In this document: one piece after another, positions 1-32,000 of the stretch
How positions within the stretch are numbered: position 1 is the first letter of the stretch
Layout: each line of letters begins with the position of its first letter
NCBI RefSeq assembly: GCF_000025705.1
Contig: NC_013959.1
Location: forward strand, 827,063 to 859,062
Source of the DNA: Sideroxydans lithotrophicus ES-1
GTDB taxonomy: Bacteria; Pseudomonadota; Gammaproteobacteria; Burkholderiales; Gallionellaceae
Direction of reading: 5' to 3'
Length of the DNA stretch: 32,000 bases
The notes under the pieces: model-generated
The model's database searches: none
What the model was told of the DNA's origin: nothing
Seen by the model: only the letters and a program-made list of their open reading frames with translations
Program-made: the position numbers and the translations under genes

Positions 1-1578
1 ATCTTGCGGCCAGCTCGCGTGCGCCCATGCCAGCAAGTGGCGGCGTGCAGCCTGCGCATCGTTGTCCCGGCATGCCTGTCGGAACGCCTTGCGCGCCTCG
101 CCCAGATCGGACGCTGATGCGGATGGCGTCGTTGCCTGCGTGTTCAAATGCGCCGGCTGTCTGGCTTTGCGCCGGCTGCTCAGCCACCAGGCGCCGAGTG
201 TGCCCAGCCAGAGCAGCGCAAAGACGAGGCTGATCCAGGCCCAGCGATAGTCCGTACCTGCGATTCCCATCGGTTGCGCTACAGATGGAGCAGCGGGTGG
301 CCCGGCCGAGATCGAGTCCTGCCCTGGTGGTGTCGTGCCGACGGCGATACCGCCTGCGCTGGGCAACACGTCCAGTGTGCGCGCAGGCAGTTCGATCTCC
401 TGCTGCACGTTCTTGCCGGTATCCCACCAGAACAGGTGCAGGGCAGGGATCTCGTAGCGACCGGCGGTGTTGGCGATGATGGCGATGTCCTGGTCGCGCG
501 TGCCGATGATGCTGATGCCGTGCGCGTCATTGTTCAACTTGGGCTGATCCGGATAGGCGCGCAGGCCGTTCGGCAGTTTCAATATCCGGCTCAGGTCGGG
601 CAACTGTGCGGCGATCAGCCCATCGGCGGCGAGGTGCAGATGCAGCGTGACGGGGTCGCCCGCGCGGATGCTGCCGTTGTCGGGTTGCCAGCTTTCTTCC
701 AGCGTCACATGTTGTGCCGGCAGCCAGTCGTGGCCGCCGGCGCCGGCTGGACGCGGGCGCACGTTCAGCACCACCGGCTCGCTCTGGATGCGTATCGGCC
801 TGGTGGTGTTCATCATGCCGGCGAAAGGATTGCGACCGAATATGTTGCCGAACGGGTCGTTGTCGTTGCCGCTGTTGTCCTGCACCTGCGCGTTCAGTAC
901 GGCGCCATCCAGCCGCACACTGCCGCTGCGCTGCGGGAACAGCAGGTATCTGCGCTCGATCACCTGATAGCTGCGACCGTTGCGCGTCTCACTGGTCTGC
1001 TTGTCCTGACCCAGTTGCTGGACCAGCACGTCGTTGCCGGACTGCAGGTCGAGGCTGGCCTGGTACAGCGGCTGGTCGGTGTAGATGCGAACCGTCATCG
1101 GCACGGCAGCCTGCACATAAGGTTGCTTCTGCTCCGCTGCCGCGGTGAGGAACACATGCGCAGCGTTTCCGGTCGGCGCATTGCCGGCCGCAGCGTTCCC
1201 GGATCGTCCGCTTGCTGCGCTGCTGCTTACCTCCAGCGGCAGGAACGGCGATGAGTCCCCGTCCCATTGCAACGCGGGTATATGCAGCTTGCCCTGGTGT
1301 TTCGGCAACAGCACCAGGTTCAATTGAGTCTGCGCATTCATCTTGCCGTTGACGATCTGGATGCTGGAACCAGAGCTGCGTCCGACGATCTCGAAGTCCT
1401 GCTTGAGCGGGCTCAGGTCGGGCTGGCTGTCGGTCTGACCGTTGTGTTGCAGGGTGAGTTGTACCGTCTCGCCCGGGCCGACCTGGTTGCGGTCAAGGCT
1501 GGCGCCGATCTCTGCAGAGGCAGGCAGGCTCAGGCCCAGCGTCGTCAAAGTCATCAGAGTGAGGATAGTGTTTTTCAT
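1..1578 (-). CDS. batD: BatD-like oxygen-tolerance protein (C-terminus runs off the window edge)
   Basis: Absent from the ORF track because it has no stop codon in the window. My translation of the minus strand from the ATG at 1578..1576 stays open to position 1 (526 codons). It begins MKNTILTLMTLTTLGLSLPASA (signal peptide) then EIGASLDRNQVGPGETVQLTLQHNGQTD. Near the end is a TM helix AWISLVFALLWLGTLGAWWL followed by ARRHLLAWAHASWPQD. It has an ATGA start/stop overlap with the upstream TPR gene and sits last in a moxR/DUF58/VWA/VWA/TPR operon. Confidence 0.7.
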   Translation of the reverse strand, partial: MKNTILTLMTLTTLGLSLPASAEIGASLDRNQVGPGETVQLTLQHNGQTDSQPDLSPLKQDFEIVGRSSGSSIQIVNGKMNAQTQLNLVLLPKHQGKLHIPALQWDGDSSPFLPLEVSSSAASGRSGNAAAGNAPTGNAAHVFLTAAAEQKQPYVQAAVPMTVRIYTDQPLYQASLDLQSGNDVLVQQLGQDKQTSETRNGRSYQVIERRYLLFPQRSGSVRLDGAVLNAQVQDNSGNDNDPFGNIFGRNPFAGMMNTTRPIRIQSEPVVLNVRPRPAGAGGHDWLPAQHVTLEESWQPDNGSIRAGDPVTLHLHLAADGLIAAQLPDLSRILKLPNGLRAYPDQPKLNNDAHGISIIGTRDQDIAIIANTAGRYEIPALHLFWWDTGKNVQQEIELPARTLDVLPSAGGIAVGTTPPGQDSISAGPPAAPSVAQPMGIAGTDYRWAWISLVFALLWLGTLGAWWLSSRRKARQPAHLNTQATTPSASASDLGEARKAFRQACRDNDAQAARRHLLAWAHASWPQD

Positions 1579-2480
1579 TGCTGTCCACCTTGTTGTCGGA
1601 TCATGTGCTCGATCATGAACTTGCGCCGCAACAGGCCACCGGGGTCGTCCGGGATGCGCCGCAGCCATTGTTCCTGCGCAAGCTGTTGTTCGCTGACGGG
1701 CGCATCCGATACGGCGTTGGCACCGGATGTCGGCGATTTGCCCAGCGCGGCTTCCGCATCGCGCCGTGCCTGTGCCGCGTCGTCGGCTTGGGATCGGTTG
1801 CCGGTTTGGCCGGATGCGCCGGGTTGCTCGTTCGCGTTGGCCTGCGCAGACTGTTGCTGTCCTTGTCCTGCATTCTTTTTGTTGTTGCTGCCTGGCTGTT
1901 GGCCTTGCCCGGTCTTGCCCTGTTGTGCTTTTCCGGACTGGTTCTGGCCGGATGGATCTTGCTTGCCTGAATTCTTTTGGCTATCGCCCTGCTTGCCGGA
2001 GTTGCTGCCGGATTGGCCAGCCTGTTTGTTGCCGCCGTTCTTGTCATCCTTCGACGAGGATTGGTTGTTCGCAGCAGACTGCGGCTGCGGCGGTTGCTGC
2101 TGCAGCGCCTTGGCCACCAGCTCGCGGTTGTGGCGCGCATCGCGATTGTCCGGATCGCGGGCCAGCGCTGCATCGTAGGCCTGCAGCGCTTCCTGCAACT
2201 GCCCGGACTGAGCCAGTGCGTTGCCGCGGTTGTAGTTGCCGTCGCTGTCGTCGAAGGCCGAGAGATGCTTTGCCGCATTTGCATAATCGCCCGCCTGCAG
2301 TTCCGCAAAGGCCTTGCGCCGCGGGTCCCGGTAGGTTTGCGCCGCCGCAGCCGCCTTGCCCTCATGCATCAGCCGTTCGCCTTGCTGGTCGGCGTTGTGC
2401 CACAAGTCGTCCCAGAAACCGTTCGCCTGCGCATTTGCGGCACAGAGCGCGAGCAGCGAAAGCAGGAGTGCGCGCTTCAT
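1575..2480 (-). CDS. batC: BatC-like TPR protein with a long Q/G/S/N/K-rich low-complexity linker
   Basis: ORF 1575..2486. I prefer the ATG at 2480 (MKRALLLSLLALCAANAQA signal peptide), which forms an ATGA overlap with the stop of the upstream gene at 2477. TPR-like segment: YNRGNALAQSGQLQEALQAYDAALARDPDN. C-terminal motif: WLRRIPDDPGGLLRRKF. Confidence 0.7.
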   Translation of the reverse strand: MKRALLLSLLALCAANAQANGFWDDLWHNADQQGERLMHEGKAAAAAQTYRDPRRKAFAELQAGDYANAAKHLSAFDDSDGNYNRGNALAQSGQLQEALQAYDAALARDPDNRDARHNRELVAKALQQQPPQPQSAANNQSSSKDDKNGGNKQAGQSGSNSGKQGDSQKNSGKQDPSGQNQSGKAQQGKTGQGQQPGSNNKKNAGQGQQQSAQANANEQPGASGQTGNRSQADDAAQARRDAEAALGKSPTSGANAVSDAPVSEQQLAQEQWLRRIPDDPGGLLRRKFMIEHMIRQQGGQQ

Positions 2481-3472
2481 AACCACCCCCGCCGTGCCAG
2501 CAATGCCGTCGCCAACAGCAGCAGCGGCAGCAGCCAGACGCCGCCATCCAGCCTGTGCGCCACGCGGATGTCCTTGTTCTCGGTGGCGCGGCTGGTGCGG
2601 TCGGCCTGTGCCTGCAGGTAACCGATCAGGCTCGGCAGTTGCGCCAGGTCTGCATATCTGCCGCCGCCGCTGCTGGCCAGTTGTTGCAGCCGTTCCACAT
2701 CCAGCCGGGCGAGATCCAGATGCCCTTGCTTGTTCTGCGCAAAGCCGCCACCCGTCCGGCTCAGCGGTGCGCCGGTGCGCGTGCCGATGCCGACTACACT
2801 CACCGTGATGTTTTGCGCCTGCAGTTTTTTCGCGGCAGTGAAAGCGGCCGCCGGGTCGCTGAACCCGTCGGTCAGCACCACCACTTGCGCGTTCTTGCCG
2901 CCGCCCTGTCTGACCAGTTTGCCTGCCTGCTCCAGCGCCGGAGCAAGATTGTCGCCGGCACTGGGCATGATGTCAGGGTTCAGCGGCGGCAGCAGCGCGC
3001 GTATCGTGGCGACGTCGTCGGTCATCGGCGTGACCGTGTAGGGCTCGTCGCTGAATGCCACCAGCCCGACGCGCGCATCCTGCGCGCCATTGAGCAGATC
3101 GTCGAGCGCATAGCGTGCGCGGGTGACGCGGTTCGGCGTGACATCGGCTGCCAGCATCGAGGGCGACAGGTCCAGCACCAGCATCCATGCGCTGCTGCCG
3201 CGGTAGGCGAGGGAAGGTGCCTGCTGCCAGCTGGGACCGGACAGTGCCAGCGCTGCCAGTGTCCACGCCAGCGCCAGCCACGGCCAGGGCGACTGGCCGC
3301 GCTTGCCCCCGGCATCGAGCCGCAGGCTGGACAACAGCTCCGGGTCGATCAGCTGCGCCCAGCCACCCTCGTGGTTGCGGCGCCGCGCCAGCCAGATGCT
3401 CAGGCCCCACAGCAAGGGGATGGTCAACAGCCAGGCGGGGCGCAGGAACTGGAAATGCTGTATCACGTCCAT
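2477..3472 (-). CDS. batB: BatB-like von Willebrand factor A (VWA) domain membrane protein
   Basis: ORF 2477..3559. The likely start is the ATG at 3472 (MDVIQHFQFLRPAWLLTIPLLWGL, N-terminal TM). MIDAS-type motif VLDLSPSM plus VVVLTDG. A C-terminal TM helix is present. The gene overlaps the upstream batA stop (3463) by 10 nt. Confidence 0.75.
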   Translation of the reverse strand: MDVIQHFQFLRPAWLLTIPLLWGLSIWLARRRNHEGGWAQLIDPELLSSLRLDAGGKRGQSPWPWLALAWTLAALALSGPSWQQAPSLAYRGSSAWMLVLDLSPSMLAADVTPNRVTRARYALDDLLNGAQDARVGLVAFSDEPYTVTPMTDDVATIRALLPPLNPDIMPSAGDNLAPALEQAGKLVRQGGGKNAQVVVLTDGFSDPAAAFTAAKKLQAQNITVSVVGIGTRTGAPLSRTGGGFAQNKQGHLDLARLDVERLQQLASSGGGRYADLAQLPSLIGYLQAQADRTSRATENKDIRVAHRLDGGVWLLPLLLLATALLARRGWL

Positions 3473-4428
3473 CTTCTTCTCCACATCACGACCGGCAGGC
3501 TGAGCAGCAGTGCCAGTCCCAGCGGCCACGGGAACCACTCGTCGCGCGGGCGGTACCATTGCTGTCGCGCGTCGCTGGGTTCCAGCCGGTCGATACGTGT
3601 GTAGACCTGCTGCAGGTTTTCGACATCCGTCGCGCGGAAATATTCGCCGCCCGTGGTCTTGGCGATGAGCTTGAGCGTGTCCTCGTCCAGGTCGTTGGCG
3701 CCACCCATGCCGAAGGGATCGGTCTGATCCGAACCCACGCCGATGGTGTAGATGCGCAGGCCTGCGGCAGCGGCCATCTTTGCAGCCTCATCCGGCGGCA
3801 TCGCCCCGGCGTCGTTGCTGCCGTCGGTGAGCAGGATCAGCACCGTTTCACCCTTGCGGCCGGATACGTTCGTGGCGTCGCGCAAGCGCTTGATGGCGAG
3901 ACCGATGGCATCGCCGATGGCCGTCTGCGTGCCGGCCACGCCTATCATCGCCTCGTCCAGGAACTGACCCACCGTGTTCAGATCGGTGGTGAGCGGTGCC
4001 TGCAGGTAGGGCTGGGTGCCGAACAGGATGAGTCCAACCTGGTCGCCGTGGCGGCGGCGGATGAAATCGCCCGCGACCTTCTGCACCACCTGCAAACGAT
4101 TGGCATTGCCGGCCATGTCCTGCGTGGACATGGAGCCGGAGACATCCACCGCCAGCAGCAGGCGCCGTCCGGTGGTGGACACCGCCTCGGGATCGCCCAG
4201 CCATTGCGGGCGGATCGCCGCCAGCACCAGCAGCAACCAGATCAGCGCGAACAGCAGCTTGCGCGGACGCGACATGTGATGCGTATCGGGTGTCGAGCCG
4301 GCCGCGACCGTGTCGGCAAAAGGCAGGAACAGTGCAACACCATGCGGCTGTGCGGGCGGCAGCCAGCGACCCAGCAGCCAGGGCAACGGCAGGAACAGCA
4401 GCATCCAGGGCCATTCGATGTGGATCAT
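3463..4428 (-). CDS. batA: BatA-like VWA domain membrane protein
   Basis: ORF 3463..4467. The likely start is the ATG at 4428 (MIHIEWPWMLLFLPLPWLL), in an ATGA overlap with the DUF4381 stop at 4425. MIDAS motif LLLAVDVSGSM; VWA core ILLTDGSND. Confidence 0.8.
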   Translation of the reverse strand: MIHIEWPWMLLFLPLPWLLGRWLPPAQPHGVALFLPFADTVAAGSTPDTHHMSRPRKLLFALIWLLLVLAAIRPQWLGDPEAVSTTGRRLLLAVDVSGSMSTQDMAGNANRLQVVQKVAGDFIRRRHGDQVGLILFGTQPYLQAPLTTDLNTVGQFLDEAMIGVAGTQTAIGDAIGLAIKRLRDATNVSGRKGETVLILLTDGSNDAGAMPPDEAAKMAAAAGLRIYTIGVGSDQTDPFGMGGANDLDEDTLKLIAKTTGGEYFRATDVENLQQVYTRIDRLEPSDARQQWYRPRDEWFPWPLGLALLLSLPVVMWRRRWT

Positions 4429-4877
4429 CGCCGCCCCCGTAGAAAATCGCGCGCGCCTTGCAGCCATGGGGCGCGGTCGTTCAGCATGCGGCTGCCATAG
4501 GCTGCGCGCAGCAGGCTTTCTCCTGCCTCGCCGGCCAATGTGTTTCCGCCATGTGCGATGAGGAAATCCAGCCAGTCGTTGCCGCTCAAGTGCGCCACTT
4601 GCTCGCGGCCATAGGCGGCGATGGCATAACGGCGCAGCAGATCCTGCAGTGCGCTGGCCAGATGCGCGTCATCATGTGCATGCATTTGCAGTTGCCGGAG
4701 TTCGCGCAACGCAGCCCGGCGCAAACGGTTGGGCTTGCGCCGATACCAGTAGATCGCCGCGGCAGCGATCATCAGCACCAGTGCTGCGAGTGCCCACCAC
4801 CCTGGCGCCAGCGGCCACCAACCGGGCGGCGGCGGTGCGTGGGGCGGGGCGAGTTGTTTTAGAAATTCGTCGTTCAT
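4425..4877 (-). CDS. DUF4381-like small membrane protein of moxR/VWA operons
   Basis: 150 aa. It has a proline-rich N-terminus (PPHAPPPPGWWPLAPGWW), then one TM helix and RRKPNRLRRAALRELRQL. Position and layout are typical of the DUF4381 gene between DUF58 and batA. Confidence 0.65.
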   Translation of the reverse strand: MNDEFLKQLAPPHAPPPPGWWPLAPGWWALAALVLMIAAAAIYWYRRKPNRLRRAALRELRQLQMHAHDDAHLASALQDLLRRYAIAAYGREQVAHLSGNDWLDFLIAHGGNTLAGEAGESLLRAAYGSRMLNDRAPWLQGARDFLRGRR

Positions 4878-4892
4878 TTTTTAAAACCTGAA

Positions 4893-5007
4893 CGTCATTC
4901 CGGCGCAGGCCGGAATCCAGTCAAAAAAACAAACTCCCGCAACGCGGGACAAAAGCCCAAAGCATGTTGAATAAACTCGCTGGATTCCGGCCTGCGCCGG
5001 AATGACG
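4893..5007. repeat. MITE/REP-like palindromic element, copy 1 (27-bp terminal inverted repeats)
   Basis: The left arm cgtcattccggcgcaggccggaatcca (4893-4919) is the reverse complement of tggattccggcctgcgccggaatgacg (4981-5007). Each arm is itself a hairpin (attccggc/gccggaat). There is an internal cccgc..gcggg hairpin. A second copy lies at 22221-22346. Confidence 0.85.
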
Positions 5008-5117
5008 AGGTAAAAGGTTTCATGTGTTATCGCCAATTATGGAAATCTCAATAATCCGCAACATTTCGCGGCCTTGCTTCACAGTCTGATTCCTCTAGTG
5101 ATGGTTCTACGCCGTAC

Positions 5118-5139
5118 CTCTCTGTGTCCTCTGTGGCTG
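5118..5139. repeat. Solo arm related to the ctctgtg-type palindromic repeat seen at 18052-18129
   Basis: cctctctgtgtcctctgtggct resembles the right arm ctctgtgtgctctgtgttctctgtggct of the rnfA-rnfB hairpin. No partner arm is found nearby. Confidence 0.4.
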
Positions 5140-5154
5140 ATGTTTTTTTATGCT

Positions 5155-6054
5155 TTACGCAGTCCATAACGGTTCCCGCAACAAAGGCGGCAGCGACTCG
5201 GTCACCGGCTGCGGCGTGTCCAGCCGGATCAGCGGCAGGTTGAGGCGGTGCGTCAACTCATCCAGGCGGTGTTGGCGTGCAGCCCATTTCTCCTGCCACG
5301 CGCTACGGCTGCTTGCGCCATCCAGCCACCACAGGCGACCGGGCAATCCGGCGCGGTAACTGCCGTCCGGCAAGCCCGTGTTTTCCAGCGGATCGACCAG
5401 CCACAGCAGACGGCAGTCGCAACGCAACGAGATGCTCGCCAACAGATTCTCGGTGTCGTCGTCCAGCCCGCTGAAGTCGCTCAGCACCAGCACCAGACTG
5501 CCGGGTTGCAGCAGCGGTTTCAGCGCGATGAGCGATGCATTCAAACTGTCCGGGCTGGGCATGCCGGGGCGGGTGGGTTGCGCTGCCACCAGCGCTTCGA
5601 GCACCGGCAGCACGCCGGCTTCGCGTGCGCGCGGACGGAAGATGCGCAGATGCTCGTTGCCGCCGATCAGCGCACCCAGCCGGTCGCCGTCCATCGCGGC
5701 GACCCATGCCAGCAGCGCTGCCGAACGCAACAGCAGCGAGGACTTGAGCTGATGACGGCTGCCGAAATACAGGCCTGGATGCAAGTCGGCGACCAGCCAC
5801 ACCGGGCGCTCGCGCTCTTCGCGGAACAGCTTGGTATGCGGCTGGCCGCGCCGCGCCGTGACGCGCCAGTCGATGTTGCGCGCGTCATCGCCGGGCGTGT
5901 ACAGGCGCACCTCTTCGAACTCCAGGCCGCGGCCGCGCTGCGCGCTGCGGTGCGATCCTTGCAGTCGCGCCAGTACGGGGCGGCGCGCATGCAGGTTGAG
6001 ATCGTGTGCGGTACCGCGCAAGGCAACCAGTTCTGCCAGGTCGGGCAGGATCAT
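5155..6054 (-). CDS. DUF58 domain protein (VWA-like, MoxR partner)
   Basis: The track ORF is 5155..6438, but its first ~128 aa are Arg/Ala-rich and overlap moxR. The ATG at 6054 (MILPDLAELVALRG) forms an ATGA overlap with the moxR stop at 6051. DUF58 signature: GLEFEEVRLYTPGDDARNIDWRVTAR. Confidence 0.8.
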   Translation of the reverse strand: MILPDLAELVALRGTAHDLNLHARRPVLARLQGSHRSAQRGRGLEFEEVRLYTPGDDARNIDWRVTARRGQPHTKLFREERERPVWLVADLHPGLYFGSRHQLKSSLLLRSAALLAWVAAMDGDRLGALIGGNEHLRIFRPRAREAGVLPVLEALVAAQPTRPGMPSPDSLNASLIALKPLLQPGSLVLVLSDFSGLDDDTENLLASISLRCDCRLLWLVDPLENTGLPDGSYRAGLPGRLWWLDGASSRSAWQEKWAARQHRLDELTHRLNLPLIRLDTPQPVTESLPPLLREPLWTA

Positions 6055-7043
6055 GGGGCCGGCACCTGTCGCAACAGTTCCTCGACGCAATCCTGCGCCG
6101 AGACGCCATGCGCCTGCGCGGTGTAGTCCAGCAGCAGGCGGTGGCGCAACGCATCCGGTGCGATGGCCTGCACATCCTCGGGGCTGACATAGTCGCGCCC
6201 ATCCAGCCAGGCCAGTGCACGCGCGCCGCGTTCCATGGCAAGGGCCGCACGCGGACTGGCGCCCCAGCGCAGCCACTCTTTCAGTTTGCTGCTGTACTTG
6301 TCGGGGATGCGCGTGGCCTCGACCAGTGCGGCGATATATTCGGCGACCGAATCGGCCAGCGTGAGCTCGAGCACTTCGCGCCGCGCAGCGAACACCTGTT
6401 CCTGCGTCAGCGCAAAGCGCGGCGGCGACAGTTCGCATGCTTCCCGCGCTTCGCGCCGCGACAGTTCCATGATGCGCAGCGTGGTGGCGCGATCGGGATA
6501 GTCCACCAGCGTGTGCAGCATGAAACGGTCGAGTTGTGCTTCCGGCAGCGGGTAGGTGCCTTCATGCTCGATCGGGTTCTGCGTGGCCATCACCAGGAAC
6601 AGGCGCGGCAACGGATAGGTGGCAGAGCCGACGCTGACCTGACGCTCGGCCATCGCTTCGAGCAATGCAGACTGCACCTTGGCCGGGGCGCGGTTGATCT
6701 CGTCGGCGAGGATCAGGTTGTGGAACAAGGGGCCGCGCTGAAAATGAAAGCCGCCTTCCTCGGGCCGGTAGATATCGGAACCGGTGAGGTCCGCCGGCAG
6801 CATGTCAGGCGTGAACTGCAGGCGCTGGAAATTCCCTTCGATGCCGTGTGCCAGCGCCTTGATGGCACGCGTCTTGGCCAGGCCAGGCGGCCCTTCCACC
6901 AGCAAGTGGCCGTCGGCCAGCAGTGCCAGTAGCAGGCGTTCCACCAGGTTGTCCTGGCCCAGTATCTGTTCGTTGAGGTAAGCGCGAAGTCCGTTGAATG
7001 CTGAGATTGCCGTGGTGGCATGTGGAGCGACACTGACATCCAT
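6051..7043 (-). CDS. moxR: MoxR-family AAA+ ATPase
   Basis: The ATG at 7043 (MDVSVAPHATT) is preceded by AAAGGA. Walker A LVEGPPGLAKT; Walker B LILADEINRA; MoxR-typical FMLHTLVDYP and GASPRAALAM. Confidence 0.9.
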   Translation of the reverse strand: MDVSVAPHATTAISAFNGLRAYLNEQILGQDNLVERLLLALLADGHLLVEGPPGLAKTRAIKALAHGIEGNFQRLQFTPDMLPADLTGSDIYRPEEGGFHFQRGPLFHNLILADEINRAPAKVQSALLEAMAERQVSVGSATYPLPRLFLVMATQNPIEHEGTYPLPEAQLDRFMLHTLVDYPDRATTLRIMELSRREAREACELSPPRFALTQEQVFAARREVLELTLADSVAEYIAALVEATRIPDKYSSKLKEWLRWGASPRAALAMERGARALAWLDGRDYVSPEDVQAIAPDALRHRLLLDYTAQAHGVSAQDCVEELLRQVPAP

Positions 7044-7348
7044 CGTGGATCCTTTCCATATGTTTTTCTTGTGGCATACAGAAAGGAAATTTTTTGCAAA
7101 GTTCCCGAAGAGTGTGTCGGCGCGCATTTGAATGCGAAAACGCACTTCGGTTTTGGATTAAAAATCCTCGTGTTATTGAAGAAAGATTGAGTGAGCGATG
7201 TGCCACATCAAATCGGGAATGAAACACGACCTGCAGCGGTGAATGTCAAATATAGGTTATGCAGATTCGACTTGAGACTGTTGCCTGGCATCGAGTGGTG
7301 CAATAAACCCACACAGGATATGAGGGAGTATACTTTTGCCAAACTCCG

Positions 7349-8122
7349 ATGTTGATCAAGGCCTTTTCGATGATACCTGCCAAGAGCGATGCCGACAGCC
7401 AGACCATCCATTCACTGCGCCGATGGCGCGTGATGGAGATCCTGACGGAAAAGGGAACGCCAAGCCGTCACGTTTATGGGCATGACATAACGAATGACAC
7501 GGCTCGCGCATCCACCAGCATCAAGGAGTTCGACCGGGAAGCGATGACCATCACCACCCACAGTGGCAGGCTTTACAAGCTACTGGGCGCGCCAGGTCAC
7601 TCTCGTGCCGGAGCGATCGTCTGGAAGGAATGGTGCCACAAACATCATGTCATTTCAGAGACGGATGTGACCGACGAATACTTCAGCGTCGATAAATTAT
7701 TCTCCAACGTCAACGAAGAGATCTATACCGGACTGCGAGAATTGGTCGATTCGGTTTTTCCTTTGCGCTGTGGAAATTGCGGTCGGGAATATCGAAACTC
7801 CGCCGAATTCCTTGCGGCTACTCAACCTGTGCATGCGAACTCCAGTGGCTTGCAACAAAGCAGGGACAATGAAGGCCACATGGTCGTGGATCTGTTTCGG
7901 AATTGTGTCTGTGGTTCGACCTTGCTCGAAAGTTTCGGAAATCGGCGCGACCTTGGCGAAGATGGCGTCAAGCGCCGGATGCGATTCCAGGATATGGTCG
8001 ACAAGCTGGTTGCGATGGGCTACACGGAAGAAATCATACGAGGCGAACTGCTTAAACTCATGCGCGGACAGCCGAATGATGTGATCAATCTGGCAAGGCT
8101 CGCGAACTCCGAGCATCGTTAG
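7349..8122 (+). CDS. Hypothetical protein with CxxC...CxC Zn-ribbon-like motif
   Basis: 257 aa ORF in the lower-GC stretch. Motifs are PLRCGNCGREY and, about 40 aa later, NCVCGSTL. I recognise no family. The start is uncertain (alternative ATGs at 7370 and 7433). Confidence 0.5.
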   Translation: MLIKAFSMIPAKSDADSQTIHSLRRWRVMEILTEKGTPSRHVYGHDITNDTARASTSIKEFDREAMTITTHSGRLYKLLGAPGHSRAGAIVWKEWCHKHHVISETDVTDEYFSVDKLFSNVNEEIYTGLRELVDSVFPLRCGNCGREYRNSAEFLAATQPVHANSSGLQQSRDNEGHMVVDLFRNCVCGSTLLESFGNRRDLGEDGVKRRMRFQDMVDKLVAMGYTEEIIRGELLKLMRGQPNDVINLARLANSEHR

Positions 8123-8173
8123 CAAATCGAGGGCGATCCTGGAGAGTCGATAACAAGAAAGGTCGAAAATCAG

Positions 8174-8428
8174 ATGAAGCTGATCGAACAGGACGAGAAG
8201 GATGATTTCCTGGCGGTGTTGAAACGATTCCAGCTTTCCCCGGAAGATTTTGACCTGGCGGAGACCGACACCACAGACTCCAAAACCGATGAGATATTCG
8301 CGCTCACCGGGTTTGTCGTGATCACGCAAAAATCTACCAACCTGAAAGCCCAATACCCAATTGGGGACGGGTCCAGATGGGTTGAGGAATTCGAGAGGGA
8401 TGTTGAAAAAAACCTGTTTGGTAGATGA
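8174..8428 (+). CDS. Hypothetical small acidic protein
   Basis: 84 aa, with AAAGG about 12 nt upstream of the ATG. It starts 51 bp after the previous gene on the same strand. No family recognised. Confidence 0.45.
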   Translation: MKLIEQDEKDDFLAVLKRFQLSPEDFDLAETDTTDSKTDEIFALTGFVVITQKSTNLKAQYPIGDGSRWVEEFERDVEKNLFGR

Positions 8429-8637
8429 CGGCTAGATGCTGTCGGTTGGCCCGTTAATACTAAACGTCTCAAACTCGGCCATTGCTGCCTTTCAGGCCCT
8501 ACTGACTGAGCGGCCGGTTTTGAACCCTAAACAGACTCCACAGTGACTACGAAATCCGGAGCGATTCAATCAATCGGTTAGCCTAAACAACAACCGCACA
8601 GCCAAAATGAAAACTCACGGGAAGGTAGCGCTTAAGG

Positions 8638-9507
8638 CTAGGCAGCTTGTGGCGCTTCCGATTGCGGTGGTGCAACAAGTCTCTGACTAAAAAACATAAC
8701 TTCAGATCCTGTGTACCTGCGCTGGGCAGTGTAATGCAGGCCATAGCTCATGGAACGAGCATATGCGTACATGTCCTTAATTTCCTCAACGGCGTCATAA
8801 GACACAACCCACGGTCTACGGAAGCGGGGGCTACCGAGAAGACGGGCAATCTTCAAATGGTCTTGATGCTGATAGAAATTACGATATAAACCTTCGCCTT
8901 TAACGTAGTAAGGCGGGTCTAGATAGATCAACGATTTCTGCGGCAAAAACTGATGACAGCGAAGCAGCAGCTCGTGTGCATCCTCTTCGTAGACATCGAT
9001 AGATTTTGAGTATTGCCCAATACGTTCTAGACGTAGGCATAACTCATCTCTCATAAATCTCTCATCTACCTTATAGGTTCCTGCCTGAGATTTTCCGCCA
9101 ATAACTCCGCCCTTTAGAATTCCGGACCGATTAGTACGGTTCATAAATAGCGTAGCAAATCCCCGTTCCAGCTCGCTCCCTTTCTTATCCCCTAACATCA
9201 CAGATCGCCAATGATGCCAAGCGTCCATAGTGACGGGCTCATTAGCAACTAGATCAATCAATTTTCTGGTGCAGCGTGTGGCCACTTTCCAGAATACCGC
9301 TACAGCTGGGTCAGCATCATTTATATGAATATGATCGACTATCCCGTCAACAAGCAGCACAAGAGCTACGCCAGCCCCTCCCGCATACGGCTCCAAATAA
9401 TGACCGCCCTCCAGCCCGTTGCGCTGGATGATCTCGGCTATCAACGGGGCGAATCGAGCCTTCCCCCCTGGATAACGCAATGGCGTATATAGTTTGTTTG
9501 AGTACAT
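8638..9507 (-). CDS. Dam-type (D12 class) N6-adenine DNA methyltransferase
   Basis: 289 aa. N-terminal YPGGKARFAPLI, AdoMet motif EPYAGGAGVAL and catalytic DPPYYVKG. AGGA Shine-Dalgarno upstream of the ATG at 9507. Confidence 0.85.
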   Translation of the reverse strand: MYSNKLYTPLRYPGGKARFAPLIAEIIQRNGLEGGHYLEPYAGGAGVALVLLVDGIVDHIHINDADPAVAVFWKVATRCTRKLIDLVANEPVTMDAWHHWRSVMLGDKKGSELERGFATLFMNRTNRSGILKGGVIGGKSQAGTYKVDERFMRDELCLRLERIGQYSKSIDVYEEDAHELLLRCHQFLPQKSLIYLDPPYYVKGEGLYRNFYQHQDHLKIARLLGSPRFRRPWVVSYDAVEEIKDMYAYARSMSYGLHYTAQRRYTGSEVMFFSQRLVAPPQSEAPQAA

Positions 9508-9545
9508 TGTTCCTACTTTAAGTCATGTAAATTTAGTTGGTCAGT

Positions 9546-11294
9546 CTAATTTTTTAGCCGCAGGGCCACTACCTCTACAGCTGCCTCAAATTCAGTAAGA
9601 AACTTGGTGACTTCTGTGGGTCTGTCGGCGACCCAAGACTCCAACAATTTCCAGTCCTTGATGTGCGCGAGGTTACTCGTCCACCACTTCTTTGTTTTGT
9701 CTCGATCAGCCAAGACAGTTATGTCGGTCTCCAAGAGGTGTTCTGAAATGTATGTCGTTGTAATCGGAAGGCGATCGAGTGCAGCCTCATGGCTATCTGG
9801 ATCACTCACTATATTTTTTAGATACTGAATTAATGTACGCTCAGGGGCTAGCGGCCGCTTTATTAGATCCTTGTTTTCGGCTCCCGTTTTCTTTCCCGTA
9901 TACATATCGCCTGGAAGGCGGGCAGTATGTTTGTATTTTTCATTCGCCTGGCTCGCCGAGGCATCTGCATCCAAGACCATAACTACTTTTCTAAAGTACG
10001 GATCATGGTCCCCTAACGCAGCCAAATTTTCACAGCCGACCCCAAGAGGCATACAGTCCAACTTCACACCGTGCTTAGATCCAAGCGTCCTTAGGTATGT
10101 CGTTCCTGCAATTGCCTTAAATACTGCTGCGGCCTCATCGTCTTCAAAATAGACTTTTAGCTTCGGTAGCTTCGCCTTCGCTGCCTTTTTTGGAGGCAGC
10201 AATTCCATATCCTCAAAGATAGTCTGGAGTGAGGGACTATCCAGAGCCTTCGGCCGGCCTGGGTCGCGCAAATAGACGACACCATCTAAGCGTTTAGCAC
10301 TTAATGGTTCTGATTCAGGATGCACTGCCTCAATCAACCGCAGGGAGTGAGTAGTCGCAATAATTTGTAGGCCAAGTTTTTTAGCGTGGGATTTCAGCGC
10401 CTTGACCAACTTGCCTATCGCATGTGGATGAAACCCCGCGTCTAGCTCATCGATGATAAGCAAGCCCCCTGGATAATCTGCCCACTCTCGTTTCAGCTTT
10501 TGGAATGACGCGAGAGCTAAGGCAATGCTGCCCAGGCTATCTTGTCCAAGTGAGACGCACTTTGGATCAAACTCATAGGCAGGCTGTCCTGAAAGCTTTC
10601 CTGTATTTTTGATGCGATGAGCGGTAATTTTTGAAGAAGTTGCTTCGCTACCAGAGATAACACTATTAAAAAAACTAGCTATCAAAGCCGCATCGGATGG
10701 ATCCATTGTCTTGGTACTACTAGCGACAGTCCCTTGCTCAGCCTCTCCTAGGGGCAATACTCGAGTCATTCCAAGATATATCGTTGGCAGAGGGACCTTC
10801 CCCGCCGGGCCAACCACAACTTTTCTACTCTCGCTAACAAACGTGCTTGTAGAGGGTTCTACTGTGCGGGAAACAACTCTAACCTCACTGGAACTGGAGT
10901 CGTCGCTACGGGGTTCCACTCGACATGCTTTCCCTACGACCTCTTTCTCATCGATCAGAAAGTGAATTAGGGGCTCCCCTAAAGTGGGGGGCGGCCCCAG
11001 CTTTGACTCGTAATCGCCAACATAATCAAGATGAATAATTTCCCCGAAATTCGCTTGGTATGTTTTATCGAAATAGGAAGTATTTTGCGCGCGGGTATAT
11101 CCCAGCTTGTGCCCCCTAAGAACGCGGCTTGTCAGCCCAGACTGATGCGCGATTAAGCCGAGGATTGTCGACTTTCCAATCCCGTTGTGGCCTGCAATGA
11201 CCGTAATCCGCTCTGCTATTGGAATTTTCAGACTCTTGAGGCGGCGAAACTTACATCCATCAAAGGTCAGTGAGGTAACCCTAATGCGCGGCAT
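9546..11294 (-). CDS. OLD-family-like ABC ATPase with C-terminal Toprim-like domain (putative ATP-dependent nuclease)
   Basis: 582 aa. Walker A GHNGIGKST (aa 35-43), signature-like SLGQDS (248-253), Walker B GLLIIDELD (277-285), H-loop ATTHS. The C-terminal half has a Toprim-style acidic pair, KVYFEDDE (E383) and VMVLDADAS (D442/D444), spaced about 59 aa apart. It ends 38 bp upstream of the methylase on the same strand. Confidence 0.7.
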   Translation of the reverse strand: MPRIRVTSLTFDGCKFRRLKSLKIPIAERITVIAGHNGIGKSTILGLIAHQSGLTSRVLRGHKLGYTRAQNTSYFDKTYQANFGEIIHLDYVGDYESKLGPPPTLGEPLIHFLIDEKEVVGKACRVEPRSDDSSSSEVRVVSRTVEPSTSTFVSESRKVVVGPAGKVPLPTIYLGMTRVLPLGEAEQGTVASSTKTMDPSDAALIASFFNSVISGSEATSSKITAHRIKNTGKLSGQPAYEFDPKCVSLGQDSLGSIALALASFQKLKREWADYPGGLLIIDELDAGFHPHAIGKLVKALKSHAKKLGLQIIATTHSLRLIEAVHPESEPLSAKRLDGVVYLRDPGRPKALDSPSLQTIFEDMELLPPKKAAKAKLPKLKVYFEDDEAAAVFKAIAGTTYLRTLGSKHGVKLDCMPLGVGCENLAALGDHDPYFRKVVMVLDADASASQANEKYKHTARLPGDMYTGKKTGAENKDLIKRPLAPERTLIQYLKNIVSDPDSHEAALDRLPITTTYISEHLLETDITVLADRDKTKKWWTSNLAHIKDWKLLESWVADRPTEVTKFLTEFEAAVEVVALRLKN

Positions 11295-11642
11295 TTGCGT
11301 CCTAATTTTGAGAATCTAAAGGTCGCAAATATAAACCATTATTTGCAATAGTCATATCGCTAGTTTTCGAGGGAAATAGGGCTCCCATCTTTGGTCAAAA
11401 GCCAAATAAATTCCCATGGACGAAGTGACCTCGCAGGCCGAGAAACACGACCGTCGGGTTTCAAGCTGGTGGAGGCTTAGCTCAATCAAAATACAGCCCT
11501 TGAGGCTGCCTAAGATGTGGACGTCTTGTTTGCCTGTTTGCGAGACTCAATTGCCGTCTTAATTCGAAACACCTAGTCCACCGGGTTTAGTGGACGACCA
11601 CTCCACTGCATTGCAACCGTCACCGGCCGAAATCCGAAGACT

Positions 11643-11669
11643 GCAATCAGGCTGAAGCAGCCGGATTGC
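11643..11669 (-). terminator. Imperfect GC hairpin downstream of the nucleotidyltransferase gene
   Basis: gcaatc-a-ggctg-aag-cagcc-g-gattgc. On the minus strand it is followed by AGTCTTCGGATTTCGG, which is only moderately T-rich. It lies 118 bp after the stop at 11787. Confidence 0.3.
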
Positions 11670-11786
11670 CTTGATAACTTGAATGGCAACTCTGGCCGAC
11701 TAACTGCCATGCATTGCACGTGGCGCGCCATCTCGCATAGGTTAGCTTCTACCAAAGTACCCGAGCTGATGTGTTATGCGCGGCAA

Positions 11787-12806
11787 CTAGCTTTTGCCGT
11801 CAAGCAAGGCAAAGGTGTTGTCGTCGCGCAAACTTTCCGGAAATACATGAATTTTGTCGAAGCTCAATTGCGGTAGTCGCTCCTGGAGCAGCTGGTAAAC
11901 AGCGCGGGCTTGCGCCAAGTCGCGCGGTTTTTTCATGGGGTTTCGATCCTCTTTTTGGCTCAACCATGTTTTGTAGAAGACGAAGGCGCGCGGATCGACC
12001 GTTACCATTTCGGCCATGCTGCCGTTTGTGCCGACTACAACTTGGCGGAATTTCGGGGAACTCAGTAGCCAATCCATGTTCTTGATTTTGGTTGCCCAAA
12101 AATCATCCGGGTTGGCGATTAATTGCGGATGCTCCTTGTCGTCAAAGAACGATGCGGGGCGGCGTTTGATCAGGTCGATCATATAGCCTTGTGAATTGGC
12201 TGCGCTGTATTCCTGATCTTTCAGCAGCTCAAAGGTCGGATCAATCTTTTTTAGCACGCCGATCAATCCGTACTTGTTGAAATGCTCGTCGCCATCTGCG
12301 GCAAGGGTGATTCGTTTGCGCGAATCCCACAGTAGATCCATATCTGTGGTTGCCGTCACGTCACCGTTGAATCGAACGCCCGCCTGCGTTTCATAGGCGT
12401 AGAGCGCATTAGTTCCGATCACCATGAAATGGTCCTGCAATCCCGTACGCCTGATTTCTTCCAGCAAGCCGACCACAACATTCGGCGTGCGTCCTACCCG
12501 TAAAGCGGCATTAAGTCGGGTATGCGTGGCGATGGCGGCACTGAGTTGTTTCAGGGTTTGCTCGGAAGAGGCTTTGCCTTTCTTGAATTCCTCCAGAATT
12601 CTTTCGGTCTCCGGCGTCCTCACTCCAAGGCTCTTAGCTTGCCTTGCAGCGTATTCGCGATATAGATAGTCGCGACCTTTGACGGTTTTCCAGTACATGC
12701 TGCCACGATAATTCTGCGCACGACGTTCCGCTGCAAGCCAGGATTTTCTGGCCTGTTCGGCATCGATGTATTGCCGGATCTGGTTTTCGTCGAGAGCGGT
12801 GAACAT
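11787..12806 (-). CDS. Nucleotidyltransferase-fold protein (GSU2403-like family, from memory)
   Basis: 339 aa. NTase-type motif pair VIGTNALYAYE ... TATTDMDLLWD (G[ST]..., DxD). No obvious partner gene on either side. Confidence 0.6.
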   Translation of the reverse strand: MFTALDENQIRQYIDAEQARKSWLAAERRAQNYRGSMYWKTVKGRDYLYREYAARQAKSLGVRTPETERILEEFKKGKASSEQTLKQLSAAIATHTRLNAALRVGRTPNVVVGLLEEIRRTGLQDHFMVIGTNALYAYETQAGVRFNGDVTATTDMDLLWDSRKRITLAADGDEHFNKYGLIGVLKKIDPTFELLKDQEYSAANSQGYMIDLIKRRPASFFDDKEHPQLIANPDDFWATKIKNMDWLLSSPKFRQVVVGTNGSMAEMVTVDPRAFVFYKTWLSQKEDRNPMKKPRDLAQARAVYQLLQERLPQLSFDKIHVFPESLRDDNTFALLDGKS

Positions 12807-13052
12807 AGCGGTTAGAGGAAATATTGTGTTTTGGCAACTTTATCCTCTAATTCCATATAAGTCAAAGTATTATATTATGTGATCGTGGTTGCACTTTTGT
12901 GTATGTCGCCAGTTTTTGTGGGGAGAGTGCAGAAATTGGGCGTATCTAAAACGTCCGGTAGCCGCACATGGCAGATATGCCCACAGCCACTGAAACCGGC
13001 CGATATGGTCAAATAGCAGCTACGCTTAGCTCGCAGCGCGGCTATCCAGTCA

Positions 13053-13283
13053 TCATGCAGTGTTTTCTTCGCGCCGATGCCGGACTTTTTTCTCCACCTT
13101 ATCTGCGACATAAGCTGCGAACACATCCACGTTGTCATAGCCCTGTGCCAGAGCGAATTCCGACAGCGCGTCGATCAGGTTTCTGGTCTGTTCGATCTCG
13201 GCGAAGCTGCGGCCGCAGGTCAGGCATCTTTCGCCATCGTCGCGGCAGGCGGTCTTGCCTTTGCAGGGATTGAAGGTGCTCAA
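13053..13283 (-). CDS. DUF1289-like small Cys-rich protein
   Basis: NPCKGKTACRDDGERCLTCGRSFAEIEQT fits the CxGxC...CxGCxRxxxEI pattern. The start codon is TTG (13283..13281) and overlaps the TGA of the upstream gene (TTGA). Confidence 0.6.
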   Translation of the reverse strand: MSTFNPCKGKTACRDDGERCLTCGRSFAEIEQTRNLIDALSEFALAQGYDNVDVFAAYVADKVEKKVRHRREENTA

Positions 13284-13714
13284 GCGGGGCTGCCTTCCGT
13301 ATCGAAGATCAGCATCGTCGTTTCGCCGTCGATGTCGGTGATTTCGGCCGCGCTCAACTTGCCGTTGCCGTGGTAGGTGTAACGGTGTGCGAGTTCGATC
13401 TCGCCGTAAGCGAGTTTGTCGAAACCGGTGAGGCGGTCGTTCTCGTCGAAGTAGCCCTGGAAGTAGGTGTTGCGGTTCTCCACTTCGCTGGCCTGCAGTT
13501 CGTTCACCAGCTTGAACGGCAGCTTCACTCCGGTGTAGGTCACAAAGAACCGGAGCTTCCCCCGGTTCTCATTCCGATCCCACTTCTTCAGTGACACTGC
13601 GTTGGCTTCTTCGCTCACTCCTTGCCGTGCTTCTTGCACTGTCTTTGTTGTTTGCTCGTCGCCGCATTGTTTCACTTTTGAATTGGAATCGGAATATTTA
13701 CTTTTGGTACCCAT
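13280..13714 (-). CDS. Conserved hypothetical protein (possibly DUF6156-like)
   Basis: 144 aa. Low-complexity N-terminus, then RFFVTYTGVKLPFKLV...NRNTYFQGYFDENDRLTGFDKLAYGEIELAHRYTYHGNGKL. It starts 4 nt after the Nif11 stop. Confidence 0.55.
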   Translation of the reverse strand: MGTKSKYSDSNSKVKQCGDEQTTKTVQEARQGVSEEANAVSLKKWDRNENRGKLRFFVTYTGVKLPFKLVNELQASEVENRNTYFQGYFDENDRLTGFDKLAYGEIELAHRYTYHGNGKLSAAEITDIDGETTMLIFDTEGSPA

Positions 13715-13718
13715 CTAC

Positions 13719-13937
13719 TCAGGCGCGCAGCAGCGCTTTGGCAAGACGCTCGGAGAGCTGGTCGGCGGTGAACTGCGGCTCGTTGGGCGGATACATCTCG
13801 TCCTCGATGAAGTTGAAGCCATGCTCCTGTGCCAGTGCGAGCAGTTCGCGCACTTTCTGGCAGGCGACCAGTTTTGCTTTCAGTTCCTGATCTGCTTTTG
13901 CCTTGTCGGAAAAACCCTTGATGTCTTTGATTGCCAT
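13719..13937 (-). CDS. Nif11-domain protein
   Basis: The track ORF is 13719..14030. I prefer the ATG at 13937 (MAIKDIKGFSDKAKADQELKAKLVACQKVRELLALAQEHGFNF), which matches the Nif11 N-terminal domain pattern. Confidence 0.7.
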   Translation of the reverse strand: MAIKDIKGFSDKAKADQELKAKLVACQKVRELLALAQEHGFNFIEDEMYPPNEPQFTADQLSERLAKALLRA

Positions 13938-14035
13938 GTTTGTCCCATGAATTTTGGAGTAAATGAAACAACGGGACACGTTCGATCCCGTTTTGTCGGT
14001 TGGATTGTCGTTTTTTTCAACCTTGAGCATCAGGC

Positions 14036-14051
14036 AGCAAAATGCATGCCT
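14036..14051 (-). promoter_or_regulatory. sigma54 (-24/-12) promoter upstream of the Nif11 mini-operon
   Basis: The minus strand reads AGGCAT-GCATT-TTGCT, with correct GG-N10-GC spacing. It sits 43 bp after the nifA stop and about 100 bp upstream of the Nif11 ATG. Confidence 0.6.
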
Positions 14052-14093
14052 GCCCGATAAGGCGAGTGCCGCAGATCAAAGGCGATGTTCTTC

Positions 14094-17217
<3,124 letters not shown>

Positions 17218-17238
17218 TCATGTGGATACAGTCTGTTC

Positions 17239-17254
17239 AGCAATATCTGTGCCG
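17239..17254 (-). promoter_or_regulatory. sigma54 (-24/-12) promoter for nifLA
   Basis: The minus strand reads CGGCAC-AGATA-TTGCT, with correct GG-N10-GC spacing. Its downstream (-12) end at 17239 lies 33 bp upstream of the nifL ATG (17205). Confidence 0.6.
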
Positions 17255-17297
17255 ATGATTTTCCTTTCCGGCTCAACGGCGGCAATGACAGGCGGTT

Positions 17298-17313
17298 TGT
17301 CGCGTTTGCTACA
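17298..17313. promoter_or_regulatory. NifA upstream activator sequence (TGT-N10-ACA)
   Basis: tgt-cgcgtttgct-aca. It lies 107 bp upstream of the rnfA -24 element and 44 bp from the nifL -24 element. Confidence 0.6.
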
Positions 17314-17351
17314 TCAGGGCGCGCCCCGACCTGACAACGACAAAGGTTTTT

Positions 17352-17368
17352 TGCACCTGTATGGTGCG
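17352..17368. promoter_or_regulatory. NtrC-type enhancer site (TGCACC-N5-GGTGCA-like)
   Basis: tgcacc-tgtat-ggtgcg matches 11 of 12 consensus positions. It lies 98 bp upstream of the nifL -24 element. Confidence 0.5.
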
Positions 17369-17419
17369 CCCCGGTATCAAACGCCTGATTCTGTGCGGCT
17401 CGATCCTGCATGCATTCCT

Positions 17420-17435
17420 TGGCACGCCGCTTGCA
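17420..17435 (+). promoter_or_regulatory. sigma54 (-24/-12) promoter for the rnf operon
   Basis: TGGCAC-GCCGC-TTGCA is a perfect core consensus. It ends 25 bp upstream of the rnfA ATG, and an AGGAG RBS lies in between. Confidence 0.8.
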
Positions 17436-17460
17436 CTAAGGAGCACAGGAGATTATCGAT

Positions 17461-18036
17461 ATGCGCGAATATTTGATGTTGTTGCTCAGCACGGTGCTGG
17501 TGAACAACGTGGTGCTGGTGAAGTTCCTGGGACTGTGCCCGTTCATGGGCATCTCCAAGAAGACCGATACCGCCATCAGCATGGGACTGGCCACGACCTT
17601 TGTGATGACCATGGCCTCTGCAGCCTGCTGGATGCTGGAGCACTGGCTGCTGGTTCCGCTGGGCATGGTCTATCTGCGCATCCTTGTCTATATCCTGGTC
17701 ATCGCCGTCGTCGTGCAATTCACCGAGATGGTGGTGCGCAAGACCAACCCGGGGCTGTACCAGGTGCTGGGTATCTATCTGCCGCTCATCACCACCAACT
17801 GCGCAGTGCTGGGCATCCCGTTGCTGACCACGCAAGAGAAACTGCCTTTCGTCAACAGCCTGTTATATGGCTTCGGCTCGGCTGCCGGTTTCACCCTGGT
17901 GTTGCTGCTGTTCGCCGGATTGCGCGAACGGCTGGCGTTGGCGCAAGTGCCGTCCGCTTTCGTCGGTGCGCCGATCGGCTTCATCACGGCAAGTCTGCTG
18001 GCGCTGGCCTTCATGGGTTTTGCGGGGCTGGTTTAA
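17461..18036 (+). CDS. rnfA: Rnf electron transport complex subunit A
   Basis: 191 aa polytopic membrane protein. Motifs: [34 protein letters not shown]. Confidence 0.93.
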
Positions 18037-18051
18037 ATATGAAAAATCTTT

Positions 18052-18129
18052 TTAGCCACAGAGAACACAGAGATCACAGAGAAAGATATGCAGGGTTTTC
18101 TCTGTGTGCTCTGTGTTCTCTGTGGCTAA
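18052..18129. repeat. 33-bp-arm palindromic (REP-like) hairpin between rnfA and rnfB
   Basis: The left arm ttagccacagagaacacagagatcacagagaaa (18052-18084) pairs with tttctctgtgtgctctgtgttctctgtggctaa (18097-18129). There are 2 mismatches and a 12-nt loop. Confidence 0.85.
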
Positions 18130-18150
18130 GTGGGTTTTAAGGAGATTGAA

Positions 18151-18687
18151 ATGTTCACGGCTATTGTCAGTCTGACTATCCTCGGTTCGGCTATGGGACT
18201 GTTCCTCGGCTACTCCGCGCGCAAGCTTGAGGTGGAAGGCAATCCGCTGGTCGCCGAGATACAGGCCATCCTGCCGGGATCGCAATGCGGCCAATGCGGC
18301 TTCCCCGGCTGTGCCGGTGCCGCGCAGGCGCTGGCCGACCGCAATGCGCCGGTCACGCTGTGCCCGCCGGGTGGGCGCGCGGTGGTGCAGGCGCTGGCGC
18401 TGAAGCTCGGCATCGAAGCGAACCTTTCCGATGTCGCCGACAATGTGCCGATGGTCGCCGAAGTGAAAGAGGAGATCTGCATCGGCTGCACGCGCTGCTT
18501 CAAGGTGTGCCCGACCGACGCCATCATGGGCGCGGCGCAGCAGATCCATGTGGTGTTCCGCGAAGCGTGCACCGCCTGCGGCAAATGCGAGGAAGTCTGT
18601 CCGACCGAATCGGTGAAGCTGCAGCCGATCCCGGTGACGCTGCAATCCTGGCACTGGCACAAGCCGATGGTGGGGGTGGCAGCATGA
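18151..18687 (+). CDS. rnfB: Rnf electron transport complex subunit B
   Basis: The ATG at 18151 is preceded by AAGGAG. N-terminal TM; CGQCGFPGC...C cluster motif; two ferredoxin motifs, CIGCTRCFKVCP and CTACGKCEEVCP. Confidence 0.9.
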   Translation: MFTAIVSLTILGSAMGLFLGYSARKLEVEGNPLVAEIQAILPGSQCGQCGFPGCAGAAQALADRNAPVTLCPPGGRAVVQALALKLGIEANLSDVADNVPMVAEVKEEICIGCTRCFKVCPTDAIMGAAQQIHVVFREACTACGKCEEVCPTESVKLQPIPVTLQSWHWHKPMVGVAA

Positions 18688-18850
18688 GCAGAGAGCAGGG
18701 GCCCCACGTGTGGGGATGTGAACGTCCGCGAGTGCGGGAGGGTCGTTGCGCAGCAACGGGGTACCCACCGGCCTCCTCCTTGCGAGGGGTGCTGCCGAGC
18801 CTCCGACACGCTGCATGTTGCGTTCCATCTCTCTCTAATGAGGAGGCAGC

Positions 18851-20329
18851 ATGAAACTATTCGATCTGCGCGGCGGCGTGCATCCGGAAGGTCGCAAGGA
18901 CTTGTCGGCCGAGCGCCATATTCGCGCATTGCCGTTGCCGAAAAAACTGTTCGTGCCGTTGCAGCAACATATCGGTGCACCTGCCACGCCGGTGGTGAAA
19001 GTGGGTGACCATGTATTGAAAGGACAGCTGCTTGCGGCAGCGCAAGGCACCGTGTCGTCATCGGTGCATGCACCGACCTCCGGCGTGATCGTCGCGATGG
19101 GCGATTTCCCTGCACCGCATCCATCCGGCTTGCCGGTGCCGACCATCACGCTGGAAAGCGACGGTGAAGACAAATGGATCGCGACCGAGTCGGTGGACGA
19201 TCCGTTCGCGCTCTCGCCCGAGAACATCGCCGCGCGTGTCGCGGTGGCCGGCATCGTCGGCCTGGGCGGCGCGACTTTCCCTGCGGCACTCAAACTGAAC
19301 CTGAGCCGCAGCAGCGGCGTGCAGACGCTGATCATGAACGGCGGCGAATGCGAACCCTACCTGACCTGCGACGACCGCATCATGCGCGAGCGGGCAGGGC
19401 AGATCGTCGAAGGCATACGCCTGATCGCGATTGCGGTTGCCGCCAAGGAAGTGCTGGTCGGCATCGAGGACAACAAGCCGGAAGCCATCGCTGCCATGCA
19501 AGCTGCGGCGGAAGGCAGTGCGGTCAAAGTCGTGACGATGCCGAGCATGTATCCGATGGGTTCGGAGAAGCAGATCATCCAGGTGCTGACCGGCAAGGAG
19601 ATCCCCGCGGGTGGACGTCCCGCCGACATCGGTGTGCTGGTGCACAACGTCGCCACCGCGTTCGCCGTGCAGCAGGCGATCCGGTACGGGCGGCCATTGA
19701 TCTCGCGCATCGTCACCGTCAGCGGCGGGGCGATCAAGACAGCGTGCAATGTGGAAGCCTTGGTCGGCACGCCGGTACAGGAATTGATCGATTTTGCAGA
19801 TGGCTATGTGCAACCCGCTGCTCGTCTGGTGCTGGGCGGGCCGATGATGGGGCAGCAATTCACCAATACCGAGGTGCCCGTGGTCAAAGGCACCAGCGGT
19901 GTGCTGGCGCTGACGGCGAAAGAGATCGGGCAGGCGGAGGCATCGCCGTGCATCCGTTGTTCGACCTGCGTGCGTGCGTGTCCGGTCGGTCTGTTGCCGC
20001 TGGAGATGGCTTCGCGCATCCGCGTTTCCGATCTTGCCGGTGCAGTCGCATTCGGGCTGAAGGATTGCATCGCCTGCGGCTCCTGCTCGTATGTCTGCCC
20101 GGCGCATATCCCGCTGGTGCACTACTTCAACTACGCCAAGGGCGACCTGGCCGGACAGGAGCGTGCCAAGCTGAAACAGGAAGCCACCAAAAAACTGGCC
20201 GATGCACGCAACGAACGCATCGCCCGTATCGAACGCGAACGGGCCGAGGCCGCGGCAAAACGCAAGGCCGCACGCGAGGCGAAAGAACGGGCCGCGAAAG
20301 AGGCGGCGGCGAAGGTGGAGGTCGTATGA
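18851..20329 (+). CDS. rnfC: Rnf electron transport complex subunit C
   Basis: 492 aa, AGGAGG RBS. NADH/FMN-binding region GLGGATFP; CIRCSTCVRACP and CIACGSCSYVCP; Lys/Ala/Glu-rich C-terminal tail. Confidence 0.93.
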   Translation: MKLFDLRGGVHPEGRKDLSAERHIRALPLPKKLFVPLQQHIGAPATPVVKVGDHVLKGQLLAAAQGTVSSSVHAPTSGVIVAMGDFPAPHPSGLPVPTITLESDGEDKWIATESVDDPFALSPENIAARVAVAGIVGLGGATFPAALKLNLSRSSGVQTLIMNGGECEPYLTCDDRIMRERAGQIVEGIRLIAIAVAAKEVLVGIEDNKPEAIAAMQAAAEGSAVKVVTMPSMYPMGSEKQIIQVLTGKEIPAGGRPADIGVLVHNVATAFAVQQAIRYGRPLISRIVTVSGGAIKTACNVEALVGTPVQELIDFADGYVQPAARLVLGGPMMGQQFTNTEVPVVKGTSGVLALTAKEIGQAEASPCIRCSTCVRACPVGLLPLEMASRIRVSDLAGAVAFGLKDCIACGSCSYVCPAHIPLVHYFNYAKGDLAGQERAKLKQEATKKLADARNERIARIERERAEAAAKRKAAREAKERAAKEAAAKVEVV

Positions 20330-20372
20330 GTAACGTTGCTATGCGCCTATGTATTCAACGAGCCCAGCCAGT

Positions 20373-20485
20373 CCCCTCTCCCGCTCGCGGGAGAGGGTTA
20401 GGGAGAGGGAAGATATTTGAAATATTCATGTCATTTTCGAAATACGCTCTCTCCCCCCGCCCCTCTCCCACAAGTGGGCGAGGGG
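20373..20485. repeat. Composite GC-rich hairpin repeat (two ccctctccc-type hairpins flanking an AT-rich core)
   Basis: Hairpin 1: ccctctcccgc-tc-gcgggagaggg (20374-20397, perfect 11-bp stem). Hairpin 2: cccctctcccac-aa-gtgggcgagggg (20460-20485, 1 mismatch). The core contains atatttgaaatat. The element lies between rnfC and rnfD. Confidence 0.8.
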
Positions 20486-20507
20486 AGCTAATCGCAAGGA
20501 GGTCTTC

Positions 20508-21575
20508 ATGAACCCCATCGCACACTCCCCGCACGCACATGCTCCAGTCTCCATCGGCAAGGTGATGGGCACGGTATTGATCGCGCTCACTCCGGCCACA
20601 CTGTTCGGATTCTGGCTGTATGGCTGGCCTGCGATCAACCTGTGGGCAGTATCGCTGATCGCCGCCATCGTCGGCGAAGCTGTGGTCGTGAATCTGCAGG
20701 GACGCGCCGTGCGACCGGTGCTGATGGATGGTTCCGGCGTGCTGACCGCATGGTTGCTGGCAGTCTCGTTGCCGCCGTTCGCACCGTGGTGGATCGCCGC
20801 GCTGGGCAGCCTGTTCGCGGTCGTCATCGGCAAACAGGTGTTTGGCGGTCTGGGGCAGAACGTGTTCAACCCGGCGATGGCGGCGCGCGTGATGCTGCTG
20901 ATCTCGTTCCCGCTGGAGATGACTTCCTGGGTCGCGCCTGCGCCGCTGGGTTCGGCACATGCACCCGGTTGGCTGGACAGTTTGCGCATCACATTCATGA
21001 GCCAGCCGCTGGACGGCATGGCCAGCGCTTCGCTGCTCGGCCATGTGAAGACCGAATTCACGCGCGGTGTCGGACTGGATCAGGCGCTGGCCGGTTACTA
21101 CGCGCCGCTCGATGCGCTGTGGGGCAGCCGAGCCGGCAGCATGGGTGAGACGGCGGCGCTGTTGTTGCTGCTTGGTGGGCTGTATCTCATTGCCCGCCGC
21201 ATCATCACCTGGCATGCGCCTGTCGCCATGCTGCTCGGTGTGGCCGTGCCCGCTTTGATCTTCAATGCGATCAATGCCAACCATTACGCCGGGCCGATGT
21301 ACCACTTGCTGAGCGGCGGCCTGATCTTGGGGGCGTTCTTCATCGTCACCGATCCGGTGACCTCGCCGAATACCGCCTTGGGGCAGTTCATCTTCGGCTT
21401 CGGCTGCGGCGTGATGACCTGGATCATCCGCACTTGGGGCGGCTATCCGGAGGGTGTGGCGTTCGCCGTGATGCTGATGAACACGTTGACGCCGCTGATC
21501 GACCAGTACGTCAAGCCGCGCATCTATGGGCGCGACCGTAAGGGTGTGGCGTTGTCCGTGAACAAGGGGTCGTGA
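20508..21575 (+). CDS. rnfD: Rnf electron transport complex subunit D
   Basis: 355 aa polytopic membrane protein, AAGGAGG RBS. Motifs: GKQVFGGLGQNVFNPAM, FIVTDPVTSP. Confidence 0.93.
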   Translation: MNPIAHSPHAHAPVSIGKVMGTVLIALTPATLFGFWLYGWPAINLWAVSLIAAIVGEAVVVNLQGRAVRPVLMDGSGVLTAWLLAVSLPPFAPWWIAALGSLFAVVIGKQVFGGLGQNVFNPAMAARVMLLISFPLEMTSWVAPAPLGSAHAPGWLDSLRITFMSQPLDGMASASLLGHVKTEFTRGVGLDQALAGYYAPLDALWGSRAGSMGETAALLLLLGGLYLIARRIITWHAPVAMLLGVAVPALIFNAINANHYAGPMYHLLSGGLILGAFFIVTDPVTSPNTALGQFIFGFGCGVMTWIIRTWGGYPEGVAFAVMLMNTLTPLIDQYVKPRIYGRDRKGVALSVNKGS

Positions 21576-21576
21576 G

Positions 21577-22206
21577 ATGAAGCTCGAAGAGTTGCGCGGC
21601 AAATTGAGTTACCAGGGGATATTGCTCGGCGGGGTGGCGTTGCTCACCAGCGGGGCGCTCGCGATCGCGGCCCACCTCACCGCTGCCGACATCAAGGCGG
21701 CGGAGACTGCGGACCTCAAGCAATCGCTGACGCAGGTGCTGCCGGGTGAATACGACAACGATCTGCTCAAGGACACCGTCACTTTGCCGGGCAAGGATGG
21801 TGATGTGCTGGTCTATCGCGCGCGCCGCCAGGGCAAAGTGGAAGCGGTGGTGTATCGCATGATCGGACACGGCTATGCCGGGGCGCTGGTGTGCGTGATG
21901 GGGGTGTCGCGCGAGGGCAGGATACTGGGGGTGCGCGTGATCAAGCATGCAGAGACGCCGGGGCTGGGTGACAAGATCGATCCGGCCAAGAGCAACTGGA
22001 TCCATTCCTTCGAGGGCAAGTGGCTGGGCGATCCCGTGCCGGACAAATGGGCGGTGAAAAAAGATGGCGGTGTGTTCGACCAGTTCGCCGGTGCGACCAT
22101 CACCCCGCGCGGCGTGGTCAAGGCAGTGAAGGAAGGGCTGGAGTTCTTTGATGCGAATCGGACTGCATTGCTCGATGGGGCTACAGTGGAAGGAATCAAG
22201 CCATGA
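21577..22206 (+). CDS. rnfG: Rnf electron transport complex subunit G
   Basis: 209 aa. It starts 1 nt after the rnfD stop. N-terminal TM; FMN-attachment region FDQFAGATITPRGV. Confidence 0.9.
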   Translation: MKLEELRGKLSYQGILLGGVALLTSGALAIAAHLTAADIKAAETADLKQSLTQVLPGEYDNDLLKDTVTLPGKDGDVLVYRARRQGKVEAVVYRMIGHGYAGALVCVMGVSREGRILGVRVIKHAETPGLGDKIDPAKSNWIHSFEGKWLGDPVPDKWAVKKDGGVFDQFAGATITPRGVVKAVKEGLEFFDANRTALLDGATVEGIKP

Positions 22207-22220
22207 GCCCTTTGTTCACC

Positions 22221-22346
22221 CGTCATTCCGGCGCAGGCCGGAAGCCAGCAAGAAATATATTCCGCGAAGCGGACAAAAACGAAATTTCATCCCGCTTCGC
22301 GGGTAATCATTGGACTGTCTGGATTCCGGCCTGCGCCGGAATGACG
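22221..22346. repeat. MITE/REP-like palindromic element, copy 2
   Basis: cgtcattccggcgcaggccggaagcca (22221-22247) pairs with tggattccggcctgcgccggaatgacg (22320-22346). The right arm is identical to that of copy 1. Internal hairpins: tccgcgaagcgga and cccgcttcgcggg. The element lies between rnfG and rnfE. Confidence 0.85.
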
Positions 22347-22374
22347 AAGTTTGCAATCGCGGGGGGTATTTGAT

Positions 22375-23055
22375 ATGAGCGGGAGTTACGCACGCATCAC
22401 CAGGGATGGACTTTGGGACAACAACATCGTTTTCGCGCAGATACTCGGCATGTGCCCGACCATGGCGGTGACCAGCAGTGCCACCAACGGTCTCGGCATG
22501 GGATTGGCAACCACGGCGGTGTTGCTGGCATCGAACGCGATCATCTCGGCGGCGCGCGACCTGATCAGTCCGGATGTGCGCATCCCGGTGTATATCGTGC
22601 TGATCGCCACGCTGGTCACGTTGGTGGATGTGAGCCTGAACGCATGGGCGCATGACCTCTACAAGGTGCTCGGCTTGTACATCGCGCTGATCGTGGCGAA
22701 CTGCGCGGTGCTGGGACGTGCCGAAGCGTTCGCCGCCAAGGTCGGCGTGGGCGAGGCGGCGATGGATGGCTTGATGATGGGGCTCGGGTTCACTTTGGCG
22801 CTGACCACCATCGGCGGTATCCGCGAAGTGCTGGGGGCGGGAACGTTGTTCGCCAATGCACATCTGCTGCTGGGACCTGCCTTCGCATTCCTGGAGACGA
22901 CGGTGATACCCGATTACAAAGGCTACCTGTTGATGATCCTTCCTCCGGGCGGTTTCATGGTGCTTGGTTTCCTGCTGGCAGCCCGCCGCGTCATCGAGCG
23001 TCGCCGTGCCGAGCGTGCTGCAGTTGCAGCGGTGCCTGAAGCGGTCGCGGGTTAG
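22375..23055 (+). CDS. rnfE: Rnf electron transport complex subunit E
   Basis: The track ORF starts at 22351. I prefer the ATG at 22375 (MSGSYARITRDGLWDNNIVFAQILGMCP). Motif: LGLYIALIVANCAVLGRAEAFA. Confidence 0.9.
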   Translation: MSGSYARITRDGLWDNNIVFAQILGMCPTMAVTSSATNGLGMGLATTAVLLASNAIISAARDLISPDVRIPVYIVLIATLVTLVDVSLNAWAHDLYKVLGLYIALIVANCAVLGRAEAFAAKVGVGEAAMDGLMMGLGFTLALTTIGGIREVLGAGTLFANAHLLLGPAFAFLETTVIPDYKGYLLMILPPGGFMVLGFLLAARRVIERRRAERAAVAAVPEAVAG

Positions 23056-23063
23056 GAGGGCAT

Positions 23064-23345
23064 ATGCAAATCGGAGTCGCCTATTCTGAACCTGCGCAGC
23101 AGCTCTGGCTGCGTATCGAAGTCCCTGACGAAGCCACCGTGCAGGCCGCCATCGAACAATCCGGGATACTGAAAAAATTCCCGGATATCGATTTGAGTAC
23201 ATGTGCAGTCGGTATCTTCGGTAAAATGGCGCAGCTGGATGCGCAGCTCAAGCCCGGCGACCGCGTGGAGATATATCGCGCCATCACCGCGGATCCAGCC
23301 ACAGTGCCGCGCCGCCGCATCGAGGGCGAAGACGACGAAGACTAA
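23064..23345 (+). CDS. rnfH: RnfH family ubiquitin-like protein
   Basis: 93 aa, AGGAGG RBS, 8 nt after rnfE. Motifs: QIGVAYSEPAQQLWLRIEVP, LKPGDRVEIYR. Confidence 0.85.
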   Translation: MQIGVAYSEPAQQLWLRIEVPDEATVQAAIEQSGILKKFPDIDLSTCAVGIFGKMAQLDAQLKPGDRVEIYRAITADPATVPRRRIEGEDDED

Positions 23346-23366
23346 CGTTACCGATTAAGGAACAGG

Positions 23367-24605
23367 ATGGAATCCTCCGCATCTTTGGAACTCGCGAAAC
23401 ACACGTTACTGGTTTTTGGCATCATCCTCGGCATCGGAACTTTCTCCGGATTCCTGGCACGCATACTGCGCGTACCCGATGTGGTCGTCTTCCTGCTGGT
23501 CGGCATGCTGATCGGCCCAGGCATGCTGGGCTTTGTGGACATCAAGGCGGACTCTACCGTCAACCAGCTGATCCTGATCTTCGGTTCGAGCTACATCCTG
23601 TTCGACGGCGGCGCTTCGATCCGGCTCAAGGTGCTGAAAGAGGTATGGGTCACCATCGTGGTGCTCGCCACCATCGGTGTGCTGATCTCTGCCGCCATCA
23701 CCGGTGTGGCGGCTTATTACCTGTTGAATGTCCCCGTCATCGTGGCGCTGCTGCTTGGCGCGACGATAGCTTCCACCGATCCGGCCACGCTGGTGCCGGT
23801 GTTCAAACAGATCAGGATCAAGGATCGCGTTGCCCAGACGGTGATGAGCGAGTCGGCATTCAACGATGCGATGGGTGCCATCATCACATTCACGGTGCTT
23901 CATGTTGCGATGGGTGCCGGCGAATTTTCCGTGACCGATTCACTCATCGACCTGGTCAAACAATCGCTGTTCGGTATCGTGATAGGCGGTGTGCTGGGGT
24001 ATCTGGCTGCCTTCATGATCTCGCACGAGAAGTTCGGCTTCCTTGCCGAATACGCGCCGGTGGTCACCCTGATGGCCGTGATCGGCGCCTACATGAGCGC
24101 AGACGGATTGCATTCCAGCGGTTTCATGGCGGTGTTCGTGTTCGGCATCATGCTCGGCAATCAGGAGTCGCTCGGCTTCCAGCGCGGCCATCACGATGAG
24201 GCTATCCTTGAGGATTTCATCCTGACCACCGCGCTGATCATGCGCATGTTCATCTTCATTCTGCTAGGCGCACAGGTCGATTTCGGCCTGATGAACAAGT
24301 ACTTGTATGCGGGTGTGGCAGTGGTGACGATCTTCATGCTGGTGGGGCGCCCGGCCACCGTGTTCCTGTGCGCATTGCCGGATCGCCGCGCCAAGTGGAC
24401 TCTTAAAGAGATGCTGTTCATGTGCTGGACGCGCGAGACCGGCGTCATCCCCGGTGCACTGGCCGGCATGCTGGTTGGCATGAAAGCGCCCGGCGCACAG
24501 ATCATCGCTTCGGTCACTTTCATCGCCATCCTGATGACCATCCTGATCCAGGCTACGACCACCAAATGGCTGGCGAAGAAACTCGATCTGCTGGTCGAGA
24601 AATAG
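23367..24605 (+). CDS. Cation/proton antiporter (Na+/H+ exchanger family, CPA1-like)
   Basis: 412 aa with about 11-12 hydrophobic segments. Motifs: ATIASTDPATLVPVF, SESAFNDAMGAI. It starts 21 nt after the rnfH stop and has an AAGGA RBS. Confidence 0.8.
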   Translation: MESSASLELAKHTLLVFGIILGIGTFSGFLARILRVPDVVVFLLVGMLIGPGMLGFVDIKADSTVNQLILIFGSSYILFDGGASIRLKVLKEVWVTIVVLATIGVLISAAITGVAAYYLLNVPVIVALLLGATIASTDPATLVPVFKQIRIKDRVAQTVMSESAFNDAMGAIITFTVLHVAMGAGEFSVTDSLIDLVKQSLFGIVIGGVLGYLAAFMISHEKFGFLAEYAPVVTLMAVIGAYMSADGLHSSGFMAVFVFGIMLGNQESLGFQRGHHDEAILEDFILTTALIMRMFIFILLGAQVDFGLMNKYLYAGVAVVTIFMLVGRPATVFLCALPDRRAKWTLKEMLFMCWTRETGVIPGALAGMLVGMKAPGAQIIASVTFIAILMTILIQATTTKWLAKKLDLLVEK

Positions 24606-24624
24606 ATCTGCATATGCTTTGAAC

Positions 24625-24643
24625 GGGCAAGTGTCGCTTGCCC
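24625..24643 (+). terminator. Weak hairpin after the antiporter gene
   Basis: gggcaag-tgtcg-cttgccc, 20 nt after the stop. There is no T-tract, so terminator function is doubtful. Confidence 0.25.
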
Positions 24644-24876
24644 CATGGTCCGTTCCCGCGCTGTTGTTCTGAAAACCATGCAGTCGGTACAGCTGCCGCA
24701 ACGCGGACTGGACGAGACGGATTCAGCGCCCGATCGATTGAACAAACCTCAGCCAGGAGGTGTCTGACTGCTGGGAATCAAAACGGATTTCACCATAAAT
24801 CGGGGTTGCGCCCGGCCGGTCGTCGCAAACGCATACCAACAAGACGCCGGTTCGCCCCACCTTGGTAAGGCCGCCT

Positions 24877-26169
24877 ATGGACACTTCTTACGCAATCTAT
24901 CTGCTGTTCTTTGCCTTCGTGCTGCTCTTCTACCTGCGCAGCCGACTCAAGGGCGAGAGTTCGTCCGTCGAAGTGCTCAATGAATGCCTCGAAGCTGGAT
25001 TGACGGAACCCTCGACCCTGCATCCCGAGATCGACCCCAGGCTTTGTCTGGGGGCAGGCAGCTGTGTCGCAGCCTGCCCGGAAGGTGCGCTCGGCATGAT
25101 CAATGGCAAAGGAACGCTGATCAACCCGACCGTCTGCATCGGGCATGGTGCGTGCGAGGCGGCCTGTCCGCACGATGCGATCAAGCTGGTCTTCGGCACT
25201 GAACGACGCGGCATGGATATTCCGCAAGTCGATCCGCATTTCGAGACCAATGTGCCCGGCATCTTCATTGCGGGCGAACTCGGCGGCATGGGGTTGCTGC
25301 ACAAGGCGGCAGGGCAAGGCAGCCGGGCAATTGAATATATCGCCGGACTCAAGGGCAACAAGAATCCCTACGATGTGGTCATCATCGGCGCGGGACCGGC
25401 CGGCCTGGCGGCGACGCTGGGAGCGATCGAACGCAAGTTACGTTATGTCACCATCGAGCAGGAAACTTCACTCGGCGGAGCCATGTTTAAGTACCCGCGC
25501 CACAAGATCGTCATGACTTCTCCTGCGGAATTGCCAATCGTCGGAAAAATGCAATTCAAGGAAGTGAGCAAGGAAGCACTGCTGGAGTTCTGGCACGGCG
25601 TCATTGCGCAGACCGGCATGCAGCTGAATTACGAAGAGCGCATGGAGGACATCACCAAAACCGACAATGGCTTTGTCGTCAAAACCACCAAAGGCTCATA
25701 TGAAACCCGTGCCGTGTTGCTTGCCATAGGACGTCGCGGTACACCGCGCAAACTGGGCGTGCCCGGCGAAGAGCTGCCGAAAGTTGTGTACCATCTGGTC
25801 GATCCAGAACAATATTGCAACCAGCATGTCATGGTTGTGGGCGGTGGTGACAGCGCGCTCGAGGCCGCGATCGCCATTGCCGAACAACCGGGAACAACCG
25901 TCACGCTCTCCTATCGGAGCGAGGCATTCGGGCGCGGCAAAACGAAGAATCGCGAACGCTTGAAGGAGATGACGGACAAGGGGCGGATCACGGTACTGCT
26001 GAAATCGAACGTGAAACAGGTCAGCAAAGGCAAGATCCTGCTGGAACAGGAAAGCAGGATGATCGAGATGCCCAACGATGCGGTCATCGTGTGCGCAGGC
26101 GGCATCCTGCCCACACCGTTCCTCAAGCAGATCGGCGTGATGGTCGAAACGAAATTCGGCACCGCATAG
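24877..26169 (+). CDS. Membrane-anchored ferredoxin-domain / TrxR-like FAD-NAD(P)H oxidoreductase fusion
   Basis: The ORF begins at 24862; the ATG at 24877 (MDTSYAIYLLFFAFVLLFYL, TM helix) is also possible. Two Fe-S motifs: CLGAGSCVAACP and CIGHGACEAACP. FAD Rossmann motif DVVIIGAGPAGLAA; NAD(P)H Rossmann motif VMVVGGGDSALEAA. There is no redox CxxC between them. Confidence 0.75.
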   Translation: MDTSYAIYLLFFAFVLLFYLRSRLKGESSSVEVLNECLEAGLTEPSTLHPEIDPRLCLGAGSCVAACPEGALGMINGKGTLINPTVCIGHGACEAACPHDAIKLVFGTERRGMDIPQVDPHFETNVPGIFIAGELGGMGLLHKAAGQGSRAIEYIAGLKGNKNPYDVVIIGAGPAGLAATLGAIERKLRYVTIEQETSLGGAMFKYPRHKIVMTSPAELPIVGKMQFKEVSKEALLEFWHGVIAQTGMQLNYEERMEDITKTDNGFVVKTTKGSYETRAVLLAIGRRGTPRKLGVPGEELPKVVYHLVDPEQYCNQHVMVVGGGDSALEAAIAIAEQPGTTVTLSYRSEAFGRGKTKNRERLKEMTDKGRITVLLKSNVKQVSKGKILLEQESRMIEMPNDAVIVCAGGILPTPFLKQIGVMVETKFGTA

Positions 26170-26209
26170 AAAAACCTGCAGCTTGCGATACAGCCAGCCT
26201 CGCCATCGC

Positions 26210-28444
26210 TCAGAAATCCCAGCGCAGGCCAAGTGAATAGAAGACTCGGCTGGTATCGCTGTTGCTGATCGGGCCGCTGAATTTCAGCTTCTGGTAGCCC
26301 AAACTGGTGTCGACAGTGAATTGCTGTTTGAAGCGATATGAACCGCGCAGCAACGGCATGATCTGTTTGGTCGCACCACCGAATTGGTCTTTGAAGCTTG
26401 ACCACTGCAAGGTCGTATCCACCAGCCAGTTGCTGCCGACCGGCGTGTGATTGTAGAGAAAGATGGAGTTGCCATTTACGTAGCTGCTGCTGCTGAAGGT
26501 GAAGCTGCCAGACCAGACATCTCCCGGGTTGTGCAGGCCGCTGCCGATAAGTTGTGCAGTCATGCTCCTTTCCAGCCCCCGCGGCGGCTGGGCGACAATA
26601 CAACCTTGAGGTGTTGTCGTGCCGGAACATTGAATTGGCAACTGGGTAACTGGATCTATGGCTGGATTCAGGGTTTGGCCACTGCTTCCCAAACCGGTTG
26701 TATTCGTAAGACGGAAATCGCCGCCGATCTGCCACTTTTCGTGCAGCGTGTGCGTGATGCCGAACTGCCCTATATTGGAAATTGCGGTGCGTGCCAATGC
26801 CAGATCGCGCAAGCTGTCGACCGACATGGTTTGCAGCAAAGTGCCGATCGATGAAGTCGTGGCGCCATTCAGTGCATTGCGGATACTCAAGGACGGGGTC
26901 TTGATGTGATCCAGCAAGATGCTTAGCGTGGTGTTGGGCAACAGGGAAATTCCTCTGGCCGTTCCCGTGAATTCGGCTGCATTCACTGCTTTGAAATACG
27001 TATCGTAATCAAGCAGGCCATATGCGTTCCGCTTGTCGTCAAAATACCGGAACTCCGAACCCACTGCCCGCCGGTCGAGCGTACCTTCCACCGTTTGGTT
27101 GATCCCGTAAAACGAGAATGCCCCTTTGTCCATGCTCGCACCAAAGAATCTCGGCTTACTACCCTGCATGGATTCCGACAGCGCTCCCGCAACACCGTTT
27201 ACGCGCAACTCCTGCGGCGCGCCATACGATGCCGCCACGCCGTCGAAACGCCCCAGCACTCCGGCGCCCGTGGCTGACTGCCGCCCCACCCGCATCAGGT
27301 AATTGCTGGTACGCCCCTTGATCTCGCCGTAGGCGGTATATACCTTGTTCTGGCCGGGCTGGCCGGAAAGAAAGTTGCGGGTGTCCACGTCGCTGAATAC
27401 CAGACGCTTGTCGTTGTTTTCGCTGCGGTAACGTTCGGAGGCGTCCACAGTGCTGATCAGCATGGATTGGTCGACCTGCGACAGTGAGCTGGTTGTTGTC
27501 TGTCCATTGAACGTGTTGGTGGTCGAGATGCTGCTATTGCCGTGATAGTAGGTTGACGAGATGCTGCCGAAAGTCGTAATGACGGTCTTCTGGCTTTGCA
27601 CGGCGCCGGCAACAGTCAGTTGCGGGCTCGTGCCAGGCTTCCCGGAAAGTTCGAGCAGGCGCTGCGCCACGCGTTCCGCGCCGGCATCTTTCGGATAAAG
27701 TTTCAGGTACAGGTCATACTCGACTTTTGCCCTGTCGATCTGGCCGGCGCGTTGGCGTGCCACCCCGACCCATTCCTGGCCGATTTGCGTGTACTCGTTT
27801 GGCGGCAGCAGCAGTAGCTTGTTCAGCAGGCCCACTGCGTCATCGTTCTTCCCGGCTGCCAACGCATCGCGTCCCTGCACCAGCAGGGCGCGCGCTTCCT
27901 TGTTTATCCTGACCTCGGCGGCGACTTCTTCAGGAGTCAAATTGGCGCGGGTTGCGGGCTTTCTTTCCGGTTCGATCATGGGCAAGGAAGGTAGTTGTTC
28001 CCGGGCTGCCGGCCGTTTTTCCGGACGGATAGTGATCAGGAAACTCCGGTTGTCGCTGCCCGCGGCGATGCTGAATTCCGCTGCGTGTTCGAACTCGATG
28101 ACCAGCCGCGGCCTGGTTGCCTGATCGCGCGTAGTCACGGTAAAGCCCGGAATAAGCGGGGAAGGTGGGGACCTGCGCACTTCATTGTCCTGCCAAGTCT
28201 CGGTGAAGGTCGCGTCTTGTACTCGGTCGTAATAGATTTGCAGTGTTTTGCCGCGGTGGGCGGGAAAATGGCGCAGGTAATGCACGGGCCCAGACAGGTT
28301 GATCGTGGCGACGATGCCCTCCTTTTCATAATCGAGACTGATGTCTTCCAGCGGCGGCTGGGCAAGCGCGCTGAATGAAATTGCAGATAGCAACAGGAGT
28401 CCTGGCAATTCCCGATACAGTCTGAAAGTAAGCTTGGGAGTCAT
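26210..28444 (-). CDS. Large outer-membrane protein: signal peptide + AMIN-like domain + TPR + C-terminal beta-barrel (putative porin of the cytochrome cluster)
   Basis: The ATG at 28444 is preceded by GGAGAA (MTPKLTFRLYRELPGLLLLSAISFSALA). N-terminal segment: IVATINLSGPVHY...RPRLVIEFEH. TPR-like segment: AKVEYDLYLKLYPKDAGAERVAQRLLEL. The last ~470 aa have alternating beta-strand-like, Gly/Ser/Thr/Asn/Tyr-rich sequence and end in the OMP signature SLGLRWDF. Confidence 0.7.
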   Translation of the reverse strand: MTPKLTFRLYRELPGLLLLSAISFSALAQPPLEDISLDYEKEGIVATINLSGPVHYLRHFPAHRGKTLQIYYDRVQDATFTETWQDNEVRRSPPSPLIPGFTVTTRDQATRPRLVIEFEHAAEFSIAAGSDNRSFLITIRPEKRPAAREQLPSLPMIEPERKPATRANLTPEEVAAEVRINKEARALLVQGRDALAAGKNDDAVGLLNKLLLLPPNEYTQIGQEWVGVARQRAGQIDRAKVEYDLYLKLYPKDAGAERVAQRLLELSGKPGTSPQLTVAGAVQSQKTVITTFGSISSTYYHGNSSISTTNTFNGQTTTSSLSQVDQSMLISTVDASERYRSENNDKRLVFSDVDTRNFLSGQPGQNKVYTAYGEIKGRTSNYLMRVGRQSATGAGVLGRFDGVAASYGAPQELRVNGVAGALSESMQGSKPRFFGASMDKGAFSFYGINQTVEGTLDRRAVGSEFRYFDDKRNAYGLLDYDTYFKAVNAAEFTGTARGISLLPNTTLSILLDHIKTPSLSIRNALNGATTSSIGTLLQTMSVDSLRDLALARTAISNIGQFGITHTLHEKWQIGGDFRLTNTTGLGSSGQTLNPAIDPVTQLPIQCSGTTTPQGCIVAQPPRGLERSMTAQLIGSGLHNPGDVWSGSFTFSSSSYVNGNSIFLYNHTPVGSNWLVDTTLQWSSFKDQFGGATKQIMPLLRGSYRFKQQFTVDTSLGYQKLKFSGPISNSDTSRVFYSLGLRWDF

Positions 28445-28529
28445 TGCATTCTCCAGCCGGGTTACGGTTGCATATGTGCCAGTTGAGTGAAGCGACAGCT
28501 TCAGCAAATTGCGTAACAGCCAAAGGAAT

Positions 28530-28556
28530 GCCGCACGAATATTTCATTTGTGCGGC
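28530..28556 (-). other. Hairpin in the 127-bp spacer between the 18-haem cytochrome gene and the OMP gene
   Basis: The minus strand reads GCCGCAC-aaatgaaatattc-GTGCGGC, followed by ATTCCTTTGG. It may be a partial terminator or a processing site. Confidence 0.3.
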
Positions 28557-28571
28557 CATCCTTCCTGAGGA

Positions 28572-30146
28572 TCAGTTATCCCAGGACGTGTAGTTCAGCC
28601 TGTGGCAAGCAGTGCAGTCCTGGCTTGTGGTAGAGCGTTGGTGATTTCCCAGCGTCACCCTCTGTATATTTCCGAGATAGGCCGGCGCACTCGTGTCGTG
28701 GCAGGACTTGCAGATCGGCGAGACCTGGGCATGCAAGGTGGCTCCCGTTGCGACAGTGCCGGTGGCAAGATGGCACATTGCGCACGGCACTCCCGCGTTG
28801 AAGGGGATATGGTTAGCCGGCTCCGCTCCCAGTGCAGTTGTCCAGCTGGTGTAGTTGGGGGGCGTGTGGCAGGCAGTGCAGTCCTGGTTGGTAGTCGATC
28901 CCTGATGGCTACCCAGGGTTACCTTCGTTATGTTGCCCAGATAAGCCGGCGCACTCGTATCGTGGCAAGTCTTGCAGATCGGCGAGACCTGGGCATGCAA
29001 GGTGGCTCCCGTTGCGACAGTGCCAGATGCGAGATGGCACGTGGTGCACGGAGCTCCCGCATTGACGGGGATATGGTTGGCCGGCATTGTTCCCAGAGCT
29101 GTTGTCCAGCTCGTGTAATTGGGCGGTGTGTGGCAGGCAGTGCAGTCCTGAATGGCAGTCGAGCCCTGATGGTTGCCCAGTGTCACTTTCGTCATGTTTC
29201 CCAGATAGGCGGGCGAGTTCGTATCGTGACAAGTCTTGCAAGTTGGCGTGACCTGCGCATGCAGGGCGGCTCCGGTGATCCAGGTGGTTGGCGTCGGGTG
29301 GCAAGTGGCGCATGTCACTCCCGGATTAAACGGAATGTGATTGGCCGGCATGGCACCCATCGCACCCAGCCAGCTGACGGTGGTCGTGTGGCAGGTGATG
29401 CAGTCGTTGGTTGTCGCGACATGCCCGGCATTCTTTCCGGGCGCGTTGGAACCGTCGTGACAGCCCATGCAGACCCCTGCTGGAGACGGCCTGTCGTGAA
29501 TGAATGGAGCCGGGGTCCAGGTGTAAACGGTGTGGCACTCGTCGCAATTGAAGACATTCCTGTCCAGATAGGGCGTTGTTTGATGGTTCGCCGGTTTATA
29601 AAACTGGTTGGAGCCCTGCACGTGGCAGCCGGCGCTGGCGCAGGTATGGGGCGCCACACCGACATGGTTGAAACCGGCCGGATGCCAGACATATGACCGG
29701 TGGCAGTTATCGCAGGAACCGGTCAGCTTCAATCCTGAATTATGGTCTGCCGGACGGCCAGTCGTTATTCGCCCGTTATGGCAGGTCGCGCATTGTCCCG
29801 GCTTCGCTTCCCCATGGTTATACCGTGCTCCGAGGAACGTATATGTGTTGAAGTGGCAGGAATCGCAGGGTGCGTCGGTCACGATGTGCGTGGTGGGCTT
29901 AGGTGTCGCTACAACCCGCTTTCCCAGCGCATGACACGCGGAACAGTCCTTCGGCGTACCCTTGAACACGCCGCCGATGTGGCAACTTTCGCAGGCTGTC
30001 GTGGCGTGGGCGCCTTTTAGCTGGAATCCGGTGGCATCGTGGTTGAACTTTCGGCTGACCGACGGCTTGGCTGCCATCGCGTGCAATGAAAACACCATCA
30101 ACATCAAGGCAAACGCAGAGCACAGTGCTTGTCCAGGTCGTTGCAT
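28572..30146 (-). CDS. Multihaem c-type cytochrome, 17 CxxCH + 1 CxxxxCH (18 predicted haems), Thr/Ala/Gly/Asn/Pro-rich
   Basis: 524 aa. Signal peptide MQRPGQALCSAFALMLMVFSLHAMA. I counted CxxCH at aa 52, 68, 94, 119, 145, 201, 226, 249, 279, 303, 335, 367, 391, 423, 455, 479 and 511, plus CASAGCH at 169-175. GGAGGTGG RBS. Confidence 0.9.
   Translation of the reverse strand: MQRPGQALCSAFALMLMVFSLHAMAAKPSVSRKFNHDATGFQLKGAHATTACESCHIGGVFKGTPKDCSACHALGKRVVATPKPTTHIVTDAPCDSCHFNTYTFLGARYNHGEAKPGQCATCHNGRITTGRPADHNSGLKLTGSCDNCHRSYVWHPAGFNHVGVAPHTCASAGCHVQGSNQFYKPANHQTTPYLDRNVFNCDECHTVYTWTPAPFIHDRPSPAGVCMGCHDGSNAPGKNAGHVATTNDCITCHTTTVSWLGAMGAMPANHIPFNPGVTCATCHPTPTTWITGAALHAQVTPTCKTCHDTNSPAYLGNMTKVTLGNHQGSTAIQDCTACHTPPNYTSWTTALGTMPANHIPVNAGAPCTTCHLASGTVATGATLHAQVSPICKTCHDTSAPAYLGNITKVTLGSHQGSTTNQDCTACHTPPNYTSWTTALGAEPANHIPFNAGVPCAMCHLATGTVATGATLHAQVSPICKSCHDTSAPAYLGNIQRVTLGNHQRSTTSQDCTACHRLNYTSWDN
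28575..29366 (-). repeat. Three in-frame 264-bp (88-aa) tandem repeats, each encoding a trihaem module
   Basis: The marker agtgcagtcc recurs at 28611, 28875 and 29139 (spacing exactly 264 bp). Protein unit: PANHIPxNAGxPCxxCH...TGATLHAQVSPICKxCHDTSAPAYLGNIxxVTLGxHQxSTTxQDCTACH. Confidence 0.9.
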
Positions 30147-30188
30147 GATCCACCTCCATCAATTTCGGTTATTTCAAAAACCTCCCGA

Positions 30189-31772
30189 TCATTCATCGCG
30201 CGTGTTTAACACGCCGACTCTTATCTCTTTCCAATCGTTGCCTATGTGGCAACGCTCACAATGTTCGCCGAAGCTGCCGTTATGCACGTCGTCCTTGTCG
30301 TGACAGCTGTCGCAAGCAGTGGGTGCAACCACTTTCTTTTCCATCGGTGCGGAGTGGCAGACGTAACATTTGCCTGCAATTTCCTTGTGCGGTCCATCGA
30401 GCTTGAAACTGGTCTTGTCGTGGTCGAAATCCCAGGCCTTCCAGTCGCGCGCGTTGTGGCAGGTCTCGCATTCCGTCCCCAGCTTGCGCTTGTGCACATC
30501 GTCCTTGGTGTGGCACGACCGGCAATCCGTCTTGACCCCCTTGAACATTGGCGTGGCATGGCATTTCTTGCACGCCACCAGCAAGTGACGCCCGAGCAGC
30601 GGGAAAGTCGACATCAAGCTGTGGTCGAAAGTGGTCTTCGTCCACGCAATCTCGCTATGACAAGATTCGCATTTATCTCCCTCCTGGCCTTTGTGCTTGT
30701 CGTCCTTTTTGTGGCATGCGTCGCATTTGGCGGGCAATTTCTGCTTGTACAGGTCGCCCGTATGGCAACTCACGCATTTCGTCTGTCTGTGTTTTCCCAG
30801 TAGCGGGTATTTGGTTTCCTTGTCGTGATCGAAAATAATTTCCTTCCAGTTGCGTACGGTGTGACAGGATTCGCACTTCGTTCCGAATTTGCCCTTGTGC
30901 GCCTTGATTCCCTCTTTTCTGTGGCACGCGTTGCACAGCGTCGGTGTTTTCTTGAACTTGTCGTTGCTGTGGCATTTTTCGCACTTCACGTCCCGGTGTT
31001 TGCCCAGTAGCGGGAATTTGGTCTTGTCGTGATCGAAGCGGATTTCCTTCCAGCTCTTTTCGATGTGACACGATTCGCATTTCGGCCCCAATTTTCCCTT
31101 GTGCTTGTCGTTCTTCTTGTGACATGAGTTGCATGATGTCGGCGTCTCCTTGAACTTGTCGTTGTTGTGGCATTTTTCGCACTTCACGTCCCGGTGTTTG
31201 CCCAGTAGCGGAAACCTGGTCTTGTCGTGGTCGAACTGGATGTCTTTCCAGCTCTTGTCGATGTGACATGATTCGCATTTGGATCCCAATTTTCCTTTGT
31301 GTTTGTCATCCTTCTTGTGGCACGCGTCGCAACTGGTGGGCGCATCCCGGTATTTCTTTCCCGCCTTGTGGCAGCCGGTACATTTCACTTTCGGGTTGAG
31401 GTGGGCCCCCTTCAGCGGATAGTCGGTTTGGTCGTGATCGAACTTGCCACGGTCAAACTCGGCAATCTTTGCATCGCGACCCTTATGATCCGTATGGCAT
31501 TCCCTGCACTGTTTCGAGGGGTCCAACCGTCCGTGATAACCGCGTTTTTCGTCCAGATCCTTGTGTATCTCCTTGTGGCAATCGGCACACAGTGCCGACT
31601 GGGCTGCCTTGTCGAATTTCTTGTGGCACTTCTCGCAATCATCTTCCAGCTTCGCATGGCCTTCGATGACGTTGCCCGGCATCACCATAATGTCCGCTTG
31701 TGTTTTCATGGGCAGCGCCATCAGGGCGCTGCCCAGGACGATCGAGCGCAGGATCGCCGTTATCTGGTACAT
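30189..31772 (-). CDS. Multihaem c-type cytochrome, 21 CxxCH, polymer of seven cytochrome c7-like trihaem modules (Lys/Asp/His-rich)
   Basis: The maximal ORF extends to 31817 (GTG). I prefer the ATG at 31772 (MYQITAILRSIVLGSALMALPMKTQA signal peptide), just after the upstream stop at 31780. CxxCH at aa 61, 77, 104, 146, 163, 181, 213, 229, 247, 279, 295, 315, 348, 365, 383, 416, 432, 450, 484, 502 and 520 (numbered from 31817). Recurrent FDHDKTxFPLLGKH distal-His motif. Confidence 0.9.
   Translation of the reverse strand: MYQITAILRSIVLGSALMALPMKTQADIMVMPGNVIEGHAKLEDDCEKCHKKFDKAAQSALCADCHKEIHKDLDEKRGYHGRLDPSKQCRECHTDHKGRDAKIAEFDRGKFDHDQTDYPLKGAHLNPKVKCTGCHKAGKKYRDAPTSCDACHKKDDKHKGKLGSKCESCHIDKSWKDIQFDHDKTRFPLLGKHRDVKCEKCHNNDKFKETPTSCNSCHKKNDKHKGKLGPKCESCHIEKSWKEIRFDHDKTKFPLLGKHRDVKCEKCHSNDKFKKTPTLCNACHRKEGIKAHKGKFGTKCESCHTVRNWKEIIFDHDKETKYPLLGKHRQTKCVSCHTGDLYKQKLPAKCDACHKKDDKHKGQEGDKCESCHSEIAWTKTTFDHSLMSTFPLLGRHLLVACKKCHATPMFKGVKTDCRSCHTKDDVHKRKLGTECETCHNARDWKAWDFDHDKTSFKLDGPHKEIAGKCYVCHSAPMEKKVVAPTACDSCHDKDDVHNGSFGEHCERCHIGNDWKEIRVGVLNTRDE
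30912..31307 (-). repeat. Two near-identical in-frame 198-bp (66-aa) tandem units inside the 21-haem gene
   Basis: gtggcatttttcgcacttcacgtcccggtgtttgcccagtagcgg occurs at 30969 and at 31167 (198 bp apart). The units encode DKHKGKLGSKCESCHIDKSWKDIQFDHDKTRFPLLGKHRDVKCEKCHNNDKFKETPTSCNSCH and DKHKGKLGPKCESCHIEKSWKEIRFDHDKTKFPLLGKHRDVKCEKCHSNDKFKKTPTLCNACH. Confidence 0.9.
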
Positions 31773-31779
31773 CCCGACT

Positions 31780-32000
31780 TCAATAGGCATGTACCGCGTA
31801 AACATGGTAGAGCGCACTGAATACCATCATGTAAACCAGCGGAATGTGGAAGATGTGCCACCACGAAAACATGCGCTCGTAGGTTCCGAATTGCGCCACA
31901 TTCCGCATTGCCTTGAGATAGGACTCGATTGATTCTCGATAATCGTGCACTTTTTTTTCCATGTCCGCGCGTTGCGCCTCGCTGTAGTGTTGGGTCTTGG
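31780..32000 (-). CDS. Membrane protein, C-terminal fragment (N-terminus beyond the window); first gene of the cytochrome cluster
   Basis: The frame stays open upstream of the listed Met to the window edge (KTQHYSEAQRAD-MEKKVHDY...). It ends with a His-rich hydrophobic helix, MFSWWHIFHIPLVYMMVFSALYHVYAVHAY. The stop lies 7 nt before the preferred start of the 21-haem gene. Confidence 0.55.
   Translation of the reverse strand, partial: KTQHYSEAQRADMEKKVHDYRESIESYLKAMRNVAQFGTYERMFSWWHIFHIPLVYMMVFSALYHVYAVHAY

What the first reader, a model, noticed from the sequence alone, without database searches (positions are those of the whole stretch)
8638..11294. OLD-like ATPase-Toprim nuclease gene directly coupled to a Dam-type methylase: candidate unconventional restriction-modification / anti-phage module
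The 582-aa protein has the ABC-type ATPase motifs and a C-terminal Toprim-style E...DxD arrangement characteristic of OLD-family nucleases. Phage P2 Old is of similar size. As far as I recall, described OLD contexts are four: stand-alone, paired with a UvrD-like helicase (Gabija), retron-associated, and the split AriA/AriB form (PARIS). Here the nuclease-like gene lies 38 bp upstream of, and co-oriented with, a D12-class N6-adenine methyltransferase. Both sit in a lower-GC stretch. That is the logic of an R-M pair, with methylation protecting self from a Toprim nuclease. I do not recognise this pairing as a described system.
Basis: partly seen in the sequence, partly recalled or inferred. Interest (0 to 1): 0.75.

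Follow-up and report, generated by a model that had tools for sequence, protein, structure and literature searches.

The report
ATPase effector paired with PD-λ-5 methylase
A mobile 2.9-kb two-gene cassette pairs a DNA adenine methylase from a known anti-phage system (PD-λ-5) with an ATP-driven probable nuclease in place of that system's usual effector, an apparently undescribed but widespread variant of methylation-linked phage defence.

Summary
On the minus strand, a 582-aa ABC-type ATPase gene (9546-11294) lies 38 bp upstream of a 289-aa D12 adenine methylase gene (8638-9507), in low-GC DNA.

The pairing is far beyond chance. In 77 genome loci found through the ATPase, every locus complete enough to judge (73) has the methylase beside it, across at least six phyla.

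The methylase belongs to the PD-Lambda-5_B family (E 1.5e-109). PD-λ-5 is a validated E. coli defence system whose other gene is a ParB/HEPN protein, not an ATPase. In viral contigs this methylase family sits next to the ATPase (21 loci), next to PD-λ-5_A (33) or next to both (2). Methylases 92% identical carry different effectors on the same prophage backbone, so the ATPase is an interchangeable alternative effector.

The pair moves as a discrete 2.9-kb cassette. It lies beside integrases in Streptococcus, Citrobacter and E. coli prophages, and occurs in 85 of 5,426 complete E. coli genomes.

The "OLD-like" label holds only for the ATPase domain. The C-terminal domain has invariant E384, D385, D442xD444, E485 and K535, but no Pfam, HH-suite or Foldseek support as Toprim.

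Verdict: a probably undescribed variant of a known kind. The mechanism (methylation-gated ATP-dependent nuclease, or abortive-infection guard) is untested.

The parts
8605..11532 (-). The mobile two-gene cassette (promoter region, ATPase-effector gene, methylase gene).
   Evidence: This is the only stretch shared with the Methyloversatilis MAG locus L001: 88.5% nt identity over 2,935 bp, with unrelated flanks. GC is 0.482 against 0.62-0.65 in the flanks. In L001 it is likewise a 0.48-GC insert after dnaN-gyrB.
9546..11294 (-). Gene for the 582-aa ABC-type ATPase with a C-terminal acidic-cluster domain (putative effector).
   Evidence: ORF. Pfam AAA_15, AAA_21 and SMC_N. 890 homologues. AF2 model pLDDT 86. 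Best Foldseek PDB matches are retron Eco8 OLD, PtuA, GajA, TsOLD and SMC heads, E about 1e-9.
10290..11294 (-). N-terminal ABC ATPase domain (aa 1 to about 335). Walker A is at 11166-11192, Walker B (DEL) at 10443-10451, H-loop (HS) at 10344-10349.
   Evidence: Motifs invariant in 75-76 of 76 members. Codons checked. hhalign against the P2 Old ATPase region gives probability 96%.
9549..10199 (-). C-terminal domain (aa 366-582): a four-stranded alpha/beta core plus a helical bundle. It carries YFEDDE (10134-10151), DAD (9963-9971), PE (9840-9845) and K535 (9690-9692).
   Evidence: E384, D442 and D444 are 76/76; D385 75/76; E485 71 E plus 4 D; K535 74/76. AF2 pLDDT 90. No Pfam, PADLOC, HH-suite or Foldseek assignment. 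The domain is found almost only at about residues 340-580 of 520-640-aa proteins.
9508..9545 (-). 38-bp intergenic spacer with a ribosome-binding site (AGGA) for the methylase gene.
   Evidence: Sequence read. No terminator-like site in the spacer.
8638..9507 (-). Gene for the 289-aa D12-class N6-adenine DNA methyltransferase of the PD-Lambda-5_B family. SAM motif EPYAGGAGV is at 9367-9393 and catalytic DPPY at 8908-8919.
   Evidence: PF02086. PADLOC PD-Lambda-5_B E 1.5e-109 and MTase_II PDLC03358 E 1.3e-89. DPPY and EPxxGG invariant in 71/71.
11328..11355 (-). Promoter-like site (ATGACT-16-TATATT), 34 nt upstream of the ATPase start codon.
   Evidence: Consensus scan; not above the shuffle expectation. 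It lies inside the conserved cassette. Inferred, not shown.
11493..11509 (-). Terminator-like hairpin near the upstream edge of the cassette, insulating it from the upstream NTP_transf_8 gene.
   Evidence: Consensus scan. Inferred.

Best explanation
This is a self-contained, horizontally mobile two-gene anti-phage cassette. It is a variant of the PD-λ-5 type of methylase-linked defence system.

**Methylase role.** The downstream gene encodes a catalytically intact D12 adenine methylase of the PD-λ-5_B family. It marks the host's own DNA with N6-methyladenine.

**Effector role.** The upstream gene replaces PD-λ-5's ParB/HEPN effector. It encodes an OLD/PtuA-like ABC ATPase fused to a family-specific C-terminal domain. 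That domain's invariant acidic cluster (E384, D385, D442xD444, E485, plus K535) most likely forms a metal-dependent nuclease site.

**Proposed action.** ATP binding and hydrolysis in the ABC head controls the nuclease, which acts on DNA that lacks the methylase's mark. This is restriction-modification logic.

**Shown here.**
- The gene pair and its motifs.
- The obligate pairing.
- Membership of the methylase family.
- Effector interchange with PD-λ-5_A.
- Mobility and prophage location.

**Inferred.**
- Methylation of self DNA.
- Nuclease activity.
- Methylation sensitivity of the effector.
- Anti-phage function of this variant.
For: **Pairing.** The methylase is adjacent in 73 of 77 ATPase-seeded loci. 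The other four are cut contigs or a truncated ATPase. Gene order varies (upstream, downstream, convergent), but the association holds across Proteobacteria, Bacteroidales, Bacillota, Campylobacter, Mucispirillum, Nitrospinota and Bryobacterales. No third conserved gene exists. The two proteins broadly co-evolve (r=0.70, Mantel p=0.001).

**Link to a validated system.**
- The methylase is PD-Lambda-5_B (E 1.5e-109).
- PD-λ-5 gave broad phage protection and had to be cloned in an mrr-deleted host, which implies active adenine methylation (PMC9519451).

**Effector interchange.**
- In 80 methylase-seeded viral loci, 21 have the ATPase, 33 have PD-λ-5_A and 2 have both.
- Four genome loci are ATPase->PD-λ-5_A->methylase.
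- Methylases 92% identical carry either effector on the same prophage backbone, with only the effector segment non-homologous.

**Catalytic competence.**
- DPPY and the SAM motif are 71/71.
- The Walker A, Walker B and H-loop motifs and the C-terminal acidic residues are invariant in 76 members at 24-92% identity.

**Mobility and phage context.**
- A 2.9-kb cassette is shared between unrelated contexts.
- It lies next to the integrase in Streptococcus, Citrobacter and E. coli prophages, and in a P2-like Vibrio phage.

**Precedent.** MADS combines a methylase with an ABC ATPase (mad3, the best PADLOC match to this ATPase) and a Toprim-fold nuclease (mad4) in methylation-based self/non-self defence (bioRxiv 10.1101/2023.03.30.534895; PMC12065111).
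Against: - No experiment exists on this variant.
- Nuclease activity rests on conserved acidic residues alone. The C-terminal domain matches no known nuclease family by Pfam, PADLOC, hhalign or Foldseek.
- Characterised OLD-like ABC ATPases (P2 Old, GajA, AriA, PtuA, retron effectors) are infection-triggered rather than methylation readers.
- Vassallo et al. call PD-λ-5 a compact 'RM+Abi' system, and their Table S1 lists no escape plaques for it. That is not typical of a simple R-M system.
- In Neisseria flavescens (L063) the methylase gene is frameshifted while the ATPase keeps all key residues. This argues against strict lethality of the effector without methylation, unless it is a sequencing error or phase variation.
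Confidence: 0.55

Rival explanations
1. Abortive-infection 'guard' model. The ATPase-effector does not read methylation. It is held inactive, possibly by binding the methylase, and is released when a phage factor appears or interferes with the methylase or with SAM supply. It then kills the cell by cleaving DNA or RNA. Analogues are PrrC with EcoprrI, PARIS sensing Ocr, and the OLD-ABC 'backup effectors' attached to BREX and R-M loci.
For: - The ATPase is OLD/PtuA/AriA-like, and those relatives are trigger-activated effectors.
- In three-gene loci and in Vibrio phage ValB1MD-2 the ATPase accompanies a complete PD-λ-5, as a backup layer would.
- PD-λ-5 was described as 'RM+Abi' with no escape plaques.
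- OLD-ABC-nuclease modules are reported as backup suicidal effectors next to RM-like systems (PMC12839542).
- The L063 locus has a frameshifted methylase with an intact ATPase.
Against: - In most loci, including this window, the ATPase and methylase are the only two genes. There is no primary restriction component to back up.
- The methylase's catalytic residues are invariant in all 71 paired loci. A mere scaffold or tripwire would not need that.
- The association is with one methylase family only. Generic backup modules associate with many systems.
Confidence: 0.27
2. Selfish addiction module. The pair behaves as a toxin/antitoxin-like or R-M-like post-segregational killing cassette. Its main effect is to stabilise the prophage or island that carries it, with little anti-phage benefit.
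For: - A compact mobile cassette is found at prophage edges and in islands.
- The pairing is obligate.
- The order effector-then-methylase, under one promoter, resembles many Type II R-M units.
Against: - The sister system PD-λ-5, with the same methylase family, protects against 9 of 10 phages tested.
- The effector exchange seen is typical of arms-race diversification.
- Addiction and defence are not mutually exclusive.
Confidence: 0.1
3. The pair is not a functional unit. An orphan regulatory Dam-like methylase simply happens to lie next to an unrelated ABC ATPase involved in DNA repair or chromosome maintenance.
For: PGAP names the pair only 'AAA family ATPase | DNA adenine methylase'. No defence-library model recognises the ATPase specifically.
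Against: - Adjacency in 73 of 73 assessable loci across phyla, despite rearranged gene order.
- Co-transfer as one 2.9-kb cassette.
- Prophage-accessory position.
- Patchy distribution: 85 of 5,426 E. coli genomes.
Confidence: 0.03

Closest known systems
PD-λ-5 (Vassallo et al. 2022; PADLOC/DefenseFinder PD-Lambda-5: A = ParB/HEPN protein, B = D12 adenine methylase)
   Same: - The methylase family is the same (E 1.5e-109).
- Both are two-gene operons ordered effector-then-methylase.
- Both are prophage or plasmid borne.
- The two effectors replace each other on near-identical methylases, and sometimes co-occur.
   Different: The effector is a 582-aa ABC ATPase with an unclassified C-terminal domain, not a ParB/HEPN protein. 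No PD-λ-5_A is present in the window. Current PD-λ-5 models would therefore not call this locus.
OLD-family ATPase-nucleases (P2 Old, class 1; also GajA class 2, retron class 3, AriA/AriB class 4, Cran1 class 5)
   Same: - Similar size: 582 against 586 aa.
- N-terminal AAA_15/AAA_21 ABC ATPase: hhalign probability 96% to the P2 Old ATPase and matching Foldseek hits.
- The C-terminal motifs are colinear with similar spacing. Here: E384, G420, D442xD444. P2 Old: E398, G430, D453xD455.
- K535 could play the role of OLD's catalytic lysine.
   Different: - There is no PF20469 or Toprim-clan hit, whereas P2 Old scores 1.2e-17.
- hhalign of the C-termini gives probability 0.1%.
- There is no Foldseek match to any Toprim structure.
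- The obligate partner is a methylase, a context not among the five described classes.
MADS (methylation-associated defence system, mad1-8)
   Same: - It combines an N6-adenine methylase with an ABC ATPase (mad3, the top PADLOC hit for this ATPase at 3.7e-17) and a Toprim-fold nuclease (mad4, DUF4276).
- It discriminates self by methylation.
   Different: - MADS has eight genes, with mad6-8 mandatory.
- Its methylase is Type I-like.
- Its ATPase and nuclease are separate proteins.
- The match here is at motif level only (bits far below the NCBIfam cut-off), and no other mad genes are nearby.
PrrC-EcoprrI and RloA/RloB (restriction-linked ABC ATPase plus nuclease modules)
   Same: An ABC-type NTPase coupled to a C-terminal or adjacent nuclease, genetically tied to a DNA-modification system. 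This is the 'RM+Abi' concept invoked for PD-λ-5.
   Different: - PrrC and RloC carry a HEPN anticodon nuclease and sit inside Type I hsd operons.
- RloB is a recognisable Toprim-clan Pfam family.
- None of these domains is detected here.
Classical Type II R-M with a Dam-like methylase (for example DpnII/MboI)
   Same: A two-gene unit with a D12 methylase. The methylase also matches a REBASE-derived Type II model (PDLC03358, 1.3e-89). It has a mobile, low-GC, cassette-like character.
   Different: The partner is an ATPase of about 580 aa with no PD-(D/E)xK, HNH, GIY-YIG or PLD nuclease domain. ATP dependence would be atypical for Type II.

Membership tests
PD-λ-5 defence system | B component: D12 adenine methylase matching PD-Lambda-5_B | tested here: met
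   PADLOC PDLC04018 E 1.5e-109, 364 bits, covering 5-284 of 289 aa. Bona fide PD-λ-5 methylases score similarly (393-408 bits).
PD-λ-5 defence system | A component: ParB/HEPN protein matching PD-Lambda-5_A, adjacent to B | tested here: not met
   No PD-Lambda-5_A hit for any neighbouring ORF. A local PD-λ-5_A HMM finds nothing in the six-frame window at E<=1. The adjacent gene is the ABC ATPase.
PD-λ-5 defence system | Experimentally shown anti-phage protection | not testable with these tools
   Shown only for the ECOR7 A+B system (PMC9519451).
OLD-family nucleases | N-terminal OLD-type ABC ATPase (AAA_15/AAA_21) with intact Walker A, Walker B, signature and H-loop motifs | tested here: met
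   Pfam AAA_15 1.3e-15 and AAA_21 1.2e-15. hhalign against the P2 Old N-terminus gives probability 96%. The PDB profile search hits TsOLD 6p74. Foldseek hits Eco8 OLD, GajA and TsOLD. Motifs are invariant.
OLD-family nucleases | C-terminal Toprim domain (PF20469 or the Toprim clan; beta2-beta1-beta3-beta4 sheet with Glu after beta1 and DxD after beta3) | tested here: inconclusive
   - Against: no Pfam hit in the window protein, in 10 full-length distant members or in 10 isolated C-terminal domains. hhalign probability is 0.1%. Foldseek against PDB and BFVD finds no Toprim, best E 0.03-0.06.
- For: the predicted four-stranded alpha/beta core has invariant E384 at the end of strand 1, G420 after strand 2 and D442xD444 after strand 3, with spacing like P2 Old.
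OLD-family nucleases | One of the described class contexts (stand-alone, UvrD-like GajB, retron RT/ncRNA, split AriA/AriB, archaeal Cran1) | tested here: not met
   The obligate neighbour is a methylase. No GajB, AriB, PtuB or retron models hit the neighbours. Classes as listed in PMC12796447.
Type II restriction-modification | Methylase plus an adjacent endonuclease of a recognised REase fold; restriction relieved by the cognate methylation | tested here: inconclusive
   The methylase part is met. The partner has no recognised REase domain. Methylation-sensitive cleavage cannot be tested here.
MADS | mad6, mad7 and mad8 present (mandatory in the authors' model), with mad2-4 | tested here: not met
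   Only a motif-level mad3 hit (60.9 bits in PADLOC; 29 bits against a 420-bit cut-off in NCBIfam). No other mad genes are in the cassette.
PrrC/RloC-type restriction-linked anticodon nucleases | C-terminal HEPN nuclease (Rx4-6H); embedded in a Type I hsd locus | tested here: not met
   No HEPN family hit. The conserved C-terminal residues are acidic plus K535 and W537, with no conserved His. No hsd genes are adjacent.

The most novel reading that the evidence does not exclude
The ATPase protein founds a new, methylase-dependent class of OLD-like enzymes. It would be an ATP-driven, methylation-sensitive restriction nuclease whose catalytic domain is either an extremely divergent Toprim or a new metal-dependent nuclease fold. 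It would be a plug-in alternative to the ParB/HEPN effector on the same methylase. PD-λ-5-type methylases would then be hubs that license interchangeable effectors, giving a new ATP-dependent two-gene form of restriction-modification.
Probability: 0.35. Interest if true: 0.75.

Novelty: new variant of a known kind. Interest (0 to 1): 0.6.

Why it matters
- **Scope of PD-λ-5.** It would extend PD-λ-5, a validated system with an unknown mechanism, into a modular family: one conserved methylase licensing at least two unrelated effectors. The natural effector swaps offer a direct handle on how the methylase and effector communicate.
- **OLD-like ATPases.** It would add a methylase-linked context to the OLD-like ABC ATPases. 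It would also define a family-specific C-terminal domain (at least 422 clusters at 50% identity) that no domain library covers.
- **Annotation gap.** Current defence finders would miss these loci, or would call the methylase an orphan or a Type II enzyme. The pair is in about 1.6% of complete E. coli genomes and in many prophages.
- **Tractability.** Native E. coli and Citrobacter versions exist, so the decisive experiments are easy.

Tried and rejected
**Toprim assignment, tested several ways without support.**
- Pfam on the window protein, on 10 distant full-length members and on 10 isolated C-terminal domains at E<=10 gave no Toprim-clan family.
- PADLOC on the C-terminal half gave nothing.
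- A PDB profile search matched only the ATPase motifs.
- hhalign of the family C-terminus against a P2 Old class-1 alignment gave probability 0.1-0.2%. Only a forced greedy alignment is colinear.
- Foldseek of the C-terminal model returned only generic flavodoxin-like folds from the PDB, and nothing from BFVD. RloB-like ranked 13 at E 0.23, which is not significant.

**Systems considered and rejected.**
- Gabija, PARIS, Septu, Menshen, AbiL and retron effectors: only ATPase-motif-level hits, and their partner genes are absent.
- MADS: its mandatory genes are absent.
- A HEPN reading of the C-terminal helical part: no Rx4-6H motif.

**Searches that found nothing.**
- Flanking repeats or att sites at the cassette ends, and tRNAs.
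- Literature searches for a described ATPase plus Dam-type methylase system.

**Gap in the literature check.** The key comparative paper on ABC-ATPase conflict systems (Krishnan et al. 2020, NAR 48:10045) is not held in the library. A prior in-silico mention there cannot be excluded.
Full report
**1. What is in the window**

Two co-oriented minus-strand ORFs occupy the stated coordinates. One encodes 582 aa (9546..11294) and the other 289 aa (8638..9507). They are 38 bp apart. An AGGA ribosome-binding site precedes the second start codon, and no terminator-like site lies between them. A promoter-like site lies at 11355-11328, and a terminator-like hairpin at 11509-11493 lies upstream of the first gene. 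Neither exceeds the shuffle expectation, so the operon structure is inferred. The cassette is 48% GC in a 62-65% GC background.

The upstream protein has AAA_15 and AAA_21 ABC-ATPase signatures over aa 15-64 and 247-321. Pfam finds nothing over aa 330-582. The downstream protein is a D12-class N6-adenine methylase (PF02086) with EPYAGGAGV and DPPY motifs.

**2. Is the pairing conserved?**

The ATPase has 890 homologues at E<=1e-5, mostly 555-610 aa. An alignment-seeded scan of one genome per species returned 77 loci at 25-92% identity. tblastn with the methylase found a homologue beside the ATPase in 73 of them. The other four are cut by a contig end (L035, L065, L069) or carry a truncated ATPase (L053).

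The arrangements vary:
- Usually ATPase then methylase.
- Methylase then ATPase in Bacteroidales and Mucispirillum.
- Convergent in two loci.
- One gene in between in four loci.

The taxa span Beta- and Gammaproteobacteria, Desulfuromonadales, Nitrospinota, Bryobacterales, Bacteroidales, Bacillaceae, Enterococcus, Campylobacter, Mucispirillum, Neisseria and Acinetobacter.

Clustering all ORFs in these loci found no third conserved gene. The pairwise identity matrices of the two proteins correlate (r=0.70, Mantel p=0.001). The methylase is the more conserved of the two, at mean 50% against 37% identity. There are discordances: L003 is 60% for the ATPase and 58% for the methylase, whereas L014 is 42% and 77%. 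These indicate some shuffling of the two genes within the family.

**3. The cassette is mobile**

The closest genome locus is L001, a Methyloversatilis MAG. It shares only window 8605-11532 (88.5% nt identity over 2,935 bp), and everything outside differs. In L001 the same segment is a 0.48-GC insert after dnaN-gyrB and before Fic and RhuM genes. No flanking repeats, tRNA or integrase are present in the window.

**4. The methylase belongs to a known defence system**

PADLOC assigns the methylase to PD-Lambda-5_B (E 1.5e-109) and to a REBASE-derived Type II model (1.3e-89).

PD-λ-5 comes from Vassallo et al. 2022 (PMC9519451):
- It is 'ParB/HEPN, methyltransferase', two genes from an ECOR7 prophage.
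- It affected plaquing of all but one of ten phages.
- It was cloned in an mrr-deleted host.

The ATPase is not PD-λ-5_A. Its best PADLOC matches (mad3, AriA, PtuA, AbiLi, NsnB, GajA) cover only the ATPase motifs. No PD-λ-5_A is present in the window.

**5. The ATPase is an alternative, and sometimes additional, effector for that methylase**

The 'gene in between' in L019, L027 (Luteimonas), L033 (Pandoraea) and L052 (Bacteroidales) is PD-λ-5_A, with E down to 1e-161. These are three-gene operons: ATPase, PD-λ-5_A, methylase.

Examples from phages and plasmids:
- Vibrio phage ValB1MD-2 (P2-like) has PD-λ-5_A (split into two ORFs), then the methylase, with a convergent full-length homologue of the ATPase (hhalign probability 100%).
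- A Kosakonia plasmid has the canonical A+B pair.
- Streptococcus prophages (phiGBSVK-D, Javan640 and Javan645) have ATPase then methylase next to the integrase.
- Citrobacter phage phiNP has the same arrangement.

Seeding instead from the methylase, a scan of viral contigs found 554 relatives among 600 pattern matches. Eighty were kept. With local HMMs, the partners were as follows:

| Partner next to the methylase | Loci |
|---|---|
| ATPase family | 21 |
| PD-λ-5_A | 33 |
| Both | 2 |
| Neither | 24 |

Of the 24 with neither, 14 are low-scoring other D12 methylases and several lie at contig ends.

Methylases 92% identical carry different effectors: L123 has PD-λ-5_A, while L124 and L054 have the ATPase. 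blastn shows the same prophage backbone and methylase (87% nt identity), with only the effector segment non-homologous. This is direct evidence of effector replacement on one methylase.

**6. Are both proteins likely active?**

In 71 paired methylases, DPPY and the SAM-binding EPxxGG are invariant.

In 76 ATPase-family members (24-92% identity), the following are invariant or nearly so:
- Walker A.
- The SxGQD signature.
- Walker B D282-E283.
- H316.
- In the C-terminal domain: E384 (76/76), D385 (75/76), D442 and D444 (76/76), P461 (76/76), E485 (71 E plus 4 D), K535 and W537 (74/76).

An acidic cluster with a lysine is what a metal-dependent nuclease site looks like. That reading is an inference.

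**7. Is the C-terminal domain a Toprim, and is the protein an OLD nuclease?**

The ATPase half is OLD/PtuA-like:
- hhalign against the P2 Old N-terminus gives probability 96%.
- A PDB profile search hits PtuA, retron ATPases and TsOLD 6p74.
- Foldseek of the full model (pLDDT 86) hits retron Eco8 OLD, PtuA, GajA, TsOLD and SMC heads at E about 1e-9.

The C-terminal half is not recognisably Toprim:
- P2 Old itself scores 1.2e-17 on PF20469. The window protein, 10 distant full-length members and 10 isolated C-terminal domains give no Toprim-clan hit, even at E<=10.
- hhalign of the family C-terminus against a 100-plus-sequence OLD class-1 C-terminus gives probability 0.1-0.2%.
- A separate model of aa 325-582 (pLDDT 90) matches only generic three-layer alpha/beta folds in the PDB (best E 0.058) and nothing in BFVD.

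What does agree with Toprim:
- The predicted order is strand, helix, strand, helix, strand.
- The invariant Glu lies at the end of strand 1, a Gly after strand 2, and DxD after strand 3.
- The spacing is close to P2 Old: E384, G420 and D442xD444 here, against E398, G430 and D453xD455 in P2 Old.
- A forced alignment is colinear.
- This matches the textbook description of Toprim quoted in PMC12065111.

A profile of the C-terminal domain against 1.84 billion cluster representatives found 422 proteins at E<=1e-3. The domain almost always lies at about residues 340-580 of 520-640-aa proteins. It is thus a family-specific domain in a fixed architecture.

**8. Mechanism**

Best-supported reading (about 0.55). 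This is a PD-λ-5-type cassette in which the methylase marks self DNA. The ABC-ATPase protein is the ATP-controlled effector, with its C-terminal acidic site as nuclease, acting on unmarked DNA.

The arguments for a methylation-dependent logic are:
- The obligate and exclusive association with one methylase family.
- The invariant methylase catalytic residues.
- The two-gene loci that contain no other effector.
- The interchangeability with a ParB/HEPN nuclease protein.
- The MADS precedent of methylase plus ABC ATPase plus Toprim-fold nuclease in methylation-based discrimination.

Main rival (about 0.27). This is a PrrC/PARIS-like guard that triggers abortive infection.
- In its favour: the behaviour of characterised OLD-like ATPases, the three-gene loci, the 'RM+Abi' description of PD-λ-5, the lack of escape plaques for PD-λ-5, and one Neisseria locus with a frameshifted methylase but an intact ATPase.
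- Against it: the two-gene architecture and the conserved methylase catalysis.

Pure addiction (about 0.10) and coincidental adjacency (about 0.03) are minor.

**9. Novelty**

- The OLD literature available to me lists five classes plus ten further unnamed clades, none defined by a methylase partner (PMC12796447).
- PADLOC 2.0.0, NCBIfam and Pfam have no specific model for this ATPase or its C-terminal domain.
- PGAP labels the E. coli copies 'AAA family ATPase | DNA adenine methylase'.
- Literature searches found no description of the pair.
- I could not read Krishnan et al. [quoted passage not shown]

Because the methylase and the general logic belong to PD-λ-5, and the ATPase belongs to the OLD-like assemblage, I class this as a new variant of a known kind.

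**10. Practical note**

The phiNP-type pair occurs in 85 of 5,426 complete E. coli genomes at 80% or more coverage. It is always chromosomal. In the locus inspected (H57, strain Ec-RL2-1X) it lies integrase, ATPase, methylase at a prophage edge. The decisive experiments can therefore be done in the native host species.

Noticed in passing
window 11787-12806 (-): A 339-aa NTP_transf_8 (PF12281, E 4.5e-68) nucleotidyltransferase-fold gene lies directly upstream of the cassette, in moderately low-GC DNA (0.52). It is not part of the conserved cassette and is absent from L001. It may be another accessory or toxin-antitoxin-like gene.
   Followed up: partly
window 7349-8122 (+) and 8174-8428 (+): Two ORFs (257 aa with CxxC...CxC zinc-ribbon-like motifs; 84 aa) are convergent on the methylase gene, in 0.51-GC DNA. 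They have no Pfam, PADLOC or NCBIfam family, and gene callers call them on the Logan contig too. Their function is unknown.
   Followed up: partly
window 13053-15680 (-): A small Cys-rich ORF (76 aa), DUF6156 (13280-13714), a Nif11-domain protein (13719-14030) and a GAF/sigma-54 NifA-like activator (14094-15680) lie here. The island therefore sits beside a nitrogen-fixation-type regulatory region. MoxR (6051-7145), with a further 427-aa ORF at 5155-6438 that was not family-searched, lies on the other side.
   Followed up: partly
L063 9360-10078 (Neisseria flavescens CD-NF3): The paired methylase gene is broken by a frameshift near an A-rich tract (GGGAAAACAAAAAATT), while the adjacent ATPase keeps all catalytic residues. 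This could be phase variation, decay or a sequencing error. It bears on whether the effector is toxic without methylation.
   Followed up: partly
L007 7912-11384: In a Desulfuromonadales MAG, a HerA-like ATPase (692 aa, PADLOC HerA E 9e-21) and a 460-aa protein lie between the ATPase and an oppositely oriented methylase. This looks like a second defence module inserted into, or fused with, the locus.
   Followed up: no
L142 4485-5882; L117 198-1217; L118, L122: A few viral contigs carry a true-family methylase (more than 275 bits) with neither the ATPase nor PD-λ-5_A next to it. Other ORFs (466 aa, 340 aa) sit directly upstream instead. These may be further effector types for the same methylase.
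   Followed up: no
L080 1946-3498 (Vibrio phage ValB1MD-2): PD-λ-5_A is split into two overlapping ORFs (252 and 265 aa) matching the N- and C-terminal halves of one PADLOC model. This could be a natural split, a frameshift or a programmed shift.
   Followed up: no
P0006 / P0244 (Microcoleus sp. MON1_C5, 57-kb contig): A cyanobacterial assembly carries an ATPase 84% identical and a methylase 88% identical to the window's betaproteobacterial-type pair. This is either recent cross-phylum transfer or contamination of the assembly.
   Followed up: no
search result, (P0364, P0369, P0383, P0384, P0484): Some hits to the C-terminal domain are about 200-250-aa proteins, or place the domain at residues 67-277 of a 422-aa protein. 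They may be gene fragments, or genuine split or alternative architectures, as in PARIS AriA/AriB.
   Followed up: no

Follow-up and report, generated by a model that had tools for sequence, protein, structure and literature searches.

Gene content and identity of the locus

Positions 26210-32000 of the window (the whole stretch of 32,000 nucleotides from Sideroxydans lithotrophicus ES-1 that was analyzed) carry four co-oriented minus-strand genes, encoding an inner-membrane protein (IMP), a 21-haem cytochrome, an 18-haem cytochrome and an outer-membrane protein (OMP; Table 1). A preliminary description made from the letters alone had given the same arrangement. The positions of the open reading frames bear out the co-orientation, the gaps of 7, 42 and 127 nt and the 744-aa OMP, with the IMP present only as its last 72 residues, and the haem-binding motifs confirm the two haem counts. 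The mechanical OMP reading frame reaches further than the ATG used here, to a TTG at 28507.

Table 1. Features of the locus, in positions of the window
Feature	Positions	Strand	Description
'oxR', presumably Slit_0866	24877..26169	+	Candidate fifth component; convergent with the OMP gene, 40-nt gap
OMP, Slit_0867	26210..28444	-	744 aa from ATG; stop codon 26210-26212
OMP residues 288-744	26213..27583	-	C-terminal beta-barrel; AF2, 22 strand elements
OMP residues 171-266	27647..27934	-	Five helices, short TPR-like domain; Pfam, NCBIfam, Foldseek
OMP residues 32-140	28025..28351	-	Predicted periplasmic all-beta (sandwich-like) domain; AF2 models, block pLDDT 65-86
Stem-loop in the 127-nt spacer from the 18-haem gene to the OMP gene	28522..28564	-	GGAAGGAU..GCCGCAC..GUGCGGC..AUUCCUU
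18-haem c-type cytochrome, Slit_0868	28572..30146	-	Predicted outer/extracellular; 524 aa; 17 CXXCH and one CX4CH
21-haem c-type cytochrome, Slit_0869	30189..31772	-	Predicted periplasmic wire; 527 aa from ATG; 21 CXXCH
3' end of the IMP gene, Slit_0870	31780..32000	-	Last 72 codons and stop; gene cut by the window end

The OMP matches the S. lithotrophicus protein at 100% identity, and the locus is PCC3 copy 1 (Slit_0867-0870) of S. lithotrophicus ES-1. He et al. (2017, Front Microbiol 8:1584) had Slit_0867-0870 among the example clusters that define PCC3, the literature lists them as PCC3 cluster 1, with 17/18 and 21 haems, and Hoover et al. (2023, mSystems 8:e00038-23) modelled them anew as "the 21/18 heme complex". 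The sequence matches the type locus, the genes are those of a co-oriented IMP, periplasmic multihaem cytochrome (MHC), extracellular MHC and OMP/porin, and both cytochromes are very haem-dense, repetitive and of low complexity, the outer one being Thr/Ser/Ala/Gly-rich. The preliminary description had pointed, accurately, to a purely bioinformatic PCC3 proposal, and this locus is itself one of the defining examples; because PCC3 was defined partly on these genes, the locus is already known as PCC3 and nothing about the locus itself is new. It was also correct that biochemical or structural characterization is lacking, as papers of 2025-2026 (up to mid-2026) still describe PCC3 as functionally unverified.

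Scanning the gene strand within the cluster revealed neither a sigma-70-like promoter nor a terminator-like site, which is weakly consistent with a single operon. The stem-loop in the spacer upstream of the OMP gene begins 8 nt past the stop codon of the 18-haem cytochrome; it has no U-run and was not called by the terminator scan, and the z-score of the whole spacer is only -1.8.

Two cytochromes of contrasting composition

At ~1% Cys and ~2% His, simple arithmetic gives a random expectation of ~0.001 CXXCH per 500 aa, and the 21 and 17 CXXCH motifs of the two cytochromes are therefore not due to chance. The mature proteins have ~24 and ~28 residues per haem (arithmetic). Both match Pfam Cytochrome_C7, the 21-haem protein at E 4e-26 (91 bits against a cut-off of 24.8) and the 18-haem protein at E 4.7e-25, also above the cut-off, and neither has a solved homologue by sequence.

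After its Sec signal peptide (MYQITAILRSIVLGSALMALPMKTQA|D), the 21-haem cytochrome consists of seven tandem c7-type trihaem modules of ~67 aa each, which is the tandem-domain build of poly-c7 cytochromes. Alignment of the modules yields the consensus F-D-H..F-P-L-x-G-x-H..CxxCH..CxxCH..D-x-H..CxxCH; each module has a further three conserved His, and these suggest that all haems of the protein are bis-His ligated. Its composition is strongly charged and His-rich (K 15.5%, D 9.4%, H 8.1%). Among complete relatives, the haem number of the charged cytochrome is always a multiple of three: 24 (n=33), 27 (n=9), 21 (n=8), 18 (n=4) or 30 (n=1). A protein of 21-27 haems has been judged long enough to span the periplasm (Hoover et al. 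2023).

The 18-haem cytochrome is nearly uncharged and rich in Thr/Ala/Gly/Asn/Pro (T 13.5%, A 11.6%, G 8.2%, N 5.9%, E 0.8%). Its single CX4CH motif is CASAGCH at residue 169, and an 88-aa trihaem unit, present three times, makes up its C-terminal half. The sequence opens with an SPase-I type signal peptide (MQRPGQALCSAFALMLMVFSLHAMA|AKP) and has no lipobox, as is also true of ~60 relatives; judged from this signal, the uncharged cytochrome is not a lipoprotein, and an Mtr-type lipoprotein outer cytochrome was rejected on the same grounds. No secretion route for the outer cytochrome was evident. Its haem number varies from 10 to 39 among relatives, and the pairing of a charged cytochrome fixed to multiples of three with a variable outer one is as expected if the periplasmic part is constrained in length and the outer part is free. 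The contrast in composition, which had been pointed out from this sequence alone, is kept in relatives, where K+R+D+E makes up ~37% of the charged class (n=62) versus ~11% of the uncharged class (n=79). The two compartments that had been proposed from this contrast match the published periplasmic and extracellular assignments.

Domain architecture of the outer-membrane protein

The signal peptide of the OMP ends ...SALA|QPP and is followed by two predicted periplasmic domains and a C-terminal barrel, which is modelled mostly at pLDDT 85-97 in an AF2 model with a mean of 78.6. For the first domain, the beta-sandwich, Foldseek gave nothing better than a weak resemblance to PilQ B2, an AMIN-like domain (E 0.034, TM 0.17/0.29), and Pfam returned no match, AMIN included; in two related loci (L088 and L093) a 153-aa gene of its own, immediately upstream of the OMP, encodes this module. 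The second domain has sub-threshold Pfam matches to TPR_9/TPR_2 and a weak NCBIfam match to BamD, and its fold resembles the CpoB/YbgF TPR domain and BamD with an rmsd of 1.2-1.5 A over ~85 residues (Foldseek). It marks the start of the core that is conserved across the wider OMP family, namely TPR plus barrel. In the model the barrel carries a helical insert (521-551), which could plug it, and a disordered loop (583-622). The Leptothrix PCC3 porin was likewise assigned 22 strands, by PRED-TMBB (He et al. 2017). When the OMP was compared with the PDB by Foldseek, no structural match exceeded TM 0.35, all were generic barrels (FimD usher, FadL, porins, siderophore receptors), and MtrB was absent from the top 50. 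By sequence, no meaningful match to solved structures was obtained, the only hits being weak ones to antibody heavy chains (best E 0.0026).

The conserved core of TPR plus barrel invites the idea that the OMP is an export or assembly pore, a TPR scaffold joined to a barrel as in BcsC/PgaA-type exporters, which releases the uncharged cytochrome in free or filamentous form. The outer cytochrome has no lipid anchor and is hugely variable in length, up to 2833 aa and 89 haems in one locus (L090), as such a role would allow. However, the OMP resembles BcsC and PgaA, in sequence and in fold, only in generic TPR and barrel features, and folded multihaem proteins are not known to cross pores of this type. 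We consider this function very unlikely.

Haem-binding motifs of the inner-membrane protein

The IMP fragment ends ...FSWWHIFHIPLVYMMVFSALYHVYAVHAY, and its last transmembrane (TM) helix holds a W-x3-H-x13-H motif. It is 76% identical to the C-terminus of a full-length 299-aa orthologue (L007). The published PCC3 IMP has ~300 aa and five TM helices, with two W-x3-H-x13-H motifs on TM3 and TM5 and SGxxG on TM4; the TM5 motif lies within the window, and both W-x3-H-x13-H motifs and SGTFG are present in the L007 orthologue and 28 relatives. In an alignment of these 29 full-length IMPs, little or no variation is seen at SGxxG and at the paired His (H86/H100 and H278/H292, each pair an H-x13-H). 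Hydropathy analysis gave four clear helices plus the putative haem-binding helix at 82-100, and a conserved cytoplasmic insert of ~135 aa is predicted between helices 4 and 5. Three full-length relatives had no Pfam match at E 1 or better, Ferric_reduct (PF01794) included, and a profile search found no relative among solved structures. Because the IMP matches no Pfam family or solved structure, the predicted binding of haem b is drawn from the motifs only. Membership of Ferric_reduct was rejected, the likeness being confined to the H-x13-H pattern.

A proposed electron wire across the envelope

From the gene content, motifs, modules, domains, synteny and identity reported here we infer how haem b is bound, where each cytochrome is located, how the barrel is threaded and how electrons flow, and we consider it probable that PCC3 copy 1 is a trans-envelope electron wire. 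The five-helix IMP would hold two b-type haems, one near each membrane face, with the H-x13-H pairs on helices 3 and 5 as ligands, and would exchange electrons, to or from, with the 21-haem cytochrome at the periplasmic face. That cytochrome, a putatively rigid string of seven c7-type trihaem modules with haems that are apparently all bis-His, would bridge the periplasm and meet the uncharged 18-haem cytochrome at or inside the ~22-strand barrel, where the beta-sandwich and TPR domains of the OMP probably dock the cytochromes or anchor the complex. The last stretch, out to the cell surface, would be made by the 18-haem cytochrome.

The order IMP, charged cytochrome, one or two uncharged cytochromes and OMP is kept wherever the contig allows in the 80 closest OMP loci listed, all of which come from Gallionellaceae or unclassified Betaproteobacteria MAGs, and the pattern is also found in a Rubrivivax MAG, an Acidithiobacillales-like contig and other contigs. 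In the L090 locus, the OMP and the 89-haem cytochrome were seen with no IMP or oxR in view. This conservation bears on the idea that the cytochromes are mainly a periplasmic store or buffer of electrons, as proposed for poly-c7 cytochromes of the GSU1996 type, with no obligatory transfer across the outer membrane. In its favour, GSU1996 and GSU2210, both proposed to store electrons, are built of c7 modules as the 21-haem protein is, and Hoover et al. (2023) raised the idea of a capacitor; yet storage alone would hardly account for the strict linkage to a large barrel protein and a surface-type uncharged cytochrome in every lineage examined, and the very low expression in ES-1 (below) would leave little storage capacity. 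We regard storage as the main function as very unlikely.

A conserved oxidoreductase next to the cluster

The gene facing the OMP gene, here called oxR, encodes a protein that starts with an N-terminal TM helix (residues 6-24) and RSRLK and combines a ferredoxin domain (2x[4Fe-4S]) with an FAD/NAD(P)H domain of the YpdA/thioredoxin-reductase type. No mention of it turned up in the literature. Of the 48 Gallionellaceae loci having enough flank, 44 have a homologue next to the PCC3-type cluster, and others lie beside or near the cluster in five distant lineages (loci L086, L087, L089, L091, L092 and L093), with 56-61% identity over the full length and 68% over the partial, frameshifted L086 copy. 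Relative positions and orientations, of which there are three across these lineages, differ among them, so the adjacency has survived rearrangement; for up to 3 copies in a 4-Mb genome, the chance of finding oxR within 10 kb is at most 1.5% (arithmetic). The four genes of the unit first described thus stand, but the PCC3 unit probably has five, oxR included, and this conserved NAD(P)H/FAD/Fe-S neighbour suggests that the inner end of the wire may link to a cytoplasmic reductant besides, or instead of, quinone.

A new reading, which we hold to be rather unlikely, goes further: oxR would feed the b haems of the IMP from the cytoplasm, the two forming a split NADPH-oxidase/ferric-reductase-like module, and the 39-haem wire would export electrons to an extracellular acceptor, bypassing quinone. 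Oxygen limitation and the reduction of Fe(III) crusts are example uses. Besides the adjacency in Gallionellaceae and in the five further lineages, it is favoured by the domains of oxR, which amount to a complete NAD(P)H -> FAD -> Fe-S chain with a cytoplasm-facing anchor, by the cytoplasmic insert of the IMP, which could dock a partner, and by the IMP motif, which is that of the ferric-reductase/NOX domain, as already remarked by He et al. (2017). The two oxR paralogues of ES-1 match its two PCC3 clusters in number. There is also a two-component NOX-like precedent in E. coli MsrQ and the flavin reductase Fre. Against it, the oxR-IMP partnership is deduced from gene neighbourhood only, and the adjacency in Gallionellaceae is partly inherited synteny, sucCD also being conserved next to the cluster in 36/51 loci. 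The second oxR of ES-1 (P0227) stands apart from any cluster, between sucC and a tRNA; in L091 oxR lies after a ccm operon, which suggests a role in cytochrome maturation instead; and L090 has its OMP and giant cytochrome with neither IMP nor oxR in view. Export of NAD(P)H electrons would, moreover, seem wasteful for a lithoautotroph.

Expression and the direction of electron flow

In ES-1, PCC3 copy 1 transcripts lie in the 3rd-12th percentile on Fe(II)-citrate and in the 9th-27th on thiosulfate, are lower on Fe(II) than on thiosulfate (log2FC -1.2 to -2.7), and the proteins are largely undetected in proteomes on Fe(II)-citrate or magnetite. MtoAB responds to magnetite in this strain, whereas PCC3 copy 1 does not. 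The preliminary description had tied its proposal of a conduit to Fe(II)-linked expression, and on this point the data largely go against it: transcripts are low, and lower still on Fe(II), and the proteins mostly escape detection. On current data, the Fe(II) oxidase at work in ES-1 is not PCC3 copy 1, which we regard as an accessory conduit used under certain conditions.

These data also weigh on the published model, in which PCC3 takes up electrons from extracellular, mineral-bound or complexed Fe(II) and the IMP is a quinone-reactive cytochrome b feeding the quinone pool (He et al. 2017); we see this as possible but doubtful. Hosts that are iron oxidizers speak for it, given the Gallionellaceae and unclassified Betaproteobacteria among the 80 closest OMP relatives listed, the presence of PCC3 in 59% of Sideroxydans genomes (Hoover et al. 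2023) and its occurrence in Leptothrix iron oxidizers; so do the IMP of PCC3 copy 2 in Sideroxydans CL21, which rises during iron oxidation, and the resemblance of the di-haem-b motif to quinone-reactive cytochromes b (He et al. 2017). However, most PCC3 hosts listed in that study are not known metal oxidizers. In ES-1, copy 1 is barely expressed or detected and is lowered on Fe(II), and its IMP is without an identified quinone site. In addition, on standard bioenergetics, a membrane-spanning haem pair would have to move electrons inward against the membrane potential, while Fe(II) would give little drive to quinone. A wire across the envelope, which could carry electrons either way, is the reading that we prefer.

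Comparison with known systems

The proposed wire follows the same logic as MtrCAB, MtoAB and PioAB, in which a periplasmic MHC (and in Mtr an outer one as well) is joined at an outer-membrane barrel. The cluster had nonetheless been called non-Mtr, and rightly so. The OMP has no MtrB_PioB match (PF11854, none at E 0.1 or better), and a barrel of the MtrCAB/MtoAB/PioAB type was rejected. Neither cytochrome comes near the cut-offs for DmsE/MtrA or OmcA/MtrC (TIGR03508, 63.9 bits against 192.2; TIGR03507, 39.7 against 209.3), and their haem numbers are 18 and 21, not 10, so that MtrA/MtrC decahaems were likewise rejected. MtrB reportedly has 26 strands and no periplasmic domains in the 2020 structure, whereas the PCC3 barrel has ~22 strands and two periplasmic domains, and the inner partner is a predicted di-haem-b protein in place of the NapC/NirT-type CymA of Mtr. 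The claimed difference from Cyc2 also holds; with no CXXCH in the OMP and the cytochromes on separate genes, a Cyc2-like fusion of a monohaem domain and a barrel was rejected.

Like the Geobacter proteins GSU1996, GSU0592 and GSU2210 (4-domain/12-haem; 9-domain/27-haem), the 21-haem protein has tandem c7-type trihaem domains on one chain, although pairwise comparison with the sequence of the solved GSU1996 gave nothing significant. Its modules keep three extra His each, whereas the GSU1996 domains hold one His-Met haem each, and it differs from the Geobacter poly-c7 cytochromes in sitting in a porin/IMP operon. A porin and periplasmic and outer MHCs are likewise encoded together in OmbB-OmaB-OmcB, ExtABCD, Uet of Ca. 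Tenderia and PCC4; NCBIfam gave no family-level match, only weak ExtN/ExtO and GSU2203 matches. Geobacter outer cytochromes are lipoproteins. PCC4 has an analogous five-helix IMP with two H-x13-H motifs, but the IMPs of PCC4 and PCC3 share no significant overall sequence similarity, and PCC4 is without an outer cytochrome (He et al. 2017). The IMP shares with NOX/FRE and MsrQ-Fre two H-x13-H pairs on two helices, predicted to hold haem b near each face, and an NAD(P)H flavoprotein next door; unlike NOX, with its FNR-type dehydrogenase domain, this neighbour is a YpdA/thioredoxin-reductase-type flavoprotein that carries a 2x[4Fe-4S] domain.

Compared with published PCC3, the gene order, the 21/18 haems, the IMP motifs and the low-complexity cytochromes all match, and nothing differs. 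In He et al. (2017) and Hoover et al. (2023) we did not find the beta-sandwich and TPR domains of the OMP, an explicit multiple-of-three rule, the missing lipoprotein signal of the outer cytochrome or the conserved FAD/Fe-S neighbour. To the PCC3 picture the present analysis thus adds the domain architecture of the OMP, the multiple-of-three rule, a predicted non-lipoprotein outer cytochrome and the oxR neighbour.

The four-gene locus

Four co-oriented minus-strand genes encode an inner-membrane protein (IMP), a 21-haem cytochrome, an 18-haem cytochrome and an outer-membrane protein (OMP), separated by gaps of 7, 42 and 127 nt, and their sizes, haem counts and spacing are exactly as the preliminary description had given them. 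All three complete proteins begin with a Sec-type signal peptide. The difference in composition that had been pointed out between the cytochromes was likewise borne out (15.5% K and 9.4% D in the 21-haem protein; 13.5% T, 11.6% A and 0.8% E in the 18-haem protein). The OMP of the window is 100% identical to an S. lithotrophicus protein, and the literature names these genes, Slit_0867-0870, "PCC3 cluster 1" of ES-1, giving 17 (or 18) haem sites for one cytochrome and 21 for the other. He et al. 2017 based their definition of PCC3 on ES-1, Leptothrix cholodnii and L. ochracea: a porin, extracellular and periplasmic multihaem cytochromes and a conserved five-helix IMP that carries SGxxG and two W-x3-H-x13-H motifs. 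An AlphaFold model of "the 21/18 heme complex of S. lithotrophicus ES-1" and a survey of that complex across 103 Gallionellaceae genomes followed (Hoover et al. 2023). The initial reading as a PCC3-type, non-Mtr candidate conduit is supported, for a locus already published and characterised only bioinformatically; the cluster is a correct rediscovery, and the locus itself adds nothing new. The new leads are hypotheses drawn from gene neighbourhood and moderate-confidence models: a five-gene unit, a tripartite OMP, a multiple-of-three rule for haem number and an outer cytochrome that is not a lipoprotein.

A scan of the gene strand found neither sigma-70-like promoters nor terminators inside the cluster. 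The unusually long 127-nt spacer contains a GC-rich stem-loop, 8 nt past the stop of the 18-haem gene, that has no U-run; the spacer as a whole folds only marginally better than shuffled sequences (z-score -1.8), and the stem-loop might tune relative expression or mRNA stability. No notable structure was found in the 40-nt spacer after the OMP gene.

Elsewhere in the window, a low-GC island (0.47-0.50 vs 0.60-0.66 around it) that carries methyltransferase, ATPase and nucleotidyltransferase genes resembles an acquired defence or mobile island, and a MoxR/DUF58/VWA cluster is also present. Genes for a NifL-like kinase and a NifA-like activator overlap by 41 nt; with the rnf operon on the opposite strand and the Na+/H+ exchanger gene that comes next, they form a nitrogen-fixation electron-supply neighbourhood adjoining the PCC3 cluster.

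Features of the window, of the OMP model and of related loci (contigs L085-L093)
Feature	Position	Strand	Remarks
MoxR/DUF58/VWA cluster	2477-7145
VWA-domain protein	2477-3559	-
DUF58 protein	5155-6438	-
MoxR-type AAA_3 ATPase	6051-7145	-
Low-GC island	7300-13000
D12-class N6-adenine DNA methyltransferase	8638-9507	-	in island
AAA_15/AAA_21 (AbiEii/OLD-like) ATPase	9546-11294	-	in island
NTP_transf_8 nucleotidyltransferase	11787-12806	-	in island
NifA-like GAF/sigma-54/HTH_8 activator	14094-15680	-
NifL-like PAS histidine kinase	15640-17205	-
RnfC	18851-20329	opposite to nifLA
RnfD	20508-21575	opposite to nifLA
RnfG	21577-22206	opposite to nifLA
RnfE	22351-23055	opposite to nifLA
RnfH	23064-23345	opposite to nifLA
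Na+/H+ exchanger	23367-24605
oxR	24877-26169	+
OMP	26210-28444	-	744 aa
OMP beta-sandwich and TPR region	27647-28351	-	periplasmic, ahead of barrel
Spacer stem-loop	28522-28564	-
18-haem cytochrome	28572-30146	-	524 aa; 17 CXXCH and 1 CX4CH
21-haem cytochrome	30189-31772	-	527 aa; 21 CXXCH
IMP, 3′ end only	31780-32000	-	72 codons and stop; cut by window end; protein ends ...WWHIFHIPLVYMMVFSALYHVYAVHAY
OMP all-beta domain	residues 32-140		AlphaFold2 model
OMP TPR-like domain	residues 171-266		AlphaFold2 model; five helices
OMP barrel	residues 288-744		AlphaFold2 model; 22 strand elements; helical insert 521-551; disordered loop 583-622
Separate beta-domain gene	L088:237-698; L093:9490-9951		153 aa
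Giant uncharged cytochrome	L090:1222-9723		2,833 aa; 83 CXXCH and 6 CX3-4CH
Cytochrome c maturation genes	L091:3787-12043; L085:3431-5128; L087:15066-15728; L092:14631-15260; L086:12784-13221

Expression in ES-1

Published ES-1 transcriptomes place Slit_0867-0870 between the 3rd and 12th percentile on Fe(II)-citrate and between the 9th and 27th on thiosulfate; the log2 fold changes run from -1.2 to -2.7 (lower on Fe(II)-citrate). In proteomes from Fe(II)-citrate and three magnetites the PCC3 proteins were "largely not detected". A role of this copy in Fe(II) oxidation is unsupported. The preliminary description had taken Fe(II)-independent expression to speak against a conduit, and such independence is essentially what is seen for dissolved Fe(II) and magnetite. 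MtoAB of ES-1 responds to magnetite. Metal oxidation or reduction is not known for most PCC3 hosts (He et al. 2017), and papers of 2025 and 2026 still call PCC3 functionally unverified; a role with donors or acceptors other than dissolved Fe(II) and magnetite is possible. We rejected the idea that this copy is a silent paralogue or one in decay: no reading frame is disrupted, and in a Sideroxydans MAG (L007) the orthologous cluster, likewise with 21 and 18 haems, has oxR in the same convergent position.

Conservation of the cluster

A scan with the OMP alignment, one genome per species, returned 80 loci, the window's own genome being absent among them; all are from Gallionellaceae or unclassified Betaproteobacteria MAGs, plus Ferrigenium and one Rugosibacter MAG. 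Wherever the contig allows, the gene order in these loci is IMP, charged cytochrome, one or two uncharged cytochromes, OMP. The charged class, represented here by the 21-haem protein, has about 37% K+R+D+E, and its complete members always carry a multiple of three haems, with a mode of 24 (24 in 33 proteins, 27 in 9, 21 in 8, 18 in 4 and 30 in 1); Rubrivivax and Acidithiobacillales-like loci follow the same rule. The uncharged class, that of the 18-haem protein, has about 11% K+R+D+E and 52% T+A+G+N+S+P, and its haem number runs from 10 to 39 in the 80-locus set, or from 10 to 89 once the distant locus L090 is counted. The two distributions are consistent with a periplasmic strut of constrained length and an outer part under no such constraint.

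The giant cytochrome of L090 is encoded directly upstream of an OMP relative, with no IMP, charged cytochrome or oxR within view. Distant lineages also have cytochrome c maturation genes within or beside PCC3-type clusters, either a full ccmABCDEFGHI operon or genes for small CcmH/CycH-like TPR proteins. An exhaustive OMP profile search gave 1,728 clusters at 50% identity with E <=1e-3 and 904 with E <=1e-30; many distant relatives have only the TPR and barrel core in common and carry other, longer N-termini. Present in Leptothrix, most Sideroxydans and many other Proteobacteria, PCC3 is, at roughly 900 to 1,700 such clusters, among the commonest uncharacterised porin-cytochrome systems.

A tripartite model of the OMP

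The AlphaFold2 model of the OMP, built from 39 relatives (mean pLDDT 78.6; barrel mostly 85-97), comprises an all-beta domain, a TPR-like domain and a barrel. A Foldseek search of the PDB with this model returned generic barrels only (TM <=0.35). In a separate model of the N-terminal 290 residues, the TPR matched the TPR domains of CpoB/YbgF and BamD at 1.2-1.5 Å over about 85 residues. The beta domain matched the B2 (AMIN-like) domain of PilQ weakly, and we rejected an AMIN assignment on evidence this slight. An Acidithiobacillales-like lineage encodes the beta domain as a separate gene directly upstream of the OMP; the beta domain of the OMP is therefore an independent module. Standard barrel geometry gives 22 strands a C-alpha radius of about 20 Å, some 85% of that of the 26-strand MtrB; a haem chain with thin protein cladding, at about 24-28 residues per haem, would fit inside such a barrel.

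Searched by sequence, the solved structures yielded nothing for either cytochrome and no more than weak antibody heavy-chain matches for the OMP (best E 0.0026); the IMP profile drew only coiled-coil and designed proteins, unrelated and weakly matched (best E 0.1). A protein-database search with the 72-aa IMP fragment gave short fragments only.

oxR, a candidate fifth gene

The OMP gene is followed, after a 40-nt gap, by the convergent gene oxR. The oxR product is anchored in the membrane by an N-terminal transmembrane helix, behind which stands RSRLK, and has a 2x[4Fe-4S] ferredoxin domain and an FAD/NAD(P)H domain of the YpdA/thioredoxin-reductase type. We did not find the gene mentioned in the PCC3 papers. 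Of the 48 Gallionellaceae loci that extend 7.5 kb or more upstream, 44 have an oxR homologue adjoining the PCC3-type cluster: divergent and just upstream of the IMP in 43, and convergent as in the window, 69 nt past the OMP, in one. That one, L007, is the true orthologue (21/18 haems), with an oxR 89% identical to the window's. The other four have no homologue. Part of this adjacency is inherited synteny, since sucCD is also kept next door in 36 of 51 loci.

The association of oxR with the cluster is found in five distant lineages as well, in three different arrangements. In a Rubrivivax MAG (L089) oxR is divergent from an IMP gene that is followed by those for 27-haem and 29-haem cytochromes and the OMP, and in the Acidithiobacillales-like L093 from one followed by 21-haem and 12-haem cytochromes, the beta-domain gene and the OMP. 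In L087 and L092 the OMP gene is convergent with oxR, which is divergent from genes for a CcmH-like protein, the IMP and cytochromes of 24 and at least 12 haems. In L086 the oxR copy is frameshifted and stands some 9 kb upstream of the OMP. Among the informative distant loci only L090 lacks oxR, and the IMP is missing there too. Full-length distant oxR products are 56-61% identical to the window's (the partial L086 copy, 68% over 199 residues), and the IMPs of these lineages match the profile at E 1e-65 to 1e-96. In L091 the OMP gene is followed by ccmABCDEFGHI and then, after ccmI on the same strand, by oxR, a linkage that raises the further possibility of a role for oxR in cytochrome maturation.

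ES-1 itself has two oxR paralogues, P0136 and P0227, that are 75% identical, and according to the literature two PCC3 clusters. The gene for P0227 is flanked by sucC on one side and, on the other, by a tRNA gene with a clean terminator hairpin; no cluster adjoins it (L082, an ES-1-like Logan contig of 2,644 bp). This is the common Gallionellaceae order of tRNA, oxR, PCC3 cluster and sucCD minus the cluster, an "empty site".

Mechanism and direction of electron flow

A trans-envelope haem wire is the best-supported account. The parts themselves and their conservation are established here, and cofactor binding by the IMP, the location of the cytochromes, their threading and the flow of electrons are inferred. 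Two b haems, one near each membrane face, would be ligated in the IMP by H86/H278 and H100/H292. The 21-haem protein would bridge the periplasm as a poly-c7 strut, as Hoover et al. 2023 likewise judge for the 21-haem-type protein, the 18-haem protein would be placed at or inside the barrel with its roughly 22 strands, and the periplasmic domains of the OMP may serve as a docking or anchoring device. A chain of 39 or more haems makes PCC3 the best candidate for spanning the periplasm with a single protein.

In the published model electrons move inward, from Fe(II) to quinone (He et al. 2017). The lifestyle of the host supports this direction. The ES-1 expression data count against it, and so would the need for a membrane-spanning haem pair to carry electrons inward against the membrane potential, given how little driving force Fe(II) offers. 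We also speculate that PCC3 could be a five-gene system in which oxR and the di-haem-b IMP make up a split NOX/ferric-reductase-like module, so that cytoplasmic pyridine nucleotides and not quinone feed the 39-haem chain, and the natural direction is export, or can be reversed only by strongly reducing donors. The conserved NAD(P)H/FAD/Fe-S neighbour, the ferric-reductase-like motif of the IMP and its 135-aa cytoplasmic insert point this way, and we hold the proposal as tentative and rather unlikely. If true, it would account for the lack of a response of the cluster to Fe(II) and for its occurrence in many aerobes that do not oxidise metals. The partners of PCC3 and its electron direction bear on mineral oxidation, corrosion and bioelectrochemistry, and the flavoprotein neighbour and the OMP periplasmic domains offer testable handles on how the haem wire is attached at each end.

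Comparison with known conduits

Family-model scores rule out membership in the Mtr/Mto/Pio, Cyc2 and Geobacter Pcc/Ext groups. The OMP has no match to the MtrB/PioB family and, as regards Cyc2, no haem motif; the cytochromes score 64 and 40 bits against cut-offs of 192 (DmsE/MtrA) and 209 (OmcA/MtrC).

The 21-haem protein, above the cut-off for Pfam Cytochrome_C7, consists of seven tandem modules of about 67 aa with the pattern F-D-H...F-P-L-x-G-x-H...CxxCH...CxxCH...D-x-H...CxxCH. Every module has three haem sites and three further conserved His, which makes bis-His ligation probable for all haems. The same build is seen in GSU1996 and GSU2210, poly-c7 proteins of Geobacter; however, they contain His-Met haems, which the 21-haem protein, judged from its sequence, probably lacks. 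In the 18-haem protein an N-terminal part holds nine haems, and three trihaem repeats of 88 aa come after it. A lipobox is absent from its signal peptide and from those of about 60 relatives, and it is predicted not to be a lipoprotein, in contrast to the lipoproteins MtrC and OmcB.

Follow-up and report, generated by a model that had tools for sequence, protein, structure and literature searches.

The window, a 32,000-nt stretch of the Sideroxydans lithotrophicus ES-1 genome, ends within a run of four adjacent genes, all on the minus strand, that encode in order an inner-membrane protein, a 21-haem cytochrome, an 18-haem cytochrome and a predicted porin (Table 1). The gene studied here, that of the 21-haem protein, reads as 542 codons when counted from the GTG at 31817, with alternative starts at ATG 31790 and at the next ATG, 31772, where the preliminary description had placed the end of the gene; a database protein of 100% identity (P0002, 533 aa) begins at ATG 31790. 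The stop of the inner-membrane protein gene overlaps or abuts the cytochrome start, and the intergenic gaps in cluster order are -38 to +7, 42 and at least 64 nt. As a whole, the inner-membrane protein gene encodes 299 aa and reaches 32679 in window numbering, past the window edge. A motif search of its product finds WX3HX13H at residues 82 and 274 and SGTFG at residue 131, and a crude hydropathy scan finds five hydrophobic segments; the protein matches no Pfam family. The 18-haem protein is rich in Thr, Ala and Gly. For the predicted porin, the sole Pfam match is a weak TPR-like one near residues 216-284, and the porin of a metagenome orthologue gives a weak, sub-threshold match to OMP_b-brl (E = 5e-4). 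The gene order of this orthologous cluster is the same as in ES-1.

Table 1. Features of the cluster and of the 21-haem protein, in window coordinates.
Feature	Position	Strand	Basis or remark
Predicted PCC3 outer-membrane porin gene, matches Slit_0867	26210..28507	-	765 aa, C-terminus ...GLRWDF
Predicted PCC3 extracellular cytochrome gene, matches Slit_0868, downstream	28572..30146	-	17 CxxCH and one CX4CH (CASAGCH)
21-haem periplasmic PCC3 cytochrome gene, matches Slit_0869	30189..31817	-	Open reading frame and motif count, identical database protein, published haem counts
PCC3 inner-membrane protein gene, 3' end, matches Slit_0870	31780..32000	-	Genome locus and motif search
Probable Sec signal peptide MYQITAILRSIVLGSALMALPMKTQA	31692..31772	-	Read from sequence; putative cleavage site
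Module 1, divergent N-terminal three-haem part, no FDH	31464..31691	-	CxxCH at residues 61, 77 and 104; module alignment
Module 2 (triplet frame: FDH, GAH, three CxxCH, DKH)	31263..31463	-	Position constant among relatives
Module 3	31065..31262	-	5' part (31140-31262) 89% DNA-identical to 5' part of module 4
Module 4	30858..31064	-	5' part (30942-31064) is partner of the probable gene-conversion tract
Module 5, type multiplied in 24-, 27- and 30-haem relatives; single copy here	30654..30857	-	Module-by-module identity matrices
Module 6	30450..30653	-	Position constant among relatives
Module 7, C-terminal; ends in WKEIR hairpin motif with no FDH after it	30192..30449	-	Module alignment
Shifted-frame c7-like unit	31113-31316	-	PF14522, 26.9 bits
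Shifted-frame c7-like unit	30915-31118	-	PF14522, 24.1 bits
Shifted-frame c7-like unit	30705-30920	-	PF14522, 26.8 bits
Best c7-like unit, shifted frame (DKH, module 5 third CxxCH, hairpin, FDH, GRH, module 6 first and second CxxCH)	30504..30710	-	PF14522, 31.4 bits, profile positions 6-67 of 67
Shifted-frame c7-like unit	30294-30509	-	PF14522, 29.4 bits

The cluster is one that has been published as PCC3, which is described as a set of co-oriented genes for an inner-membrane protein, periplasmic and extracellular multihaem cytochromes, and a porin (He et al. 2017, PMC5566968). In the same account, the inner-membrane protein has about 300 aa, five TM helices, two WX3HX13H motifs and SGXXG. The periplasmic cytochrome is given a median of 21 haems and a low residue-to-haem ratio, with 21, 24 or 27 haems in Gallionellaceae (PMC5566968; PMC10734462), and it constitutes MMseqs2 cluster 20 of Hoover et al. 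2023 (PMC10734462). Two such clusters are published for ES-1, Slit_0867-0870 with 17 and 21 sites and Slit_1446-1449 with 24 and 28. At our locus we find the PCC3 gene order, the inner-membrane motifs, a haem count of 21 and 23.8 residues per haem; elsewhere in the genome lies a second cluster encoding an inner-membrane protein, cytochromes of 24 and 28 haems and an 862-aa porin. Because gene order, haem counts, the second 24/28 cluster and the inner-membrane motifs all agree, the gene is Slit_0869 of an already known PCC3, and it shows no difference from the protein as the PCC3 papers describe it in the passages on this cytochrome. What goes beyond those passages is the dissection presented below: constant ends, a variable core of module-5-type units, a shifted c7 frame and a non-canonical ligand order.

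The 21-haem protein contains exactly 21 CxxCH motifs and no CX3-4CH. All 42 Cys residues of the mature protein lie inside these motifs, in a composition that also includes 44 His and 5 Met, and the haem density comes to about 24 residues per haem. A probable Sec signal peptide, in which no lipobox cysteine is found on reading the sequence, predicts that the protein is exported by the Sec route. As had been noted, the 21 sites form seven triplets; the spacing inside a triplet is 16-18 and then 18-27 residues, within the 16-27 first reported, and that between triplets is 32-42. The module period of about 66-85 residues likewise stands, the internal modules measuring 66-69 aa and both end modules 85-86 aa. 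The motif FDH...(F/Y)PL.G.H, which had been assigned to every module, is found upstream of modules 2-7 in the module alignment, but module 1 has ...VIEGH only. This first module weakly resembles the Shewanella small tetrahaem cytochrome (NCBIfam CctA, residues 27-120, E = 2.3e-4, below the cut-off).

Across an alignment of 94 homologues, no variation is seen at any CxxCH or at three other His of each module, which gives 21 invariant His in addition to the 21 of the haem-binding motifs. A search for a conserved Met that could act as a ligand found none at a repeated position among the five of the mature protein. Because 21 further invariant His accompany 21 CxxCH and no Met is conserved, all 21 haems are probably bis-histidine ligated.

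The preliminary description had read the protein as a heptamer of Geobacter-type c7 domains, each a triplet following FDH...GxH, and as a longer relative of the dodecahaem GSU1996. Part of this holds. The repeats carry three haems and three extra His each, the hairpin followed by F-x-H recalls the c7 N-terminus, and the Pfam c7 model PF14522 matches the whole protein at 91.1 bits (E = 4e-26). The unit that carries the similarity, however, is not the triplet. Against a Pfam cut-off of 24.8 bits, modules 2-6 in the triplet frame score 16-22 bits, none of the five passing and most covering only part of the profile, whereas units that begin one haem later reach 24.1-31.4 bits, cover almost the entire profile and pass in four of five cases; the third possible frame gives 16-18 bits. 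Each shifted unit consists of DxH, the third CxxCH of a triplet, the hairpin, FDH, GxH, and the first and second CxxCH of the next triplet. We note that, with the chain ends included, 21 distal His stand against 21 haems in both the triplet and the shifted frame, so the choice between them is made on profile scores only. From these scores, the repeat is related to cytochrome c7/c3 (class III), with a c7-like unit that straddles the module boundary as first drawn.

The order of the ligands also departs from that of a canonical c7. With the assignment of His to haem drawn from sequence order only, the protein reads H-H-C-C-H-C, or H-C-H-H-C-C in the shifted frame, and no rotation of the former reaches the c7 order H-H-C-H-C-C, in which His17 and His20 precede site one and His47 lies between sites one and two (as given in PMC11787507). 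No candidate His is found here for the c7 His17 position, and the haem-I equivalent may instead take its distal ligand from the FDH motif. In the shifted frame, the protein resembles Geobacter PpcA (71 aa, haems I, III and IV) in having three bis-His haems in about 70 residues, a PF14522 match, the hairpin and F-x-H, and the spacings His-7/8-CxxCH and His-4/5-CxxCH with 14-16 residues between the last two sites; it differs from PpcA in placing one His before the first site and two after, rather than two before and one after.

The 21-haem protein alone has no match in the PDB at E <= 0.01 by sequence search, and family and di-module profiles return weak class III matches only. The best of these (E = 3.7e-4 to 6.4e-3) are basic c3 and the 16-haem (high-molecular-weight) and nine-haem cytochromes of Desulfovibrio; GSU1996 (3ov0) is among the weak matches at E = 0.0038, and its profile alignment, too, falls in the shifted frame. 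TIGR04257, the NCBIfam c(7)-type trihaem domain, has no match in the protein at E <= 0.01. The full-length AlphaFold model is of moderate quality (pLDDT 76, pTM 0.38). Run against the PDB with this model, Foldseek finds nothing at E <= 0.001, and c7 entries are absent up to E <= 10; the top match, 1m1p (Shewanella small tetrahaem cytochrome, E = 2), is not significant. Multihaem proteins show little secondary structure when modelled without their haems, so this outcome carries little weight against a c7 fold. An isolated shifted-frame unit (71 aa, 69 orthologous rows) is modelled at a pLDDT of 50, which leaves its status as an autonomous domain without support from the model.

The likeness to GSU1996 and its family of proteins with four c7-type trihaem domains (3ov0, 3ouq, 3oue, 1rwj) lies in the tandem three-haem class III units of a single polypeptide, the weak profile match and, as predicted for the ES-1 protein, a periplasmic location and a linear haem chain. 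GSU1996 differs in having 12 haems and one His-Met haem per trihaem domain, as stated in PMC10138318, whereas all 21 haems here appear to be bis-His. In the ES-1 unit one distal His follows the first CxxCH instead of preceding it, and, unlike that of GSU1996, the gene shares its cluster with those for a porin, a membrane protein and an extracellular cytochrome. The missing TIGR04257 match and the apparent lack of a His-Met haem speak against the proposed resemblance to the Geobacter polymer domain. A chain of canonical PpcA-like domains is accordingly quite improbable in our judgement: the triplet modules all fall under the cut-off that most shifted units pass, the ligand order is not that of c7, basic c3 and the nine-haem cytochromes are better profile matches than 3ov0, and module 1 has no FDH. 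The Desulfovibrio proteins (1z1n; 19hc/1duw/1ofw; 2bq4) are alike in being class III polymers, but their units are tetrahaem, c3-like and carry CX4CH; they are compact, not strictly periodic, and belong to sulfate-respiration complexes.

Tandem Repeats Finder recovers the 198-bp period reported earlier (30789-31331, 2.7 copies, 82% matches). The two modules concerned, 3 and 4, had been called nearly identical and attributed to a very recent tandem duplication at a locus of ongoing expansion and strain-level copy-number variation. In keeping with that account, besides the period itself, they are each other's nearest relatives within the protein and have a 47-nt exact stretch in common. Their identity, however, is 82% in DNA and 79% in protein, and the latter is ordinary for a family in which the best adjacent-module identity has a median of 72% and reaches 97% in some proteins. 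Both modules occupy distinct, conserved positions in every relative examined, and same-position matches between sister species (88-90% for module 3, 80-91% for module 4) exceed the cross-matches of about 72%. Module 4 carries a position-specific 3-residue insert (EGIKA) that is present in module 4 of the orthologues too. Since the genome is one finished contig of 3,003,656 bp and the orthologue also has seven modules, an assembly artefact is unlikely; this orthologue, from two independent metagenome assemblies, has module lengths identical to those of the ES-1 protein.

The similarity of modules 3 and 4 is unevenly distributed. About 120 nt of the 5' half are about 89% identical, and the 3' part, which includes a 9-nt indel, is about 72% identical. 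Within the 5' part, module 3 matches module 4 at 89.4% in the window and, independently, at 84.6% in the metagenome orthologue, while the same part is 70.7-73.2% identical between the two genomes; at third codon positions the values are 78-80% for module 3 against module 4 and 54-61% between genomes. For the 3' part and the insert of module 4, similarity goes with position and not with genome. On a comparison of short tracts (about 123 nt) in two genomes, gene conversion of the 5' halves is probably the best explanation for the high similarity in ES-1. A recent duplication of modules 3 and 4 we regard as very unlikely, the more so as sister proteins that differ in copy number do so in units of the module-5 type.

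Those differences are considerable. Haem counts are 21, 24, 27, 30, 33, 36 or 39 in 118 of the 120 closest homologues, and 21, 24, 27 and 30 are found within genomes of the family. The seven-module chain had been thought one of the longest of its kind; it is in fact the family minimum, with 24-39 haems in close relatives and up to 94 in distant ones. As the preliminary description had anticipated, module number varies among orthologues, and a 32-protein tree built from the constant ends shows at least 10 changes of haem count. A 62-module tree was poorly resolved in the core (72 columns), and identity matrices together with the constant-ends tree were used instead. In these matrices, the additional modules of a longer protein are 78-84% identical to module 5 of its shorter sister. 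On these alignments, modules 1-2 and 6-7 form the constant ends of the chain and modules 3, 4 and 5 its repeated core; module number varies among related species in three-haem steps, apparently as units of the module-5 type are gained and lost. The expected copy-number variation is thus seen between species, and by way of module 5 rather than modules 3 and 4. A 39-haem homologue from Nitrospira has genes for DUF6502, an NHL protein and DUF5666 as its neighbours, among which no porin or WX3HX13H protein is evident.

One speculative extension, to which we give a less than even chance, is a length-adjustable rod, in which a fixed head of modules 1-2 and a fixed tail of the final two would dock to the membrane partners and the number of module-5 units would set the length of the rod. 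If so, the length may be tuned to the width of the periplasm or to the partner cytochrome, duplication and loss of module 5, homogenised by gene conversion, would set the three-haem steps, and the repeat would represent an undescribed c7 variant in which the distal His of haem I lies behind the first haem-binding site and neighbouring repeats interlock across their boundaries.

Gene neighbourhood and published models suggest to us that the 21-haem protein would form a haem rod of roughly 17-21 nm that would carry electrons across the periplasm. At one end it would meet the 18-haem cytochrome, placed inside the outer-membrane porin or past it, and at the other the inner-membrane protein of the cluster, which probably binds two b-type haems. 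The decahaem MtrA/MtoA offer a parallel in that a periplasm-side haem wire is encoded beside a porin, and ES-1 has MtoAB too; they differ in belonging to an unrelated sequence family (pentahaem-type units, DmsE family), in having 10 haems and in being inserted in the porin. Solid Fe(II) minerals induce MtoAB, while the proteins of the present cluster were for the most part not detected. The authors of PCC3 still call its function unverified.

The direction and purpose of such electron flow admit a second reading, namely that the protein mainly stores electrons in the periplasm, a role proposed for GSU1996, or takes part in outward electron transfer to extracellular acceptors, and is not involved in uptake from Fe(II). 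A density of some 24 residues per haem would suit a store. In ES-1 the present cluster is weakly expressed and lower on Fe(II) relative to thiosulfate, and its proteins mostly escaped detection in proteomes on magnetite and dissolved Fe(II). PCC3 is, moreover, present in many bacteria not known to oxidise iron, according to PMC5566968, and the literature on PCC3 itself raises storage and leaves the direction unfixed for Mto/Mtr. The gene is nevertheless consistently linked to those of a porin, a putative dihaem membrane protein and an extracellular cytochrome, which favours a through-conduit over a free store, and conduction and storage can coexist; we therefore hold a role mainly in storage or outward transfer to be rather unlikely. 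Taken as a whole, the locus is likely to be best explained as PCC3 Slit_0869, a c7/c3-related haem rod that would cross the periplasm, with length steps of the module-5 type and gene conversion between modules 3 and 4.

No new system is described here. PCC3 is a widespread candidate route for electrons between the cell exterior and the inner membrane, known from iron oxidisers as well as many other Proteobacteria and Nitrospirota, and a single protein bridging the periplasm would contrast with Mtr/Mto, which depend on diffusing carriers. The dissection into constant modules and an apparently length-setting module adds to this picture. The probable boundaries of the c7-like units should be useful for expression constructs, as in the dissection of GSU1996, and the ES-1 copy, as the minimal seven-module form, is a convenient target for structure determination.

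The longest open reading frame of the 21-haem cytochrome starts at a GTG (Table), an identical 533-aa database protein starts at an ATG at 31790, and 31772, the end given in the preliminary description, is the next ATG after it. The product contains exactly 21 CxxCH motifs and, over its whole length, no CX3CH or CX4CH site. The motifs are spaced 16-18 and 18-27 residues apart inside each of seven triplets and 32-42 residues apart between triplets, in agreement with the count and periodicity first described. After a probable signal peptide ending ...ALPMKTQA, the mature protein contains 42 Cys, all 42 in CxxCH motifs, along with 44 His, 5 Met, and 16.6% Lys, with 23.8 residues per haem. When the chain is cut 27 residues ahead of each triplet's first Cys, modules 1-7 are 85, 67, 66, 69, 68, 68, and 86 residues long. 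The sequence W-K-x-I-x-F-D-H...(F/Y)-P-L-x-G-x-H opens modules 2-7; in the module alignment, FDH, first described as preceding each module, is absent from module 1. An alignment of 94 homologues has as invariant residues each CxxCH and three extra His per module (FDH, GxH, and DxH; His54, His95, and His111 in module 1). The candidate distal ligands thus number 21, as many as the haems, and the alignment contains no conserved Met. The repeat pattern is real and far beyond chance.

The protein had been described as a heptamer of c7 domains. PF14522, the Pfam Cytochrome_C7 model, matches it with 91 bits (E = 4e-26), PF14537 and PF02085 match likewise, and at the level of sequence profiles the kinship with the class III/c7 superfamily is real. 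To place the repeat frame, modules 2-6 were cut in the three possible ways and each piece was scored singly with PF14522 (cut-off 24.8 bits). The original frame (FDH, GxH, and the three CxxCH of one triplet) gave 22.0, 19.0, 16.0, 21.0, and 19.9 bits with mostly partial coverage. Shifting by one haem (DxH, the third CxxCH, a hairpin, FDH, GxH, and the next triplet's first and second CxxCH) gave 26.9, 24.1, 26.8, 31.4, and 29.4 bits over positions 5/6-67 of 67, and the third frame, starting after the first CxxCH, gave 16.4-17.9 bits with partial coverage. When a di-module profile is compared with PDB sequences, GSU1996, a Geobacter dodecahaem cytochrome of four c7-type trihaem domains (3ov0, 3ouq), and its domain C (1rwj) align in the shifted frame, with "FDL...YTMLDMEKGKSC" of GSU1996 over "FDH...FKLLGKHKEVKC" of the 21-haem cytochrome. 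On this reading, six c7-like units, flanked by two haems at the N-terminal end and one at the C-terminal end, would make up the chain in place of seven c7 domains.

In canonical c7, as presented in PMC11787507, haems I, III, and IV have His17, His20, and His47 as distal ligands and His31, His54/55, and His68/69 as proximal ones, which gives the ligand order H,H,C,H,C,C. The periodic order here is H,H,C,C,H,C (H,C,H,H,C,C in the shifted frame), and no rotation of it reaches the c7 order. The shifted frame resembles c7 in its His-8-CxxCH, its His-4/5-CxxCH, and the ~16-residue distance separating the last two sites; unlike c7, it has no His at the His17 position and has FDH in addition. We infer that FDH would supply the distal ligand of the haem-I equivalent. 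Each GSU1996 domain is stated to contain one His-Met haem (PMC10138318), whereas the 21-haem cytochrome has no repeated Met; this, and the lack of a match to TIGR04257, the NCBIfam c7-type trihaem "nanowire" domain, place it by sequence outside the Geobacter c7-polymer family. What stands of the heptamer is thus the c7 kinship, and not the frame, the ligand order, or the Geobacter membership.

The full-length AlphaFold model has a pLDDT of 76.4 and a pTM of 0.38. A Foldseek search of the PDB with this model gave no match at E <= 0.001, nor any c7 entry at E <= 10; its best match was a Shewanella small tetrahaem cytochrome (E = 2), presumably to module 1, which the NCBIfam CctA model also matches weakly. 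The top PDB matches by sequence profile were basic c3 (2bq4, E = 3.7e-4), nine-haem cytochromes, GSU1996 (E = 0.0038), and a 16-haem cytochrome. A single shifted-frame unit of 71 aa, modelled alone with 69 orthologous rows, reached a pLDDT of 50, compared with ~80 for the same unit within the full-length model. Lacking neighbours or haems, a repeat may not form a domain of its own.

The neighbouring genes match PCC3, the porin-cytochrome cluster that in the definition of He et al. 2017 (PMC5566968) comprises an inner-membrane protein with the WX3HX13H and SGXXG motifs, one periplasmic (median 21 haems) and one extracellular cytochrome, and a porin. This match settles the identity of the 21-haem gene. 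The upstream gene, which extends past the window edge and was read from the same genome, encodes a membrane protein of 299 aa in which WX3HX13H occurs twice, together with SGTFG and five hydrophobic segments, and its stop overlaps or abuts the start of the cytochrome gene. The four genes are tightly linked, the linkage is kept in relatives, and the same order surrounds the orthologue from two metagenomes. Hoover et al. 2023 (PMC10734462) write of "the 21/18 heme complex of S. lithotrophicus ES-1", and their list gives 21, 24, and 27 haems for the periplasmic subunit of PCC3. The gene corresponds to Slit_0869, or cannot be told from it, and is already in the literature as a published member of a published, still hypothetical system.

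Table. Coordinates of the features discussed (window numbering unless stated otherwise)
Feature	Position	Strand	Description
21-haem cytochrome, longest ORF	30189..31817	-	542 aa from GTG
Shifted-frame unit modelled alone	30501-30713	-	71 aa
198-bp period	30789-31331		Tandem Repeats Finder, 82% matches
Partner cytochrome	28572-30146	-	524 aa; 17 CxxCH and one CX4CH (CASAGCH); downstream ORF and motif count
Outer-membrane protein, PCC3 porin position	26210-28507	-	765 aa; C-terminal ...GLRWDF; ORF next after partner cytochrome
Gene just past porin gene, between rnf genes and PCC3 cluster	24862-26169	+	2x[4Fe-4S]-type ferredoxin domain fused to pyridine-nucleotide-disulphide oxidoreductase domain; strand opposite to PCC3
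Second PCC3 cluster (locus L038), same genome, outside window	G000:C1:1434000-1444500	+	matches published Slit_1446-1449
39-haem homologue, Nitrospira sp. GCA_013140455.1	L005 7001-9817 (also L006)		13 modules

The 18-haem partner cytochrome is rich in Thr, Ala, and Gly; its C-terminal half has its own three-fold repeat (site spacing 32/24/32), and it matches doubled-CXXCH and DmsE/OmcA decahaem models, all below their cut-offs. The sole profile match of the 765-aa protein is weak and TPR-like (residues 216-284), with an equivalent weak match in its orthologue (residues 191-265). Its ~290 N-terminal residues are not barrel-like, which is unusual compared with cytochrome porins such as MtrB/MtoB. 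In the second cluster, on the same single contig of 3,003,656 bp, the membrane protein has 301 aa and two WX3HX13H motifs. Its two cytochrome frames are of 600 aa (24 haems) and 960 aa (28 CxxCH and one CX3-4CH), and its 862-aa porin ends in F.

In line with He et al. and Hoover et al., the 21-haem protein would be a periplasmic haem rod that joins the putative dihaem membrane protein to the cytochrome sitting in the porin or beyond it. Alternatively, it may act as an electron store or in outward electron transfer. Both PCC3 clusters of ES-1 are reported to be lower on Fe(II) than on thiosulfate, the 21/18-haem cluster being the less expressed one, and a 2025 paper calls PCC3 "functionally unverified".

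The suggestion that this is one of the longest haem wires is reversed by its relatives. Among the 120 closest homologues, 72 have 24 CxxCH, 25 have 27, and three, including the protein itself, have 21; the remainder have 30, 33, 36, or 39, and the count is not a multiple of three in only two. A search without length limits gave 1159 cluster representatives at E <= 1e-30, with up to 2321 aa and 94 CxxCH at the same 32/16/25 site spacing. Distant trihaem-repeat relatives (P0121, of 2321 aa, and others) contain 94, 81, 79, and 78 CxxCH per polypeptide, and He et al. (PMC5566968) give up to 85 sites for extracellular PCC3 cytochromes. Seven modules are the minimum in the family. Haems in MtrA take up roughly 0.8 nm each. 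With this as the lower bound, and by analogy with GSU1996 (12 haems in 12 nm, according to a cited title), the rod would be ~17-21 nm long, as an estimate only. DUF6502 and DUF5666 genes precede the 39-haem Nitrospira homologue, and an NHL-repeat gene adjoins it; its surroundings include no obvious porin or membrane protein of the WX3HX13H type, so the repeat cytochrome may serve a different complex in Nitrospirota.

Modules 3 and 4 had been described as nearly identical in DNA and very recently duplicated. The 198-bp period is indeed present (Table), and the two modules are 79% identical in protein, compared with 39-62% for other module pairs. However, their DNA identity is 82% overall, reaching 89% only across ~120 nt of the 5' part, which includes a 47-nt exact run; the remainder is ~72% identical with a 9-nt indel. 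Both modules are present in every relative examined, and module 4 has a position-specific insert ahead of the DxH histidine (EGIKA in the window; DGDKA and DDEKA in orthologues), which together argue against a recent duplication. Same-position matches in sister species (88-90% for module 3, 80-91% for module 4) also exceed the cross-position match of ~72%. We compared the tracts between the window and its closest orthologue. In the 5' part, modules 3 and 4 are 89.4% identical in DNA within the window (78% at third codon positions) and 84.6% within the orthologue (80%), as against 70.7-73.2% (54-61%) between the two genomes. In the 3' part, the same position is 75.0% and 77.8% identical between genomes, and module 3 is 72.2% identical to module 4 in the window. 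The 5' parts cluster by genome and the 3' parts weakly by position, a mosaic of the kind produced by, and here probably due to, gene conversion between old repeats lying side by side. An identity of 79% for the best adjacent pair is not exceptional in the family, where the median is 72% and neighbouring modules of certain nine-module proteins are 97% identical.

In module-by-module matrices of sister proteins, each extra module matches module 5 of the shorter protein (78-84%). This points to an architecture with a fixed head and a fixed tail, between which lie the module 3/4 pair and then one to several module-5-type units. With the shifted c7 frame and non-canonical ligand order, the minimal length, the probable gene conversion, and the variation at module 5, the preliminary description is mostly corrected; the useful product, of modest interest, is a map of the modules from which the cytochrome can be dissected structurally and biochemically. 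A homologue is present in 42 of 81 genomes of the same family, and the ORFs recovered from the family loci examined encode 21, 24, 27, or 30 haems. On a tree of 32 proteins built from the constant ends only (modules 1-2 and the last two modules), the 21-haem proteins do not group together, and at least 10 changes of haem number occur. The expected copy-number variation is borne out between species, at module-5-type units and not at modules 3 and 4. Forms with 21, 24, and 27 haems occur together in the clade of the genus to which the window belongs.
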